Shown: positions 1 through 64,000, counted from the first letter of the stretch. The stretch: DNA of 64,000 nucleotides from a virus (IMGVR_UViG_3300014697_000001:96001-160000), one strand, 5' to 3'. The notes: a model not told the origin generated them from the sequence alone. Made by a program: numbers and translations.

Positions 1-10
1 CTATCCAAGC

Positions 11-352
11 ATGGGCAGCATTCCCTACAGCCACTTGGTGCTGGCAGTCTCGTTAGGGATGTGGCCTGAGAACCGCAGTACCGACGATATCGTTCAGGCT
101 ATCACCGAATCGGTCAAAGCCAAGATCGGTGTCGACCCGGTGTTCTACGTGACGCGTGCACCGGTCAGTGACCATGTCAGCGAGCAGCAACACACCCAGT
201 TGACAGCGGCGCGGCGTGCGGCTGTGACCCACACAGAAACCGACACCGCCATCATCATTCGCCTGAGCGATACTGTCCAACGGATGCAAGCCACCATTGA
301 TGAACAGACACTTCTGATCGAGGCCCTGGTCGCTGCACAGAACGCCCCATGA
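11..352 (+). CDS. hypothetical phage protein (may extend upstream of window)
   Basis: 113-aa ORF ending just before a hairpin at 360-392; coiled-coil-like C-terminus. Confidence 0.6.
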   Translation: MGSIPYSHLVLAVSLGMWPENRSTDDIVQAITESVKAKIGVDPVFYVTRAPVSDHVSEQQHTQLTAARRAAVTHTETDTAIIIRLSDTVQRMQATIDEQTLLIEALVAAQNAP

Positions 353-359
353 CAAACGG

Positions 360-392
360 CATAGAGAGCAGCCCTCGGGCTGCTCTCTTATG
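360..392. terminator. bidirectional hairpin, CATA...TATG type
   Basis: AGAGAGCAGCCC-TC-GGGCTGCTCTCT between convergent genes. Confidence 0.75.
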
Positions 393-399
393 TTGGCTC

Positions 400-1959
400 T
401 TATGCTGCGATGTTTTCAATGTCGTCCCACGTAGCTCCGCCGCCTTCGGAGTTAGGACGTCCACCCACGACTTTGTAACTGAGGTCTTCATCCAGATCCA
501 GGTCGTACGGGATGCCGTACATGTGGTTATCCAGATACCGCATGACGAAGTACTTGTGCGCCTCTGGAGTCGGCTCCACCACACCGCGGTGTTTACCCCA
601 GATGTATTCCAAGTACGTGCCGTTGTTGACCACTTGTTTGTTGACGTAGAACTCCCAATCCACCTCGGTATCGAGCTTCTTACAACCCTGGTAGTAACCG
701 CCGCCCGGCATGTCGCGAATGAACTTGGTGGGGTTCATGCGCTTCTCTTCCTTGGCTTGGGTCGAGAGCTGGTGTGCTGTGACCTGAAGGATCTTTTCAG
801 CGGATGTGTACTCACGCACGCGCTTGAACAGGTCTTGCAGGTCGTCACCAGTCGAGCCTTGTGCACAGCCGTCTTTGCTGTACATTGCCAGGTAGTCGAC
901 GAAAGATACTGCTACCTCATACCCTTTAGCCTTGTACTGCTCCAGGTGCTTGATGTACTTGGCATAGGAGAATGATGAACCCCGGATACGGTGAAGCTCC
1001 ACGTTCCAGCCACGGGCTTGCAGTTTCTCGATGACGTACTCGGCAGCAGCCTGCGGGTCCATACCTTTGACAGAGACTGCGTGACCGACTTCCCGCTGTC
1101 GCAGGATCACGTAGATCTTCTGGATGATCACTGGGATGTCATCTTCGGTACTGTAGAACAGAGCCAAAGGTTTCTTCTCAGGATCGAACAGGAAAGGATC
1201 GTTGAAAATGCAGGTGCCGATAAACAGGTCAAGCATAGTGCCTGACTTGTTGTTACCGGGCAGGGCATTGATCAGACCGAACTCACCGCGCCGACCACCT
1301 GCCTGAACGCCCATGAGACGGTTCAGGGCCTTGATTGGCCAGCGGATGATACCTTCGGTGCCCAAGGACTTATTCATGTCCTCGAACGCCGCGGTGACCG
1401 AACTCTTGTCCTGGAAGTTGACGCTGGTAATGAAGGCAGGGTCGACCCGGTCTTCAGTCTCCATGTCCACCGACAAGAGGTCTTGGGCGGTGTTGAGAAT
1501 AAAGCTGTCCCAGTCTTCGACTTCGGCTTCCTTGAAGCTCAGAGTGTAGGACGCCTTCTTGATGATTTCGTGCAGCTTCTCGCGGTTTTTGTAGCGGCGC
1601 AGTTCCTGCGAAATGTCATTGATATGTTTGCGGACGACGGACTCATCCGGGTACTTTCGGATAGACTTTTCAAGGGCTTTATAGGTGACATCGTCATGCT
1701 GGGTGTTCATCCGAAGTCGCTGAAGAAGCGAATCCGGTTCATATCTTTGTGAATCACCGTTATTAAGCATCCACAGGACTGTGGTGCGGAGATTGGCAAG
1801 GACGTTCCGCCCTTCGCCGATTTCGCTGATGTCATCTGGAAGCTGGAGGTTGGTCAATAGATCGCGAATTAACGAGACGTTACCGGATTTATACCCCTCT
1901 ACCTGGCTTTCAAGGTACAGAAGCGAAACGGATTTAACAAGGAATAGCTTAATGTCCAT
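400..1959 (-). CDS. dnaB: DnaB-like (SF4) replicative helicase (phiKZ gp118-like)
   Basis: Walker A-like ALPGNNKSGT, Walker B FVDYL, AHQL motif; located beside the capsid gene as in phiKZ-like phages. Confidence 0.85.
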   Translation of the reverse strand: MDIKLFLVKSVSLLYLESQVEGYKSGNVSLIRDLLTNLQLPDDISEIGEGRNVLANLRTTVLWMLNNGDSQRYEPDSLLQRLRMNTQHDDVTYKALEKSIRKYPDESVVRKHINDISQELRRYKNREKLHEIIKKASYTLSFKEAEVEDWDSFILNTAQDLLSVDMETEDRVDPAFITSVNFQDKSSVTAAFEDMNKSLGTEGIIRWPIKALNRLMGVQAGGRRGEFGLINALPGNNKSGTMLDLFIGTCIFNDPFLFDPEKKPLALFYSTEDDIPVIIQKIYVILRQREVGHAVSVKGMDPQAAAEYVIEKLQARGWNVELHRIRGSSFSYAKYIKHLEQYKAKGYEVAVSFVDYLAMYSKDGCAQGSTGDDLQDLFKRVREYTSAEKILQVTAHQLSTQAKEEKRMNPTKFIRDMPGGGYYQGCKKLDTEVDWEFYVNKQVVNNGTYLEYIWGKHRGVVEPTPEAHKYFVMRYLDNHMYGIPYDLDLDEDLSYKVVGGRPNSEGGGATWDDIENIAA

Positions 1960-2000
1960 GGATAAGCCTTAACCACCGCTCTAAAGAGGATGAATGTCTA

Positions 2001-2510
2001 ATGAGCAAAATCAAACTGGTCGTAGTCCCTGTCTGGCTCAACCTCATCATGAAGGAGCTGGGACTGTCGAATGCCGATCTCACTGATTGGGAAAAGTTGT
2101 CTGGCATAGTATCAAGCAGAGATCTTTTGATTTACCGCTTGGTGCAATCCCATCGTGAAGAAATCCTGAACATCCTGTTGGGTGAGGGTAAATGCACCTT
2201 CGATTTCGACGGTGTAGGTGAAAGCCTGAACCTCGAAGAACGTGCATTTTGCGCCAACGTGCCGTTCGAGACTACTGTCTTCGGTGCGACTACCAACAGG
2301 CAGGGTGAGCTACATGCCCATGTAGAAATGATCGACCAGAACACTCTGGGACTCTTTCTATGTACACAGGCATCGGATAAGCCTGAGCAGGATTTGAAAA
2401 CTACCCGTGCTGATCTTTCGCTTAAAATCAGTGCCGTACTCCATGGCATGGTAGGCGTACACGAGATGGCTAAAACTATCACGTTTCAGCACACCGTGAA
2501 CCAACTGTAA
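2001..2510 (+). CDS. conserved hypothetical / putative virion protein
   Basis: 169-aa ORF with GAGGA upstream, between helicase and capsid genes. Confidence 0.65.
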   Translation: MSKIKLVVVPVWLNLIMKELGLSNADLTDWEKLSGIVSSRDLLIYRLVQSHREEILNILLGEGKCTFDFDGVGESLNLEERAFCANVPFETTVFGATTNRQGELHAHVEMIDQNTLGLFLCTQASDKPEQDLKTTRADLSLKISAVLHGMVGVHEMAKTITFQHTVNQL

Positions 2511-2656
2511 CTAAAAGCCGGTATTTTATTGAGGACTATTGCGGACATCTTTCTGCAATGGTATGCAAAACTTGCGTAAGTATCGGGGGACGGAGATGAA
2601 AACCCGGTATGCTCGCAGTCACGCAGCGCGCGCTGCAATCTTCGCGGAGAAACAAA

Positions 2657-4894
2657 ATGAGTGTAGTAGGTAAGAAGGCGCCGACCGCCCAGGAAACCCT
2701 GGCCAGTCAGGCTCAAGATCTGCAATCCCGTTTCAGCCAGGGTGCCATCGTTGGTAACATCGGTGTAGCATCCATGGAATCGCTGTCCTCGCTGGACCGT
2801 GAAAACCTGGAACTGTCCATGGAATCCGTAGTCAGCGACCTGTCGGTCTCCCTGGAATCCTTCGGCGGCGAAACCCTGACCAAGGCTCAGAAAGACGCTG
2901 TTGCCGTTATCGCCATGGCTTCGGCCTCCCCGGCTGAATACGCCCGTACCGCTCTCAGCGCTTCGGACGCTTCCGCTCCTCGTGGCGCTGGCACCGTCGT
3001 TTCCGTCGAGTCCCTCGGCGACTTCGACTTCATGGAAAAAGCTGTCGCTTCCCTGGAAGCCTTCGACAACAGCAACCTGACCGACTTCATCGGTCTGTCC
3101 ATGGTCTACAACCAGAAAGCGGCCAAGCAGGGCGAATTCGCTGAAGGCTTCTACCGTACCGTGGTTCTGACCCCGGAACAGGGCGGCGCTGACGTTACCA
3201 TCCGTTCGCACCTCGTGCTGAACCACTTCCTGCACAACACCCGTGGCGACCACGCCGACTTCAAACAGCGCCGTCTGCTCGAAGCTGCTCTGAACTACAA
3301 GATCCTGGCCGACCAGTCGACCACTCTGGTACCGGAAATCCATGACGGTAACAAGGATCTGTTCGTCGCCGAAAACGTCGTCGCTCCGCGCAGCGTTGAA
3401 CTGGGCAACCGTAAGGTCACCACCAGCGCTCTGAAAGTCGGCACTCGCGTCAACCTGGTCGGCCTGGCCCAGAACACTCTGGTCAAGATCGCCGGTCAAG
3501 CCAACCAGACCGATTCTCTGGACCGCAACGTCGGTCTGAAGACTCTGTACATCCGTAAGGGTGACAGCGACGTTCTGGGCTTCGATGTCGAGAACCTGCC
3601 GCGTGCTGCGTTCATCAAGGGCAACCAGGGTCTGGCCCGTGAACTGGAACTGAACTTCCGTACCAGCTCCATCCAGATCAACGCCAAGTCCCTGAACTAC
3701 AAGGGCGAGCCGGTAACCAACCCGATCCTGAAGCAGATCGTCGAAGGTGGTTACACCGTGACTCTGGCTCTGGTCGTGACTGGTAACGTGGACGTCGAGA
3801 AGGGCAACGCTGTTGTCAACCCGGCTACCATCGCTGTTGACCGTGTGGTTAACGCCGCTGGTGAAGTCCTGTCCCTGACCAACGCTGGCGTAGGCAAGAC
3901 CATCGCTGATGGCCTGGCTGACCTCGTTGTGATCGGCTGGGAACCGGCTGCTCGCCTGTCCAACGCCAACCGTCGTCTGCGCGGCCTGCAGCTGAACAGC
4001 TCCGAGTACACCGAGCGTTATCCGGTGATGCTGGGTAGCCCGCTGTCGATTCCGTCCCCGCTGGCTGAAGCCCGTGGCATGGCTGACATCGATCTGCTGG
4101 TGACCGCTGCGCGTCTGCGTAACGACAACATGGCTGTGACCACTCTGCAGCGCTTCGTTGACGGCCTGAGCCGTTGGAAGTTCCTGAGCGGTAGCATCGA
4201 CGCTGACGACCTCCTGCCGGAAGTCGAAGGTATCGCACGCTTCCTGGTCCGTCCGTGGTTCCGTGAGCGCAACCTCGACCTGCGTGAGCTGGTAATCAGC
4301 CGCCGCAGCTACGAGCGCGTACAGGACGTCCAGGCTGCTCTGGGCAACGTCCTGCGTAGCGACATTCAGGATGCTATCCTGGAGTCCAACTACAAGACCG
4401 CTCTGGACGCCTACACCGGCTACGTTGGTGAGAAGGTGCACGTGATCATCGGTTCCGATCCGAAGACTGCTTCGTACATCCTGAAGGACGGCGATGCCCG
4501 TACCCTGGGTGACGACATCAGCTTCGAGAAAGTGACCTCGGTCGACGAGCGCATTCGCCGCACCATCTACTGGACCTTCAAGCGTGAAACCGAAGGTCTC
4601 GATCCGCTGAACTGCGGTACTCACTTCTGGATTCCGGAACTGATCAGCCACGTTAACGTGAGCCGTGATGAAACCCAGATCCGTGAAGCGATGGTTCAGC
4701 CACGTAACCGTCACGTCAACCACCTCCCGATCTTCGGCAAGATCAACGTGATCGGCCTGGACGAAGTACTGTCGGAGGGCTGGGCGTATCCCGTCCAGAA
4801 CTTTCCCGGTAGCGCCGACGCCACCGACCCCGTCGAAGGTAGCACTGGCAGCACTGGTACCGGTTCTGATACCGGCGCTGGCACTGCAGGTTAA
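2657..4894 (+). CDS. major capsid protein precursor (phiKZ gp120-like)
   Basis: 745 aa from ATG 2657 (GGAGA RBS); strong codon bias; propeptide with repeated S-x-E sites (ASMES, LSMES, VSLES, VSVES, ASLEA); strong downstream terminator. Confidence 0.9.
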   Translation: MSVVGKKAPTAQETLASQAQDLQSRFSQGAIVGNIGVASMESLSSLDRENLELSMESVVSDLSVSLESFGGETLTKAQKDAVAVIAMASASPAEYARTALSASDASAPRGAGTVVSVESLGDFDFMEKAVASLEAFDNSNLTDFIGLSMVYNQKAAKQGEFAEGFYRTVVLTPEQGGADVTIRSHLVLNHFLHNTRGDHADFKQRRLLEAALNYKILADQSTTLVPEIHDGNKDLFVAENVVAPRSVELGNRKVTTSALKVGTRVNLVGLAQNTLVKIAGQANQTDSLDRNVGLKTLYIRKGDSDVLGFDVENLPRAAFIKGNQGLARELELNFRTSSIQINAKSLNYKGEPVTNPILKQIVEGGYTVTLALVVTGNVDVEKGNAVVNPATIAVDRVVNAAGEVLSLTNAGVGKTIADGLADLVVIGWEPAARLSNANRRLRGLQLNSSEYTERYPVMLGSPLSIPSPLAEARGMADIDLLVTAARLRNDNMAVTTLQRFVDGLSRWKFLSGSIDADDLLPEVEGIARFLVRPWFRERNLDLRELVISRRSYERVQDVQAALGNVLRSDIQDAILESNYKTALDAYTGYVGEKVHVIIGSDPKTASYILKDGDARTLGDDISFEKVTSVDERIRRTIYWTFKRETEGLDPLNCGTHFWIPELISHVNVSRDETQIREAMVQPRNRHVNHLPIFGKINVIGLDEVLSEGWAYPVQNFPGSADATDPVEGSTGSTGTGSDTGAGTAG

Positions 4895-4931
4895 TCCGTA
4901 AGGGTTGACTGGGTGTCCTAGTGACGCAAAT

Positions 4932-4957
4932 AAAAAGCGGGCTTCGGCCCGCTTTTT
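4932..4957 (+). terminator. intrinsic terminator after capsid gene
   Basis: AAAAAGCGGGC-TTCG-GCCCGCTTTTT followed by ATG. Confidence 0.9.
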
Positions 4958-4994
4958 ATGCCGCATGTCCAGAATCCATTGAAGCGAAATAGAG

Positions 4995-5006
4995 CGATAC
5001 ATTATC
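4995..5006 (+). promoter_or_regulatory. candidate phage promoter motif CGATACATTATC
   Basis: identical 12-mer at 58256-58267; both are intergenic and upstream of + strand genes. Confidence 0.5.
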
Positions 5007-5125
5007 GATGTGATCAAGGAAATAAGTGATTGCCATTAGTCTGATGGCACGCAGTCAGTCATCAGTATCAAAAGAAATAAAATCACACAATTCCGTAGTA
5101 ATTTTTTAAATAATGGTGTTCATCT

Positions 5126-6256
5126 ATGGACGACGTCACTCGCATCGATAATCGCTTCAACAGGTACCCACATAGCGCTCATAATCCCGCTCACCTCGAA
5201 CGTGAAGATCTCCCTTATCAGCAGCGAAACGCTACGCGGATAAGAAGAGCCAGTGCGGACCATGAGCGAGGAGTGAGGGGTGCTCCGTATGTCACCACCA
5301 ACTATTACAACTACATGGAACGTGACGTTGTTGTGACCAGTCGAGACGGTACCGCTATTGTGGTTCCGCCGATCGGCAATGGCAGTGGCGATGAATTCAT
5401 CGTCTGTGTCACGCACACCATGAACAAGGCATCCATGGAACGGGCTCTTGATACGTTACGGACCCGTCCTAACCTGGATGACCGTGAGACCCAGTATTGG
5501 ATCAGGGCCTACGACGGTGCACTGCATGCAAACACTCAGCAGTTCGTGAGTGCCAGTGTGGAGTATGTCATCTATTGGCGCGACATGACAGACGCCTCCG
5601 GGCGTTGCTATATGCCGGATGTCGATCTGCTGGTAGAGTGGGTCGCAGACCGTGGAGCTCGCCATCCGTTTGACAAGATCAAGCGCGATGAACGGACCTT
5701 GCAGGACATAGCGCCTGGCATGGGTGAAGCGACTTTTGGTTTCATGCTTAAAGCTGTGGACAATGCCCATCAGGTGCAGCGCGGGACGCGCTACATCAAC
5801 GTGGGTGGTGATATTTTCATGATTCCGGTGGAGCGGGACCTGTCCTACCCAACTGGGATTCATGTGGTCTGCCGTAAGCCGGTGGATGAAGGACGAGTGG
5901 TCAGTGAAGTGATCAACCGCTCGTACACCTTCGAAGAGGCGGATAAGAAGTTCGGACTACACCGGACCGTGGAAGACGCTATCAACGGTGGACCGATCAC
6001 CGAGATGGCGAAGGGGATGATCGAGCGCGACATGACGATTCGGAAACTGGAGGAATCCAAGATCCGGACCGAACAGCTCGAGGCAGAGAAGACACTTCAG
6101 AACTTGCGTAATGAAGGGGCTTACAGCAAGGCTCAGCAAGACAGGGAAGCCGCGATGCGGCGTAATTATGTCGAATGGGCTAAGACGATCGTTGCGATCG
6201 TAGGGGCAGCCATTACTCTTTACGGGGTATTGTCTAAAATATCAGCCAAATCCTGA
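5126..6256 (+). CDS. conserved hypothetical protein with C-terminal coiled coil and TM helix
   Basis: 376 aa; C-terminal TIVAIVGAAITLYGVL. Confidence 0.7.
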   Translation: MDDVTRIDNRFNRYPHSAHNPAHLEREDLPYQQRNATRIRRASADHERGVRGAPYVTTNYYNYMERDVVVTSRDGTAIVVPPIGNGSGDEFIVCVTHTMNKASMERALDTLRTRPNLDDRETQYWIRAYDGALHANTQQFVSASVEYVIYWRDMTDASGRCYMPDVDLLVEWVADRGARHPFDKIKRDERTLQDIAPGMGEATFGFMLKAVDNAHQVQRGTRYINVGGDIFMIPVERDLSYPTGIHVVCRKPVDEGRVVSEVINRSYTFEEADKKFGLHRTVEDAINGGPITEMAKGMIERDMTIRKLEESKIRTEQLEAEKTLQNLRNEGAYSKAQQDREAAMRRNYVEWAKTIVAIVGAAITLYGVLSKISAKS

Positions 6257-6274
6257 CAGAACAAGGGGTAGCCA

Positions 6275-7909
6275 ATGGACTCCGCATTATTCGAATACTC
6301 TCACCGCAAACGTGCGCCAGTGTTCAATGAGGATGTGGTCAAAGGGATTGCCTGTAAGGACGTCCCGCACGCCAAGGCCTACATTGATAGCCGCATCCGT
6401 TGTGGTGAGTCCCAGTATCCGGATGGGTTCGAATTTATCGGGAGTGAGCGCTGTTCGCCGTTGGAAACGTATAACGTCATTACTCGGGCGCGCTCGGGCA
6501 ATAACCGGATCTACGACATCGCGCACACCTCGGTGTATTTGGTGAAGTATCGGTTCAGGAATCAGGGCAAAGAACTTGCCCCGATGTACATGTACCTGCC
6601 GTATGTGGAACAGGCAGGCATGCTTTACATTTCAGGTAAGCCGTTTGCGGTGGCACCCGTCATGGGCGACATTGCTTTCGAGATCGAAGAGAACAGTGTG
6701 TTCATCCGCATCCCGCGTGCACCGATGTCGTTTAACCGCGAAAGCTACACCGTGGTGATCGATGGTCTGCGGGTCAAGGAGCAGGTGGTGTACTCCCAGC
6801 TACACAACAAGAAGGCACGCAACCGCAGCGATCTGATTCGCCTGGGGTATGTCTTCAGTTCCCTTCCGCATTACCTGTTCTGTAAGTATGGGCTGTACGA
6901 GGCGTTTGAAAAGTACACCGGCACCAGACCGGTGGTCATGCGCCAGCAAGATTACGACCCGGAAGCCTATCCTGAAGAATATTGGGTCAAGGTCAGCTCG
7001 ATGCGTAAAGCCCCACGGGGCGTGAACCCACGTCGTAACTACGAAGCCATTGCCACCGACTTTATCATGTTGATAGACCGCGGATCATGGAGTGAGCTGG
7101 CCAGTTCGATGGCAGCAGGGTTCTTCTACGTGATTGACCATTTCCCAGAGTACGTGGAAGACGTCAAGGATCTGAATGATACTTGGTGGTGGCGTGTATT
7201 CCTCGCGTTCATTCTCTGGGGTGAAAGCAACAACTACGGCAAGCTGGTCAGTGAAATTGACATTCACCTGAAGTCGCTCGATGGTTATGTGGACCAAGAA
7301 ACCATCAAGACACTGAAGGAAGTGAACATCGACTGCAACGATCTGTACGACCTGATGGCCCACATCATGAAAGAGATGCAGAACATGTTGAACAGCAAGC
7401 GAGGCCAGGAGGCCTGCCTGTACAACAAGCGTCTCGAAGTGCTGCGCTATCTGCTGCGTAACATCAACAACAATGTGTTCGAGTTCCTGTTCAAGATCAC
7501 CGGCAATTCCAAGAAGACCCTCACCAACAAGGAGTACGAGGATATTCTTCGCAAGTATTTCAACCCATGGTTGATCCATGGCATCAGCTCCGCTGCCGAA
7601 CATCCCGAAGTCTCCTCGGTGTCCAACCCGAGTGACAACATGTTCTTTAAGATCACGAGTGTGATTGTTCAGCAGACCGATACCCACGGCCGGGGTAAAA
7701 GCCAAGATGCCAAGCCGATTGGCCCCACCATGTACTTGGACTCCTCCTTCGCCGCTGTCACAGGGTTCGGCGTACTGCCGAAGTCAACTCCCATCGGAAA
7801 CAACCGGTTCAATCCGTGTATCCGTCTGGGACCTCGACATACGACCGAAGAGGTACCTGAGTTCAAACCTATCTTGGATCATACGCAAGCACTGATCCGA
7901 CGCACCTAA
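6275..7909 (+). CDS. non-virion RNA polymerase beta-like subunit (phiKZ gp123-like)
   Basis: 544 aa; YLPY...G.LYISG and LYNKRLEV segments resemble beta N-terminal regions; size and position match gp123. Confidence 0.75.
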   Translation: MDSALFEYSHRKRAPVFNEDVVKGIACKDVPHAKAYIDSRIRCGESQYPDGFEFIGSERCSPLETYNVITRARSGNNRIYDIAHTSVYLVKYRFRNQGKELAPMYMYLPYVEQAGMLYISGKPFAVAPVMGDIAFEIEENSVFIRIPRAPMSFNRESYTVVIDGLRVKEQVVYSQLHNKKARNRSDLIRLGYVFSSLPHYLFCKYGLYEAFEKYTGTRPVVMRQQDYDPEAYPEEYWVKVSSMRKAPRGVNPRRNYEAIATDFIMLIDRGSWSELASSMAAGFFYVIDHFPEYVEDVKDLNDTWWWRVFLAFILWGESNNYGKLVSEIDIHLKSLDGYVDQETIKTLKEVNIDCNDLYDLMAHIMKEMQNMLNSKRGQEACLYNKRLEVLRYLLRNINNNVFEFLFKITGNSKKTLTNKEYEDILRKYFNPWLIHGISSAAEHPEVSSVSNPSDNMFFKITSVIVQQTDTHGRGKSQDAKPIGPTMYLDSSFAAVTGFGVLPKSTPIGNNRFNPCIRLGPRHTTEEVPEFKPILDHTQALIRRT

Positions 7910-7932
7910 GTTTACCAGATCTGGAGTACACC

Positions 7933-9849
7933 ATGAGCGACTTGATCAACTACGTCTACGACCGCGCCATCGATTACATCGAGAACCGGGCCAGTTCCAA
8001 CAGCCTTCGTCGCGAGTATGCGCGCTACATGTCGGCTCAGAATTACAACAACAGCGAGATGAATCAGCTGGTGGATGTGATTGCCATCGTGGCAGACAAC
8101 GACCTGCGCACCTCGCGTAGCTCGAACGAAGAAGCTATCGTCCGTGACGTGATCGTCGACATCGTCGACAGTCATGTGGGCGCCTTCGGTATGAGTGATC
8201 CGGATTTTGTTGACTCCGCCCCGGATGACATCTACACCGACATGCGTCGTCACGAGGAGAAGTGGAACACCCTACTGGCACGTATCCAGGGCCGCAGTGC
8301 CGGCACCGGTCGTTCCTCGGGTGGCTTTGGTGGTGACCGCCGTAGCGTCTTTGAGCGTGGCGATAACCGTGCCGTGGGCTCGCGTGCAGGTTCGGTGTTT
8401 AGCCGCAACGAACCTCAGCGTGATGTCCGGGGTAGCAACAGCATCTTTTCTCGTCGCCCAACGGTCCCGCAGGCTGAAGAACCGCGTGCTAGCCTGTTTA
8501 ACCGTGACGAGCAACAACCGCGCCGCGCCGGGTTCGGTCAAGCGGCAGCGGGTATTAGTCAAGGGCGCGTCGATGTGGCGCGGACTGACATCCCGACAAC
8601 CGTGCGTCAAGAACCGGTTGCTGAAACTCAGAAGCCTGACGGTCCTGATTTCAATGTAGATCGTCCGTACGATGACTTCTGGGTCAATGGCGAGAACTGG
8701 CAGCTGGCCCACCGTTCCAAGTTCGCCTGGACTTGGTCACCCAAACAACACACCCGCCGTACCTACGATCCCGACCAGGAAGTCTGCTTCCTTGTTAAGG
8801 GCAAGGACGGCTCTGTCCGAGAGGAGTTCCTAGCCGTGACTGGAGACCTGGTCGAGTACGCCCACGAAATCCGCAACATGACCCGCCCCAACCAAGTTCG
8901 TTCTGTGTCTGACCGTGAAAGCGGTGATGACCTGTTCCCCAGCAACGACCTGGATGTGGTTGACCTCGACGCACTGAAGAATGTGGAAGAAGCTGTCCGC
9001 AAGTACGTGCTCGATGACCTGAAACTGAACAGTGTCCACAGCGTGTCTGGCACTGAGGCAGTTTCCAGCTTGGAAGAAGCTGCCCTTCAGGCGGTCGGTG
9101 CTGCGCAAAAGCAGGATGAACACATCACCGTGACATCCAAGTTTGTAGCTGTCCAACTGCCCGCTGACAAGGAGACCATCAAAGCGCTGGATTCCATCAA
9201 GGCGCTGAATGAAAGCGAAGCGGATCTGCTGGTGCTGCAAAAGCGCCTGAAGACACTGCGTGGCAACATCGCTGAAAACGTGATGAACTACCTGGACAAG
9301 CATTACACCGACGAGGTGAACCGTGCAGTCCTGGATCAGTTTGGTCTGTCGGGCCTGAAGATCACCAGCTTTGTTGAGGACTTTGAAGACCTGCTCAATT
9401 GCGGTCGGTTCAAGAAGTTCGGTGCCGGCTATGCAGCACAGTTCCTCAGCCGTACACGCAACCTGCTGCTGAGCCTGACGCCGCTGACCGATGAGGCCAT
9501 GCGTATGGAGTTCATGGAGTGCACGGACACGCTGCCGATCGCTGAAGAAGATCCGGAAGCCTACCGTCAGTTCCGTGAAAATGTCGCGGTGCTGTTCAAG
9601 CCGCTGGGCATGGTCCATGTCAAGGCAAGCTCTGAAGAATTCGGGCTGGTCTCTGAGGAAGTGCGCACCCCCAATAAGAATGGGGCCGGTGCACAACCGC
9701 AGTTGGCTGAAGTTCTGGTGCAGCTGTATGCCACCGCACGCCGTCTGGCTGGCGCAGGGCACATCTACATGATGACCGCTGACAACCTGTGCTTCGAACT
9801 GGTGGCCATCAGTGGTGCCCGTGACATCGTAGGTATCCGTCTGGCTTAA
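7933..9849 (+). CDS. conserved hypothetical protein with Arg/Gly/Ser-rich low-complexity insert
   Basis: 638 aa, GGAG RBS, repeated S(V/I/L)F.R motifs, followed by a hairpin. Confidence 0.75.
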   Translation: MSDLINYVYDRAIDYIENRASSNSLRREYARYMSAQNYNNSEMNQLVDVIAIVADNDLRTSRSSNEEAIVRDVIVDIVDSHVGAFGMSDPDFVDSAPDDIYTDMRRHEEKWNTLLARIQGRSAGTGRSSGGFGGDRRSVFERGDNRAVGSRAGSVFSRNEPQRDVRGSNSIFSRRPTVPQAEEPRASLFNRDEQQPRRAGFGQAAAGISQGRVDVARTDIPTTVRQEPVAETQKPDGPDFNVDRPYDDFWVNGENWQLAHRSKFAWTWSPKQHTRRTYDPDQEVCFLVKGKDGSVREEFLAVTGDLVEYAHEIRNMTRPNQVRSVSDRESGDDLFPSNDLDVVDLDALKNVEEAVRKYVLDDLKLNSVHSVSGTEAVSSLEEAALQAVGAAQKQDEHITVTSKFVAVQLPADKETIKALDSIKALNESEADLLVLQKRLKTLRGNIAENVMNYLDKHYTDEVNRAVLDQFGLSGLKITSFVEDFEDLLNCGRFKKFGAGYAAQFLSRTRNLLLSLTPLTDEAMRMEFMECTDTLPIAEEDPEAYRQFRENVAVLFKPLGMVHVKASSEEFGLVSEEVRTPNKNGAGAQPQLAEVLVQLYATARRLAGAGHIYMMTADNLCFELVAISGARDIVGIRLA

Positions 9850-9864
9850 GCGATACGCCACAGG

Positions 9865-9904
9865 GTGACAGGGGAGGGCTTCGGCCTTTCCCTGTCATTC
9901 TATG
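9865..9904 (+). terminator. hairpin terminator
   Basis: TGACAGGGGAGGGC-TTCG-GCCTTTCCCTGTCA followed by TTCTATG. Confidence 0.75.
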
Positions 9905-9947
9905 GTGCATTTCTTTTTTGTCAGTCTTAAGTCTACGGGACATTATC

Positions 9948-10586
9948 ATGAACACAATCCTCAAACAAGCCATGGCGCCCGTCTACGCCGTCAGCTTGGA
10001 GAGTAATGCAGAAGGGGCTACGGTCCAGGAACGGGAATATGAGATCTACGGCAAAGTCAAGGACCTTGAAGCACTGGCCAAGTCGGCAGACCGTCAGGAG
10101 TTCCAGGAACAGTGGGGCATGCCCTGCAACGTAGGGGGCGATACGGGCATAAACGGTAACATCCGTGTCCGCATGACAAAGACCGGTGACGGTGAGCCTG
10201 TCTACACCCAGACCATCAAGGTCAAACAACCCGACGGCAATCAAGAGAATGAAATGGAGATCTCGGCCGATACATTCGCTATCTTCCGTTCCTTGGTACC
10301 CACTGGTCTGAAAAAGACCCGTTACTTCTTCCCGGTCAAGGACAGTGACTTGGTGCTTGAAGTGGACGTCTTTGAAGATGCCGAGGGTGTCCAGCAATCG
10401 ATGGTCAAGATCGATCTGGAAGTACCGGATGGTGTGAAGATCGAAGAGGTGGAGATTCCCTTTGCCCTGGAAGACATCCGCGTGATCAAACCCGGCATCA
10501 AGACCCAGGAAGACGCAGAGTTCGCCAGGACGCTGTTTAAGAACTCTTTTGAAGTAAGCAACCCGATGCATCGCAAGAAGCACTAA
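9948..10586 (+). CDS. CYTH/triphosphate-tunnel-like protein, probably head-packaged
   Basis: ExE motif EREYEIY, RVR, KKTRYFF, LEVDVF, IDLEV; N-terminal VSLES site. Confidence 0.65.
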   Translation: MNTILKQAMAPVYAVSLESNAEGATVQEREYEIYGKVKDLEALAKSADRQEFQEQWGMPCNVGGDTGINGNIRVRMTKTGDGEPVYTQTIKVKQPDGNQENEMEISADTFAIFRSLVPTGLKKTRYFFPVKDSDLVLEVDVFEDAEGVQQSMVKIDLEVPDGVKIEEVEIPFALEDIRVIKPGIKTQEDAEFARTLFKNSFEVSNPMHRKKH

Positions 10587-10593
10587 CATGCCG

Positions 10594-10639
10594 CATAGAG
10601 CCTCCTAGAGCCTTTGAAGGGGCTCTAGGAGGCTCTATG
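10594..10639. terminator. bidirectional hairpin, CATA...TATG type
   Basis: CATAGAGCCTCCTAGAGCC...GGCTCTAGGAGGCTCTATG. Confidence 0.8.
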
Positions 10640-10647
10640 TCTGTACA

Positions 10648-10851
10648 TCATGCAGGAGTCGGGGCCAGCAGGGTCAATAAGGTATCGAGAAGCTTATCGA
10701 GCATCTCCATGTTGAATGAGGTTCCCGCGCGCTGCGATAAAACAATTTCAGAAAGTACAACCAACAATACGACAGCCAGAATGACCATCTTGACGTAGAA
10801 AGCAAATCCACGTTTGTTCTCAGGTGGTGTTACAGGTTCAACATTACCCAT
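10648..10851 (-). CDS. small membrane protein
   Basis: 67 aa with one TM segment (MVILAVVLLVVLSEIVL). Confidence 0.6.
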   Translation of the reverse strand: MGNVEPVTPPENKRGFAFYVKMVILAVVLLVVLSEIVLSQRAGTSFNMEMLDKLLDTLLTLLAPTPA

Positions 10852-10861
10852 GGCCCGTTAC

Positions 10862-11332
10862 TCACGGTAGGTTTAATAGGGACGGGAAGAAGATCTTAGC
10901 CGCCTCTGCAAACACCTCGGACCAATCGATTGGTCCGTTTCCTGGCAGGAGACTGATCATAACCATTGCGACTATGGTCATCGTCGCCACTGCCACCGCC
11001 ACTATGACAAAGACCGGACTCTTCATGGCCTTACACAGCTTACGGGTTTCATCTTCAGGTGTAGTCTCTTCAAACTCTACCACCATGCCACCACCCACTG
11101 GGGCAGTGATACGGCAGTGACCGGTGTCCAGGTTAGCCCTAAGCACCAGATCCTTCACATCCGCACCCAGAGAATTCAGGGCGCGGTCAACATCGTGGCC
11201 GGTTGAAGACAGCTTCAAACGAAATTCTTCAGTGACGAACAGGTTGACCGTATCGACAACCACGCACCCCCACGGAAACTCTTCGAGCTCATCGTCACCA
11301 ATTACCTTTATCACGTCAGACAGTAGCATCAT
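10862..11332 (-). CDS. membrane protein
   Basis: C-terminal TM segment VFVIVAVAVATMTIVAMVMISLL. Confidence 0.6.
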   Translation of the reverse strand: MMLLSDVIKVIGDDELEEFPWGCVVVDTVNLFVTEEFRLKLSSTGHDVDRALNSLGADVKDLVLRANLDTGHCRITAPVGGGMVVEFEETTPEDETRKLCKAMKSPVFVIVAVAVATMTIVAMVMISLLPGNGPIDWSEVFAEAAKIFFPSLLNLP

Positions 11333-11347
11333 GACGCCCCTCATGGT

Positions 11348-11938
11348 CTATGGCTTGGCGAAACCCGTCGCACTTCTCACATCTCGACCATGGGCCACGG
11401 CCACAGCGATTGCATCGTACTCGTGTTCCGTCAGCGCGTCTTTGTGGATTCCCTCTCGATAGCGAATGTTTTCCATTCTAAGAACGCAGTCCTTCATGAC
11501 TGCCTTTTTCATGGTGAAGTTAGCAGGCTGAACAGCCCGCTTGGCTTGACCAGGGGTGACGCGGATAATGTCACTGCCTAGACCGTAATCTTCTACAGCC
11601 AGTCGAATGAAAATCATCATCTCTGTCAGGGTTTCAAAGCTCTGTACCCGACGTGGCATGAAGAATGGAGTCTCCACAGCCACGACATGAGGGTTAAAGA
11701 ATCGCAATGCACTGGCCACCGCATCTTGCAATGCGTGCTGGCGTGCCCAACGAGCCCCGTGCGATGAAACCAACCCCTGGTAGTCCTTTAGGATCTTCTC
11801 GGCCACGAAGGTTTCGGCAGTGACGACCTCGTACAATCCAGTACGCAAATCCAGGTCTGTCACCACCATCCCTAACATAGACGAGCCGTTATCGATCCCC
11901 ATGATGCGGTAGATGAATGACTCATCGTTAAACTGCAT
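11348..11938 (-). CDS. ruvC: RuvC-like Holliday junction resolvase
   Basis: IMGIDNGS, VAVETPF, TPGQAKRAV, HEYDAIAVA catalytic pattern. Confidence 0.9.
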   Translation of the reverse strand: MQFNDESFIYRIMGIDNGSSMLGMVVTDLDLRTGLYEVVTAETFVAEKILKDYQGLVSSHGARWARQHALQDAVASALRFFNPHVVAVETPFFMPRRVQSFETLTEMMIFIRLAVEDYGLGSDIIRVTPGQAKRAVQPANFTMKKAVMKDCVLRMENIRYREGIHKDALTEHEYDAIAVAVAHGRDVRSATGFAKP

Positions 11939-11971
11939 GGCTAGGCCCCCAGGGAGTCAGTTTACCGGGTG

Positions 11972-12847
11972 TTAACCGCCCAGCATCTGCATGGACACCG
12001 TCGGGATCTGGCTGGTGCCAAGAAGCGGCTGGACAGCACCCACTTCCAGACTGAAGTCAAAGCCTTTGCTGTTGTAAATCAGCTCGTAGTGACCGCTGAT
12101 GATCGAGGCGATCTGGGCAGCAATGACTTCTTTGAAGTTGACTGCGCCAGACGGCGCATTGATCGACACATCGGCATCGATTCCTGTGCAGAAACCGAAC
12201 TCACTGATTACCGCCAACCGACGATCCCCAAACAGGGTCTCTGCGACGTTGTACAGCTCAGCCACGTCCTTTTCCGTGAACGGCATGGGCACGATAGCCG
12301 AAGTGGCCAGGTACTCGTTGCTGGTGGTCACCGCGCCGGTGTTGGGGATCTCTGGCGGCGTAGGGGAGAGGTTGGCTTCGGTGTAGACGTAGTCTTCGAC
12401 GATGGTTTGATCATCGAGAATGGTGCGCTTGGTCATCCGAGGACGGACCGACGACAGGTCCAGCCGCTTCCCGTAATAGGCAACGAGGTTCACGGAATCA
12501 ACCGTGATGGTCTTGCGCAGGCAGTAGCGGGTTCGCTCACCGGCAGTCAGGTCGTCATTGATCGGACGAACCACGAACGGCAGGTGATGGTACAGGCCAG
12601 CGTCTGCCGAGGTATGGTCGACACCCTGGCTCAAGGGGATGTTGTTCGGCCCCATGGTGTAGCCGTGTCCACCGATACCGATGGTGAAGAACTTCAATGT
12701 CGGGCGAGCGTTGGGCGGTATGGCTGCGCTGGCTTGGATATCGAACTTCTGGTTGAGCGTGGTGTTCTCTTCTTTAACAAAGGAACTGCCAAGGAAGTTG
12801 GCTACCTGAAGGTAGTTGGACAGTTGGGTTGGGACAATCTTTTGCAT
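11972..12847 (-). CDS. putative virion (tail/baseplate) structural protein
   Basis: 291 aa; TTLNQKF and HLPFVVRP segments recalled from phiKZ-like structural proteins; in a late operon. Confidence 0.6.
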   Translation of the reverse strand: MQKIVPTQLSNYLQVANFLGSSFVKEENTTLNQKFDIQASAAIPPNARPTLKFFTIGIGGHGYTMGPNNIPLSQGVDHTSADAGLYHHLPFVVRPINDDLTAGERTRYCLRKTITVDSVNLVAYYGKRLDLSSVRPRMTKRTILDDQTIVEDYVYTEANLSPTPPEIPNTGAVTTSNEYLATSAIVPMPFTEKDVAELYNVAETLFGDRRLAVISEFGFCTGIDADVSINAPSGAVNFKEVIAAQIASIISGHYELIYNSKGFDFSLEVGAVQPLLGTSQIPTVSMQMLGG

Positions 12848-12898
12848 GGCGAGGCCTTTAGCAAGCGTAAAGATAGGGTATGGTCATAGAATTCGCTT

Positions 12899-13918
12899 TC
12901 ATTGATCCTGGATCGGCAGGTGATCAATGCGCGAACGTCGCAGCCAGTTCTCGTGGTTGTAGTAGCCGATGATCCACTGGCCTGCGAGGTTATTCGAGTA
13001 CTCGTCATGGAACTGAATAATCAAAGCATTGGAGACCTTAGGGTCATTGATGTAGATCTCGCCCGTGTTCAGACCGTTGTAGACTACCTTTGCCCCATAG
13101 AGGTTAAATGGCAGCGGGCGCTTCTCGAACACCCACTCATCACCAGTGACCCGTTTGGCCATATCCACCGCCCAGGCCCCAACCAGATCACCGTGCTTGA
13201 GGTGCTTGAGGGTATGGTCGTAATCAACGAAGCGATCCATGGGTAGGATCATCTCGGCTGGAAGCTTGTCGTGATTGCCCGGCCCCAGGTAACGCTTGAC
13301 TTCCAGGGTTGTCTTGATCGGACGATCCAGAAGCTGGACAGCCTCACGGATATAGACCTTGATTTCACCCATCCAGATCGGGTGTTCTGGATTGATCTTG
13401 ACGTTGGCATTCCAGGTCACAGGTGGAATGTAGTCGTCACATTCGATATCATTCTCAATGATCGACCCCATGTGCGTTTGAAAGAGCACGGTGGTGATGT
13501 CGATCTGTTCGAAGTCGATGGTGACCAGGTGAGGTTCAAGGTGAAGTCCGTACTGATCCTTCAGTGCCTTGAGGATCACCGCATCGGAATTTTCCACTGC
13601 ATAGATGACAAACGGTACTGCAGCAAAATGGTCCTGGATGATCCGCCGGCGGTAGGTCAGGTGCTGCGAGCGGCGCCAGCCCGATTCCGGTGTCGGCTTG
13701 ACTTCGATCCGCGTCAGCGTGGTGACGTTGGGGCGCTGAAGATCGTAGTCGTGAACGTGAGGCAGGTTAATCGGGATCTCTCGATCTTGCTCGGGGATGG
13801 GAGGACCGAAGGTAACCTGCCATGGCTCGATAGCGGTGCCGTTGGTAAAGTTCAAAATGTCAAGCAGTTGCTGCTCGACCGGTTTGTTGTACTTCAGTGG
13901 ACGGATATACATACCCAC
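12899..13918 (-). CDS. putative virion structural protein
   Basis: 339 aa in structural operon; LTYRRR motif echoed in neighbours. Confidence 0.6.
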   Translation of the reverse strand: MGMYIRPLKYNKPVEQQLLDILNFTNGTAIEPWQVTFGPPIPEQDREIPINLPHVHDYDLQRPNVTTLTRIEVKPTPESGWRRSQHLTYRRRIIQDHFAAVPFVIYAVENSDAVILKALKDQYGLHLEPHLVTIDFEQIDITTVLFQTHMGSIIENDIECDDYIPPVTWNANVKINPEHPIWMGEIKVYIREAVQLLDRPIKTTLEVKRYLGPGNHDKLPAEMILPMDRFVDYDHTLKHLKHGDLVGAWAVDMAKRVTGDEWVFEKRPLPFNLYGAKVVYNGLNTGEIYINDPKVSNALIIQFHDEYSNNLAGQWIIGYYNHENWLRRSRIDHLPIQDQ

Positions 13919-13923
13919 CTCTA

Positions 13924-14370
13924 TTAGGGTTGTTGCAGGACGGTGAGTTGACCGTACCAGCGAAGCGATTTAGGGGAAGCCTTCAGAATGTTACTCTCAG
14001 GCGTCAGGACCTGGTCCATAAAGTCACTGGGATCAAAAACTATCCCTGAGCGTTGGGTCAGGATGCGCCCGACGTCGTAGCTGACAATCTGACCACTGTA
14101 CGGAATACGAACAGCCCCGGCAAAGAGCGCACCTATATCCAAGCGCTGGATGGTAATCAGGGCTTGATTGGTGAAGCGGTTCTCTTCGCTGTTGGGGGGT
14201 ATGGAAGCCGCTTTCAACCGCAGGCTGACTTGCGGACCTTCACTGCCAATGACTTCTGTCAGCTCCACGTAACGTGGGTTGAGTTGTGTGCCGTGCTGTT
14301 CATTGAAACTGATCAGTGCGGCCTCGTACGGTGTAAAACGCAGGAGTTGTTCAAGACTAAAGTTCGCCAC
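13924..14370 (-). CDS. putative virion structural protein
   Basis: 148 aa; QRLD...SLRWYGQL module similar to that in 14373-15359. Confidence 0.6.
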   Translation of the reverse strand: MANFSLEQLLRFTPYEAALISFNEQHGTQLNPRYVELTEVIGSEGPQVSLRLKAASIPPNSEENRFTNQALITIQRLDIGALFAGAVRIPYSGQIVSYDVGRILTQRSGIVFDPSDFMDQVLTPESNILKASPKSLRWYGQLTVLQQP

Positions 14371-14372
14371 AG

Positions 14373-15359
14373 TTACACCGCTCGATAATCAATGGTTAGT
14401 TCGCCCACGTACCGCAGGTTCTGAGGCTTGAAGGCAATGGACAGGGTGGCGAGGTCACCCGCTGTCAGCATGGAGAAGGTAGTGGCGACGACATCGTCAC
14501 TGGACAATGGAAACCCTGTCTGAGTACTGGCTTGATTCAGGATGTAGTTGAGGGTTGGCAGCGGTGGACCTTCCATGTAGATCTGATCACCCATGGTGTA
14601 CCATCCGAAGTCCAGTCGACTGTAGATGACATCCAGATCACCGAGGTAATACCCCTCACCACTGGCAGTCAACCGAATCCGACTGTTGTCATGGGCATAC
14701 CCACCCATCACCTCGACCGGGCTCAACGTGATCCGGTCAATTTCCAAGGGGTAAGGTAAGGTGTCGGGATTGGCAGCCGTTAACTGCGACAGCAGGACCG
14801 CCTTGACGTTGGTGTCAAAGTCAGTGGGGGTCCGGAAACCCGTAACCGTACGATTTGGCAGTACATCTATCAGCTGACGCTGTAGCGGCTTGACCTCAAA
14901 GGGGGCTCCTCCATAAAGCAGGAACTGACCGTCTTTGATGGTCATTGTGTGTTGACCGAAGGTGGCAATGGACTGCTCGACAAATTGCTCCGACCGGTCG
15001 TATAGCCCAGCACGGTCAAACCACCCCCGCATCAACGTCTTGGCAGTAACAGGCAGGTCAGCACGCAGGATAGAACCGTAGCGCTGCACCATGGCGCTCA
15101 TGGGAATGCGACGATATGTCAGCTGGATCTTGTCCTGATACCCCCAGTAGTCGATCATGGATTTAGCAGGGGCAATACCCACCTCGATCAACGCCTGAGT
15201 GGGATTTGCCGGGTCAGTGACAGGTACAGAATGTTCAAACCCCTCTACTTCAACACCTGCCTTCACCATGGAGCGAAGCAGGCGATAAAACGCCTGCTCG
15301 TCGTTTTCCTGGAGAGCAGCTTGGGTGTTACTAGGGCCATTAAGGATTGACGAAGTCAT
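14373..15359 (-). CDS. putative virion structural protein (start uncertain)
   Basis: two YRRI/YSRLD...LRYVGEL-like modules. Confidence 0.6.
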   Translation of the reverse strand: MTSSILNGPSNTQAALQENDEQAFYRLLRSMVKAGVEVEGFEHSVPVTDPANPTQALIEVGIAPAKSMIDYWGYQDKIQLTYRRIPMSAMVQRYGSILRADLPVTAKTLMRGWFDRAGLYDRSEQFVEQSIATFGQHTMTIKDGQFLLYGGAPFEVKPLQRQLIDVLPNRTVTGFRTPTDFDTNVKAVLLSQLTAANPDTLPYPLEIDRITLSPVEVMGGYAHDNSRIRLTASGEGYYLGDLDVIYSRLDFGWYTMGDQIYMEGPPLPTLNYILNQASTQTGFPLSSDDVVATTFSMLTAGDLATLSIAFKPQNLRYVGELTIDYRAV

Positions 15360-17529
15360 TGGACACAGTCCTGTTAAAAAGGTCTGCAATCGGCTTGCTT
15401 GCCAATGCAGGAATGGTGACCGTGGTGTTGTTCAGTTGACTGAGGTCGAGTGACGGCTGACCGAGAACAGTGACCAGTGAGTTCAGCATCAGTCCGCCTT
15501 CCAGGTGCTGGTTAAGACCACTGAGGTTGAAGTCAATCCCAAGGTCCAAACCAAACTCATGGGCAGCACTGCGGGACAGGTCCTGAATAGTCATCCCGGA
15601 CAGGTCGATTACCCCTTTGAGCTTTGCCGCGCCATAAAAGTCTAAAGGCGTTACCTGAGGCACTGGTAGCTGCACGTCATGTCCAACCCAACCACCTGGG
15701 TTATGCCAGCGCAGATGAGGCCAATCCAACATGATCACGGCTTCATCGTTGATCTGCTGGATATAATGAACACTGTAGCTTGACAGCTGAGACATGATCC
15801 CCAACATGGCTTGCTGGATGTCCTTGACCGTCTGTGCGGTACGCAATTCCAACCCAGTGGCCTGATTCAGAATTCCCAGCATGATCTCATCGAGTTCTGC
15901 CTGGTTGTACTTCTCAAAGTCAAGGCTGCGGGCCCTGAGCCAATCGGCGTAATATTGTCCGTTGTCCATGTCCACCGGCATGTCAACATAGAACCGGTCA
16001 ACGAGAAGTTTTATCTCCCCGTATTGGAACAGGTCTTCCCGGTAAACATAGAGGTCTCGATGCAACAGCATCCGACGCTGAATGTTCTGACTTAGCCTCA
16101 GGAATGAATCCACTGAAACATAAGACGTGATGCTTTCGTTGTCTCGCAGTGCCTCATGGATAAATGCGTCTGAGGTCACTGCCGTGGTCGTGATGGACCG
16201 CAGCTCCTCAAACGTCGGTAGAGGCTGACGACGGACTCGTTTGGCCATGATCCGTGGGATCTCGGTCAACTCGATACCCATGCGCCGGAAGTAAAGGTAC
16301 TGGTATACCAGGTACGCTTCCTTCATGCTGAGCTTGACGCCATCCCCACCGTCTGGCAACTGCATGATCAACACTGTACGGTACTGGCCACTGTCAGCCA
16401 AATAGATCCAGTGGTTGAGTAGGACCTCGCTCAGGGTATAGGGTTCCGATTCCTTAAGGTCAATGACGTTGGATTCCAGTGACTTGGTACGCACCTCCGA
16501 CGTCAAGCTGCGGCTCATGGCCTCTGGCACGTATTGCTCGGCGTAGAAGTTTTCTTCGTCGTTGGAGCGCGCCAAGGTACGCTGCAGATCCAACATCATC
16601 CGAGGTGTCTTGATGTCTTCACCCAAAGCCGACGGGATGGCATTGACACTCATGCGTTCGAACTGTATCTCGGGGTCCATTTGTTCCAGTAGATTGGTGT
16701 CATTTTGCTGCATGACGTATTCGGCCAGTGGGAACTTTCGTTCGGTCATGACCTTACCCACCAGCTCCTGGAACATTTCGTCCTTGCCATTGTTGTTCAG
16801 GATATAGCGGATGTTCCGGTAGAAGTACAGGCGCTGGAACTCATTCATCGAGTCGTAGTACTTATCCAGCGGACCAAAACTAGCCAGGTATCGACGGATG
16901 TGGTAACTGTGGACGCGATTGGTTCGTGCATTGGCCGATCGGATGGATTTGATCGCTTCCGGCATGGCCATAAACAGGACACCCAGGCGCGCCATGACAA
17001 AATACGCGTTGTTGATACGGTAGTCGTCATTTGCCCAACGGACAAACTGAGCATTGATCCAGTTCTGCAGCTCTGTAATGAGGTTGACTTCGCGTGCTTC
17101 AACTTCAGCGGCGTCATGATACAGAATACTATGATCCGGCGCAGTTATTGCTGTGCTCAGGTCCACCGGGTTTAAAATCCCGTGGATCAGTGCATCTTGA
17201 GCGGGGTAGCGCGCCAACAGTTCTTTATAGTAACGAGACCCGTACTGATATTCGCGCCAGGTGGCACGGTGCAGGGTCATGTTTTCCTTGGTGAACTCGA
17301 TGTTCTCATGGGTGTCCATGGACACCACTGTCATCACAGTGTCCGACGGATGGTACTGACCTGCAAGGTTCAGGTAATACTTCCATGTCTCGGGACGGTC
17401 ATCCAACACCTCATGACCAAGAAGGGCTAGGCGCTGGTTGATGATGGTGGAGGTTGCTTCGTCCTTGACCACCAAAGTTGCTGCCAGTCGAATCACCGAC
17501 TCGTGATAAATCTGATACAGAGTACTCAT
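15340..17529 (-). CDS. virion structural protein, baseplate-like (phiKZ gp128-like)
   Basis: 729 aa; WKYYLNLAGQYH motif; divergent from portal-like gene. Confidence 0.65.
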   Translation of the reverse strand: MSTLYQIYHESVIRLAATLVVKDEATSTIINQRLALLGHEVLDDRPETWKYYLNLAGQYHPSDTVMTVVSMDTHENIEFTKENMTLHRATWREYQYGSRYYKELLARYPAQDALIHGILNPVDLSTAITAPDHSILYHDAAEVEAREVNLITELQNWINAQFVRWANDDYRINNAYFVMARLGVLFMAMPEAIKSIRSANARTNRVHSYHIRRYLASFGPLDKYYDSMNEFQRLYFYRNIRYILNNNGKDEMFQELVGKVMTERKFPLAEYVMQQNDTNLLEQMDPEIQFERMSVNAIPSALGEDIKTPRMMLDLQRTLARSNDEENFYAEQYVPEAMSRSLTSEVRTKSLESNVIDLKESEPYTLSEVLLNHWIYLADSGQYRTVLIMQLPDGGDGVKLSMKEAYLVYQYLYFRRMGIELTEIPRIMAKRVRRQPLPTFEELRSITTTAVTSDAFIHEALRDNESITSYVSVDSFLRLSQNIQRRMLLHRDLYVYREDLFQYGEIKLLVDRFYVDMPVDMDNGQYYADWLRARSLDFEKYNQAELDEIMLGILNQATGLELRTAQTVKDIQQAMLGIMSQLSSYSVHYIQQINDEAVIMLDWPHLRWHNPGGWVGHDVQLPVPQVTPLDFYGAAKLKGVIDLSGMTIQDLSRSAAHEFGLDLGIDFNLSGLNQHLEGGLMLNSLVTVLGQPSLDLSQLNNTTVTIPALASKPIADLFNRTVSNDFVNP

Positions 17530-17556
17530 CGTTTAAGATCCAAAAGGAGTAGTGAG

Positions 17557-20460
17557 ATGGCCGACGAAACACGCCGCTTTCCCAGGTTCTTGTCAACGCG
17601 TGACATTGACAATGAAACCAAAGCGGCACTCAGCAAGATGCAGCCTGACCCGCGTGGCGCTGCGACGCCCCGGCAAAATATGCGTCTGCCAGACAACCGT
17701 GTGTTGGCGCATGTGGCTAACACAACGATTGGCAATATTCGCGATGCACGCAACCTTTTCCAGATCCTTCCGGACATGGATTATGCGCGTCAGATCCTGA
17801 TTTCAGCTACGCTGGCACCAGGTGACCTGACAGATGCCAAGGTGCTGTACACGATTAAAAACCAGAAACTGGATTCCAACCTGACCGGACCCTTACTGAG
17901 GAAGGTCCAGGAATTCTTCGATGACTCCTATAGGATTACGTCGCTGCTGCAGCCTATTCTCAACGATGTTCTGTTTGAGAAGGGTTCGTATCCTATCTTG
18001 GTTTTGCCCGAGTCTTCCATTGACCGCATTATCAACGCAGACAACTACAGTGGTGTGTCTCTGGAATCGGCAGTGCAGCAGCTCGATGGCCACATTCGTC
18101 AGGAAACCGACAACAAAGGACGTTACCTGCCATGGGGTGTACTGGGCCAAGGGTCCACCAATCCTGAAAAGGTTGACTCGTACACGGGCGTCTCGTTCGA
18201 ATCGATCAACTACCGCACTGATCAGTATAACCATGAGGTCAATGTAACCGGTATCAAGGTCTCGCTGGAGAACCTGATTCCTGAAGACAGTGAGCACCGT
18301 GATCAGCGCAGTAAGCTCAGTGAATTGTCCAAAACGATGCAGAAGGCGATTACTGATAAGGGGTCCACTATCGAGGTGTTGGATAACCTCAACATCCTCA
18401 AACGGCCGATGGTCGTGGAGACCCGTCGCAAGTTGGCTGTCAAGCGTATCTATGGTGGGCGTTTGCACTCCAGGGCGTCACTTGAGAGCCGGGCCGATCG
18501 GGGCGATCAGGACGCCAAGCGAACCTTGTCTGCCATCGAACGAAGCTTCTACAATAAGCGCCGTTACACCCACGTGCCAGTACAGCCGGTGATGACGCAT
18601 CGGCAGACGGGGGTTGAAACCTACGGTCATCCGTTGGTCATGCACCTGCCGGCTGAATCAGTAATCCCGATCCACGTCCCCGGTAACCCAGCAGAGCATG
18701 TCGGGTACTACGTTCTACTGGATGTCGATGGTAACCCTATCGATGTCGCCGATCAGAGCTCGTACTACGACGACATCAAAGCTCAGATGAACAACGTCGA
18801 CAGCTACGCCAGCCAAATGATTCAGCAAGCCCGCCGTGGGTTTGAAGGCATGGGCGGCTTTCAGAACGAAATCATTGACGAACTGGGGCGCATTCACGGG
18901 GAGGTGATCGAGGGTGATCTGCTGAGCCGCCTACGTTCTGGGGCATTGTCTGGCAACTACGAACTGGGCATGACTGAGAATCACAACCGTATCTGGCTGG
19001 CGCGTCACCTGAAGGGTCAGCGGACCATGATCTTGTTTGTCCCTGCGGAGATGATGACCTACATTGCGTTTGACTACAACGAGTTCGGTGTAGGCAAGAC
19101 AGTGCTGGAAGACGGTAAGATTCTAGGTTCGATTCGTGCGGCGATCATGTTGGCTAACACGCTGGCTACGATCAACAACGCCGTGGGCGGAAAGACCCTG
19201 GAGATCACCCTGGACCCACAGGACGAAGACCCGGTCAGCACAGTAGAGTTCATGCTCTCTGAATACGCCAAGGTCAACAGCCAGGGGTTCAGTCGCATCG
19301 TAGGCTCGACGCACCCTCTAGGATTGGCGGATCAAATTCAAAATCACGGGGTGAATGTCGTCGTCAGTGGCAACACCCGCTACCCGGAAACCAAACTGGA
19401 CGTCAGTCAGCGTGAAGGCACCTCTCGCCCGATCGACACTGAGATGGAAGAGATGTACCGCCGTCGACACATCCAGATGTTCGGCCTGAGCCCTGAGATC
19501 ATGGAGGGTATCAACTCAACGGACTTTGCGACCACGGTAGTTCAGAACAACCTGATGCTGCTTAAGCGCGTGATCCAGAACCAGGACAAGTTCGATCCGT
19601 TCTTGACAGACTTCATCCGTAGCTACTTGCTCAACTCCGGAATCTTCCTGACTGAGATGCGCGAGTTCGTAACCGAGAACAAGAAGTTCTTGGACAACAC
19701 GGGCGAACAGAAGTTGTCTGAAGAGGAGCTGATTGACCAGTTCATCTTTGAATTCGTCGAGTCGCTACATGCTAACCTGCCAGCGCCTGAAGTGGGTGAT
19801 GTCAGCAAATCCATGCAGGGCTACGATGCGTACAGTGAGGCACTGGACAAGGTTATCGCGGCGTACATCAGTGAAGAGATGTTTGCATCTGATACCGCCA
19901 TTGGCATGGAGGAAATGATCCCAACCATCACCGCTGTGGTCAAAGCTGAATTCCAGCGTCGCTGGCTGCGTAAGCGCAACATCATGCCGGAAGTGGATAT
20001 CTTCACTACAGTCGACGAGGAAGATGGCTCTCCAGCCTTCAACCTGCTGGAGACAGCAAGCAACCATCTGGATGGACTCAATGGTTCGATCGCCGACTAC
20101 GTCAAAGAGTTGCTTACCGCGGCCAAGAAGCGGGCTAAAATCCTGAAAGATCTGGCAGACCGTAAACAGGAACTGCAAGAGATTAAGGATGAGGCCGGTG
20201 GTAGTGAGTTCGGCGGTGGGGATGACGCCGGCGGCGAGGAAAGCTTTGATGCCGAGGGAGGGGATGACGGCCTGGGTGGTGAGGAGGAGAGTTTTGACCT
20301 AGACGAACCTGCTGAAGGAGAAGTTCCAGACGACGAAGGACTGGACGAGGAGCTTCCTGAGGAAGGAGAAGAGCCTGCGGAGGAAGAACAGGCTGAAGAA
20401 GAGGAACCTGCCGAGGGAGAGGAAGAGGATTTGGATATCCCTGACGAACCTAAGGTGTAA
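17557..20460 (+). CDS. portal protein (phiKZ gp129-like) with acidic C-terminal tail
   Basis: 967 aa, AAGGAG RBS, internal S-x-E sites (VSLES, VSFES, VSLEN, ASLES), ~90-aa D/E/G-rich tail; synteny. Confidence 0.7.
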   Translation: MADETRRFPRFLSTRDIDNETKAALSKMQPDPRGAATPRQNMRLPDNRVLAHVANTTIGNIRDARNLFQILPDMDYARQILISATLAPGDLTDAKVLYTIKNQKLDSNLTGPLLRKVQEFFDDSYRITSLLQPILNDVLFEKGSYPILVLPESSIDRIINADNYSGVSLESAVQQLDGHIRQETDNKGRYLPWGVLGQGSTNPEKVDSYTGVSFESINYRTDQYNHEVNVTGIKVSLENLIPEDSEHRDQRSKLSELSKTMQKAITDKGSTIEVLDNLNILKRPMVVETRRKLAVKRIYGGRLHSRASLESRADRGDQDAKRTLSAIERSFYNKRRYTHVPVQPVMTHRQTGVETYGHPLVMHLPAESVIPIHVPGNPAEHVGYYVLLDVDGNPIDVADQSSYYDDIKAQMNNVDSYASQMIQQARRGFEGMGGFQNEIIDELGRIHGEVIEGDLLSRLRSGALSGNYELGMTENHNRIWLARHLKGQRTMILFVPAEMMTYIAFDYNEFGVGKTVLEDGKILGSIRAAIMLANTLATINNAVGGKTLEITLDPQDEDPVSTVEFMLSEYAKVNSQGFSRIVGSTHPLGLADQIQNHGVNVVVSGNTRYPETKLDVSQREGTSRPIDTEMEEMYRRRHIQMFGLSPEIMEGINSTDFATTVVQNNLMLLKRVIQNQDKFDPFLTDFIRSYLLNSGIFLTEMREFVTENKKFLDNTGEQKLSEEELIDQFIFEFVESLHANLPAPEVGDVSKSMQGYDAYSEALDKVIAAYISEEMFASDTAIGMEEMIPTITAVVKAEFQRRWLRKRNIMPEVDIFTTVDEEDGSPAFNLLETASNHLDGLNGSIADYVKELLTAAKKRAKILKDLADRKQELQEIKDEAGGSEFGGGDDAGGEESFDAEGGDDGLGGEEESFDLDEPAEGEVPDDEGLDEELPEEGEEPAEEEQAEEEEPAEGEEEDLDIPDEPKV

Positions 20461-20463
20461 CGA

Positions 20464-20495
20464 CATAGAGGAGGGGCAGCTGCCCCTCCTCTATG
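20464..20495. terminator. perfect 32-bp palindrome at convergent junction
   Basis: CATAGAGGAGGGGCAGCTGCCCCTCCTCTATG. Confidence 0.8.
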
Positions 20496-20502
20496 CTGAT
20501 TG

Positions 20503-21264
20503 TCACCTGAATGTGGTAGGGACTTGGAACGTCTCACCCTCGTAGATGGCTTGATGAATGATACGCATGCCGAGGATGTTACCGACCAACTGCCAGTAAA
20601 CATTACCACTGCCGCCGCCAAGACGCTGACCCAGACGGACAGGGCGTACCACACTGTTCACCAAGTCTACGGTCCAGCTAGCCGGGACCGATATACGTGT
20701 ACCATTGATGTAAAACGATACGTTACCGGATTTCCTAACCACCGCAAGATGTATGGTGCTATTGGCGGTAAGGGGTGGGCAGTTCACTGTCGCCGCCGGG
20801 GTATTGATTGACACACCACCGAAGAATAGTCTACCGCTGGTTCGAGTTGAATTGGTCAAATAACAAACATCGAGGTTACGGAGTTGACCGGGTGCTGACC
20901 AGGTCTGCCATGACAGTAACGGGATGAGGTAGCTGTTATCAGCTGGCTGGTGTTTAATCGAGGAGAAGTCAAAGACCGCTTCGTACGTAAAATCTCCCGA
21001 GCCCGGAAGATAGCTGACGTTATTCGGCAACGTGGCTGATGTACCGTCCTGACCACTGAACTTAAGTGAACCGGCTTCCCCTACCATCTTCTTGGTGGTG
21101 TCGAGGGTGATCTGGGTCGGGTGACTGATGGTCACCGGGGCGTTGGTGATGAGGTCGTAGGCGCCTGTGGAGTTAAACGCTAATTGAAACCGGATCTTGT
21201 CCTTATAAGGACGCATACCGTATTTACGTCTGGTCGTATCGGCAGACAATTGGAGAATGTTCAT
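20503..21264 (-). CDS. LamG/concanavalin A-like domain protein
   Basis: GSLKFSG, DFTYEAVF, HLAVVRKSG...FYING, GNILGMRI pattern. Confidence 0.7.
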   Translation of the reverse strand: MNILQLSADTTRRKYGMRPYKDKIRFQLAFNSTGAYDLITNAPVTISHPTQITLDTTKKMVGEAGSLKFSGQDGTSATLPNNVSYLPGSGDFTYEAVFDFSSIKHQPADNSYLIPLLSWQTWSAPGQLRNLDVCYLTNSTRTSGRLFFGGVSINTPAATVNCPPLTANSTIHLAVVRKSGNVSFYINGTRISVPASWTVDLVNSVVRPVRLGQRLGGGSGNVYWQLVGNILGMRIIHQAIYEGETFQVPTTFR

Positions 21265-21896
21265 TGGATCATGTCCATTATGTTAGTGGAAGGGAATGCT
21301 CGATCATCACCCCAGATAATTCGGATGCCGGCTCTACCGCCTTCACCAGAACTACCCTTGTCTCTCCAGATACCACCACCGCCACCAAAGTCGCCACCGT
21401 CACGTGAGAAGGTGCCGGTGGCACCCGTCAGCTGGAAAGTCTTCAGGTCTATACCAAAGCTGTTACGATCGGCACCAACCAAGCCGACGTTACCACCGGA
21501 ATCCATCTGGCTGTAATTACTGGACAGGCCCTGGGTGCCATCACCGCCCTTGACTACGGCAGACAACGGCGAGGCTGCTGTGAAGCCAAATGCTGAGGTG
21601 GTGTTGATCGCCGCTTTAGTATTCCAGTTGGTCGGAGGGACCATCAACTGGTATGCCTGACCAGGGACCACTGGGATGTTGTTGATGTACCTAACATTGG
21701 CGCCATCGCCTGTGAAGTTGTTACGGATGGAACCGCAACCACCAGCACCGACCAGGGCTACACAGACTTCATGGACATTGGCAGGACAGATCCAGGTAAA
21801 GGTACCGGGTTGATCAAAGAGTATCTGACCAGGTAACGGGGGAGGTAACCCTTTACGAATTCGATTCGATACAGCTACAAGAATACTGAGAGCCAT
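21261..21896 (-). CDS. glycine-rich tail-associated-like protein
   Basis: PGTFTWICP...VALVGAGG...FGGGGG...GGRAGIRIIWG. Confidence 0.7.
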   Translation of the reverse strand: MALSILVAVSNRIRKGLPPPLPGQILFDQPGTFTWICPANVHEVCVALVGAGGCGSIRNNFTGDGANVRYINNIPVVPGQAYQLMVPPTNWNTKAAINTTSAFGFTAASPLSAVVKGGDGTQGLSSNYSQMDSGGNVGLVGADRNSFGIDLKTFQLTGATGTFSRDGGDFGGGGGIWRDKGSSGEGGRAGIRIIWGDDRAFPSTNIMDMIQ

Positions 21897-21950
21897 TGTT
21901 AATTCCAGGTATTGATTAGAGGAATGGGTTACTCATAAGATTTCGTAATT

Positions 21951-22152
21951 TAATCCTGCCTTGAGTAATCATCTGAATAAATTCAAAAGACTATAAAGAG
22001 CGAGGTTGTAAGGAACGAAGTGACTGGAGACGGAGCGCCTGCGGAGGAGAGCAACGACGACATCCCTAGTGCTTTTCTAAGCTGACCGAAGGTCCGACTG
22101 ACTCGGGACGAAGTCCCTTACCGAGTAAAATAATCCATACTTGAGTAATCAT
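21951..22152. repeat. direct-repeat-flanked structured intergenic region
   Basis: TAATCCnnnCTTGAGTAATCAT at 21951 and 22131 (180 bp apart), enclosing CGAAG-loop hairpins. Confidence 0.6.
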
Positions 22153-22270
22153 ATCCAGATAACGGATAGGACCTCAAGTCAGCGTTACTTTTATGCTGCA
22201 TCGATTAGAAATAAGCCCGACCCTACATGATAAACCCGATATCACATACCCATGTAAGAAGGAGTACACC

Positions 22271-22996
22271 ATGCAAGTAATGTCCCGTGCTATTGATTCG
22301 GACATGATGACCCCTGAACTCTTTAGGGATATCCTGGAACTGTTTCATGGAGGGTATCAGGTAAGAGACAGTGGAGGCCATCAACAACATCGAACTCCGA
22401 CGGTGGTCATGTTTCGTGGCAAGGTCTCTGAAGAAGATGGCTTTGTCCTGATGGCAATTGAAGCAGGCCTTGAGAGTAGTCTCAGACCTATTGTCAAGCG
22501 TCAAGGCGATGCGGGCATGTACTGGATGGAGATTGACGAACCCCATAACCTGAATCGCTCTCAGACGACTGCGTTCCACCCTTACGAGCAGACCACCGCT
22601 GCTGAGGATGCCATGCATTGGGCAGACATCCTGTACCGGTCAGGATTGATCGATGGGTACGTAGGGCTGCACGATTATGAGATTGTCTACCCAGAACGCT
22701 TGATGGGGGATACCATCAGTCGTCACTGCATGGAAGAGGTCTTTGATGAACGTGTGCTGGGTAAAGCCAGTCGCTTTGACCTGTACTTTAAGGATGAGGA
22801 CACAGGGGCGTTCTATCCGGTCGATGATTGCACCATCTGGGGCGGAGCGATACTTGAACATGGCCACTACCATTACCTGGGTGAATACATTCGCGTACTG
22901 GAGGTCAATAACCTGATCACCGACCACCGTAAGATCCTGGCACGGACGTTGCGTAAGGCATTGCGTTACCATTACATCACCACAGCTCAAAGCTGA
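22271..22996 (+). CDS. hypothetical protein (probable early gene)
   Basis: AAGGAG RBS before ATG 22271; CCCTACAT motif upstream; T-tailed hairpin downstream. Confidence 0.7.
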   Translation: MQVMSRAIDSDMMTPELFRDILELFHGGYQVRDSGGHQQHRTPTVVMFRGKVSEEDGFVLMAIEAGLESSLRPIVKRQGDAGMYWMEIDEPHNLNRSQTTAFHPYEQTTAAEDAMHWADILYRSGLIDGYVGLHDYEIVYPERLMGDTISRHCMEEVFDERVLGKASRFDLYFKDEDTGAFYPVDDCTIWGGAILEHGHYHYLGEYIRVLEVNNLITDHRKILARTLRKALRYHYITTAQS

Positions 22997-23004
22997 GGTG
23001 ACGG

Positions 23005-23032
23005 AGGGGGTGATAAAGCCCCCTTTTCTTTT
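23005..23032 (+). terminator. intrinsic terminator
   Basis: GAGGGGG...CCCCTTTTCTTTT. Confidence 0.55.
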
Positions 23033-23084
23033 GTGCTGGTCGATTCGATTCGAATTAAAGTCAGCCCTACATCACCTAGGTGAA

Positions 23085-23332
23085 GTGGTCACTTCTCTTG
23101 TTAGAATTCGTTGTGCCTTCGAAGTCAGTTCAGTCAAAATAGTAAAAAATAACTAGGTCGGTAGTATGTTATAGGGAGGATAGGTGCCACAGTGCCTCCG
23201 GGGTAGGATCAGGCGAGCGATCGGCAATGGCCATCGCCCCTGACTACCCACTATGCCGTCTCACCGAAATTCCGATAGATCAGTCGTTAGGCCTGTGCCT
23301 GATAAACTGATCTATCATCCCTTTATTTTTTT
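23085..23332 (+). ncRNA. candidate structured small RNA (or 19-aa micropeptide unit)
   Basis: no long + strand ORF between a CCCTACAT motif (23065) and a T-tailed hairpin (23274-23332); internal stems. Confidence 0.3.
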
Positions 23333-23402
23333 GATTCTAACTTTTTTCAACCCTACATAGTACTGGTGATATACCCCAGCAATCCCCTCAGGAGTCACGT
23401 CC

Positions 23403-23636
23403 ATGACTGACACAGTACCTAGCACGTGCCGTTTCTTCATGCCGCACCCCGAGACGGGGGTGATGGTCCCAGTAACCCGGTCAGCCATGTCATTCATGCC
23501 ACTGACCACGTTCCTTAAACGATCGTATTACCGGTTAGACGACGGGCGTTTCATTCGCAGCCTCACCGCGGCCGGAGGAGATGATCGCTCGTACCGTGAG
23601 CAGTTTCACAGACACTTACTCGAACAACTGATTTAA
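23403..23636 (+). CDS. small hypothetical protein
   Basis: AGGAG RBS; 77 aa. Confidence 0.65.
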   Translation: MTDTVPSTCRFFMPHPETGVMVPVTRSAMSFMPLTTFLKRSYYRLDDGRFIRSLTAAGGDDRSYREQFHRHLLEQLI

Positions 23637-23667
23637 CACCATTACCCTGTTCTTAGGAGAACTACCC

Positions 23668-24168
23668 ATGAATGTTCATACCCTCGATGTTTCCGCTATC
23701 GCCACCATTCTCTCCAAGACTGCGAATGTCGACGAGAGCAGCACCCGTGCGGTCGTTACCTTTGGTCGCGGCGCAGCCAACAAGGTGGTCTTCAACAAGA
23801 CCACCAAAGGTCAGCTGGACCTCAAGTCCGTGCAGATCGAATACCGTTGCACCTACACCCTGTACTTCAATCCCTGGGGTAGTTTGTCCGCTGCTGAGAA
23901 GCACCATGTAGCTGCAGCATGCATCGCCCTCGGTGTCGATCATTTCGTCATCGGGTACAACGATGTCGTCGGTCTGGTAAACAACTGCACTGAGGCTAAC
24001 CCCAAGGTGCGTGAAGTACCGGCCGCTGATCCGTGGGATGCTGTAGAACCTACAGTGGTGCGGACCTTTGGCACATCCACTCACACCCGGTCCCCTGAAA
24101 GTGCTTCAGTGGCCCTGGGTACCCTGTTGGGTATTGGCCTTGGCATGCTTTCATCCAAGCGCCGTTAA
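23668..24168 (+). CDS. hypothetical protein with C-terminal TM anchor
   Basis: AGGAG RBS; ends VALGTLLGIGLGMLSSKRR. Confidence 0.7.
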   Translation: MNVHTLDVSAIATILSKTANVDESSTRAVVTFGRGAANKVVFNKTTKGQLDLKSVQIEYRCTYTLYFNPWGSLSAAEKHHVAAACIALGVDHFVIGYNDVVGLVNNCTEANPKVREVPAADPWDAVEPTVVRTFGTSTHTRSPESASVALGTLLGIGLGMLSSKRR

Positions 24169-24210
24169 TCACACCACCCGATTCACTACCGGCCCAAAGG
24201 AGGGCGCACC

Positions 24211-24375
24211 ATGTTTAAGAAACTGTTCGGTATCGACAACCGCGCCCTCAAATCCGATCTGGACCATACCGTACGCTTGCTCGAACTGGCAATGCGTCGC
24301 TGTGGCGTTCGCAGTCCAGAGGTTCTGGAATATGAACGTAAGATTGCGCACCTGGAATCAGCGCTTGGCATCTGA
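24211..24375 (+). CDS. small hypothetical protein (54 aa, absent from ORF track)
   Basis: AAGGAGG RBS; MFKKLFGIDNRALKSDLDHTVRLLELAMRRCGVRSPEVLEYERKIAHLESALGI. Confidence 0.65.
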   Translation: MFKKLFGIDNRALKSDLDHTVRLLELAMRRCGVRSPEVLEYERKIAHLESALGI

Positions 24376-24394
24376 CTCACGGAAGGAGAATACG

Positions 24395-24748
24395 ATGAAT
24401 AACAATGACCTCTACACCATCATCAGGGCAGTGGAAGACCACGGTCATCAATTGCTCGATGATAACCTGCCAGGAACTCAGCTTGTAAAGGCTGACGCAG
24501 TCGGTATCCACCATTGGATGGGCCGTACGAGTATTGTCGCACTCTTTGAGGACAAGACTCAGTACATGCTCAACAGCATCTACCTCGACGTGACAGGTCG
24601 CCCGCATATCTCCACCGAGCATGTCGGTGGCCGGATCATGCCCACGGGTTACCTTGAGGATGCTGTGACGGAATACAACAATGCTGACAGCCACGCCAAA
24701 CACGGTCGTATCGACCACATTGTTCGGGCCAGCACCAAATACCTTTAA
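24395..24748 (+). CDS. hypothetical protein
   Basis: AAGGAG RBS before MNNNDLY. Confidence 0.65.
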   Translation: MNNNDLYTIIRAVEDHGHQLLDDNLPGTQLVKADAVGIHHWMGRTSIVALFEDKTQYMLNSIYLDVTGRPHISTEHVGGRIMPTGYLEDAVTEYNNADSHAKHGRIDHIVRASTKYL

Positions 24749-24779
24749 ACAACTCGTACCCCATTTTAAGGATATCGCC

Positions 24780-25196
24780 ATGAACAAGCAAGAATACCTC
24801 GCTCTGCCTACCCCTACCCTGACTGCCCAGAACGCTGCAATCATCGAAGCGGTGAAAGCGGCTAACTTCATCCTTAAGGATGAGCATGACAGTACGGGTG
24901 AACGCACCGCACCCCTGTCTGGCGTAGCCGTGTACCAGGACGGCACCCGGCAGGAAGTCGTGGCGCTGTTCAATGGCGCTTACTCGCCATACTACTCGCT
25001 GAACCGTATCGCCGTTCGCAAGGACGGTAGCGTCGCAGTAACCCGTGATAACTGTGCCGGCACCGTCATGCATGCCACCGATGATCCGAAAGCCGACCTG
25101 GCAGGCATCATCGAAAACATCAATTGGGACGCTGTCGCGAAGTACCCATGCCTGGCTCCAGGCCAGTATTTCAACATCGTACTTAAGACTGCGTAA
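24780..25196 (+). CDS. hypothetical protein
   Basis: AAGGA RBS before MNKQEYL. Confidence 0.65.
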   Translation: MNKQEYLALPTPTLTAQNAAIIEAVKAANFILKDEHDSTGERTAPLSGVAVYQDGTRQEVVALFNGAYSPYYSLNRIAVRKDGSVAVTRDNCAGTVMHATDDPKADLAGIIENINWDAVAKYPCLAPGQYFNIVLKTA

Positions 25197-25249
25197 AAAT
25201 AGCTCCTCTAGACACCGTAACACCCACCCTAGTCTAGAGGAGACTCGTT

Positions 25250-25576
25250 ATGCGTACGTTAACGCAAACCGTTACCATTGGGGATTTCCGTAGCGGATAC
25301 ATCATCGATTTAATCGATGACTGTATCAGCAAGGATTCCATAACTGGTGACACGGTGACCATCAAAGTCATCGATGACTGTCCGGTAGTAGACATGGTCT
25401 ACATACCTGACGTCACCGGTTACAATGACGGAGCACCAATCTTCCCCACATCTGGTGGGGATTGGATGGAATTGAACGGTTGCCTTAGGGCAGTCGTGTC
25501 AATCCATCTGATACGAAGAGGCTATAACCTCTTTGTATACGGCAGGCACCAGATTCGTCTGGTGCCTGCTTGGTAA
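25250..25576 (+). CDS. hypothetical protein
   Basis: GAGGAG RBS lying within an 11-bp stem; 108 aa. Confidence 0.65.
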   Translation: MRTLTQTVTIGDFRSGYIIDLIDDCISKDSITGDTVTIKVIDDCPVVDMVYIPDVTGYNDGAPIFPTSGGDWMELNGCLRAVVSIHLIRRGYNLFVYGRHQIRLVPAW

Positions 25577-25585
25577 AGGGAATAA

Positions 25586-25626
25586 GTGGAGGGGCGAAAA
25601 CCCCTCCATTCTTTTTTTCTTTTTTG
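25586..25626 (+). terminator. intrinsic terminator
   Basis: TGGAGGGG-CGAAAA-CCCCTCCA followed by a long T tract. Confidence 0.8.
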
Positions 25627-25627
25627 T

Positions 25628-26347
25628 TCAGACCCGCAGGTTTTTCGGGTGCAGTCCCGCAACCAGTTTCTGCGTTACCTTGGCACAGCATTCGGCCTTG
25701 GTGATCTTGCCATCTTTGTTGATGTCAAGGCCTTTGTTCTGCACGTAGGTAGTTGGGCGAGTCTTTTCATCCCAGAGCACGTAGTCATCGGGCTTGCCAA
25801 CACCGACCGGCCAGAGAATACGCAGGTACACATCCCCCAGGTTTTTCAGCTTGCCTTTGTACGGAGCAAAGAATTTGTGCACGTAGATCAGCTGTTGTTC
25901 GGCCGTGAGCTTAAGTAGAGCCGGCAAGGTAATACCGACATCTTTCGCCGCGGCCGCACCAAACTGGATGAGTCCGTAGTAGGGAGCGCCGGCGCCGTTT
26001 TTGATCGTCGGGGAGAAGGTCTCGCCGGTTTCGAATGCCATGCATGCCATCAGGTCATCCGGACCATTGTCGGGCATTGCCAAGTTGTCACAGATGTGCT
26101 TGACGATGCGGATGAATTCGTCACTGACCTTTTCCGACCAGGCCGTAGCCTTGCAATAGTCCAGGAAGATTGTATCAAGGTCATGTTCCTCAACCGCCCG
26201 CTTGCGCGCGGCTTCAGAAAGACGCCTGGCGTTCATGAAAGACCCATGACTCAATGGACCCCAGGCACCGTCGATGGCACCGGTATAAAGACCCATGGCT
26301 TTCATACTGCGCTGAAGTGATTTCAGTTGATTAACCGTTGCCGCCAT
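25628..26347 (-). CDS. endolysin: peptidoglycan-binding domain + lytic transglycosylase/lysozyme-like domain
   Basis: LQRSMKAMGLYTGAIDGAWGPLS (PG-binding-1-like); MAFETG...YYGLIQFG (SLT-like); DINKDGKITKAE EF-hand-like loop. Confidence 0.85.
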   Translation of the reverse strand: MAATVNQLKSLQRSMKAMGLYTGAIDGAWGPLSHGSFMNARRLSEAARKRAVEEHDLDTIFLDYCKATAWSEKVSDEFIRIVKHICDNLAMPDNGPDDLMACMAFETGETFSPTIKNGAGAPYYGLIQFGAAAAKDVGITLPALLKLTAEQQLIYVHKFFAPYKGKLKNLGDVYLRILWPVGVGKPDDYVLWDEKTRPTTYVQNKGLDINKDGKITKAECCAKVTQKLVAGLHPKNLRV

Positions 26348-26993
26348 TTTGCACCTCAAACCGCTGGGTGAAGTCCAGGACGATTGTATCGATCATGGCC
26401 TTCAGGTTAGTGAACGGTGTATCGCGAACGGTGTACTCGGTATCATCCAGCGCACTGCCGGCATGATGAGCCATGTACTTGAGGCCTTGCCCCACCAACG
26501 TCAGTGGCGTAACAGGACTGTTTTCATACCGGGTGATATGGATACCGTTGCGATACTCCATACCTTTTGCAGCGATTAGCCGCGGAATCGCGATACTGGC
26601 AGTCTGATCGGCCGCTGCCTGGGCGTAGGTTTCCAGATTCAATGGCGGGGTAGTGAGCTTGACATTAAGGAAGTCGTTGATGATCCCATCTTCAAGATAC
26701 AGCATGTCCTGGGTGCTACTGATTTTATTGCGCATGTAGAACGTGGTGTGGTTTGGCCGGTCCTTGGGTTGGTACAGGGTGGCGATGCCGCCGTTATACG
26801 GAGCCGGTTCGCTTTCTCGCCAGTACTCAATCTGATACCCGATCAGGGCATAGACATATTGCGAGGCATAGTTGAATACGGTTGCTTTTCGAATGCGGCA
26901 GTTGGCATTCATGACAGGGCCCTGTGCAGTATCGAGCCGGTGAACCATGAATTCACCCCGATCAGGGCCGTGGTAAAGTTCGAGTGTAGTCAT
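26331..26993 (-). CDS. hypothetical protein (last gene of modification cluster)
   Basis: 220 aa, overlaps both neighbours. Confidence 0.65.
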   Translation of the reverse strand: MTTLELYHGPDRGEFMVHRLDTAQGPVMNANCRIRKATVFNYASQYVYALIGYQIEYWRESEPAPYNGGIATLYQPKDRPNHTTFYMRNKISSTQDMLYLEDGIINDFLNVKLTTPPLNLETYAQAAADQTASIAIPRLIAAKGMEYRNGIHITRYENSPVTPLTLVGQGLKYMAHHAGSALDDTEYTVRDTPFTNLKAMIDTIVLDFTQRFEVQNGGNG

Positions 26994-27454
26994 TGCTTAA
27001 AGAACTCCATGTCTATGTGTCCATTGAGGTAGTTTGATACCAGAGCTGCACGCAGCTCGCCATTTATGGATGGCTTTACCAGATGAATTACATCCCCTCG
27101 GATGATAACCATTCTACCTTGCCGAGGTTTGATTTCCAAAGCTTCGTTGTCTGGATCGACCACCAACTCACCTTCTGCGTCCAGAAGATAGAGGATCGAA
27201 GTCAGGTGGTACGGGAGGTGGTCATGGGGAGTGACTCCTTCAATACCGACGTGGACGTGCCCACACACCATCCAGAGCGAGGGGGTAGCATCCGGATGAT
27301 TGGCAAAAACGATGTCGCGAAGAACCGATTTCATGTAGTCGTTTATTCGCGGATCGGTGATGTGCGAGAGTTCCTTTTCCGCATACATGGCATCAAGAAG
27401 CCACTCCGGTGGTTCAATGCCTTCAACGATGATATAATCGCCTGGTTTGATCAT
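26990..27454 (-). CDS. Fe(II)/2OG oxygenase-like (DSBH) protein, type B copy 2
   Basis: PHDH...TSILYL...HLV...R. Confidence 0.75.
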   Translation of the reverse strand: MIKPGDYIIVEGIEPPEWLLDAMYAEKELSHITDPRINDYMKSVLRDIVFANHPDATPSLWMVCGHVHVGIEGVTPHDHLPYHLTSILYLLDAEGELVVDPDNEALEIKPRQGRMVIIRGDVIHLVKPSINGELRAALVSNYLNGHIDMEFFKQ

Positions 27455-27464
27455 GATACGACAC

Positions 27465-28013
27465 TCACACAAAGTAGCATTCGTTAACCAATGAGAGACG
27501 CATGTCCTCATTGACAGTTGGGACACTGTGCTGGATGTAGCTCGGGATTATCCACAGATCGCCGGCCTTGGGCGTGACGCGATAGTTATCAAAATGCTCA
27601 TCGCGTATTCTGCGTGAATAACCGCGTGATGCAGTGAATCGCGGATCGCTGACCATCAGTCCCGAGGTGTAATCAAAGGGGTAAAATATACTGGTGATGC
27701 CCGAACTGCCGTGAATGTGAGCACCCAGTTCGGTGCCTCGCTTGATCCATTTGCCAAATGTGTCGAGCACCATATCCTGAGGTTCAATGTTAAAGACCTC
27801 ACGGATGTAACGGTGAAGGGCATCGGTTATCAACCCATCGCGAAATGCGCAGATGAGTGGAAATTCCTCTGCAGTGACCACATAAGGTATCTTTGATTCG
27901 GGTGGTGTGGCGTCGTTCAACAGAAAGATTTCATTCGCCAGCCCCTCTATATCCACCTGACCGGCAAAGTTGACGCATGCCAGTTTGATTCTCCAAGGCT
28001 CAATAAAGTCCAT
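27465..28013 (-). CDS. Fe(II)/2OG oxygenase-like protein (TIGR02466-like), type A copy 2
   Basis: HIH...DPR...PKAGDLWIIPSYIQHSV...RLS. Confidence 0.8.
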   Translation of the reverse strand: MDFIEPWRIKLACVNFAGQVDIEGLANEIFLLNDATPPESKIPYVVTAEEFPLICAFRDGLITDALHRYIREVFNIEPQDMVLDTFGKWIKRGTELGAHIHGSSGITSIFYPFDYTSGLMVSDPRFTASRGYSRRIRDEHFDNYRVTPKAGDLWIIPSYIQHSVPTVNEDMRLSLVNECYFV

Positions 28014-28554
28014 TGTCGCGATTCTCCCATCGGTTGGTTCGCAAGATAGTGAATATGACGTCTTTATCGAGTCCTTCAGGCGTTGCCTCGGCCAAGGGCC
28101 TGAGTTCGTCACTGTCCGATATATCGCAGACTATACCCACACGCAGTTCCGGATGTGGCGACGGATGTGCCGAATGCACTGTACTGCCACGAATGATCAC
28201 TAATCTGCCGGCTTTTGGAAAGACTTCAACAGCCTCTCCCAATGGGTCTACAACAAGGGCGCCTTCTGCATCGGTCAGATAGAGAATTGCAGTCAACAGA
28301 TAGGGTCCGTGATCATGGACACCGACTCCATAATTCCCTTGAAGTACGTGTGCCGTTGCAGCAAACGCACCCCGATGACCGGCACCATGACTGGAAATTG
28401 CCAATGGTGCGAGTATGTCGCGTGCGTAAGGCCAGATGATCTCGTCTCTAACCTGCGACTTATCCGGATAAATCAGGCATTCATGGATTAACTTCTCGTC
28501 GAACTCAACCCCGTCGATAATGATGTATTCGCCATCGGCTATCATAGCGGTCAC
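28000..28554 (-). CDS. Fe(II)/2OG oxygenase-like protein, type B copy 1
   Basis: VHDH...TAILYL...PKAGRLVIIRGSTVHS...R. Confidence 0.75.
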   Translation of the reverse strand: MTAMIADGEYIIIDGVEFDEKLIHECLIYPDKSQVRDEIIWPYARDILAPLAISSHGAGHRGAFAATAHVLQGNYGVGVHDHGPYLLTAILYLTDAEGALVVDPLGEAVEVFPKAGRLVIIRGSTVHSAHPSPHPELRVGIVCDISDSDELRPLAEATPEGLDKDVIFTILRTNRWENRDNGLY

Positions 28555-28559
28555 CGACT

Positions 28560-29126
28560 CTAAACGTTCTTACGAAGGTAGTATTCGTGTAGCAGTGACA
28601 GTCTTACGTCCTCTTTTACATAGGACACGCTGTGCTGGATGTAGCTCGGAAAGATGTATACATCGCCTGCGCGCGGTGTGATTTTTACAGTCGAGAAGAA
28701 TTTGTCACGGATTTCCTTAGGGTATCCTCGACAGGCATTGACCCTGGGATCGAACATATTCAGGCCCGAGACGGAATCACTTGGGTACACAATCGCGCTG
28801 ATGCAGGAGCCGGGATGATAATGCGGAAACAACCCTTCGCCTTCCGGAATCCATTTGGCATTGGTCTCTACCTCATATCGTCCGGTGATGTCGTATTCGA
28901 ACACTTCATTGGAATACTCACACACCTTAGGCGTGATGATCTGGTCACGGGTATGCATGAGGATTGGGATCAGCTCAGGGTCTAGAAACTTCTGGTCGAT
29001 GTCTTCATCGGTGGCCATGTTGTTAAGCATGAAGACTTCATTATTCAGTTCGTTGACATCGATGCCAAAGTCGGTAGCCAGGTTGAAATGACCCAGTTGA
29101 ATCTTCCAAGGATGAATGATGTTCAT
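28560..29126 (-). CDS. Fe(II)/2OG oxygenase-like protein (TIGR02466-like), type A copy 1
   Basis: HYH...DPR...PRAGDVYIFPSYIQHSV...RLS. Confidence 0.8.
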   Translation of the reverse strand: MNIIHPWKIQLGHFNLATDFGIDVNELNNEVFMLNNMATDEDIDQKFLDPELIPILMHTRDQIITPKVCEYSNEVFEYDITGRYEVETNAKWIPEGEGLFPHYHPGSCISAIVYPSDSVSGLNMFDPRVNACRGYPKEIRDKFFSTVKITPRAGDVYIFPSYIQHSVSYVKEDVRLSLLHEYYLRKNV

Positions 29127-29572
29127 ACGTCACCTGCATTGTTGATTTGTTCAAGTCCTTGCTCGGTACATTCCAGGTAGAAATACCTGACCGTCTGAGG
29201 CGACCAGCCGGTCTCGAGCCAATTTGGCAGGGTGTTCACCGCTGCCAGAATTTTTTCATAGGTGTCAGGGTCTTGACTGTAAGGTACAAAGTACTGGTCA
29301 TGACCCATAAACAGGTCGGGATCGTCCAGGCTTTCTTGAATATCGAACCCATAGACTTCGTGCAACTTGGTGGCATAGATCACTGCCACGGCATAGCTCT
29401 TGGCTGGATAGATCAACGGGAATGTAGCACTGGTATAGTAATGCAGGGCATTGTTGACCAGTTCGGGATGTTCGATGATTTCCATTTTGGCAAAATCATC
29501 ACTGTGGTCTAGGACAAGTTCATGATAGAGACGTTGGTATTCTTTATAGATAGAACGATCAGTCATCACCAC
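29123..29572 (-). CDS. hypothetical protein in modification cluster
   Basis: 149 aa, overlaps both neighbours. Confidence 0.7.
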   Translation of the reverse strand: MVMTDRSIYKEYQRLYHELVLDHSDDFAKMEIIEHPELVNNALHYYTSATFPLIYPAKSYAVAVIYATKLHEVYGFDIQESLDDPDLFMGHDQYFVPYSQDPDTYEKILAAVNTLPNWLETGWSPQTVRYFYLECTEQGLEQINNAGDV

Positions 29573-30614
29573 GCACCGGATTCGTAGAAGGGTTGAGGTC
29601 CCAGCGGTTTTTCATATCCAACAGACATTCATCATGACCGATATGATGCATGATGAGTTGGACATCGCCACGGGCACAGTGATCCATGAAACAACAATCG
29701 CCACACGCAGGATGGTTGCTGTAGTTCAGCAAGTTATTGTAGTACATTTCCGAGCGGTAGTCTATTACCGCCTCGGCTGTCCACGGACGAGGCACAATAA
29801 ACGCATCCGAAAACAGAGGAAACTTTTCCATGAGCACCGGGGTGTAATAGAGTTCGCCTCGATGATAAACCACCTCAACACTGTCCGAAACTGTAGGGAT
29901 CAGGTATCGGTTGTACCGCGTGTCTTTGCACTCATGGATACCTCTTGTAAATGCTGCGAAATCCCGTATAAATTCCTGACGAACCAGCAGATTATCGAGA
30001 CCTCGCCTGGAGTGAGGGAAGACATACTCCACCAGCTTTTCCATGCCGATGTCCAGTTCCTGAACCATTTGGTTGTTGGTCAGTGAGAACTCCTCGACGC
30101 TGGCATTGACCATGTTTATTGTCAGGTAGACCAGCTTGAACTGGGTCTCGTGCATGTGTTCATTCAGTATCTGAATCCGGCGCTTGATCATCGCCAGGTA
30201 TTTGGGATTGCCTGCATTTTTCAAGGTGGCTGGAACCACAAGGCGAAACTTCTTCCCCGCCATTAATCGGTCAACCTTCTTGGCAAACTCCACCAAGCCA
30301 GTATCAAATAACAATGCCAGTGACACGGTCAATGAGCTGTATCGTTCGGCCAGGTCTTTAACTAATGGGCTGTCTAGAATCGACAGCCCTGACTTGGACG
30401 AGACTACATCCGTAGGGCCTAACGTCAGCTCGTGCAAGCGATAACCGGCCTCTTTCATCTGGTCTGCTAGAATGATGAGACGCTCGTGATCACCGGGGCC
30501 GACAAAATCACTGGTAGCATTTTTATCGATAGCGCAATCGGCGCAGGAATATCCACAACCCTTTAAAATCTCAAGCGTAATGTTAAACGCCAGATCACTT
30601 TGATTGGACAGCAT
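29559..30614 (-). CDS. divergent radical SAM-like protein
   Basis: CGYSCADC; C-terminal CGDCCFMDHC...C; GPTD in place of GGE. Confidence 0.7.
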   Translation of the reverse strand: MLSNQSDLAFNITLEILKGCGYSCADCAIDKNATSDFVGPGDHERLIILADQMKEAGYRLHELTLGPTDVVSSKSGLSILDSPLVKDLAERYSSLTVSLALLFDTGLVEFAKKVDRLMAGKKFRLVVPATLKNAGNPKYLAMIKRRIQILNEHMHETQFKLVYLTINMVNASVEEFSLTNNQMVQELDIGMEKLVEYVFPHSRRGLDNLLVRQEFIRDFAAFTRGIHECKDTRYNRYLIPTVSDSVEVVYHRGELYYTPVLMEKFPLFSDAFIVPRPWTAEAVIDYRSEMYYNNLLNYSNHPACGDCCFMDHCARGDVQLIMHHIGHDECLLDMKNRWDLNPSTNPVRGDD

Positions 30615-31620
30615 ATTGCAGCCCCACTAAGCATTCTCGTATGGAGAGCATTTCCATGATGGTGGTGATCCCCTTTTCACTACAGCTGCTGAGGTACTCG
30701 CACGTTTCACAAGCAGTACCGGCGATATGCTTAAGTGAGCTCTCCAATGCCTTGCTACGGTGTGCTAGCAGGTTATCCATTGTCCAGGGACGCTTGATCA
30801 CGAACGCCTCGTTAAGGAAGGCATAGTCGTCTTTAAGGAAGGGTACCCAGTGAAGCTTTCCATCGGTATAAAGCAGGTTGACCATGGTGCCGGTGTCTAG
30901 GCACAGGTCAGGGTTCCGACGCCGTTCATCGACCCCGGTGAGCTCACTGTAAAATGAGCTGATTCGATGTGAGATGGCTTTAACCGATTCGCTGGTGGTC
31001 AGATCCAACCGCATCGACCGACCATAGGGAATGTTGAGAATATCGTCCTTGTCTACGGGAAATTCGACATCAAACCCCTTGAGCATCCGGTCTTCGAAAT
31101 CATCGGTCACGGTGTCTCTGGTACAGTTTATGACAAAACCCGCTTCGTTGAGGTAGGCTCTTTTCAGAGTATTTTTGATAAAGGTTAACTTACTGTCGAT
31201 CATTTTCCCAAACTTACCCGTCTTAAAGAAATCAGGGGCGGCCGGGATCAAAAAACGTATTGCCTTACCGGGAAATGCATCATCGATTTCTCGACACATC
31301 TTGGCGTAATTGTCAAGGTTCTTATCGAGAAAGGCAGCATTGATGGTCACCTGTTCAAACATCTGGCCCAGTTCTTTGACGATCGGGTTTTGGAAGACTT
31401 CCAGGCTGTTGTCTGCAGACATGTAATCTGTCGGACCCATGCCAAGGTCAAACGCTACATACCCGGCACTGCGCATCTCATTGATCAGCGCCAGTAACTC
31501 GGGCAGGTCGTAGATATCGCCTCCCAGGGTACGGTCTATCATACACCCAGAACACGAGTGCGCACAGCCTTTAAAAATGTCAAGCGTGATTTCCAGACGC
31601 TGCCTATGGGGTACTTTCAT
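30595..31620 (-). CDS. divergent radical SAM-like protein
   Basis: CAHSCSGC; C-terminal CETCEYLSSC...C; GPTD in place of GGE. Confidence 0.7.
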   Translation of the reverse strand: MKVPHRQRLEITLDIFKGCAHSCSGCMIDRTLGGDIYDLPELLALINEMRSAGYVAFDLGMGPTDYMSADNSLEVFQNPIVKELGQMFEQVTINAAFLDKNLDNYAKMCREIDDAFPGKAIRFLIPAAPDFFKTGKFGKMIDSKLTFIKNTLKRAYLNEAGFVINCTRDTVTDDFEDRMLKGFDVEFPVDKDDILNIPYGRSMRLDLTTSESVKAISHRISSFYSELTGVDERRRNPDLCLDTGTMVNLLYTDGKLHWVPFLKDDYAFLNEAFVIKRPWTMDNLLAHRSKALESSLKHIAGTACETCEYLSSCSEKGITTIMEMLSIRECLVGLQYAVQSK

Positions 31621-32557
31621 GTGCTTCCCACCGCTTTAATAGATTATAGAATCCGTTGCACGAGTCCTCGAGGGACTTGACAGGACGTAGATGCTCAGAC
31701 AGGCATCCGCCTTTGTACTCACACGCATTGCAGAATTTATTCTTTTCAACCCGTTTACGTTCGCCTTCACACCATCGATGATAGTCGGCCATGTCCTTGA
31801 TCGGTAGGAAAAACTCTCGATCATTGAGGTCAAATTCCAATACTGCGAATGTCCCCTCTGGAGTTACGTAAAGGTGGTCGTCACTGTAGGAGTGGCCATA
31901 ACCGTCCACTGCCCGAATGATCTGTTGCTGATTCTCGATGTGAAACTTACGCTGGGGATGATGAATCAATGCCCATACCAGGTTTTCGTACTCGCTGAAT
32001 GAGACAGTCTGTTGGTTGGCCTGATTCTCGCTGTAAGGTTTTATTTCTACAGATTTGGCATTGGTCATGAGATTATACGTCATGACCATCTCATCAACCG
32101 AAACGGTATCTAGAAGTTCCCGACTGGCCAGGGTCAGCAGGTTGAACCATCGAGGTAATGAAAGGATATTGCTAAAGACCTGATCAGCCTTTTCACGTGC
32201 TGAAAAGTCATAAGAGACGCTGAGTTCATAATCCTCGTCTAGCACTATTTCGTTGACGGCTGTCAGGTTCGTGATCAACACGATATCGTCGATGCCGCGG
32301 CTATGCAGCACTGCTTTGACCTCAGCTAAATAGCTTGCAGGCAGTAAAGCAATTTCACCACCATAGAGGTCGATGTGAGTAATATGATACCCTTCGGCTA
32401 GAACCTCGTCGATGCGCTGCTCCAGTGCATCGATTGGCATTCTGGTCCGATCCGACAGTTTTTCAGGAGGCAGGTAACAGAAATTACATCTCAGGTTGCA
32501 ATAATAGCTGAGGTTGACACTTAAGGTAAATTCTTTACCGGCATGGGATATCGACAT
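31604..32557 (-). CDS. radical SAM protein with partial SPASM-like C-terminus
   Basis: CNLRCNFC, YGGE, CNACEYKGGCLSEH...C. Confidence 0.85.
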   Translation of the reverse strand: MSISHAGKEFTLSVNLSYYCNLRCNFCYLPPEKLSDRTRMPIDALEQRIDEVLAEGYHITHIDLYGGEIALLPASYLAEVKAVLHSRGIDDIVLITNLTAVNEIVLDEDYELSVSYDFSAREKADQVFSNILSLPRWFNLLTLASRELLDTVSVDEMVMTYNLMTNAKSVEIKPYSENQANQQTVSFSEYENLVWALIHHPQRKFHIENQQQIIRAVDGYGHSYSDDHLYVTPEGTFAVLEFDLNDREFFLPIKDMADYHRWCEGERKRVEKNKFCNACEYKGGCLSEHLRPVKSLEDSCNGFYNLLKRWEAHESTP

Positions 32558-32613
32558 GACTGACCTCTACAGTGTAGATGTCCTGGAACGTTGGTTCCAG
32601 GACATCATGACAT

Positions 32614-33750
32614 CTACCCCTTAAAGATAAGTGGCAGGGACTCATCTTCATAGGGCGTGGGCTCAAGAAAGTCCTCCATGCCATTTAGGCGGATTATCTC
32701 TGGAGCAAGTTCTTTCATGGTCCTGCAGTGGTGCTCTGTCAGACCTAGGCGCTTGGTGTCCCTCACCGTTTTTCGACACCCGTTACAGATCTGAAACATC
32801 GGGCAGGCATAACACGCATCTTTCATGGCCTGAATATCGGGGGCGTTCTGAAGAGGGGTGAAAAACTCACCTGCCATCTCACGCTCAAAATCGATCGGAT
32901 ACTCTCCATCGTCCCCAAACGCACCGCACGAGTAATAGCTATTGCCGGGCTGCAGGCTCCGGATACCCTCATCACAGCTACGGTTCAGCGGACATACGGT
33001 GTTCTGTATCCGCAGTCGACGCATCATTGAGGTGGTGTTGTGTTCCCATTCGGCCAGACCAGCCTTTGCGATCTCAACGTAGTGCCGGTAGATATCGGCC
33101 TGAGTAAACATGGAGTTTGCATTACCGATGGTCACTCCTTTAAAGACCACCGGCTCACCCGAGGCTACTGCATGGTTGATCTTGGCGACTACACCCATCT
33201 TCTTGGCCAATTCTACTGTCTTTAAGATGGTGTCTTCGTTAGACTTGTCGATGACCGCAATAAAGCTTGGTCGATACCCGACAAGTTCAAGCATGAGGTC
33301 TGAACATGCCCAGAATTCTTCTTCGCTAAAGGGTGTAAGATCACCTTTCAATCGGGCATCGCCGTATTGGAACGAAGTCCCGACACCCATTCTCTCGTGC
33401 CTGAAAAGATCAACCCACATCTCAGGTTTCTTGTAAAATGCCCAGAGGTTGGTGGTAAACGAGATGCGCGCCGGACAGTTATGTTTATCAAGGATCTTGA
33501 TCATGTCCCAGTAGTACTGGGGTTTCATCATCAAGGGATCGCCCCCGTTGACAATTACTGTCCGGGTGTCTGGGAACCTTACGATAAACCGTTCAAAGTC
33601 TTCTAGCTCGACAATCGCATTGTCGTCCTCAGAAATATGGGTACTTGAACAAAACGTGCATTTAAAGTTGCAACGTACGGTGGGCTTGATGATGAGATCT
33701 ATTTTATAATCCTCCTGCCACGTCACCTTATCGCCGGTGACAATGGACAC
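32614..33750 (-). CDS. radical SAM/SPASM protein
   Basis: IIKPTVRCNFKCTFC, NGGDP, C..C...YSC, CYACPMFQICNGC...C. Confidence 0.9.
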   Translation of the reverse strand: MSIVTGDKVTWQEDYKIDLIIKPTVRCNFKCTFCSSTHISEDDNAIVELEDFERFIVRFPDTRTVIVNGGDPLMMKPQYYWDMIKILDKHNCPARISFTTNLWAFYKKPEMWVDLFRHERMGVGTSFQYGDARLKGDLTPFSEEEFWACSDLMLELVGYRPSFIAVIDKSNEDTILKTVELAKKMGVVAKINHAVASGEPVVFKGVTIGNANSMFTQADIYRHYVEIAKAGLAEWEHNTTSMMRRLRIQNTVCPLNRSCDEGIRSLQPGNSYYSCGAFGDDGEYPIDFEREMAGEFFTPLQNAPDIQAMKDACYACPMFQICNGCRKTVRDTKRLGLTEHHCRTMKELAPEIIRLNGMEDFLEPTPYEDESLPLIFKG

Positions 33751-33756
33751 GCAAAG

Positions 33757-33930
33757 TTAGTGCGCCGGTTTGGGGCGCTGTCTAAGATGGTTGACCATGT
33801 TGATGATGGTGTATCCATCGGTCACCAACTCCCTGGCAGGGTAATCGGTAGGTTCCATTCCGTTTTCTTCCATCCATTGGATGGCTTGGTTATATCCGTC
33901 TGCCGACAGAGGAAAATCCTTAATGTTCAT
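33757..33930 (-). CDS. small hypothetical protein
   Basis: 57 aa (MNIKDFP...) directly upstream of an rSAM gene. Confidence 0.5.
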   Translation of the reverse strand: MNIKDFPLSADGYNQAIQWMEENGMEPTDYPARELVTDGYTIINMVNHLRQRPKPAH

Positions 33931-34126
33931 GGGATGCTGTCTCGACGCCGTTACCGTCATTGTGATAAGGGGTGTCGTTAATCGGGATATGGCGCCGTAT
34001 CACCGAAATTAGAAAATACCCGCTAGCCTTAATTCATACAAACTGCCGGTGTTATAAAATAAAATAATCGAGACAGCATATTCTTCATTCCCATGTGGAA
34101 CCTATAGTTTACCGACACATGCACAA

Positions 34127-34154
34127 TAGGTCACGGGGAGTTCCCCGTGACCTA
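34127..34154 (-). terminator. hairpin dividing the cluster into two blocks
   Basis: TAGGTCACGGGGA-GT-TCCCCGTGACCTA. Confidence 0.7.
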
Positions 34155-34158
34155 GTCG

Positions 34159-35157
34159 TTATACGCCTATTGCCTTGAACATTTCCTTTATCTGACAGGT
34201 GGGGTTGCCATCGTCGATAAAGGTGTGGTGAAGAAAGCACCGCATTCCGCAGCGCGAATAGTACTCACATGAGAAGCAGTCGTATTTCTCAACGAACCGT
34301 ATCTCTGCATCATCCTTGGCTTTGAGTCCTTCACCTTCGTCCAGGATCGCATTCTTTCCTGCCTCTGACCAGCAGGTGCTGACAACCCCGTCCTTATTGA
34401 TGATCTTGGTTGATCGGCAGGTGGTCTCATTGAACGTGTTCCGTTTCCAATCCTTGATAGGGTAGGAATTGGGGTAACGCTCGTTGAGAACCAGATAAAG
34501 TTTCCCAATTAGTTCTTCATCCGGCTGGATGTATTCGTACATCTGGCTTGGAATATAGTGATCGAAATAAACATCGAATTGATCACACATCCACGTCACT
34601 TCACGCCCTTCCTCATTGTTGAGAAAGGCATTGATGTTTTGTTTAGTGATCACGACATTGACTGTTCTCACATACTCCTTGACCTTATCCAAGTTATGGA
34701 CAAACTTGGCCCGACCTATGCGATCGAAACGTCCGGCTGGATCGTAAGAGGTTGCAATCTGCGTACGGCCATGCACATTGAGACGCTCGACCAAATTAAC
34801 CAACCTATAGACCCGGTCGTAGACAAGGTTAGTCCCAAGAACCAGAATACAGTCATCGAAATGCTCAAATATCCGTTTACCGGCCTGATAATACCGTTCG
34901 AAGAATTCATCTGAGAATTCGTCTAGGAACAGTTCACCACCGGTCATATTCACTACATAGGGCTGACGCGGATCGGTATTGGCAATGAGTGTCTCTGTCT
35001 TTTCCTGGATGGTGTCGAATCCAACTTTAGAGTCATGATCCTGATGACAGAATGAACACCTGAGGTTACAGTATTCGAAAAGGATCAAATGGGCTTCTTT
35101 CCAGTGCCCTTTTTTCTCTTTCAGTATATCGACCACCGGTATTAGGTGATCTACCAT
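34159..35157 (-). CDS. radical SAM protein with SPASM-like C-terminus
   Basis: CNLRCSFC, TGGE, CFSCEYYSRCGMRC...C. Confidence 0.85.
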   Translation of the reverse strand: MVDHLIPVVDILKEKKGHWKEAHLILFEYCNLRCSFCHQDHDSKVGFDTIQEKTETLIANTDPRQPYVVNMTGGELFLDEFSDEFFERYYQAGKRIFEHFDDCILVLGTNLVYDRVYRLVNLVERLNVHGRTQIATSYDPAGRFDRIGRAKFVHNLDKVKEYVRTVNVVITKQNINAFLNNEEGREVTWMCDQFDVYFDHYIPSQMYEYIQPDEELIGKLYLVLNERYPNSYPIKDWKRNTFNETTCRSTKIINKDGVVSTCWSEAGKNAILDEGEGLKAKDDAEIRFVEKYDCFSCEYYSRCGMRCFLHHTFIDDGNPTCQIKEMFKAIGV

Positions 35158-36215
35158 TCGCTACCCTCCATCAGTGCTCTGACCTGAGCGTCATCGAGCC
35201 GGATAACGTGGCGGATGAGGTTCTCGTTATACTTGGCGGAATCGACATGACCGAGCCTGAAATTATCCTTACCCCCATCGAACAAACGGCGAATGCGGGC
35301 GATCACATTTTCATAGACAGTCATGTCGGATGTGTCCAGAAACAGTTGACGAAGTCGGTCAGAACGAGCCGCTGACGGCAGGTCACCGCAATCGGTCAAC
35401 ACCAGTACGATCTTTTCAAGGAGATCGATATACCATTCATCTGGGTAGCGTTTCTTTTTGTTTTCCGGCGAACGAATGAACGGGTTGGCCAGTTCACCAA
35501 AGTTGACACAGGCCTCAAAGATGCTATTGCTCGCCAACAGCGATTCTTCTGTTGCACCTGAGATGTCCCAGCGAGTGGGGTCAGCAATGATCCGTCCCCA
35601 ATCATCCAGTGCATCCAGGCTGTTACTCATGGCGGTTCGGCGCATGATATTACCGATAGTGTCTGGGACAGTGCCTACTGACTGGGTTGACATCATCTTT
35701 ATAATGCGCCATTCCAGCGAGGTGTAGTCTGGGCGCGCTTTAATCAGTCGTCTGAGCGGAGCGACCAGTGGGTCGTCCTTATGTTCCCATAGCTCTTTGA
35801 CGATATCTGCATTGATTAAGATGGCCATTTCGTGACCGAATACCCGGTCATAGAACGTTACAGTCGAAGTGCTGTATGTGGCCTTGATGCAGATGAAGAA
35901 CGTCTTAAACGTACGGTAGTCGATCTTGGGAAACAGCGCAAACAGCAAGATTGCGTACATGCGAGTGTATGTCTTTGAGTCTGCAAAGACATACACTTTG
36001 TCATTGAATTCCATTGCCTTTAGAAGCAATGCGTAAAACTCAGACGGAGTAAAATCGTCAAGCGACATACCCCATCCGAGCTGAGTACCTAGACCAAGAC
36101 TTCCCGGAAAGTCGAGTCGTTGGTAGCCGCGATTTTCCGATATGTTTATCTGATGGTCGGAGGGTTTTGACTGAAACTCCGACTCCACATAAACGTCACC
36201 CAGCAAGTGGAACAT
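35151..36215 (-). CDS. hypothetical protein in modification cluster
   Basis: 354 aa; no motif recognised. Confidence 0.7.
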   Translation of the reverse strand: MFHLLGDVYVESEFQSKPSDHQINISENRGYQRLDFPGSLGLGTQLGWGMSLDDFTPSEFYALLLKAMEFNDKVYVFADSKTYTRMYAILLFALFPKIDYRTFKTFFICIKATYSTSTVTFYDRVFGHEMAILINADIVKELWEHKDDPLVAPLRRLIKARPDYTSLEWRIIKMMSTQSVGTVPDTIGNIMRRTAMSNSLDALDDWGRIIADPTRWDISGATEESLLASNSIFEACVNFGELANPFIRSPENKKKRYPDEWYIDLLEKIVLVLTDCGDLPSAARSDRLRQLFLDTSDMTVYENVIARIRRLFDGGKDNFRLGHVDSAKYNENLIRHVIRLDDAQVRALMEGSEW

Positions 36216-36218
36216 ATC

Positions 36219-36968
36219 TTAGTCCTCTTCGTGTGCCGCAGTGATCATGCGGTCCAGTTGTTCCTGGTCGAGACCATATCTGGCAACGGTTGCCATGTAT
36301 AGCGGGTTTTGAGGCACTGCAAAGTACGTGTACAGATTTTTACCTGAGAACACGTATTCGTTGAAATGGAACGGGCTATAGGTCATAGCTTCCAGAGGGA
36401 TGTCGTCGATCAACAGATGGAACAACGGATGCGCGATCAGATGAACATAGTTGATACCCGCCATGTTCTCATCGTCTGGAGTCACCGGCCACTTGTTAAA
36501 GAATTCCCGATCGACACTGGAGTCTGTAAAGAATGCATAGAGTCGCAGTGCGGCGATTCGACGCAACCAGACATTGATTATGTCGATGTTGGCTTCAATG
36601 AAGTCACTAGGATCAAAGCTCAGCAGACACGGGTGGTTGGTGTGATATAGCAAGATGTTGATCACCACATCCAGCAGATCATCGATCTTAGCCAGTGCCG
36701 GATGGTGCATGTATGCTACCACCAGCTCAAGCGACTCGTCCTGATTTTCCAACATCAAGCGACACTTAAGATCAAGGTTACTGAGGTAGGTGATCAGTAC
36801 TTTGTTCTTGAATTTACTGTTTTTATAATCGATTATAAATTCAATGTCTTCGGTGAACTTGCGCTTGAGATCGACAATCGGGATAGGTGCACATGTGGTC
36901 AGGTGTACTGTGGGTGCTGCCGGGACGGGGGTGTCAGAACTCTCGATGATGGCTACTTCAGTGGTCAT
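36219..36968 (-). CDS. hypothetical protein in modification cluster
   Basis: 249 aa, GGAG RBS, directly downstream of the repeat protein. Confidence 0.7.
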   Translation of the reverse strand: MTTEVAIIESSDTPVPAAPTVHLTTCAPIPIVDLKRKFTEDIEFIIDYKNSKFKNKVLITYLSNLDLKCRLMLENQDESLELVVAYMHHPALAKIDDLLDVVINILLYHTNHPCLLSFDPSDFIEANIDIINVWLRRIAALRLYAFFTDSSVDREFFNKWPVTPDDENMAGINYVHLIAHPLFHLLIDDIPLEAMTYSPFHFNEYVFSGKNLYTYFAVPQNPLYMATVARYGLDQEQLDRMITAAHEED

Positions 36969-36986
36969 GGTGTGCGCTCCAGGTGA

Positions 36987-37691
36987 TTAACGGCGGCCAC
37001 GGTTTGAATGGCAGTTCGAGTGGCAGCTCGAATGGCAGACAGGGACGTTCGAGTGACAGCTCGAATGGCAGCTCGAATGGCAGACAGGGACGTTCGAGTG
37101 ACAGCTCGAATGGCAGACAGGGACGTTCGAGTGACAGCTGGCATGGCAGCTGGCATGGCAGCTGGTGTGACAACTTGAATGACAGCTCGAATGGCAGTAT
37201 GTCGTTGTGAGTGTCTCAACCACCGGGTTTCCAGCTTTCGACCACCATTCTTGATAAAGCGCGTTACAGTAATTGACAAACCCTTGGCTGGTCGCATCAC
37301 TGCCGGACAGCAGTGGAGAGGCCGATTGGCCCGTCAGTCCCGCAGGTCCGGTTGCATAGTTGCCGATGGCGGTTGCATCGAATCGCGTTAGAAGGCTGCC
37401 ATTACTGTTGTAATAGACGATCATGCGCTTTTTACATGCCTTGGCAAATACCGACACGAACGCCTTAAGCGCGGTGTTGATTTTTTCCGCCGTAGCGTTT
37501 CCGTCGAACGCGGTTGTGGCGCTGGTGAGGCTTGGCATGTTTGGGGCTGCTTTGGTCCCTGCAAACCAACTCGCCGGGATGTATGCATTGGGGATGTTGT
37601 CGTTACCATAAACGATCTGGGACCTGATTTTGTCCCCAATCAGCAGGTTAACATCCGCTATTGCTTGGGTCTTACCCAAATTTGTAGCCAT
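36987..37691 (-). CDS. putative modification substrate with C-terminal (Cys-His-x-Ser/Asn)14 repeat
   Basis: 234 aa; residues 166-230 are CHSS/CHTS/CHAS/CHSNVPV/CHSN units, then RGRR. Confidence 0.8.
   Translation of the reverse strand: MATNLGKTQAIADVNLLIGDKIRSQIVYGNDNIPNAYIPASWFAGTKAAPNMPSLTSATTAFDGNATAEKINTALKAFVSVFAKACKKRMIVYYNSNGSLLTRFDATAIGNYATGPAGLTGQSASPLLSGSDATSQGFVNYCNALYQEWWSKAGNPVVETLTTTYCHSSCHSSCHTSCHASCHASCHSNVPVCHSSCHSNVPVCHSSCHSSCHSNVPVCHSSCHSNCHSNRGRR
37002..37196 (-). repeat. coding tandem repeat (12-bp and 33-bp units)
   Basis: perfect 33-mer GCTCGAATGGCAGACAGGGACGTTCGAGTGACA at 37026, 37071 and 37104. Confidence 0.95.
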
Positions 37692-37697
37692 ATCAAC

Positions 37698-38735
37698 TTA
37701 CCCCTTAAAGATAATGTTTGATGTCGAACTGCGACCCGAAAGATACCGCAGCGTGTGTTTGAGTCCGCCGCAACGATTTCCTTGCCAGGGAAGGCGATGA
37801 CAGTCACCACCACAGAGATCAAAGACATCGCAGTGCGTGCAATTTGGATTGAAATCCAATTCTTTTACGATTTCATTAATACGGCCCTCGGACATAAGAA
37901 ATTCATCAGCCGTATTCTCGATGTGAGCATGGCGATGTTCTGTCGCCATGTTAGGACATCCACCCAATGTACCATTTGAGTTTATGGTCACAAGGTTCTG
38001 TTCACAGTTTCGACAGTTTGTGTCGGTCTTGACCAGATTCTGTTTTAGTTTCTTGAACAGGATGTCAAGTGTCTGGATAGTGCAGGCCGGTTTTCGCTCC
38101 TGGTATCGCTTAGCCAGTGCCAGATACCACTCATCTTGTTCTGTGTTATCTGGAAATATCGCCGGATGCCAATGGGTATTCCCGCCAATGGTCAAACGTT
38201 CCAAGGAGATGGCATCTACCCCAAAGGATTCGAACTGATCCAGCACCCAGTCGGCGCTGGACGCTACCAGCTCTTTACTGACGGATACTTTCAGATAAAC
38301 AGTAAACCCTCGATCTTTGAGGATCTTCACGTTCTTACGCCACAGAGCTATCTGTTTCTCGTTGTCCCATCTGATCCAGTGATCCCAGCTAGTACCTATG
38401 GTCTTGTTGAATCGCCGCTCCATGAAGGAAATGATGTCATCGGTTAGCTTGAATGTCAGATTACTGTTTCCACACATACTGACGTTCTGCATGTCATCGA
38501 ACTTACTGGCAAAGTACTCCAGTTTTTCGACAGGAACCAGGAAAGGTTCACCGCCATGGTATTCAAGATGTACGTGTGTACCGGGGTCGTAATGTGACAT
38601 GAAGTCTTTGATCCATGTCGCAGTGGCATCGGGATCAAATTGCGTTTTATCGCCGCTCTTGCCGTTGGTGAAGCAGTGATCACAATTTAGGTTACAGGTC
38701 CCGGTGGTTTTGACATAAATCGTTTTAGATGACAT
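37698..38735 (-). CDS. radical SAM/SPASM peptide-maturase-like protein
   Basis: VKTTGTCNLNCDHC, YHGGEPF, CRNC...GGCP, CTHCDVFDLCGGDC...C. Confidence 0.9.
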   Translation of the reverse strand: MSSKTIYVKTTGTCNLNCDHCFTNGKSGDKTQFDPDATATWIKDFMSHYDPGTHVHLEYHGGEPFLVPVEKLEYFASKFDDMQNVSMCGNSNLTFKLTDDIISFMERRFNKTIGTSWDHWIRWDNEKQIALWRKNVKILKDRGFTVYLKVSVSKELVASSADWVLDQFESFGVDAISLERLTIGGNTHWHPAIFPDNTEQDEWYLALAKRYQERKPACTIQTLDILFKKLKQNLVKTDTNCRNCEQNLVTINSNGTLGGCPNMATEHRHAHIENTADEFLMSEGRINEIVKELDFNPNCTHCDVFDLCGGDCHRLPWQGNRCGGLKHTLRYLSGRSSTSNIIFKG

Positions 38736-38736
38736 T

Positions 38737-39258
38737 CTATAACTTCTCGATGATGAATGACTCAAGACCGATGCTTAGCATCGTGTTCTCGGTGATGTTA
38801 ATCGCTTCATGAGGATAGTGGGCGGGCATTTGCATGACGTCCCCTTCATGTAACTCTATCGAGCATTCGGGGTTGCGAAACACCTTGATCCCAGACAGAA
38901 GAACAACCACGACCGTGTCCGGATCAGTGTGCAGTGGAAAACTGGCACCGCCGGCAGGGGACTTGAACAGATGGCATGTAACAGGTCCCTTATGCCCCAA
39001 GTGAATGGCTAGAGTGTTGCATCCTTCAAAGAATGCCCGGTTTAGTTTTTCAATACCTTCTATCTTGATGACAGGCTCCAGGAGCCTGCTGTAAAGATTG
39101 GTGATGCTGCTTGCAACATGCCCTTGGTGTGCGGCGTCGATGTATTTGATAATGCCTTGCTCGTAAGAGTATGGACTTGACAATATGTCGTCGAACGGCA
39201 GTGGGGCGTTGAGCAATTCTGCAACACCTGGTGTATCGCGTTTTAATCGAGTGAACAT
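38737..39258 (-). CDS. JmjC/cupin-4 (ribosomal oxygenase-like) 2OG hydroxylase
   Basis: FPLHTDPD...LSGIKVF...LHEGDVMQMPAHYPHEA; GAGG RBS before ATG 39258. Confidence 0.8.
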   Translation of the reverse strand: MFTRLKRDTPGVAELLNAPLPFDDILSSPYSYEQGIIKYIDAAHQGHVASSITNLYSRLLEPVIKIEGIEKLNRAFFEGCNTLAIHLGHKGPVTCHLFKSPAGGASFPLHTDPDTVVVVLLSGIKVFRNPECSIELHEGDVMQMPAHYPHEAINITENTMLSIGLESFIIEKL

Positions 39259-39272
39259 GGCTAACCTCATAG

Positions 39273-39301
39273 CTAGGAGGGCTATACAATAGCCCTCCTA
39301 G
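39273..39301 (-). terminator. hairpin between tail-fibre-like genes and the cluster
   Basis: CTAGGAGGGCTAT-nnn-ATAGCCCTCCTAG, followed on the minus strand by CTATG. Confidence 0.65.
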
Positions 39302-39314
39302 TATAATTATAACG

Positions 39315-40754
39315 TTAACTCCACTGAGCAGGCCATATCTGGCGCCACACTCCACCGATGTAAGCCTGCAGCGTACCACTGACCTCACGCAACGAGGTAG
39401 AAACCGAACTGTTGACCATGACATACCGGCTGTCGTGATCGCCCGCCAGGATGTGGTCATGCATAGCACCTGCCAACAACAGAGTCGCACTGCTGTTGAC
39501 GTTACGTTCCCGCGACACCTCATTCGGAATGTTGCTCAGTCCGACTTGTGTCTTGGTCACCGCGTGCGGGTTGTTCAAGTTACTTACGTGGGTGTTGAGC
39601 AGTGCTCCAGCCTGGAACGTAATCGCTTCTTTGGTCCGCAGGGGGGTCATGAAGCGTGTGGACAACGTACCGGCCTCAGCTTCCGTCTTAGTGGCGGTAC
39701 TGTAGTTATCCACACTGCCCAGACCCACTTGAGCCTTGGTGACACTGTGTGGATTACTTACGTTGGCGGCGTGCAGTACATACGCATCACCCACCTGAGC
39801 GGCAATCGCAGCTTTAGTCACAGAGGCGGTCATGTACTTGTCGGTTGCCGTACCACTGACTCCCTCTGCGGAGCTGGCAGTACCATAGTTCAGTACATTG
39901 CCCAGACCCACCTGGGCCTTGGTCACGTTATGTGGGTTGGTCTTGTCGGCAATGTGGGTGTCCACTGCTTCTTTAACCAACTTGGCGATCAGCAAAGTTG
40001 TGGTGGCTGGGGTCATGTAGCGGGTGGGAAGTTCTCCAGCCAATGCCTCAACAGACGTGGCTGGTGGGAAGTCCTCCACCAAGCCCAGCCCCACCTGAGC
40101 CTTAGTCACCGCGTGTGGATTGGCCTTGTCCGACACGTGCGTGAACAGTCGAGCATCCACTGCCCGAATCTCGGTTTCAAGATCATCACGAATGGTCTGC
40201 ATCTGCATGCGCAGTTCATCGTGAGATGCTTCGTCACCCACCAGGATTGCATTACGAATACTTTCTAGCTGAAATACCACGTACTCCCAGCCATAGGTAT
40301 CGCCAATGTCATGGATGTGGGGTGCCGCAGGATATGCCAGAGGACGACCAACCAACGACCCCCATTTAACCGGACGCTCATCCAGATCAAGGGTGTTTAT
40401 CAGGTCGATCAGGGCGTTCATGTTCCATGAATATTCGCCACCGACTACCTGATAGTCCATGCTGACAATAATGGGTACATTGGTCTTTAGCAAAACAGCG
40501 GATTGGACGTCTTTACCAGTGCGCAGGGCGGCCTGTTGGAAGGGCTGACACAGAACGTAATCGTCTACTGGGCGAAGAACTTCACCGGTCTCAGTATTGG
40601 TCAGTACCATGCTTTCGGTATAGAACGGCCCTGCTGCGGGCACAAACGCACGCTCACGTGTGTTGGTGATGCTTCGAATTTCGCCCACTATCCGGTTGGT
40701 GGGCGATGTCCCAAGCTTATCCAGTGGGTAGGTGATGATCGGAAGATTAGCCAT
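39315..40754 (-). CDS. tail fibre-like structural protein (phiKZ gp145/146-like)
   Basis: four H-x5-NPHxVTKxQVGL repeats; C-terminal GGVWRQIWP. Confidence 0.75.
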   Translation of the reverse strand: MANLPIITYPLDKLGTSPTNRIVGEIRSITNTRERAFVPAAGPFYTESMVLTNTETGEVLRPVDDYVLCQPFQQAALRTGKDVQSAVLLKTNVPIIVSMDYQVVGGEYSWNMNALIDLINTLDLDERPVKWGSLVGRPLAYPAAPHIHDIGDTYGWEYVVFQLESIRNAILVGDEASHDELRMQMQTIRDDLETEIRAVDARLFTHVSDKANPHAVTKAQVGLGLVEDFPPATSVEALAGELPTRYMTPATTTLLIAKLVKEAVDTHIADKTNPHNVTKAQVGLGNVLNYGTASSAEGVSGTATDKYMTASVTKAAIAAQVGDAYVLHAANVSNPHSVTKAQVGLGSVDNYSTATKTEAEAGTLSTRFMTPLRTKEAITFQAGALLNTHVSNLNNPHAVTKTQVGLSNIPNEVSRERNVNSSATLLLAGAMHDHILAGDHDSRYVMVNSSVSTSLREVSGTLQAYIGGVWRQIWPAQWS

Positions 40755-40796
40755 GTGGATATACTCGATGTCTGTCAGAGAGGACTAGCCTCTCCA

Positions 40797-43079
40797 TCAG
40801 GAGAAGATAACGGTGAGAGAGTCTAGCACCGTGCTGATTTCATCAATGATCACATTGGTGACATCGGTCATGTGTTTCGGAGTGATCATGACCTCGTTCG
40901 ATTCACCGGCCATAGCCTGATCGTCAGAGGCAATTCCTCGACCCAGTGTTACGGGCGTGAAATTGACCACATCGACGGGGCGGAAGGGAATCAGATCGTT
41001 TACGCTGGAAGGCGCTGTCTGAGGTGCCGGGGTCATTCGTTTATATGATAGTTCAGTGACGTCAACACGATTTCGAGGCGATGGCGAATGGAGCCATATT
41101 TCTACTGCAGCGGAATTGTCTGCACCAACCTGACGGTAGCCGAGTTCGAACATACCAGATAGCGAGGTATTCAGGTACCTCGATTCTGCGGCAGATACCT
41201 GCATCACCTGTTCGCCATTGACGTTCTCCATAGAACACGACAAGGTGGCCATAACTGTGGGGTTGATGTGAAACTCTAGCGAATCATTGTCCCGCCCACC
41301 TGTAAACAACAAGGTGGTGTCGTATGTCAGCCCCACGTCAATAGCTTGATGAATGGTACCGACCTTTACCCAGCTGGACTGTTGAACATTACCGCTGTCA
41401 TCCCCGCTAAAGTTAGGGATCTCAGGGAGGCTGAATTGGATCTTGCTGTCTGTGATCCCGCTGCTGACACTGCTTTGAATCTCGGCCAGGGTGAGACCAC
41501 CCAGTTTATTAGAGTTTGCAGAAGTCCCGGCCAAAATCTCAGTCGTTGCCTGAACAAAGGTGCGCCCTTCCAACTTCAGCGCATTCTGCATATCCAGGCT
41601 TCTGATACGGCTTTCTAAGCCAGCCTGATCCATTCCGAATACTTTCAGCGCATCAGCGGCTTTCTCACCTACACCGAGTTTCTCAGCCAGGGCAATATCC
41701 ATGTACTGGATACTGTAAGCCCCTACTTGCTCTGCTGTAACCCGATGAGGGTTGTTGTAGTCTGTCGTATGTGCTCCCGAGCTGCCATCCCCTACCAGCG
41801 CGTTGATGGCTTGTCGAACAGCCAGCGGGGTCATGAACCGATCGGTCCGAGTACCATCTCTGGCATCGGTTTCAGTAGCGGTACTGTAGTTGTCTACGTT
41901 ACCCAGTCCGATTTGTGCTTTGGTCACCGCATGGGGGTTATTCGACGAACTAACGTGGTCATTGATCTGAGGGGTGATGGTTTCGGTAACAACCATCCGC
42001 ATCAGTCGCGGCGTCATGACACCTGAATCATCAGTACCCAGGAGCGCCGCAGCGTTGGTAGCAATGCCAATGTTGACGACGTTCCCCAGACCTACTTGTG
42101 CCTTGGTGGTGCTGTGGGGGTTGTTCTTGTCCCCGGCGTGCGCATTGAACGCGTCGCCAGTAATGGCCATGATGGCTTCACGCACCCGTAGAGGGGTCAT
42201 GTAGCGTGCGTTACTGGCACCTGCTTCAGCTTCCGCTGTAGTGGCGATGGCATAGTTCTGTACGTTACCCAGACTGATTTGTGCCTTGGTTACGGCATGG
42301 GGATTCGTCTTGTCGGCAATGTGATCATTGAGTGCGGCTGTAGCCACTGCATCGATCAGCTGCTTGGTGCGCAGAGGCGTCATGAACCGATTATGGGCCA
42401 CACCATCGGTAGCTTCTACAGGCGAGGCAGTGGGGAAGTTATCCACCAGCCCAAGACCGACCTGAGACTTGGTCACTTCATGTGGGTTGGCCTTGGAGTC
42501 GACGTGACTGGACAGGCCGCCTTCATTCTTCTGCTCAATCGCAGTGCTGATAGTACCCAGTTGATCGACCACCTCGCTCATGCCGACAAAGTCATCAACG
42601 TTGAAGTCATGGTTCACGACCGGGAACTGGTGCGGCAATTCCACCAGTTGCTCCCAGGTGGCAATGCGCGGGTTGTAAGCTACGTTGAGCAATAGCTCTG
42701 ACATCGCCTGGTCATTGAGAACCCAGTCGCCGCCGAGGGTCTGCAATTCCATCCGCAGTTGACCTTCCAGATTACGATCATAGAAGGTGATGGCACCGTA
42801 GACCGGCTTTCCAATGGTATGCGATGCTTGGGTGAAATGATAACCGAAGTTGTAGTGTATTCCTTCTTTCAGCAGAATACCTTGGGCTGGATTGTTAGGG
42901 TTAGTACCTACAGGATAAAGGTGAAGCTTTGCCCCCTCGGCATAGAAAGGACTGACCCGGGGAACGACGTAATAGTGGTCGAACAAGCCCCGCGACTTGA
43001 TCGCTTGAGTTTCGACTACCTGGTTACTTTTAGCAAGCCCCGTCGGATCGAAAGGGTATTGTGGGATGACAGTACTCAT
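40797..43079 (-). CDS. tail fibre-like structural protein (phiKZ gp145/146-like)
   Basis: five NPHx(V/T)TxxQ(V/I) repeats; N-terminus (YPFDPTG) paralogous to neighbour (YPLDKLG). Confidence 0.75.
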   Translation of the reverse strand: MSTVIPQYPFDPTGLAKSNQVVETQAIKSRGLFDHYYVVPRVSPFYAEGAKLHLYPVGTNPNNPAQGILLKEGIHYNFGYHFTQASHTIGKPVYGAITFYDRNLEGQLRMELQTLGGDWVLNDQAMSELLLNVAYNPRIATWEQLVELPHQFPVVNHDFNVDDFVGMSEVVDQLGTISTAIEQKNEGGLSSHVDSKANPHEVTKSQVGLGLVDNFPTASPVEATDGVAHNRFMTPLRTKQLIDAVATAALNDHIADKTNPHAVTKAQISLGNVQNYAIATTAEAEAGASNARYMTPLRVREAIMAITGDAFNAHAGDKNNPHSTTKAQVGLGNVVNIGIATNAAALLGTDDSGVMTPRLMRMVVTETITPQINDHVSSSNNPHAVTKAQIGLGNVDNYSTATETDARDGTRTDRFMTPLAVRQAINALVGDGSSGAHTTDYNNPHRVTAEQVGAYSIQYMDIALAEKLGVGEKAADALKVFGMDQAGLESRIRSLDMQNALKLEGRTFVQATTEILAGTSANSNKLGGLTLAEIQSSVSSGITDSKIQFSLPEIPNFSGDDSGNVQQSSWVKVGTIHQAIDVGLTYDTTLLFTGGRDNDSLEFHINPTVMATLSCSMENVNGEQVMQVSAAESRYLNTSLSGMFELGYRQVGADNSAAVEIWLHSPSPRNRVDVTELSYKRMTPAPQTAPSSVNDLIPFRPVDVVNFTPVTLGRGIASDDQAMAGESNEVMITPKHMTDVTNVIIDEISTVLDSLTVIFS

Positions 43080-43222
43080 GAGTTACACTCTCCGAAGAGG
43101 AATCTCCACCGGCATCGACTCTATTTGACAGGGCCTGAACGGTCGACGTGTTTGTAAGAACTATGTTTGACAATATTATTCATCAAACAACTGGCATACC
43201 ATTATTGCCTGGGGAGCCGAAA

Positions 43223-44482
43223 ATGTACGAATACCAATACGCCATGTTGAAGCACCGGCTGCCCAATGTGCGTTACGAAGAAAAAGATATCCGTGATCTG
43301 TCAGTCAAAACCATGCTTCAGACCTATGCCGAAGTCTACCTTGTCGTGACACATCCGGCCCTGGAAGGTAAGCACACCCTGCGCCTGCATGACGCTGAGG
43401 CCCTGCTCGTCCCGGTGCTAGATACCGTCACGGTAGTGCAGTGGTTGATCGATAACGCCAACACCACGCTACCTACAATCCCCGGCGAACCCAAAGTCAA
43501 GCAATTCGATGCACTGGCACGAGACATCTGGCAGGCGGGTTTTAAAGCCGATCTTTGCGTGGCCAAAGGTTCGCCATTTAACGATGCGACCGACTATGAC
43601 AAACCTGATATCTGGCTGACTCGGGACGACACTGATTATGTTGACCTGCAGCGTCATTGCTTGGCTACGGTCAATGGTCTGGTGCATCGATTGGATGCAG
43701 ACCGCGATGGGGCCTACATCAAGGACGGTGGCGTGACGTTCCGTAAAACACAGAATGCCATGCTTGGCCTGATCAGTTTCAAGAACATTGGTCGGGTCCA
43801 TACGACCAGCATCACACCGGAGATGGTCTATCAGCCCAACCCAACACGCCTGTTGTCGGATCAGTTCTACTTGAAGTTGCCTTTCGACACCACGAATAAA
43901 GTGGTCGGGATTGTCATCGGTGGGTATCTGCACCTGGCCAGCCGAGACGTTAAGGTGACCGGACCCCATACACTACGGGTGGACATGAACCGCATCCCGT
44001 TCCTTGAGCGGTACATGGAATCGCGGTACCTTATCAATCAATCGGCACTGGAACGGTTTCATGAAGTCAGTCCGACGAACCCCACCGATTACGACCTGCA
44101 GAACTTCCACTCCAATGAATGCATGTTGGAACTGCTGGGGCTTAGCCAGTCGTTTGTAGTGGCTATCGAAACAGATCACCTGACCGTCGACACCATCCAA
44201 ACCAGTCGGACGTTCCTACCCGGTCGCTTCTACCTTGAAGGCGAGGTGCCACTCTGGCCCTTGAGGACTCAGCTTGGTTTACTGCCCTCCTATATCAAGG
44301 AGGAAGAAAACAAGGTCTGGGTTCTACGCACTGACAATAACCTGCACCAGCATCGGTTGATGGACACCTACAACTATCGATGGCAACCCAAGGTAGATGA
44401 GAAGCGGATCTCAGCAGAGCCGGTTACATTCCACCGTGGCGAGTTGGTCAAATGGTCGCACAGTGAAATAAAAGTCAGTTGA
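43223..44482 (+). CDS. putative virion structural protein
   Basis: GGGGAG RBS before MYEYQY; CLATVNGLVH and VIGGYLH motifs recalled from phiKZ-like proteins. Confidence 0.6.
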   Translation: MYEYQYAMLKHRLPNVRYEEKDIRDLSVKTMLQTYAEVYLVVTHPALEGKHTLRLHDAEALLVPVLDTVTVVQWLIDNANTTLPTIPGEPKVKQFDALARDIWQAGFKADLCVAKGSPFNDATDYDKPDIWLTRDDTDYVDLQRHCLATVNGLVHRLDADRDGAYIKDGGVTFRKTQNAMLGLISFKNIGRVHTTSITPEMVYQPNPTRLLSDQFYLKLPFDTTNKVVGIVIGGYLHLASRDVKVTGPHTLRVDMNRIPFLERYMESRYLINQSALERFHEVSPTNPTDYDLQNFHSNECMLELLGLSQSFVVAIETDHLTVDTIQTSRTFLPGRFYLEGEVPLWPLRTQLGLLPSYIKEEENKVWVLRTDNNLHQHRLMDTYNYRWQPKVDEKRISAEPVTFHRGELVKWSHSEIKVS

Positions 44483-44494
44483 GACTGGAGATAT

Positions 44495-45145
44495 ATGAAC
44501 ATACTAACCACAGCGGCGGCATTTCGCCGCCGCATGAATCCCGCCCTTATCCAACCGGTCAATTGGTGGAAGCTCCAAACTGACCTGACCGATACTGTAA
44601 ATCAAACCCAGGCAGCTGGCTCTGGAACATTGGCATTCAGTACGGTACTGGGTAGAAAGGCTGTTCGCTACAACGGCAGCTCCTACATCACACTTGGCAG
44701 ACTTTCACTCAATAGCCAGATAGGATGGTCCGTTAGTACCTGGTTTAACCCGGTTAATTTCACAGGCTATGCACACCTGATTAATAGCATCAATACGACC
44801 CTTTTTGGGTTTAAGGTGGCCAAAGACGGCGATCCCTCTGCCAGACGGTTATACTTGTTTGCGGCGCCTTCTTCCATCAGTCAAGTGGCTCCAGGCGACC
44901 ACCTCATTGCAGGACGCTGGTATTTCCTAACTGCCACGTATGACGGTGCAATCCTTCGACTCTACATTGGCGATAAGTTAGTAGGTCAATTCACCACGGC
45001 CATCGGGCCAATCAGTGACACCATGAGGTCGGGTACCGGCAACGCAGGTAAGGAATTTACCAATGGCTATCAATCCGATCTAAGGATCTACGACAGGGCT
45101 CTGACCCCTAGTGAAATCACAGCGATCATGGCACTTCCCCAGTAA
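44495..45145 (+). CDS. LamG/concanavalin A-like domain protein
   Basis: WSVSTWF, WYFLTATYDG..LRLYI, SDLRIYDRALT..EI. Confidence 0.85.
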   Translation: MNILTTAAAFRRRMNPALIQPVNWWKLQTDLTDTVNQTQAAGSGTLAFSTVLGRKAVRYNGSSYITLGRLSLNSQIGWSVSTWFNPVNFTGYAHLINSINTTLFGFKVAKDGDPSARRLYLFAAPSSISQVAPGDHLIAGRWYFLTATYDGAILRLYIGDKLVGQFTTAIGPISDTMRSGTGNAGKEFTNGYQSDLRIYDRALTPSEITAIMALPQ

Positions 45146-45156
45146 TTGTCGACTCA

Positions 45157-45190
45157 GCATAGAGGAGGGCAGTTGCCCTCCTCTTTATGC
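45157..45190. terminator. bidirectional hairpin, CATA...TATG type
   Basis: GCATAGAGGAGGGCAGTTGCCCTCCTCTTTATGC. Confidence 0.75.
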
Positions 45191-45191
45191 G

Positions 45192-45455
45192 TTATGGAAT
45201 GTCCATGTCACTGGAACCAGTTGCCCCGTGACCGCAAGTGGCCACACTACCGACCCGTGTCACAGGGACACCATCGATGGTCATCCATGGACTCGCTGAC
45301 GCAATTGCAGGACCGCTATGAGGAGCTTTCCCGTGTCCAGCTACCGCATCCCCTAGCAAGGAGATGGGTTTGCCATTCCATGTCCAATTCGATGCACCCG
45401 GACCGGTAATCACCGCACCTGCACTGTCCACCCCGACCAGAGATACAATACCCAT
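45192..45455 (-). CDS. PAAR-domain spike tip protein
   Basis: 87 aa; GKPISLLGD...HG...H, GVPVTRVG...CGH. Confidence 0.85.
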   Translation of the reverse strand: MGIVSLVGVDSAGAVITGPGASNWTWNGKPISLLGDAVAGHGKAPHSGPAIASASPWMTIDGVPVTRVGSVATCGHGATGSSDMDIP

Positions 45456-46252
45456 TACGATACCCCTTTGAAGTTAGGCGTCTTGAGGGTAGTTCCACTG
45501 GATTGTAATGTGAACACGCTCCCACCACCATTGAGTGTGATCTTCTTCGCTTTCACATCGACATTCTGATCAGCCGTAAAGGCGATGTTCCTCGGTGCGT
45601 AGGCATTTATGTCTTGCTTGTTCATCTCAAAGAACGTACCGAGTTGGTTCAGTACCTTGTAGTGAATGTTCTTGGAGTCAAACAGGCAGCTATTGCCTAC
45701 GTTATCCTGAAGCACCACTCGACCATTACCCATGTCGAACTGGAAGTCATAGGTGCAGAACTCCCCATTCTTTTGACTGGTAGAGAGTGTAATGGTCTTG
45801 GCGTGACTGCTGATCTCGATGAAGTACATGTTCTCTGGAATGCGCCCATCAGCATCGGGGTCGGCATTGCCCGAGATCCCAATGACCACGGTCTCCAAGC
45901 GCCGCAGTTTTTCATCCTTGGCCATGGATCGCCAGTAGTACTGGTCGTTGCCCGCCATCTGCCACAGCTCGACCATCTCGCCTCGCTGGATATCGGGAGG
46001 GGTGAGGCGGTTACTGTCAGGGAGCCAGATAGCAGGTAGGTCAGTGGCTACAAATGCGGTACCTGCTTGGACATTACCCGAACTGTCTTTGACCTCGTAC
46101 TCCATTTCGTCGACTTTATCGACAATCTCCCCATCCATGAAGGGCATCTTCTCATGGGGCGATACCAGCAATTCGTGGGATTTTAACTTCTTGTTTTCAG
46201 CCGCAGTGCCAATGGCCACACAGCGAAACATACTGACGGTGTTGTCAAACAT
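45455..46252 (-). CDS. baseplate central spike (gpV/gp5-like)
   Basis: TPPDIQRGEMV OB-fold-like segment, beta-rich C-terminus, directly upstream of PAAR. Confidence 0.7.
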   Translation of the reverse strand: MFDNTVSMFRCVAIGTAAENKKLKSHELLVSPHEKMPFMDGEIVDKVDEMEYEVKDSSGNVQAGTAFVATDLPAIWLPDSNRLTPPDIQRGEMVELWQMAGNDQYYWRSMAKDEKLRRLETVVIGISGNADPDADGRIPENMYFIEISSHAKTITLSTSQKNGEFCTYDFQFDMGNGRVVLQDNVGNSCLFDSKNIHYKVLNQLGTFFEMNKQDINAYAPRNIAFTADQNVDVKAKKITLNGGGSVFTLQSSGTTLKTPNFKGVS

Positions 46253-46314
46253 ACCCACCTCATTAAACGAAAACATAAACGACTTATTCTACAGAATTGG
46301 GGAGCAATGCCAAT

Positions 46315-48783
46315 ATGTTTATCACAAAGCTGATCTTGCATCGCTGCAAGCGTTTCTATCTACGTGAAATTGAAACCCTGGAAATCAACCCGACCTTAAA
46401 GACCCAGATCATCCTAGGTACCAACGGTTCCGGTAAGTCCAGTCTACTTAAGGTTGGCTTTACCGTTCTGCCTGCCGATGCTCGTGACTTCATGAAAGGC
46501 GGTTATAAGCTGGTTCACGTGATGCACAACGGCAAAGTGTACGAGCTGAAGAATGACTTCTCCGGGAAAGCCCCTCTGCACAGTTTCATCTGTGACGGTG
46601 AGGAACTCAATGAAGGCCATACTGGCGCTGTTCAACGTGAACTGGTGCGTGAACACTTTGGCATGACCAATGAGCTGCATCAGGTCCTGACTGGCCAGCT
46701 GAACTTTACTGACATGAGTGCTGTCCAGCGACGCGAGTGGATCACTCTGTTGTCCTCGGCTGACTTTGAATACGTCATCAAACTGCACGGGAAGATCAAA
46801 CGTGCAGTGCGTGATACCGGCGCGGTCATCAAGCACCTGTCGGGTCGTCTTGTCAATGAGATCGCCAAAAAGATTGACGATGAGACATTCAACACCCTGC
46901 GGCGCCAGTCTCAGGAGATCTGTGACAAACTGATCCGACTGCACCAGCATTCCAAGCGTGAAGGTCTGGCTGATAACTTCGATACCTATGGTCGAGAGTA
47001 CCATAATCTGCTGTCTGATCTGGAAGCTCTCCTACAGCGCGCCAAGTACCTTAAAGGTGAAGTGCCACTGTCGGTCAAGGATACGGACGAAGAGGCCGTC
47101 ACAGAGCTTAAGGAGGCCTTGCGTAGCCGTGTACAGATGCTTGACGCAGCGCTTCATGAAGTTTCCAGTCGTCATCAGGAAATTGACAAGCAATTGCACG
47201 ACATTGGAGAGCTGGAAGCGATCGATCCTGCTGAACTCCATGCCCGTATCGCAGAATTGACCACACGTAAAGAACTGCTCAAAGTCCAGTTTAAGACTAC
47301 AGCCAACCCAGACAACCTGCCCAACCATGGGTATTGCTTTGCAGCCATTCAAGAAGTCATTGAAACCTTGCATGGCGTCTCGGTCACTGATGACAGTTTG
47401 ATTGATCGGGCCAGTATCTTTCGCAAGCAGCAGGAACTTAACGAACTCCAGCAGAAGCTGGTGTCTGGATCGTCCAGGATCAGTGAACTGGAGTACCGAC
47501 TCAACCACATCCGTAATTGCTCCACGGTTTCCTGCCCCAATTGCAATCACCAGTTCAAGGAAGGGGTCTCAGGAAGTGAAGAGGAGGAGATCAGTCAGCT
47601 ACTGGCCAAAGGGTACTCGTTCCGACAGAACATGTCCGCCAAGATCGATGAGGTCAAGGCATGGCTCGGAGAAGCACAACAAGCAGGTGATGTCGTCCAT
47701 CAACTGTACGGGCTGCGTGATCGCAATCCCAACTTGGCTGAACTGTTCAGTCTGATCAACGATGCAGGCGGCTTTGGACGAGGGAGGGCACTGATCCCAC
47801 TGTGCACTGACTTTGTGAGTGACGTCAAAGCCCATCTGGCCATGATTGAGTTGGATCATGAGATTGTGCCACTTGTAGAGCGCCTCAGTGCGCTTAAACA
47901 GCTGGACCAGTCCAGTGGCTTGCGTGACGTTGCCCAGTCGCTCAGCGAGCGTGTGGTGGATCTTAAAGGCCACTTGATCGATGCTAGACAGACCCTGAAG
48001 GAAGTGGAGAGTTTCTCTCAGCGAATGGCGGAGGCCCGTGAGATCAGTAAGGCTGTTGAATACAGTATGCTGCGCCTGGATGACTTGATGACTCAGATGA
48101 CCCGCTTTATCGCAGTCGAAGAAGTCGAAGCTCAGGTCAAGAAGCATCAGGTGCAACTCGGCATGTTGGAGCAATCCCTGGCCGAAGCTGAAGTGCAGAT
48201 GGGGATTGTCACCGACCTTAACCGGTCGCTCGAAGACGCCCGAGTGGAGGAGAAAGCCTTGATCATGCTGGAGAAGATACTGTCGCCTCGCGACGGGATC
48301 ATCGCTGAGCAGATCCTGGTCTTCATCAACACTTTCATCGAGAGCATCAACGACGTAATCGCCAAGGTATGGGGCTACAACCTTGCACTGGATGTCTGCG
48401 ACCTGGCTGAAGGGGAGTTGGATTACAAGTTCCCGATGTACGTGCACAATGCTGACAATACCGTTGACGATATCCGCTTTGGCTCGGACAGTCAGAAGGA
48501 CATTGTCAATCAGGCTTTCCGGTTGGTGGTTTACAAGTTCATGGAACTGGACGGGTATCCGCTCTATCTCGATGAATTGGGTCGGACCTTTGACGAAGTC
48601 CATCGTCTGAACCTGACTCTGGCATTGAAGGATTTGATGGGGGATGAGACATACTCACAGATCTTCTTCATCAGTCACTCGTTCGAGAGCCAGAACAGTT
48701 ACCCTGCCAGTCAGATCGCAGTCATTGATGACAGCCATGTCTCACTGAAGCGTGAGTACAACGAGCATGTAACCATCACCTGA
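46315..48783 (+). CDS. sbcC: SbcC/Rad50-like SMC ATPase
   Basis: GTNGSGKSS Walker A, coiled coil with CPNC zinc hook, LYLDE Walker B, FISH. Confidence 0.9.
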   Translation: MFITKLILHRCKRFYLREIETLEINPTLKTQIILGTNGSGKSSLLKVGFTVLPADARDFMKGGYKLVHVMHNGKVYELKNDFSGKAPLHSFICDGEELNEGHTGAVQRELVREHFGMTNELHQVLTGQLNFTDMSAVQRREWITLLSSADFEYVIKLHGKIKRAVRDTGAVIKHLSGRLVNEIAKKIDDETFNTLRRQSQEICDKLIRLHQHSKREGLADNFDTYGREYHNLLSDLEALLQRAKYLKGEVPLSVKDTDEEAVTELKEALRSRVQMLDAALHEVSSRHQEIDKQLHDIGELEAIDPAELHARIAELTTRKELLKVQFKTTANPDNLPNHGYCFAAIQEVIETLHGVSVTDDSLIDRASIFRKQQELNELQQKLVSGSSRISELEYRLNHIRNCSTVSCPNCNHQFKEGVSGSEEEEISQLLAKGYSFRQNMSAKIDEVKAWLGEAQQAGDVVHQLYGLRDRNPNLAELFSLINDAGGFGRGRALIPLCTDFVSDVKAHLAMIELDHEIVPLVERLSALKQLDQSSGLRDVAQSLSERVVDLKGHLIDARQTLKEVESFSQRMAEAREISKAVEYSMLRLDDLMTQMTRFIAVEEVEAQVKKHQVQLGMLEQSLAEAEVQMGIVTDLNRSLEDARVEEKALIMLEKILSPRDGIIAEQILVFINTFIESINDVIAKVWGYNLALDVCDLAEGELDYKFPMYVHNADNTVDDIRFGSDSQKDIVNQAFRLVVYKFMELDGYPLYLDELGRTFDEVHRLNLTLALKDLMGDETYSQIFFISHSFESQNSYPASQIAVIDDSHVSLKREYNEHVTIT

Positions 48784-48793
48784 GGGCACTGGG

Positions 48794-49135
48794 ATGAAGA
48801 TTGATCGAGGGTCGGTGCGGTTCTACATCGGAGCCGCCACCACCGGAGAAGGGACTGGAAAATGGACATGGCCAGGTCGTGATCTACCTTTTCTTTACGA
48901 ACTTCGGTGGAAGGTAAACATCCAACGGTCACTGGAACCTGATCTGACGACCTGGAAACAGTTCGGTCTGATGATGGCCTTTGACCTGCTGGGTGAACAA
49001 TGGATTCAGGTACCTGTCAAAGCACTGGCTGAACAGATAGGGGATCAGGAAGTCATCGACCTGTTGACCCATTGTTCGGGTACCTACTTGGGGGTCTCCA
49101 GGTTCAGGGTATTGGATCAATTGGGTTGTCCGTAG
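48794..49135 (+). CDS. hypothetical protein
   Basis: 113 aa between sbcC and a hairpin. Confidence 0.55.
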   Translation: MKIDRGSVRFYIGAATTGEGTGKWTWPGRDLPFLYELRWKVNIQRSLEPDLTTWKQFGLMMAFDLLGEQWIQVPVKALAEQIGDQEVIDLLTHCSGTYLGVSRFRVLDQLGCP

Positions 49136-49142
49136 ATGCAAA

Positions 49143-49175
49143 CATAGGGGAGGGGCTAGAGCCCCTCCCCTTATG
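49143..49175. terminator. bidirectional hairpin, CATA...TATG type
   Basis: CATAGGGGAGGGGCT-AG-AGCCCCTCCCCTTATG. Confidence 0.75.
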
Positions 49176-49185
49176 CCGCATCATC

Positions 49186-49860
49186 CTACTCTACAAGTTC
49201 GAGTACAGGTCGCCAGCCATAATAACTGGACGTGTAACCAGGGGCATCGTAGTACGCTAGAGCTACACCGCCATGTCCACGCCATAGCCGAGTCGATCCC
49301 TGACTTTCCTGACACCACGACAGTGCCCCTGAGCCATGGGTGTATCGAGTCAGCAACTCAGCTTCGCTGTATTGCGCCCAATCGCCTTCGTCAATCCCTT
49401 CCGAGGCTAGGGTATTTGGCGCACCGCCAAACGGCCGACCCGAGATATGGTACATCAACCGGTTCCATTCAGACCCGTGAGTGCCCGGATGGTCATAGGT
49501 GTTGGCTGGGACTGTAGAGGGATCGGAATTAGCCCCTTTGAACAGCCTGACCTTATAGGTCTTGCCACCAATGACAATAGTTCTGGCACCGTACACCGCA
49601 TTAGCGCTGGCGATATGGTTCCATGTGATACTGTGGCGATAGGCTTTCTTGGCCACCAGCTTGGTTTTGCCATCCACCGGGTCTTTGAATTTGAGCCAAG
49701 GCTCGTCGCTGTTTTGGGCGACCCCTCCAGCCAGGCCGATGGCTGCAGCCAGTGCATTACCTGTAATAAAGTCACTGGCCAGGACTTCGCCTAGGAAGGG
49801 GTTTCGAGCAAGACCTAGTCGACGCCTGGTCTCGGATGCTGCAATCATCAATGGGTTCAT
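49186..49860 (-). CDS. virion structural protein of the phiKZ-like paralogous tail family
   Basis: FLGEV...DFITG, YKVRLFKG, SEWNRLMY, GWRPVLELV. Confidence 0.7.
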   Translation of the reverse strand: MNPLMIAASETRRRLGLARNPFLGEVLASDFITGNALAAAIGLAGGVAQNSDEPWLKFKDPVDGKTKLVAKKAYRHSITWNHIASANAVYGARTIVIGGKTYKVRLFKGANSDPSTVPANTYDHPGTHGSEWNRLMYHISGRPFGGAPNTLASEGIDEGDWAQYSEAELLTRYTHGSGALSWCQESQGSTRLWRGHGGVALAYYDAPGYTSSYYGWRPVLELVE

Positions 49861-49908
49861 TTAATTTACCTGCAAGAGACGGGGTCACCGACCCTCATTG
49901 TGGCTATG

Positions 49909-51264
49909 TTACAGCTGAGGTTCGCCAGCGGCGCTACCATCTGTTACAGTGGCGTCATTATACGAGTACTTACTGGTCACGATCAGTTGGAACCGGTCGA
50001 GGTTGTATGCCACGTACAGGACACCATCCCGAATCAGTCGAGTAAACTTGACAGGCACGGCCGAATCAGGAGTCATTTCCTCTGCAACGGCAAGTAGTTC
50101 AATCAACGCCAGTACGAACCGGCGGGTCTCAGGCGACATCCGCCCGAAGTCCGTGGTCGTGGTGTCAATGTTGATGTAATCGCTGTAACGCTGAACAAAC
50201 GACCGGATACCGTCGCGGTTGTGAGGACCGCCGGCGACCATGACAGTGACCGCCTTGAAAGCAGCCCCAAAGACTTCAGCATTAGCTTCAAGGTACTCGG
50301 GGGTATAACCCTCACCTTTGACCAGTTTCTTAAGCTGTGCGATACCTGCCAGTGCATTGGTCACCGAGCTGTAAAGGCCCGATTCCAGTTCACGGTTGGT
50401 GATCGAGTAGTTGCCCCAGAGCGGAACGAAGACGAACTCGGTGGAGGTGAAGATCTCCGGGAAGAGTTTAGCCCATTCGTCTTTGGTGTGGTCGCTGTGA
50501 CTGAGGATGTAGTCGCGAATGGCTTCCTTGATCGCATCGATGTTACGACCGGCGATACCGTGAATGATGACTGACCAGTAGGTCTTAATCCGACGACTGA
50601 CATCCAACGGTGCTACAGGATCGAACCACTCGAACATCTCACCTTGCAGGTAGGTCTCAGGATAACCCTCTTTGGCCGCCATGATCTTCTCGACTACAAG
50701 GTCGTGAGTCATGTCTGTCAGAGCAGTCTGTACCGCCGTGCGACCTAGGAAGAACACATCGAGGTCTTCTACAGGTGGGACGATCTTGATCTCGTATTCG
50801 TCGAACTGCTGCTCAAAGACCTCAGTGGCGTACCAAAGCTTATATTGCTTGGTATCATCTGCCTGGTCACGGACCTCGATAACACCAGGCAGCCAGATGT
50901 TCTGGCCGGCCTCAACCATGGCCCCAACGGACCAGAGACTGTACTGGGTACCGAACTGAAGAATGAAAGCCGTGCGGAAGGATTCAGTGCTAGGCGTGAA
51001 AGTGCCAGCAAGCGCTTGCTCGTATGCCCATTTGTTGATCAGTAGCAGTTTACCGGCGAGTACCGGGTCGACCTGCTGGTTCACGCCATCCTGGGTGCTA
51101 GAGAAAACCACCAGCGTGTGACCAGCAGCAGCTGCTGTGTTGAGGTATTCCTTCTCACGGGCATAGGTCAACGCCATGGGGGAGAGTTCACCCACCGGAG
51201 CCACTTGAGCCTGCGTGTTGTCGATCAAGGCCGAAATGACACTGAATGCCTTTAGCTTATACAT
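49909..51264 (-). CDS. putative virion structural protein
   Basis: 451 aa; MYKLKAF...APVGELS start recalled from phiKZ-like structural proteins. Confidence 0.6.
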   Translation of the reverse strand: MYKLKAFSVISALIDNTQAQVAPVGELSPMALTYAREKEYLNTAAAAGHTLVVFSSTQDGVNQQVDPVLAGKLLLINKWAYEQALAGTFTPSTESFRTAFILQFGTQYSLWSVGAMVEAGQNIWLPGVIEVRDQADDTKQYKLWYATEVFEQQFDEYEIKIVPPVEDLDVFFLGRTAVQTALTDMTHDLVVEKIMAAKEGYPETYLQGEMFEWFDPVAPLDVSRRIKTYWSVIIHGIAGRNIDAIKEAIRDYILSHSDHTKDEWAKLFPEIFTSTEFVFVPLWGNYSITNRELESGLYSSVTNALAGIAQLKKLVKGEGYTPEYLEANAEVFGAAFKAVTVMVAGGPHNRDGIRSFVQRYSDYINIDTTTTDFGRMSPETRRFVLALIELLAVAEEMTPDSAVPVKFTRLIRDGVLYVAYNLDRFQLIVTSKYSYNDATVTDGSAAGEPQL

Positions 51265-51335
51265 GTTAATCTCCCGCCCAGGGGCGTAATTTATGAAGGT
51301 CGATTAAGACAAACGATCATATCATTTCTTGGAAT

Positions 51336-51809
51336 ATGCCCATGCCCATAGCCATGCTATTCAAATTGGCAAAGGCCCTGTTCTTGTTCATCAGGGAGAT
51401 GTGGCTGCGCGACCGTACGTTTCGACAGTTCATCCATCAGAACTTGTCGCTTATCGTGATGTCGATGGGCTTTGTAATCATGTCCGTGTTCTTTGTTCAC
51501 GTCTACATGATCGTCAAAGACCAAGAAGCGCAGATTTCACAATACCAATTTGAAAATTCACGTTTGAAACACATTTATGACACCGAGGTGCCTCTACTTC
51601 GTGAGCAGGTAGCACTATACAAGTCTCGCTATCTCGAGGCCGTAGCGGCCGCTTCTCACGCCGCTGACCCGCCACCACCGCCTGAGCCTAAGCGCACCCC
51701 AGGAAAGCCGCTTAGCCCACCTCCAACCCCTACCACTACCGATAAACCCGTCCTGACTCGCGGTCCTTCTACGGACTTAGTCGAGAGATGGAAACGACTC
51801 CGTCAATAG
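51336..51809 (+). CDS. membrane protein, i-spanin candidate
   Basis: TM helix, coiled coil, Pro-rich region. Confidence 0.5.
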   Translation: MPMPIAMLFKLAKALFLFIREMWLRDRTFRQFIHQNLSLIVMSMGFVIMSVFFVHVYMIVKDQEAQISQYQFENSRLKHIYDTEVPLLREQVALYKSRYLEAVAAASHAADPPPPPEPKRTPGKPLSPPPTPTTTDKPVLTRGPSTDLVERWKRLRQ

Positions 51810-51817
51810 GTTAATTC

Positions 51818-52174
51818 ATGTCAAACACTCATACATCTCGAGGTGGCCGTTTCGTAGGTTTATTCTGGTTAATGGTCAGTCTCGGCTCCTGCTCAGTGGT
51901 CCAGTACAACATCACCAATAATCAGGCCTTTGGTCTGCAGCAAATTGTCGATGATGAGAGCGGTTGCCACAAGTTCGAACGCACCATACGACTAGGGCAT
52001 CACAAACCTGTGGTGCCTGATATAGACATCTCCAAGGTGTCAACCGAACAGCTTAATTATGTCCTTCTCACCTTGACGGAGGATCTGGTGGTCTTCATTG
52101 AAAATGAGGAAGCCTTTTTGAAACAGGACATTGCCCGTCATCAGGACAAGTGTCAACGTAACCACTCCAGGTAA
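51818..52174 (+). CDS. putative lipoprotein, o-spanin candidate
   Basis: hydrophobic signal ending SLGS-C (lipobox-like). Confidence 0.45.
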   Translation: MSNTHTSRGGRFVGLFWLMVSLGSCSVVQYNITNNQAFGLQQIVDDESGCHKFERTIRLGHHKPVVPDIDISKVSTEQLNYVLLTLTEDLVVFIENEEAFLKQDIARHQDKCQRNHSR

Positions 52175-52219
52175 GATGGTGTTTTTCAAAAAGGATCTTA
52201 GATATTAGATGGAGCAGCT

Positions 52220-53764
52220 ATGGATCGCCAACACCAACATAATCATCATCATCATCTCGAAGGTTCAGCAGTCATGTCGGGAGTAAAAGAATCGGAATCC
52301 ATTCCAGCGTGCAAGGGGGTTTTGTACGCCGACGGTGGGTTCTACAGTACTGAGAAGGCAGGCGGATGGGGTGTGCACGGCTACGTCTACAGCGTAGACA
52401 GCCTTCCGACTAAAGGGAGTGGTCATCCTAAATCCACCCCTACTGCAAATGGATACAGCGAGACCAAAGCTGAGGACAAGGCGGTCAATGTCCTTAACTA
52501 CGTCGATACGTTCGGTGGCGTACCTAAGGCTAAAGACAACAATCACACGGAGCTGATTGCTGCTCGACAGGCGTTGGAATATGCACTGGAAAAGGGATTA
52601 AGCCACACCCTTATTTACTCGGATTCAGCTTACGTGGTCAAAGGGGTCAACGAGTACCTCGACCGCTGGAAGCAAAATGGCTGGCGCACCCGTGCCGGTG
52701 AAGACATCGCCTGCAAGGAAGATTGGCTTAAAGTTGATTCCTTGCTAAACCGTCACAAAGACCTGAACAATGAAGTCCAGCTCGCGTGGATCAAGGGTCA
52801 CAACGGCCATACTGGTAATGAGATGGCCGATCAATGGGCAGGTAAAGGTAACTGCATCGGCGTCAATGGCTACAGCCTGACCTACAAGCTCGAACAGAAG
52901 CCCGAAGGGTATTGGAAATCAGCAGTGAACCATAACCGACTCCTGGACCAACCTAAATGGTACTTTAGTTCCGACCAGACCGATCGTCGTATCAGTGCCT
53001 GTGGCCGTCATGTGTACTGGACAGGCCAGCACGGCGACGACGAAGACGTGGCCAAGCCACAGTCTGATTCATCCAACGCTGTCCTTTATCTCAAGGAGAA
53101 GATTGAGGTTCTGGAAAAGGTTCGCGCGCATTTCATCGAGCAGGATACCCATCAAGTGGGACACCTTTTTGTCGGTGTCCTGCGCAACATCCTAACCGCC
53201 GCTATTGCCGAGGACATTACCCGTTTTGGCATGTCGGTCTTTCGCAAGAACAAGGCCAACATGGGACTTGTGAGTCAGAAGAAATTGCCGGTGATTCACC
53301 ATGTCACTCCAACCGGTCTGGCGTATTACAACGTCGAGAACCTGGAGAACATGACCACCATCCTCAATCAGTTTCTCGATGGCGACAAGTCCCTTATCAC
53401 GACCGATCTGACTGACCTACTATATGAAGCCGCGGAAAAAAAGGGTGTAAAGTCGTTAAAGCTTCGCAAAGAAATCACCAACACGGTGAAACACCTCGAT
53501 GTGAACGTCAACTTCAATACATCCTTTGCCCGTGAGCTGAGGGCGATGGAAGAGGTCCCGGTTGAACGCACCAAGGTACGTTTGATCATGGGTTCTGACA
53601 TCATCGGACGCAATGCCCTATCGGCGCTTGGTGACAGCGTCCAACGCGTGACAGTCCTTACCTGGCGTGAATCTGAAACAGTGATTCGTTATGCGACGGT
53701 CATTGAGACGGAACACGATATCGGACTGTGGGCAAACCCGTTCGGCAACTTTAAACTGGTATGA
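52220..53764 (+). CDS. rnhA: RNase H1 domain protein with large C-terminal extension
   Basis: LYADGG, NNHTELIA, IYSDSAYV, WIKGHNGHTGNEMADQWA. Confidence 0.9.
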   Translation: MDRQHQHNHHHHLEGSAVMSGVKESESIPACKGVLYADGGFYSTEKAGGWGVHGYVYSVDSLPTKGSGHPKSTPTANGYSETKAEDKAVNVLNYVDTFGGVPKAKDNNHTELIAARQALEYALEKGLSHTLIYSDSAYVVKGVNEYLDRWKQNGWRTRAGEDIACKEDWLKVDSLLNRHKDLNNEVQLAWIKGHNGHTGNEMADQWAGKGNCIGVNGYSLTYKLEQKPEGYWKSAVNHNRLLDQPKWYFSSDQTDRRISACGRHVYWTGQHGDDEDVAKPQSDSSNAVLYLKEKIEVLEKVRAHFIEQDTHQVGHLFVGVLRNILTAAIAEDITRFGMSVFRKNKANMGLVSQKKLPVIHHVTPTGLAYYNVENLENMTTILNQFLDGDKSLITTDLTDLLYEAAEKKGVKSLKLRKEITNTVKHLDVNVNFNTSFARELRAMEEVPVERTKVRLIMGSDIIGRNALSALGDSVQRVTVLTWRESETVIRYATVIETEHDIGLWANPFGNFKLV

Positions 53765-53781
53765 TAAACATAGAGGCTTCT

Positions 53782-54162
53782 ATGTATAGATCTGTTGCGA
53801 TTAATCAGTCCTACGGATTTTGGCCCACGCTTAAACGCACGCTGTTCATGGCCAGTCTGTACTTCCGTCTGATCCGTAACTACGATCCCGACGAGTCGCT
53901 GCTCAATGAGTTCAACCAGTTGTTTTACCTCGTTGTCAATCCCCAGTCGTTATCCTTCCCCGCGATGATCTGCCGCATGTTGTGGCGTGAGAAGACCGTG
54001 GATCAGGTGATAGGGTATTGTGAGCGTGACGAACTCAAAAAGGCGGTGGAATTAGTGTATGGAAAAATGCCTCGCTGGCTCAGGTACCTTGATCGAGAAA
54101 CCATGGTGCGTGATGCAGAGAGTGTCATTGCACGAACTCGCCGGCGTGAACGCTTTGTTTGA
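53782..54162 (+). CDS. hypothetical protein
   Basis: GAGG RBS; ends before a hairpin. Confidence 0.6.
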   Translation: MYRSVAINQSYGFWPTLKRTLFMASLYFRLIRNYDPDESLLNEFNQLFYLVVNPQSLSFPAMICRMLWREKTVDQVIGYCERDELKKAVELVYGKMPRWLRYLDRETMVRDAESVIARTRRRERFV

Positions 54163-54166
54163 AACG

Positions 54167-54208
54167 GCATAGATGGGAGGGACTGGTGCCCTCCCATCGA
54201 CCTTATGC
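54167..54208. terminator. bidirectional hairpin, CATA...TATG type
   Basis: GCATAGATGGGAGGG...CCCTCCCATCGACCTTATGC. Confidence 0.7.
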
Positions 54209-54216
54209 GCGATGCA

Positions 54217-55044
54217 TTATTTTTTGATCTCTTTCAGGCTGTCTTTCAGCGCTTCAGAGAACTGACGCAGGCGGTACAGCAACGAGCCGTACGCTTCCAT
54301 TTCTTTGGCAATCGAGAGGGTAATGCCGATCAGTTCATTCACTGCAGTACGGGAGGCACGGCCCTGTTCTTCTACGAGGGGGAGGATCTTGTCAGCTAGG
54401 ACCATGGCACGGTTGGTCAGGTCCAGGGCGTTCTTGGCCGGATGAGCCTTATCCAGCGCCAAAGCCTCGTTGAGGTTATTGTGGGTGGTGGCGATGTCTT
54501 GAGCACGTTCGATCACCGCACCCAGGGTACGGTGGATGTGGTTGCTCTTGGGGTCAAAGAAGGTCTGACCGATGGAGACCATGGCATCGTTGAGTCCAAC
54601 ACTCACAGCACCGTTGTGGCCCAAGCCACTGGAGGACTGCAGCATGTTGGGGTCGTTGATGATCCGCCCGAGGGTGGTGTTGAACGACTTGATCATGGCT
54701 TCAATCTGGACCGCCTTGGTGGTGGCATCCAACAGTGCAGCACTGTAAGGTACCCACTGACCGATAAAGCTTTCCGGTACGACGATGGTCTTGTTCGAGG
54801 CATCGACAAAACCAACCTTACCTACAAAGCCAACCATGTCGCGTGGCGGCATGATTGCGAGGTTGAGGGTGGGGAGCGCCATCTTGCCGAAAAAGCCACT
54901 GGCCTTACGGAAGAACTGACCCATGCGTTGACGCGGATCAAGGGCGATGCCGCCTGCGGCTGATTCCATCGCGACCACGCCCGCCAGTCGTTCAAGGTCT
55001 TCCAGGCTGCACGTGTCAAGCGACTGGTAATATTCAGGATTCAT
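54217..55044 (-). CDS. putative internal head protein
   Basis: N-terminal CSLED and VAMES candidate prohead-protease sites. Confidence 0.6.
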   Translation of the reverse strand: MNPEYYQSLDTCSLEDLERLAGVVAMESAAGGIALDPRQRMGQFFRKASGFFGKMALPTLNLAIMPPRDMVGFVGKVGFVDASNKTIVVPESFIGQWVPYSAALLDATTKAVQIEAMIKSFNTTLGRIINDPNMLQSSSGLGHNGAVSVGLNDAMVSIGQTFFDPKSNHIHRTLGAVIERAQDIATTHNNLNEALALDKAHPAKNALDLTNRAMVLADKILPLVEEQGRASRTAVNELIGITLSIAKEMEAYGSLLYRLRQFSEALKDSLKEIKK

Positions 55045-55127
55045 AATAGGGTCCAACTCCAAGTTAAAGAAAAGCAGTTTTCCATATCGATTTGTACTAA
55101 CAACCTTCATCTGTCGGAAACCAACAC

Positions 55128-56690
55128 ATGAGCACCAGTCCTTTCGCGAAGTTTAAGAAGGCCGCATCCATTCGTCCCATGTGGAACATCGGAGCACTCT
55201 TCGACATCCAAACCGGTAAATACTACAAAGGCAAGCACGGCGAATCCATCCTCTGCGGTGGTCTGAACCATTTCACTGGCGTAGCCGGTTTGCCCAACAT
55301 GTTCAAAACCGTGATCTCACTATTTCAACTCGGTTCTGTGATGAACCGGGTATCGTTAGCCATCATGATGGCACATGATTCGGAGAACACACTGTCTCCG
55401 GGTCGAATTCAGAACGTCTTTCGACAGTTCCCGGAGCTGTTTGGCACAGATCTGGTCGACGCTGGACGGCTCCTGTTTACCGACGCCACCGTGTACAACG
55501 GTAACGAGTGGTGGAACGTCATGCGCGAGTATGCCAATGACCGGCGCAACGACAAGTCCATTCTGGTCACCACCCCGTTTGTCGATGAGAACACCGGCGA
55601 ACTGATCAAGGTCCCGAGTCCGACACTGAGCTTCCTTGACTCACTGTCTGGTCTGCAGACCGAAGGCATCATGAACATGTACGAGAAGGCCGATGTCGGC
55701 CACAAAGACCTGAACATGGTGGCGATGAAAGGCGCTGGGGCTAAGAGTCAGCTGATCGACCAAGTCACTGGCGTAACCGGAGGGTCTGGTCTGCACATCC
55801 TGATGACAGCGCACGTCGGACAGGAATACCAGCTGGACATGTACAAGCCGAACATCAAGCGCCTGAAGTTCCTCAAAGGGGACCTCAAGCTCAAGAAGGT
55901 ACCGGAGAACTTCAGCTTCCTGACGGCGAACTGCTGGTATTGCGTCTCCCTGATGCCGATGCTCGACGCCGACAAGGCCCCTGAGTTCCCGCGTGACGAC
56001 GAAGACGATCTGAAAGGCGATACCGACCTGATCTGCATCAACCTTGTCAACCTGCGTGGCAAGTCTGGTCCATCGGGTATCCCCTTTGAGGTGGTGGTGT
56101 CCCAGTCGGAAGGACTTAAGCCCGAGTTGACCGAGTTCGTCTACTGTAAAGGGTATGAGTACTATGGGATCAGTGACAAAGATGGCAACAAGGCCAAAGG
56201 CAAGCCCAACTACCGTCTTGATCTGTATCCTCAACAGAACCTAACCAGGAAGACGACCCGTCGTCTGTTGGAGACCGATCCTCGCCTGCAGCGTGCCATG
56301 AACATCACAGCTGAGCTGTGCATGATGCGTAACCTGTGGCATGACCTGCCAGAAGGCCTCCTGTGCACGCCTAAGGAGCTTTACGACGACATCGTGGCCG
56401 CTGGTTACGATTGGGACTTGCTGCTTGATACGCGCGGTTTCTGGCTGCCTCTGGAGGAGAAGGGAACTTACGCTGATATCCCGTTCCTCTCCACCATGGA
56501 CTTGCTGAACATGCGAGCTGGGACCTACCGTCCTTACTGGTACGACAAAGCTGTCTCGGCTAAGGCTAAAGCCAGCGCCGCTGTCGCCAGTGCACAAGAA
56601 GCCTCAGCTGGTACTGACAGTGGCACTAAGCTGACGCCTAAGGCGTTGCTCGATAAGATCAAGGATCGGCAGGCGGCTAAAGCCAGCTAA
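55128..56690 (+). CDS. uvsX: UvsX/RecA-like recombinase
   Basis: GLPNMFKT P-loop variant, DSE, SFLDSLS, MTAHVG; synteny. Confidence 0.75.
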   Translation: MSTSPFAKFKKAASIRPMWNIGALFDIQTGKYYKGKHGESILCGGLNHFTGVAGLPNMFKTVISLFQLGSVMNRVSLAIMMAHDSENTLSPGRIQNVFRQFPELFGTDLVDAGRLLFTDATVYNGNEWWNVMREYANDRRNDKSILVTTPFVDENTGELIKVPSPTLSFLDSLSGLQTEGIMNMYEKADVGHKDLNMVAMKGAGAKSQLIDQVTGVTGGSGLHILMTAHVGQEYQLDMYKPNIKRLKFLKGDLKLKKVPENFSFLTANCWYCVSLMPMLDADKAPEFPRDDEDDLKGDTDLICINLVNLRGKSGPSGIPFEVVVSQSEGLKPELTEFVYCKGYEYYGISDKDGNKAKGKPNYRLDLYPQQNLTRKTTRRLLETDPRLQRAMNITAELCMMRNLWHDLPEGLLCTPKELYDDIVAAGYDWDLLLDTRGFWLPLEEKGTYADIPFLSTMDLLNMRAGTYRPYWYDKAVSAKAKASAAVASAQEASAGTDSGTKLTPKALLDKIKDRQAAKAS

Positions 56691-56761
56691 TTATTTGACA
56701 CGCCCGTATACGCAAGTGCTTGTACGGGCGACACCCAAATGAAGATACGAGGAAAACGACC

Positions 56762-57046
56762 ATGTCGAATACTGTAGTGTCTGCCGTCATCGACATGTTG
56801 GCAGACAAGAATCCCCATGCGGCAACGCGATTTACCCAGAACTTTCGTGACAACGCCGCCGATGACCATGCGGCAATCGTTGCGCTCAACCGTTACTGGC
56901 GTGACCAGCTGATGGGCCTTCACACCTCCACCATATCTGCTCGCACCTGCTTGGTCGACGATATGGCGCCACGTGACTGGCTGCGTCACTTTGGTCGGTT
57001 GGTGTTGCCGATCATCGTCAATCACAACCTGCCATCCGTTCACTGA
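56762..57046 (+). CDS. hypothetical protein
   Basis: GAGG RBS before MSNTVV. Confidence 0.6.
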   Translation: MSNTVVSAVIDMLADKNPHAATRFTQNFRDNAADDHAAIVALNRYWRDQLMGLHTSTISARTCLVDDMAPRDWLRHFGRLVLPIIVNHNLPSVH

Positions 57047-57056
57047 GGGCTCTGCT

Positions 57057-57764
57057 ATGGCCAGTCGTCAAGAAGTCACTGCCTTCATCGTAGAGTCGCT
57101 GGCAGGTATCATTCCTGGTGATCGGTATAATGCCGATCTGGCCGAGAAGCGCCTCAATGCCATGGGTGACGAGGAATTCGATCAGTACATTCGGGCACTG
57201 GCTAAACCCAGTACCGAAGATGAGCGAGTGCATCAGGAAATCATACCGTTCTACTCCCCTAACCTGAAAGACCCTCGCATCACCATGGAGAGTCTGATGC
57301 AGGTGGCGGAGAAGATTAAACACCCGCTCTTTGAGCGCATCTGGCTCACCGACCCTCAGACCAGCGAGACCTTCCTCACGCCGCATAGCTACCTGATTCT
57401 GGACATGATGGTCCGTCGTCAGGCCCAGATGTTGACCAAGAAATCGTCGATCCCAGAAAACACTCGCCACGTTGACGAGATGACCGGTCAGGTGACAGGT
57501 AAGTCTAAGGGCTCTAAGATTTCCTTCCCAGAGTTTCAATCGCAGCTATCGCAGGGGTTGGAACAGACGCTGGTGGAAGAAGTCAAGGTACGAGCCGGTG
57601 ACCGTCTGGCACAGGTCGAGTTTGATCGGCAACTGATCGAGAACGGTGAAGCGTCTCTGGAAGATGTCACTGCAGGCGGTGGTGTGACCAAGTCTACATC
57701 CAGCGTGGCCAACTGGTTGCGAGGGATGATGATCGATAACAACCTGGATGATGTGGGCCCATGA
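57057..57764 (+). CDS. virion RNA polymerase beta C-terminal subunit (phiKZ gp149-like)
   Basis: RRQAQMLTKK...TGQVTGKSKGSKISFPE...EEVKVRAGD resembles the beta C-terminal region. Confidence 0.7.
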   Translation: MASRQEVTAFIVESLAGIIPGDRYNADLAEKRLNAMGDEEFDQYIRALAKPSTEDERVHQEIIPFYSPNLKDPRITMESLMQVAEKIKHPLFERIWLTDPQTSETFLTPHSYLILDMMVRRQAQMLTKKSSIPENTRHVDEMTGQVTGKSKGSKISFPEFQSQLSQGLEQTLVEEVKVRAGDRLAQVEFDRQLIENGEASLEDVTAGGGVTKSTSSVANWLRGMMIDNNLDDVGP

Positions 57765-58246
57765 GTACAGCAGACAACGATAAGCTTATCCTGGATAAGT
57801 TGCTGGTAGCCGTCAAGGATTGGAAACGGATCTTCCTTTCCGATCCGGTCAATGAAGCATTGGGGCTTGAAGAAGTCCTGACCGAGCACCTGGTTCGACT
57901 GCGCCGCATTCGCTGGTATGCCATTGGTGGACCCGTTGCAGTCGAGAAGCTATGGCGCGAATACGTCGAGGTGGAAGACTACACCGGGGAAATGAAAAAC
58001 GCCATTCTGGATTTTTACATGAATGGTGCGACCTACATGTGGCTGGCGACTCCGGTCGTACAGATGCAGAAAGAGTCGTTCATCGGTCATCTCTGCAACG
58101 TGCTGGCATGGGTGCGCTCAAGTCCACTGGTACCCGAATACGTGCGTGAGTACGCTCACGATTACGACTCCTTCCAGAAGCTGCTGAAAGAGAATCACTG
58201 GATCTTGTTGATGATCCTGCTGTCGATCACCCCTGTCGATCAGTAA
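57761..58246 (+). CDS. hypothetical protein
   Basis: 161 aa, ATGA overlap with upstream gene. Confidence 0.65.
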   Translation: MSTADNDKLILDKLLVAVKDWKRIFLSDPVNEALGLEEVLTEHLVRLRRIRWYAIGGPVAVEKLWREYVEVEDYTGEMKNAILDFYMNGATYMWLATPVVQMQKESFIGHLCNVLAWVRSSPLVPEYVREYAHDYDSFQKLLKENHWILLMILLSITPVDQ

Positions 58247-58255
58247 TCTTTATAA

Positions 58256-58267
58256 CGATACATTATC
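58256..58267 (+). promoter_or_regulatory. candidate phage promoter motif CGATACATTATC
   Basis: identical to 4995-5006. Confidence 0.5.
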
Positions 58268-58287
58268 AAGTTGTTGATGAGGTCCTT

Positions 58288-59088
58288 ATGTCCCCTGATA
58301 GCAGCTACGTTCTCCTCTTGGATCTCGATGCGCTCATGGATACCCGCATGGGAACTCTGATGCTTCTTGATCCGGAGTTGAGCACGACTCTGTCGCCTGA
58401 GAAGTACCGTGCCCGAACCATGGATGATTTCGAAAAAATCACCGATGGCCGTGTCACCAACAAAGCGTTCCAGGAACGCTACGCCAAGCGTGACTATAAC
58501 GTCTTGCGGCGCTCTATTGTCACCGGGGTCCTACCGGTTCTTCTGACGTACATCGCAGGTCTTGAGGAACGTCTGGTTAGACAGGTGGATGTGGCCGGCA
58601 TTCGGATCGACCTGAACATCTGGCCGTACAGTCTGCCCGGTCCCCTGATCGAGATGTACAAGAACTGCCTGACAGCTCTGGTTCCACCGTACGTTGAGGT
58701 GCATGTTGTCTCCCACTCGCCTGAGTCGCTGTCTCCGGAGGCCCTCAGTCGTCAGTATAGTGGGTGGGTCACTTACCACTTTCACCCGTGGCTGGAGCTG
58801 CACAACGAAACCCTGCTGGTTAAACCCATTAACGGTGTTTCGGTCATACTCCCCAAGCTCTACTACAGAGAGCTTGGGGAGGAGGATGAGCTGACAGGGG
58901 AATTGCAGGGGGCTGATCGACACGGGCTACTGGAGCTGGTGATGGAAGATTACATTCACCTGGAGCATATCCCGGTAAGTGATTTTAGCTTCATCATCCC
59001 CGGCACCTATCGTCTACCGGAAGATCAGTCGTCACCGGTCAAACGCGAGGCTTCAGAGGCTTCTACCGAAGTCACGAAGTCATCGTAG
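58288..59088 (+). CDS. conserved hypothetical protein, HAD-like N-terminal motif
   Basis: LLLDLDALMDTR. Confidence 0.6.
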   Translation: MSPDSSYVLLLDLDALMDTRMGTLMLLDPELSTTLSPEKYRARTMDDFEKITDGRVTNKAFQERYAKRDYNVLRRSIVTGVLPVLLTYIAGLEERLVRQVDVAGIRIDLNIWPYSLPGPLIEMYKNCLTALVPPYVEVHVVSHSPESLSPEALSRQYSGWVTYHFHPWLELHNETLLVKPINGVSVILPKLYYRELGEEDELTGELQGADRHGLLELVMEDYIHLEHIPVSDFSFIIPGTYRLPEDQSSPVKREASEASTEVTKSS

Positions 59089-59540
59089 TTTACCGGTTGT
59101 GTACCTTGGGTTGTTACGTCAGGCACCAGCACCGGAGCGGGTAATTCCGCCTCCGGTCGCTGGACCGGCGGTATCGACTGGCCAGTTGCCAGATCGAGAA
59201 GGAACGGGTTCTTCCCACCGAGCATACGCAGCAACTCATTCTGGGCTTGCGCCAGGCGTTCAGACTCGCTGACCTGCCGCTCATCGACATCGATCTTGCG
59301 GGTAGTCAGGGCAGCTTGGTCAAGGTCACGCAGGACCTGCAAGAGGGTGTTCGAATCTTTATCGACGCTCGGAACGCCACTCTTGAGGTGTTTCTGAACC
59401 ATCGCCAGGCGGATGCTCTGGGTGGTCTTGATGACATCAGATGGGTCGACCGATGCACTGATGTTCATCGGCATCTCGGTCAGATATTCGGCATCAGTAA
59501 CAGGCATCAGATCCCCTTCGAGGGGATTTATCTCGGACAT
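59025..59540 (-). CDS. hypothetical protein
   Basis: GGAG RBS before MSEINPL. Confidence 0.6.
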   Translation of the reverse strand: MSEINPLEGDLMPVTDAEYLTEMPMNISASVDPSDVIKTTQSIRLAMVQKHLKSGVPSVDKDSNTLLQVLRDLDQAALTTRKIDVDERQVSESERLAQAQNELLRMLGGKNPFLLDLATGQSIPPVQRPEAELPAPVLVPDVTTQGTQPVNYDDFVTSVEASEASRLTGDD

Positions 59541-59604
59541 GGTAAAATCTCCAGGAAAAGACAGTAATCCATAGGATCTTGTGAGAAGTACGTCAGGAAC
59601 CCAC

Positions 59605-60087
59605 ATGCTGACTTCAATATTCCCATGGTGGCGGCGTAAAAAACCAGCCCCCATCACCCAAGGACTCACCATTTATGAACTCATCCAATTTCATCTAGGA
59701 GAACTCCATGAACTGAACCTGAAGAAATTCTCACCCTCAAAGGCCCAGTCCACAAAGCTTGCATGCACCACCCGAAACTTAGAGGAGCTGGAGAAATTAC
59801 TCATCGAAGCGTCTATCTTTGTCAGCAAGGGGCAGTATCTTCCTGAATCATGGAAAGGTCGATCCACCCGCAAGCGTGAGACATCGTTAGACCACTACAT
59901 CACAGAAGACAATGACCTCATCCATCCACTGGACTGGATTGAGTTGCAACGTCACCACATCCTTAAACTCACGGACGCTATCCAGAAAATGGATCGAGCT
60001 GATGCTGAGTACTACCAACGTAAAACCAACTTTATCATTGAGGATCTGAATGCTCTGGTTGCGGCCAGTCGTTTGTGTCTGAAGTGA
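59605..60087 (+). CDS. hypothetical protein
   Basis: AGGA RBS; 160 aa. Confidence 0.6.
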   Translation: MLTSIFPWWRRKKPAPITQGLTIYELIQFHLGELHELNLKKFSPSKAQSTKLACTTRNLEELEKLLIEASIFVSKGQYLPESWKGRSTRKRETSLDHYITEDNDLIHPLDWIELQRHHILKLTDAIQKMDRADAEYYQRKTNFIIEDLNALVAASRLCLK

Positions 60088-60106
60088 TCCACCTAGGTAC
60101 TTAACC

Positions 60107-60691
60107 ATGAGCAAAGAGCAACAACGCATGATGGAGGATCGGGATAAGCTGCTGAATGAAGCAGATAATCCATTGACCTACCTCTTTCGTAAGATTCTTC
60201 GTGACTGGCCTGCAGGATCGGGAGACTGGCCCAGCGGTGTGGAAGCCAAGAATTGGAACATGCGTCTCACGCGCTTTCTAAACAGCCACCTTAGCCGGTG
60301 TCCGAAGAACCCCAAGGACATTGGCCAGGAACGCAACAACTTTAACCGGGCAATTTCCAAGACCCAGATGACCTTCAAGACGTTTCAGAAGGCGCTTCAG
60401 ATTCTTGGACCACTCAAATATAGTATGAGTGTCACGTTGCTACTCCGCAACGGCGAGGAGATCACCATCTCCACACCGATGTTTAAGAACCCATATGCGA
60501 TCATCGATGAGCTGTCCTCGGCTGTCTCTAACAAAGACATGTCACCGGAAAACGACATCGAAAACTACGATCAGGACCAAGACCTGACCGCCGATGCTGT
60601 CGACCACTCAATCGATAAGATCCAAATCCCAGAAGGCAGCGAAGGTCAGGCGTTTGTTACCCGCCGCCGCCGGACGTACCGCACTGACTAG
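60107..60691 (+). CDS. hypothetical protein
   Basis: 194 aa. Confidence 0.65.
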   Translation: MSKEQQRMMEDRDKLLNEADNPLTYLFRKILRDWPAGSGDWPSGVEAKNWNMRLTRFLNSHLSRCPKNPKDIGQERNNFNRAISKTQMTFKTFQKALQILGPLKYSMSVTLLLRNGEEITISTPMFKNPYAIIDELSSAVSNKDMSPENDIENYDQDQDLTADAVDHSIDKIQIPEGSEGQAFVTRRRRTYRTD

Positions 60692-60740
60692 AACGACCAA
60701 GTCGCGTGCTGCCCACCTATAGGTTTACAGGACCACTACA

Positions 60741-61304
60741 ATGACCCTTGACGCATTGCAAAAACAGGACACTCAACCCATCCAACCGAAAAATGATGGG
60801 ATTGACCACATCAACGTCTATTCGCGTGGTGCCACTGCACTTGGCCGTGCATTGTCCAATCTGTCGGACTGCAACATTGAGCACCCCTACTTCGGACACT
60901 TCCGGACACTGGAAGGCCTGTGGTTTTACATGAAGACCGGTTTCAAAGATGATTCGTTCCGGATTGTGAAAGGTATGACCGCTCGCGATCAAGGCAAGCG
61001 GATGCCGAGTGATTATTATCCCCTGTTCAGCAAGATGTTCAAGCTGGGGATGATCGAAAAGCTCGAACGCAATCCCCAACTGCAACGTGATCTGGTCGAG
61101 AACGAACTGCCCTTGGCGCACTATTACGTGTACCATACCAAAGTCATTGTCCAGGATCGCCATCAGTGGCAGCTGGACTATTGGGCACTGTTGCGCTCGG
61201 CACTGAAGAGCACCGGCTCGTTGAACGTCATCCGTCAGGAACTGCAAGAGGAAATCAAGTACCACCTCAGCAACCTGAAAGAATGTCCGAAAGACGACAT
61301 CTGA
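60741..61304 (+). CDS. conserved jumbo-phage protein, possibly NADAR-related
   Basis: HINVYSRG..LGRALSN...FRTLEGLWFY...K..RNPQL. Confidence 0.55.
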   Translation: MTLDALQKQDTQPIQPKNDGIDHINVYSRGATALGRALSNLSDCNIEHPYFGHFRTLEGLWFYMKTGFKDDSFRIVKGMTARDQGKRMPSDYYPLFSKMFKLGMIEKLERNPQLQRDLVENELPLAHYYVYHTKVIVQDRHQWQLDYWALLRSALKSTGSLNVIRQELQEEIKYHLSNLKECPKDDI

Positions 61305-61315
61305 CACACCGGATG

Positions 61316-61352
61316 CGGGGCCTTAGGGCCCCTCTTCCTCCTTTTCTTTTTT
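61316..61352 (+). terminator. intrinsic terminator
   Basis: GGGGCC-TTAG-GGCCCC followed by a pyrimidine/T tract. Confidence 0.55.
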
Positions 61353-61371
61353 GTTTGTTCGAGATCCAGTC

Positions 61372-62379
61372 ATGAGCCTGATTTCCATTCCATTGTTTAA
61401 GACGGACAATACCGAAAAACTTGAAGTGGCTGACGCATACGACGTGGCCAATGAACGCCCCATCAACAAGATTTACCAGGCCAGTAAGAAGAAAGCTGGC
61501 GAGCTTTACTTTCGAGCCGGGGGTGTCAATGGTGTCACAAGTGGCCTGACTAACATTCTTCTGTCCAAGCAAGCCGGTGCCAGTGGAGCACAGCTACTGG
61601 AACAGGGACTCGGGATGTTCGGGACCAGTTCAACTGGTCTGCTGCGTACAGTGGGCGGTGGTGTACTGGATAAGGCCGCCAAGTTCATCGACCTTGACCC
61701 AGCCCTTGTCAGCAAGATCAAACGTACCTCCGATGGGCTACTGACCACGGTCACCAATGGCAACTTGAAAGACATCAGTCAGTATGGCAACGTCGCCAGT
61801 CTGATGGGTGATCTGAGCGGCAATCCTGAAATATCCAGGATGATCAATGTCGGTTTTGAGTCTGCAGTCTGGGGTGCAGCCTTCACTGAAGCCAATAGCT
61901 TCGGCACGTATGACTACTACGAGTCAGTAAGGAGCCATGTAGACCCTGACGTGTACCATCAGGCGGTTATCTACTCGTTACCCTCCGTAGCTACCTCTGG
62001 GTCGGCAGATGCGCTTAAACAAGCGCTGAGGGCCTTGAGTCCCGAAGTCATATTGGCTAACCAGCCAGGCTTCATTGAGATGTTCTTCAGTCAGTTTAAG
62101 TTACCCGAACCACATCCGACTGACATGGCAGCCTTCTCCAACGACCTGGTCGAGAACCTGACTCTGTTGGACCCCCACTGGTACATCCATTCGGCTGACA
62201 CCACACCTGTGGTCTACGATCTCAAATACCTGACCAAGGTCACACCGGACGCGTTGCGGGTACTCTCCATTCATCCGGTCATCGGTCCTCTTGTTCAGAT
62301 CGCGCCTAATTTCCAAGCAGTCTCGGTGGCCGAAGTGATCCGCTCACAATTCCCTAAGATGGTCACCAATCTCAAATAA
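61372..62379 (+). CDS. putative virion structural protein
   Basis: 335 aa; convergent with a structural gene at a CATA/TATG hairpin. Confidence 0.55.
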   Translation: MSLISIPLFKTDNTEKLEVADAYDVANERPINKIYQASKKKAGELYFRAGGVNGVTSGLTNILLSKQAGASGAQLLEQGLGMFGTSSTGLLRTVGGGVLDKAAKFIDLDPALVSKIKRTSDGLLTTVTNGNLKDISQYGNVASLMGDLSGNPEISRMINVGFESAVWGAAFTEANSFGTYDYYESVRSHVDPDVYHQAVIYSLPSVATSGSADALKQALRALSPEVILANQPGFIEMFFSQFKLPEPHPTDMAAFSNDLVENLTLLDPHWYIHSADTTPVVYDLKYLTKVTPDALRVLSIHPVIGPLVQIAPNFQAVSVAEVIRSQFPKMVTNLK

Positions 62380-62381
62380 GC

Positions 62382-62418
62382 GCATAACAGGGAGGGGCAG
62401 CTGCCCCTCCCCTTATGC
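62382..62418. terminator. bidirectional hairpin, CATA...TATG type
   Basis: GCATAACAGGGAGGGGCAGCTGCCCCTCCCCTTATGC. Confidence 0.75.
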
Positions 62419-62424
62419 TGGATG

Positions 62425-64000
62425 TTACTGTCTGTCGGTAGCCATCGAGATAGCTTTGGCACCTTCGCCAAGCAGACCCGACATCGCCCACATGGCTGCA
62501 CGCTCTGGCGACTGGGTGTCGTCGAATGCAGCTTGTTGACGGGCCAGGCGCAAGGCCCATTTACGCAGGGTGTTGATCTCAGCCTCCAACGGAATGCCAG
62601 CCAGAATCGACAGGTAGTCCGTGTAGTTGTTATCGTCGTCATACGTTGAACCCAACATGACCGCTGCAAGGTTCTCGCCGACCTGCCCACCCTGAGAGTA
62701 GTCATACCCATTCAACCAACCGATAGAACCACCTACCGCGTAACCGGCCGCCTGAATGGCCTTGTCCGAATACTCGAACGATGGGTTGATAGGCATGTTG
62801 ACTGCACTGGTCAAATCAATCAAGCCCAACTGGACATCGACACCCAAGAAGGCGCCATTGTTTGTCCAGCCCACATCACCCACGCCACGGGTAAAGGTCA
62901 CCGAATCCACAATGGCCAGACGCGAATGCGCACGACCTTGAGCAAAGTACTCAACGAGGAACGGGGAAGTGTGAGAGGCTTTACCGGTGGACAACGGCAC
63001 TGCCATGGCAAAGATGCAACTCATCGGCAGAATCAAGTTCTGTAGACGAGAGATCGGATCACCATAGGGCGAACGCAATGGGATGTTCAGCGACAGCTTG
63101 TTGAAGTCACAACTTGAACTATCCCAGACCTTAGGGATATCCACATAGGCCGAACCAGCCAATTGGGCTAGGCCTTGAATACCCAGTCCTGTAGCGGCCC
63201 CAGACATGAAATCCTTGAAGGCATCTACCGCACCACCGATGATCCCGACTCCGTCAATGTTGCCATCGAACATACTGAATCGGGTTTCACGGGCACTGGC
63301 CGAGATGCCGTTGATCTGCCCGCTGATTGACGGTTCCTTGGTGCTGTTGCTGAACGACTCGGCTTGGGTCCCGGTGAAGTCCACCCGCAGGCTCAGGAAC
63401 TCGGAACCCATTCTGGCTTCTGCCATAAATGCATCGGCAGTACGCTCAATGATGCCGTCTTCCATTCGGCCGACTTTCTCAACCTTAGACTCAGCGAGGA
63501 GTTCTTCACCTTCCTTGATCTGTCCGAGCATCTCACTGTTTCGCCAGATCTCCACGTAGCTGTCTAGCGTGGCATCCATGTTGTTGACGCCTGTGATGAC
63601 GGCATTCATGTCGTCGCCGTACATGCGTCGCTTAAAGATGGCCTGAATCTCTTCTTTAGAGTTGGCCTTATCCAATTCGCCATTGAGTAGCTCGCGGCGA
63701 TGGTTGACCAGACGCTGACCACGTTGAGCCACGGCAAAGACGTCAATGCCACCATTCTTCCGGTAGATCGATGGGATCATCCGGTGCATGTTCTTGATAT
63801 CGTTCTGGTCGATGCCATTTTCTTTGTTGTAGATGGGTTTGTTACCCTCGTACAAAGGTCGTTCGACGATGCCCATGTTCGCTGCAATACCGTTAACCAT
63901 CGAGCTGACTGCTTGCCAGTAAGGCAACATGGCAGGTTTGAGGTAGTAGTATTTTGACGCAGGCCGGCGCAGGAAGAACCGGATGGCTTTACCGGCCACA
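62425..64000 (-). CDS. putative virion (baseplate/tail) structural protein, 5' end outside window
   Basis: open frame reaches the window edge; SFSNST..S, DIPKVW..S, LRSPYGD motifs. Confidence 0.6.
   Translation of the reverse strand, partial: VAGKAIRFFLRRPASKYYYLKPAMLPYWQAVSSMVNGIAANMGIVERPLYEGNKPIYNKENGIDQNDIKNMHRMIPSIYRKNGGIDVFAVAQRGQRLVNHRRELLNGELDKANSKEEIQAIFKRRMYGDDMNAVITGVNNMDATLDSYVEIWRNSEMLGQIKEGEELLAESKVEKVGRMEDGIIERTADAFMAEARMGSEFLSLRVDFTGTQAESFSNSTKEPSISGQINGISASARETRFSMFDGNIDGVGIIGGAVDAFKDFMSGAATGLGIQGLAQLAGSAYVDIPKVWDSSSCDFNKLSLNIPLRSPYGDPISRLQNLILPMSCIFAMAVPLSTGKASHTSPFLVEYFAQGRAHSRLAIVDSVTFTRGVGDVGWTNNGAFLGVDVQLGLIDLTSAVNMPINPSFEYSDKAIQAAGYAVGGSIGWLNGYDYSQGGQVGENLAAVMLGSTYDDDNNYTDYLSILAGIPLEAEINTLRKWALRLARQQAAFDDTQSPERAAMWAMSGLLGEGAKAISMATDRQ

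Follow-up and report, generated by a model that had tools for sequence, protein, structure and literature searches.

A phage gene cassette of radical SAM and cupin-type proteins linked to a Cys-His-x-Ser tail protein, and its possible role in virion protein modification

A set of radical SAM (rSAM), double-stranded-beta-helix (DSBH) and orphan genes, almost entirely restricted to phages, strictly accompanies a gene whose protein ends in invariant Cys-His-x-Ser (CHxS) units, and one homologue of that protein is found in virions. I describe it here from a 64,000-nucleotide stretch of a viral genome (IMGVR_UViG_3300014697_000001:96001-160000; hereafter the window). With moderate confidence, I propose a phage-specific post-translational modification cassette that acts on the protein encoded next to it, at its C-terminal (Cys-His-x-Ser)n-RGRR tail, with the modified protein ending up in the virion. 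The CHxS homologue occurs in virions of a related phage, so the probable role of the enzymes is chemical modification of a structural protein and not production of a secreted peptide; modification of the tail itself, the residues involved and the function of the product are matters that I infer. The cassette is common in large phages and undescribed. A literature search found no paper treating it as a unit, and the literature searched contained no report of modification in any CHxS family member.

By ORF calls in the window, the 17 genes (g01 to g17, Table 1) occupy 26331-39270 on the minus strand in one orientation, each abutting or overlapping its neighbours. The preliminary description had the number and arrangement right, but its block end, 39258, is an internal Met and the ORF starts at 39270. 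The genes encode six rSAM proteins, four DSBH proteins of 2OG type, one cupin/JmjC protein, five orphans and one CHx(S/N)-repeat protein. By general RiPP criteria a precursor-like tail and enzymes are present, and the homologue is still a protein in virions; the analogy is incomplete because Pfam, NCBIfam and PHROG profiles recognised no peptidase, RRE or transporter/exporter among the 17 genes. Directly upstream lie two genes (39315-40754 and 40797-43079) with PHROG matches of tail and tail-fibre type; both are syntenic in DT01- and RSL2-type loci.

Table 1. Features of the cassette and its flanks, in window coordinates.
Feature	Coordinates	Strand	Evidence
Transglycosylase-like protein, closes co-directional block	25628..26359	-	phrog_4928, baseplate hub phrog_196
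g01 orphan, 220 aa, accessory, jumbo subgroup only	26331..26993	-	in 6 loci
g02 DSBH, PF13640-like, 178 aa	26990..27526	-	PF13640 24.5 bits, below cut-off
g03 DSBH, PF13759 type, ~182 aa from Met 28013	27465..28013	-	PF13759 29.2 bits
g04 DSBH, PF13640-like, H-D-H, 184 aa	28000..28554	-	PF13640 20.1 bits, below cut-off
g05 DSBH, PF13759 type, H-x-H, 188 aa	28560..29126	-	PF13759 45.4 bits; g03 paralogue
g06 orphan, 149 aa, core	29123..29572	-	phrog_20737, E 3e-40; 47/53 loci
g07 atypical rSAM, 351 aa, accessory	29559..30614	-	CX3CX2C at residue 20; 19/53 loci
g08 atypical rSAM, 341 aa, accessory, GPTD replacing GGE	30595..31620	-	g07 paralogue; 18/53 loci
g09 rSAM, twitch-like CxxCx5C...C C-terminus, 317 aa, core	31604..32557	-	PF04055 35.7 bits; 51/53 loci
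g10 rSAM, SPASM-like C-terminus, 378 aa, core, best-conserved enzyme	32614..33750	-	PF04055 43.3 bits; 51/53 loci
g11 small orphan, 67 aa, accessory	33757..33960	-	in only 4 loci
g12 rSAM, SPASM-like C-terminus, 332 aa, core	34159..35157	-	CX3CX2C at residue 30, GGE, CxxCx5Cx3C...C; 51/53 loci
g13 orphan, 354 aa, core	35151..36215	-	50/53 loci after HMM iteration
g14 orphan, 249 aa, core	36219..36968	-	phrog_20767; 53/53 well-flanked loci
g15 CHxS-tail protein, 234 aa, proposed substrate	36987..37691	-	N-domain ~165 aa + 14-unit tail
In-frame tandem DNA repeats coding for expanded array	37009..37197	-	TRF periods 12, 33, 45, 78
g16 rSAM/SPASM, 355 aa, immediately upstream of repeat gene	37698..38765	-	CX3CX2C at residue 24; 8 C-terminal Cys
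g17 cupin/JmjC-like DSBH, 177 aa, first gene of conserved core	38737..39270	-	Cupin_2, JmjC_2; 49/53 loci
Two tail-fibre-like genes, 479 + 760 aa, directly upstream, same direction	39315..43079	-	tail/virion structural PHROGs, E down to 1e-128

The proposed substrate gene, g15, lies immediately downstream of g16, the clearest SPASM enzyme, and reading 36987-37691 confirmed a count of exactly 14 C-H-x-(S/N) units, after which the product ends in RGRR. This long array is atypical. The usual form of this unnamed family (861 clusters at 50% identity) is a protein of ~180 aa with three units, [VI]-CHxS-CHS[SN]-CHx[SNA]-RGRR-COOH, and in 240 of 304 distinct members the C-terminus consists of exactly three units plus RxRR. 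Conservation of Cys and His at their positions in the unit is 100%, and outside the tail the median N-domain content is 0 Cys and 1 His. Judging by its nucleotide repeats, whose long TRF periods match at 92-96%, the 14-unit array is a recent DNA-level expansion. Arrays of 3 and of 13-14 units adjoin identical gene sets; unit number is thus independent of the enzyme set, which fits enzymes working unit by unit. AF2 models the g15 N-domain with pLDDT >90, and it has no fold match in the PDB. One family member is fused to a Gly_rich_2 domain.

In at least 53 viral loci, among them pPa_SNUABM_DT01, RSL2/RSF1-like phages, Atu_ph07 and T4-like marine contigs, nine genes form a syntenic core, accompanied by one or more 2OG-type genes; the core order is cupin, rSAM/SPASM, CHxS protein, two orphans, three further rSAMs and a third orphan. 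Among 53 well-flanked loci, g14 is present in all 53, g16, g12, g10 and g09 in 51 each, g13 in 50, g17 in 49 and g06 in 47. What had been called a complete pathway is one whose completeness is presumed; conservation extends to roughly nine of the 17 genes and to one or more of the 2OG-type genes. Chance is ruled out, as the CHxS tail and the gene order are seen again in dozens of independent viral contigs. In 60 of 67 CHxS loci the gene directly upstream of CHxS is g16, and 77 of the best 80 g16 loci have a same-strand CHxS gene downstream (the other three end at a contig edge). Related phages carrying the enzymes without a repeat protein, which the preliminary description had said would count against it, were sought, and the CHxS gene is present in 77 of 77 evaluable SPASM-enzyme loci. 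This co-occurrence supports reading the cluster as one unit of post-translational modification centred on the repeat protein. The CHxS system is almost absent from bacterial genomes: a search of 185,579 species genomes gave only 3 matches, of which at least one is on a short contig with cassette genes only. Upstream of the cassette in unrelated lineages lie tail-fibre, baseplate or giant structural genes, which vary between lineages while the CHxS gene is constant. RSL2-type phages also carry two DHFR-like genes within the cassette, a hint of small-molecule metabolism.

All six proteins singled out earlier for a CxxxCxxC motif and a Cys-rich C-terminus belong to the radical SAM superfamily, with CX3CX2C near the N-terminus (residues 19-30) in each. 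PF04055 exceeds its gathering score in two, g10 (43.3-45.3 bits) and g09 (35.7-36.8 bits), falls below the cut-off for g12, g16 and g08 and has no match in g07, which matches nothing in Pfam or NCBIfam; these last four were assigned by motif and paralogy (g07 and g08 share 26% identity, E 8e-39). SPASM- or twitch-type Cys motifs, defined as CX2CX5CX3C plus flanking C-terminal Cys (auxiliary Fe-S clusters), mark all six C-termini. The full SPASM pattern, with 7-8 C-terminal Cys, is found in three, namely g16 by TIGR04085 (28.2 bits, cut-off 27) and g10 and g12 by eye; g09, g08 and g07 have CxxCx5C...C alone. The g10 protein is 53-66% identical to its cultured-phage orthologues. For g16, which has no N-terminal RRE-type extension, weak NCBIfam matches are to PapB, YhhB, AmcB and anSME, and profile matches in the PDB are to 8vpo, anSME 4k37, CteB 5wgg and ChlB 9gm3; its nearest curated or solved relatives (PapB, YhhB, AmcB, anSME, CteB, ChlB) act on peptides or proteins. 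It is very improbable that the enzymes act instead on DNA, nucleotides or a cofactor, with the repeat protein unrelated. Weak MoaA and QueE matches and the DHFR-like genes of RSL2-type cassettes would suit such a pathway, but the MoaA and QueE scores lie far under the cut-off and do not reach those of the peptide-maturase matches, no other pathway genes are present, and both the strict CHxS linkage and the location in a late structural block speak against it.

A 2OG-Fe(II) oxygenase or cupin was recognised by a DSBH profile (PF13759, PF13640, PF07883 or PF08007) above cut-off together with an H-x-D/E...H iron triad. DSBH profiles are above cut-off for g03, g05 and g17 (Cupin_2 31.9 bits, cut-off 27.2; JmjC_2 marginal at 22.5 bits, cut-off 22) and below it for g02 and g04. 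At the triad position g17 has H-T-D, and g02-g05 have H-x-H where H-x-D/E is expected. Of the five Fe/2OG oxygenases first reported, then, four DSBH proteins and one cupin/JmjC protein are indeed present, but the 2OG dependence of the four is uncertain because H-x-H stands in place of H-x-D/E. The four form two paralogous pairs, g05 with g03 and g04 with g02, each at 42% identity. Alignment with g05 makes the Met at 28013 most likely the start of g03, not the GTG at 28112 to which the listed ORF extends.

None of the five orphans (g14, g13, g11, g06, g01) matches Pfam or NCBIfam; two, g14 and g06, fall into PHROGs, both of unknown function, and g01 has no family match in Pfam or PHROG. The AF2 model of g14 has pLDDT 92 and no match in the PDB or Atlas, and hhalign finds g14 unrelated to g16. 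No PDB match was found for g06. Apart from a weak rhodanese-like match (E 0.012) nothing was found for g13, whose T4-like orthologues are very divergent.

Virion evidence for CHxS proteins comes from one phage, Atu_ph07. Its virion proteome contains gp170 (31.89 kDa, 8 unique peptides, 35% coverage), peaking in gel fraction 1, the top fraction, while the enzymes gp171, gp172 and gp165-169 are not among the proteins listed (PMC6102473 Table S5). Exact computed masses of three neighbouring genes identify gp170 as the CHxS homologue AUZ94952, which has a longer N-domain (296 aa). The expectation of a modified virion protein in place of a secreted peptide is independently supported by these published data. 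Of the Atu_ph07 virion proteins between 25 and 40 kDa that have 3 or more peptides (~33 by my count from the table), gp170 alone peaks above fraction 4; this high gel position could reflect aggregation or an SDS-resistant oligomer instead of covalent chemistry. These data also bear on a released product, in which the N-domain would be an unusually long leader and the modified CHxS units would be excised as a metallophore, redox cofactor or antibiotic-like RiPP and freed at lysis. An invariant core behind a variable N-terminal part does recall cofactor precursors such as PqqA and MftA, many-unit arrays resemble multi-core precursors, and the SPASM enzyme adjoins the precursor as in RiPP clusters. 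Nevertheless, the homologue was recovered from purified virions at 35% coverage, the N-domain is a confident conserved fold and not a disordered leader, RGRR stands after the core and not before it, and no peptidase or exporter was found among the 17 genes, so that I give release a low probability.

A small but appreciable probability attaches to an unmodified tail that binds metal or iron-sulphur. It might hold a structural metal in a fibre or baseplate protein, or be a cluster or electron donor for the rSAMs, and the enzymes would then act elsewhere, for example on neighbouring fibre proteins. The CxxxC spacing with adjacent His would set ligands on one helix face, and AF2 draws the g15 tail as a helix, at low confidence. 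Fibre genes adjoin the cassette, and phage fibres can hold His-ligated metal ions, as does the T4 gp37 fibre tip with its iron. Fe-S assembly genes encoded by rSAM-rich marine phages (PMC5332604) point the same way. However, the linkage is to the CHxS gene and not to any particular fibre gene, growth from 3 to 14 units is a poor fit to a defined single cluster site, and variant loci (L061, L062, L067) have a different, g07-type rSAM that again adjoins the CHxS genes.

The preliminary description had likened the cluster to named systems (CXXX-repeat, Hxs, ranthipeptide and triceptide maturases), but all matches fall below curated cut-offs. PapB (NF047865), the best NCBIfam match of g16, scores 51.8 bits against a cut-off of 340, and the phage substrate is without the Asp/Glu acceptor (CX3[DE]). 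The CXXX-repeat maturase TIGR04115 reaches no more than 15.3 bits anywhere in the 250-kb genome (cut-off 350), and the triceptide maturases YhhB, AmcB, XyeB, GrrM and FxsB give 39.7-49.4 bits (cut-offs 370-445). An Hxs system was defined by the HxsA repeat protein with paired HxsB and HxsC, each above cut-off; HxsA (TIGR03979) has no match in the genome, and HxsB (TIGR03978) and HxsC (TIGR03977) reach 25.6 bits against 370 and 27.7 against 268.

Partial likenesses are nonetheless evident. As in ranthipeptide and sactipeptide maturation (PapB/PapA CX3D, CteB), a SPASM rSAM gene adjoins a substrate with Cys every four residues; their substrate, however, is a short exported peptide and the phage one a folded ~180-aa virion protein, and the phage cassette has four to six rSAMs plus oxygenases and no RRE, protease or transporter. 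A likeness to triceptide maturases and to the His-Xaa-Ser (Hxs) system is that each CHxS unit contains H-x-S/N, the aromatic-x-X3 register of cyclophane synthases. Among these maturases are the His-crosslinking HaaB and HtkB, and HtkB joins His C2 to Lys C-beta (PMC11499958). Weak g16 matches include YhhB, AmcB, FxsB and HxsB/C, but scores are far below cut-off and phage CHxS has an invariant Cys before every His. In QhpD/QhpC, a SPASM enzyme crosslinks a Cys-rich protein encoded beside the enzyme gene, and the product stays a protein. CrpC/CrpA of Methanococcus voltae likewise has a Cys-rich protein substrate encoded next to a crosslinking SPASM enzyme and yields a product that stays a protein (PMC13692751). 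Both of these systems are cellular and have a single rSAM, whereas the phage system is viral and has no detectable relation to their substrates.

If the tail is indeed modified, the CHxS protein would be made late in infection as a folded N-domain of ~165 aa with a flexible tail, and g16 with the core rSAMs g12, g10 and g09 would apply 5'-deoxyadenosyl radical chemistry to one CHxS unit after another. The most likely reactions would be Cys-derived thioether bonds and/or crosslinks from His to side-chain carbon. The cupin and the H-x-H DSBH proteins might contribute oxidative steps on Cys, His or Ser, and the orphans g14, g13 and g06 might be recognition or scaffold subunits. The product would be a rigid tail, possibly metal-binding or covalently crosslinked, on a tail- or baseplate-associated protein. 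Chemical stabilisation of a virion component, as in the HK97 capsid isopeptide chainmail and the T4 gp37 iron, is one possible purpose; those cases are autocatalytic or simple metal binding, and unlike the phage cassette neither uses dedicated radical SAM or oxygenase enzymes.

Finally, the gene at 25628-26359, first labelled an endolysin, is transglycosylase-like, and its DT01 orthologue is annotated 'putative transglycosylase'. Because its highest-ranking PHROG matches are to the C-terminal portions of baseplate-hub-type proteins, the product may be a virion-associated lysin rather than an endolysin.

Every gene between window positions 25628 and 43079 lies on the minus strand of the source record (IMG/VR, 250,515 bp, completeness estimate 94%), and this run includes a block of 17 genes, numbered g01 to g17 from the low coordinate upward (see the table). 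The CHxS protein, encoded by g15, terminates in an array of 14 C-H-x-(S/N) units and a final RGRR, and the DNA of the array contains in-frame repeats of 33, 45 and 78 bp (92-96% matches). The preliminary description had proposed that this block is a RiPP-like modification cluster with g15 as its substrate, and when the genes, the motifs and the 14-unit repeat were recounted its observation was right in every countable respect.

Coordinates of the 17-gene block, its discussed members and its flank (window positions)
Feature	Position	Strand	Description
Hairpin	25585-25610	plus	10 bp, then T-run
Transglycosylase-like gene	25628-26359	minus	
17-gene block	26331-39270	minus	genes overlap or abut
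H-x-H motifs of g02-g05	26990-29126	minus	DSBH proteins
g07	29559-30614	minus	rSAM; C-terminal CxxCx5C...C
g08	30595-31620	minus	rSAM; C-terminal CxxCx5C...C
g09	31604-32557	minus	rSAM; C-terminal CxxCx5C...C
g10	32614-33750	minus	rSAM; 7 or 8 additional C-terminal Cys, SPASM arrangement
g12	34159-35157	minus	rSAM; 7 or 8 additional C-terminal Cys, SPASM arrangement
g13	35151-36215	minus	orphan
g15	36987-37691	minus	CHxS protein
g16	37698-38765	minus	rSAM; 7 or 8 additional C-terminal Cys, SPASM arrangement
g17	38737-39270	minus	small cupin, JmjC_2 barely reached

Six window proteins, the radical SAM (rSAM) proteins of the cassette, have CX3CX2C at residues 19-30. They are mutually very divergent, with g07 and g08 as the sole clear paralogue pair (26% identity, E 8e-39); only g10 and g09 pass the PF04055 cut-off, g16 reaches the SPASM model TIGR04085, and PF04055 found no match elsewhere in the 250-kb genome, outside the cassette. 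The four DSBH proteins form two paralogous pairs, g02/g04 and g03/g05, with 42% identity within each, and all four contain H-x-H (HVH/HDH, HIH, HDH and HYH). The iron triad of 2OG oxygenases is normally H-x-D/E and three-histidine sites are typical of thiol dioxygenases; because H-x-H replaces the usual motif, g02-g05 may be something other than 2OG hydroxylases. No Pfam or NCBIfam model matched any of the five orphans (g01, g06, g11, g13 and g14). A profile of g13 orthologues gave a weak match of 44 residues to rhodanese-type thiosulfate sulfurtransferases (E 0.012-0.016); the Cys that aligns there is not shared by the window protein, and this match (E 0.012) was all that the g14, g13 and g06 profiles recovered from PDB sequences. 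Atlas feature searches with g06 and g13 gave no usable match. A fold search with g14 returned only Foldseek E values of at least 0.28, VIA Z of at most 4.1 and Atlas TM by query of at most 0.33, values that do not imply a novel fold; a kinship of g14 with g16 was also considered and rejected, as hhalign found no relation.

At the low-coordinate end of the minus-strand run, the protein of transglycosylase type resembles C-terminal portions of long PHROG families of baseplate-hub type, and may therefore be a virion-associated lysin and not an endolysin. Promoter and terminator scans gave counts near the shuffled expectation. The strongest terminator-like hairpin of the region sits where plus-strand genes converge on the minus-strand block, just outside the end of that block at 25628, and may close both converging transcription units.

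The family of the CHxS protein is large: a word-indexed search brought up 135 relatives, all lacking a name and a Pfam domain, and a full profile search over 1.84 billion cluster representatives yielded 861 at E <=1e-3 and 619 at E <=1e-10. A tblastn search with the repeat protein found nothing, because of low-complexity filtering and the divergent N-terminal domain, and homologues were instead recovered by synteny and profile search. Exactly three units and RxRR end 240 of 304 distinct sequences, with the consensus [VI]-C-H-[SAT]-S-C-H-S-[SN]-C-H-[GSN]-[SNA]-R-G-R-R-COOH. The Cys and His of the units are invariant, and the median N-terminal domain has no Cys and one His. The same kind of tail is found in cultured relatives, ending ICHTSCHTSCHSARGRR in PA10_00065 of pPa_SNUABM_DT01 (DT01), VCHSSCHTSCHGSRGRR in ORF068 of RSL2 and FCHSSCHASCHNSRSRR in AUZ94952 of Atu_ph07. 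Arrays of 11-15 units are restricted to the small subclade containing the window protein, and the 14 units are a recent expansion of an ancestral three-unit form. Near-identical short contigs covering window 36600-38000 occur in wastewater metagenomes (at least three studies; mostly at least 99% alike) and sludge metagenomes and break inside the array; none of the sequencing runs listed with the sequence is of RNA.

AlphaFold models the N-terminal domain as an alpha/beta fold with pLDDT >90, and the tail at low confidence. Against solved folds the domain gave only Foldseek/PDB E values of at least 0.6 and VIA-align Z of at most 5.1, which does not imply a novel fold, and in BFVD it found only uncharacterised homologues. 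A metagenomic family member of 453 aa (P0154) has Gly_rich_2 (PF21722, E 7e-11) fused ahead of the CHxS N-terminal domain and tail.

To compare gene neighbourhoods, 59 IMG/VR loci were fetched with the CHxS family profile and their ORFs labelled using the window proteins; rSAM orthologue groups were taken from first-pass phmmer labels, since iterated HMMs had merged the rSAM families. A g16 orthologue lies immediately upstream of the CHxS gene in 60 of 67 CHxS loci. Among the 53 well-flanked loci, g14 is present in all, g16, g12, g10 and g09 in 51 each, g13 in 50, g17 in 49 and g06 in 47; a 2OG-type gene is usually present too. The usual order is cupin, rSAM/SPASM, CHxS, g14, g13, three rSAMs, g06 and DSBH. 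Confined to the jumbo subgroup that includes the window are g07, g08, g01, g11 and both particular fibre genes. In RSL2-type phages (L002:20036-21185 and L002:18008-18967) two DHFR-like genes are inserted in mid-cassette, and these phages also have a g07/g08-like protein that lacks the N-terminal CX3CX2C and keeps the C-terminal CxxCx5C...C.

From the enzyme side, at least 357 viral loci of IMG/VR match the g16 profile. Related phages carrying the enzymes without any repeat protein would count against the proposed pathway, yet a same-strand CHxS gene lies downstream in 77 of the best 80 g16 loci, the remaining three being cut by the contig end; 73 of these 77 genes encode three units. Three variant loci (L061, L062 and L067) encode two CHxS paralogues of 133-138 aa in tandem, with four or five rSAMs of the g07/g08 type in place of g16, the cupin and g10, and thus more than one rSAM lineage is tied to the tail. 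It is the CHxS gene, rather than any one structural gene, to which the enzymes are linked, which argues against the tail being an unmodified metal or Fe-S module while the enzymes act elsewhere, an explanation I consider unlikely.

The same enzyme set accompanies arrays of three and of 14 units, which suggests that the enzymes process the tail unit by unit. Furthermore, the invariance of the tail beside a variable N-terminal domain suggests a chemically defined end product rather than a diversifying antibiotic.

The loci, together with the 861 substrate-family clusters, are spread over phiKZ-related phages, Rak2/T4-like phages and marine myoviruses. Among 50,697 deposited phage genomes, cassette enzymes occur in only 15 records (DT01, RSL2, RSF1, the FLC phages, SURPRISE13, RsoM3USA, Atu_ph07 and Phosso), and a nucleotide search of the block against the same records found no match, the closest relatives being visible only at the protein level. 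Scanning 185,579 species genomes of bacteria and archaea gave three matches. A 4268-bp contig of a Dysosmobacter segnis assembly (L149, NZ_JACOQI010000054.1) contains cassette genes only, namely an expanded CHxS tail, g14, g13 and two rSAMs, and is probably phage DNA within the assembly; a 208-kb contig of a Gemella MAG (L150, USNF01000001.1) has a variant tail, ...CHSSCHSNCHHR, and several rSAMs. The feature is real, conserved and phage-restricted.

Among curated models, g16 scores best with PapB (ranthipeptide thioether), YhhB, AmcB and FxsB (cyclophane), anSME, DynA and DarE, all of them an order of magnitude under cut-off. Against solved structures, a profile of 34 g16 orthologues ranks 8vpo, anSME, CteB and ChlB ahead of MoaA. 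The CXXX-repeat and Hxs systems, to which the preliminary description had likened the cluster, do not include it: the maturase model TIGR04115, with its cut-off at 350 bits, scored 15, and the HxsA model had no match. By these comparisons the cassette enzymes fall among the SPASM proteins that modify peptides and proteins, yet outside all the named families of that group. Cysteine is the thioether donor in sactipeptides and ranthipeptides, and each CHxS unit likewise has one. Each unit also has an H-x-S triplet, in the register used by the His-crosslinking cyclophane synthases HtkB and HaaB (PMC11499958). The system would resemble rSAM/SPASM protein maturation in its working while being a member of no curated family.

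Published phage genome accounts take these genes singly. The FLC6 and SURPRISE13 papers describe cupin, rSAM and 2OG genes as 'accessory', the DT01 paper loosely ties its six rSAM genes to DNA repair or the boosting of host metabolism, a broad comparative study of jumbo phages leaves radical SAM genes unmentioned, and a marine virome study, when dealing with Fe-S metabolism, reports rSAM genes in T4-like genomes, up to 12 in a genome (PMC5332604). That the cassette performs nucleotide or cofactor chemistry seems to me highly improbable. A literature search, with most subscription journals outside its scope, found no paper on the CHxS family or on the cassette as a unit.

Virion proteomics bears on where the CHxS protein ends up. 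Attai et al. (2018; PMC6102473) identified 131 virion proteins of Atu_ph07 by gel-slice ESI-MS/MS, among them gp170 (Table S5: 31.89 kDa, eight unique peptides, 35.16% coverage). The computed masses of AUZ94952 (31.89 kDa), AUZ94958 (66.07 kDa, gp176) and AUZ94959 (21.66 kDa, gp177) match, which identifies gp170 as the CHxS homologue. The virion list passes from gp143 to gp170 to gp176, and therefore neither the neighbouring rSAM/SPASM protein (gp171) nor the cupin (gp172) nor any of the enzymes downstream was detected in the virion. Release of a small product from the tail is accordingly a doubtful alternative: the N-terminal domain is folded, no peptidase was recognised and the CHxS homologue is recovered from virions. 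The most economical reading, which I think reasonably probable, is that these phages have a pathway dedicated to maturing a structural protein at its C-terminal tail.

In the same table gp170 is present in fractions 1-9 and most abundant in fraction 1, where the other proteins are of 75-139 kDa; proteins of 7-15 kDa peak in fraction 13. By my own count from the table, gp170 is the sole protein to peak above fraction 4 among about 33 of 25-40 kDa with at least three peptides. A high-mass form that withstands SDS and heat would fit this gel position, and so would aggregation. On a more tentative reading, to which I give somewhat less than an even chance, large phages devote several rSAM and oxygenase enzymes to turning the invariant (Cys-His-x-Ser)3 end of a virion protein of the tail or baseplate into a novel structure, either crosslinked or able to bind metal. 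Such a structure could tie the CHxS protein covalently into a high-mass assembly.

The radical SAM/SPASM maturation systems known so far lie almost entirely within cellular RiPP and cofactor pathways. The present system is phage-restricted and widespread, and its substrate, which has an invariant and undescribed motif, is apparently part of the virion; there is a substantial chance that both its chemistry and its role in virion biology are new. If the modification is real, it would bring new Cys/His radical chemistry, in which four to six distinct rSAMs and unusual H-x-H DSBH proteins act on a single unit of four residues, would add enzymatic maturation of tail or baseplate proteins as a layer of virion biology, and would account for the genes that genome papers call 'accessory' or 'DNA repair / metabolism boosting'. 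On the more tentative reading, no structural protein of a virion would have been shown before to undergo enzymatic modification of RiPP type, and the family so defined would comprise at least 861 sequence clusters.

The cassette comes after fibre-like genes in the window, DT01 and RSL2, and in Atu_ph07 it adjoins the fibre-like virion protein gp176, with a 4449-aa structural protein nearby. Giant ORFs of 2846 and 3277 aa immediately precede the CHxS gene or genes in some T4-like loci (L061:689-10060 and L038:3-10411, respectively), and metagenomic cassette loci also adjoin T4-type baseplate or neck genes. In the Ralstonia phages RP12 and RP31, relatives of RSL2, the corresponding site after two YomR-like fibre genes holds a different rSAM set, listed in Supplementary Table 2 of PMC5468394 as a 537-aa rSAM, a 360-aa anSME-like protein, a 419-aa MoaA-like protein and MgoB. 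As that cluster differs, these tables were set aside as a source on the CHxS cassette; the difference suggests that the fibre-adjacent site is a hot spot for modification modules.
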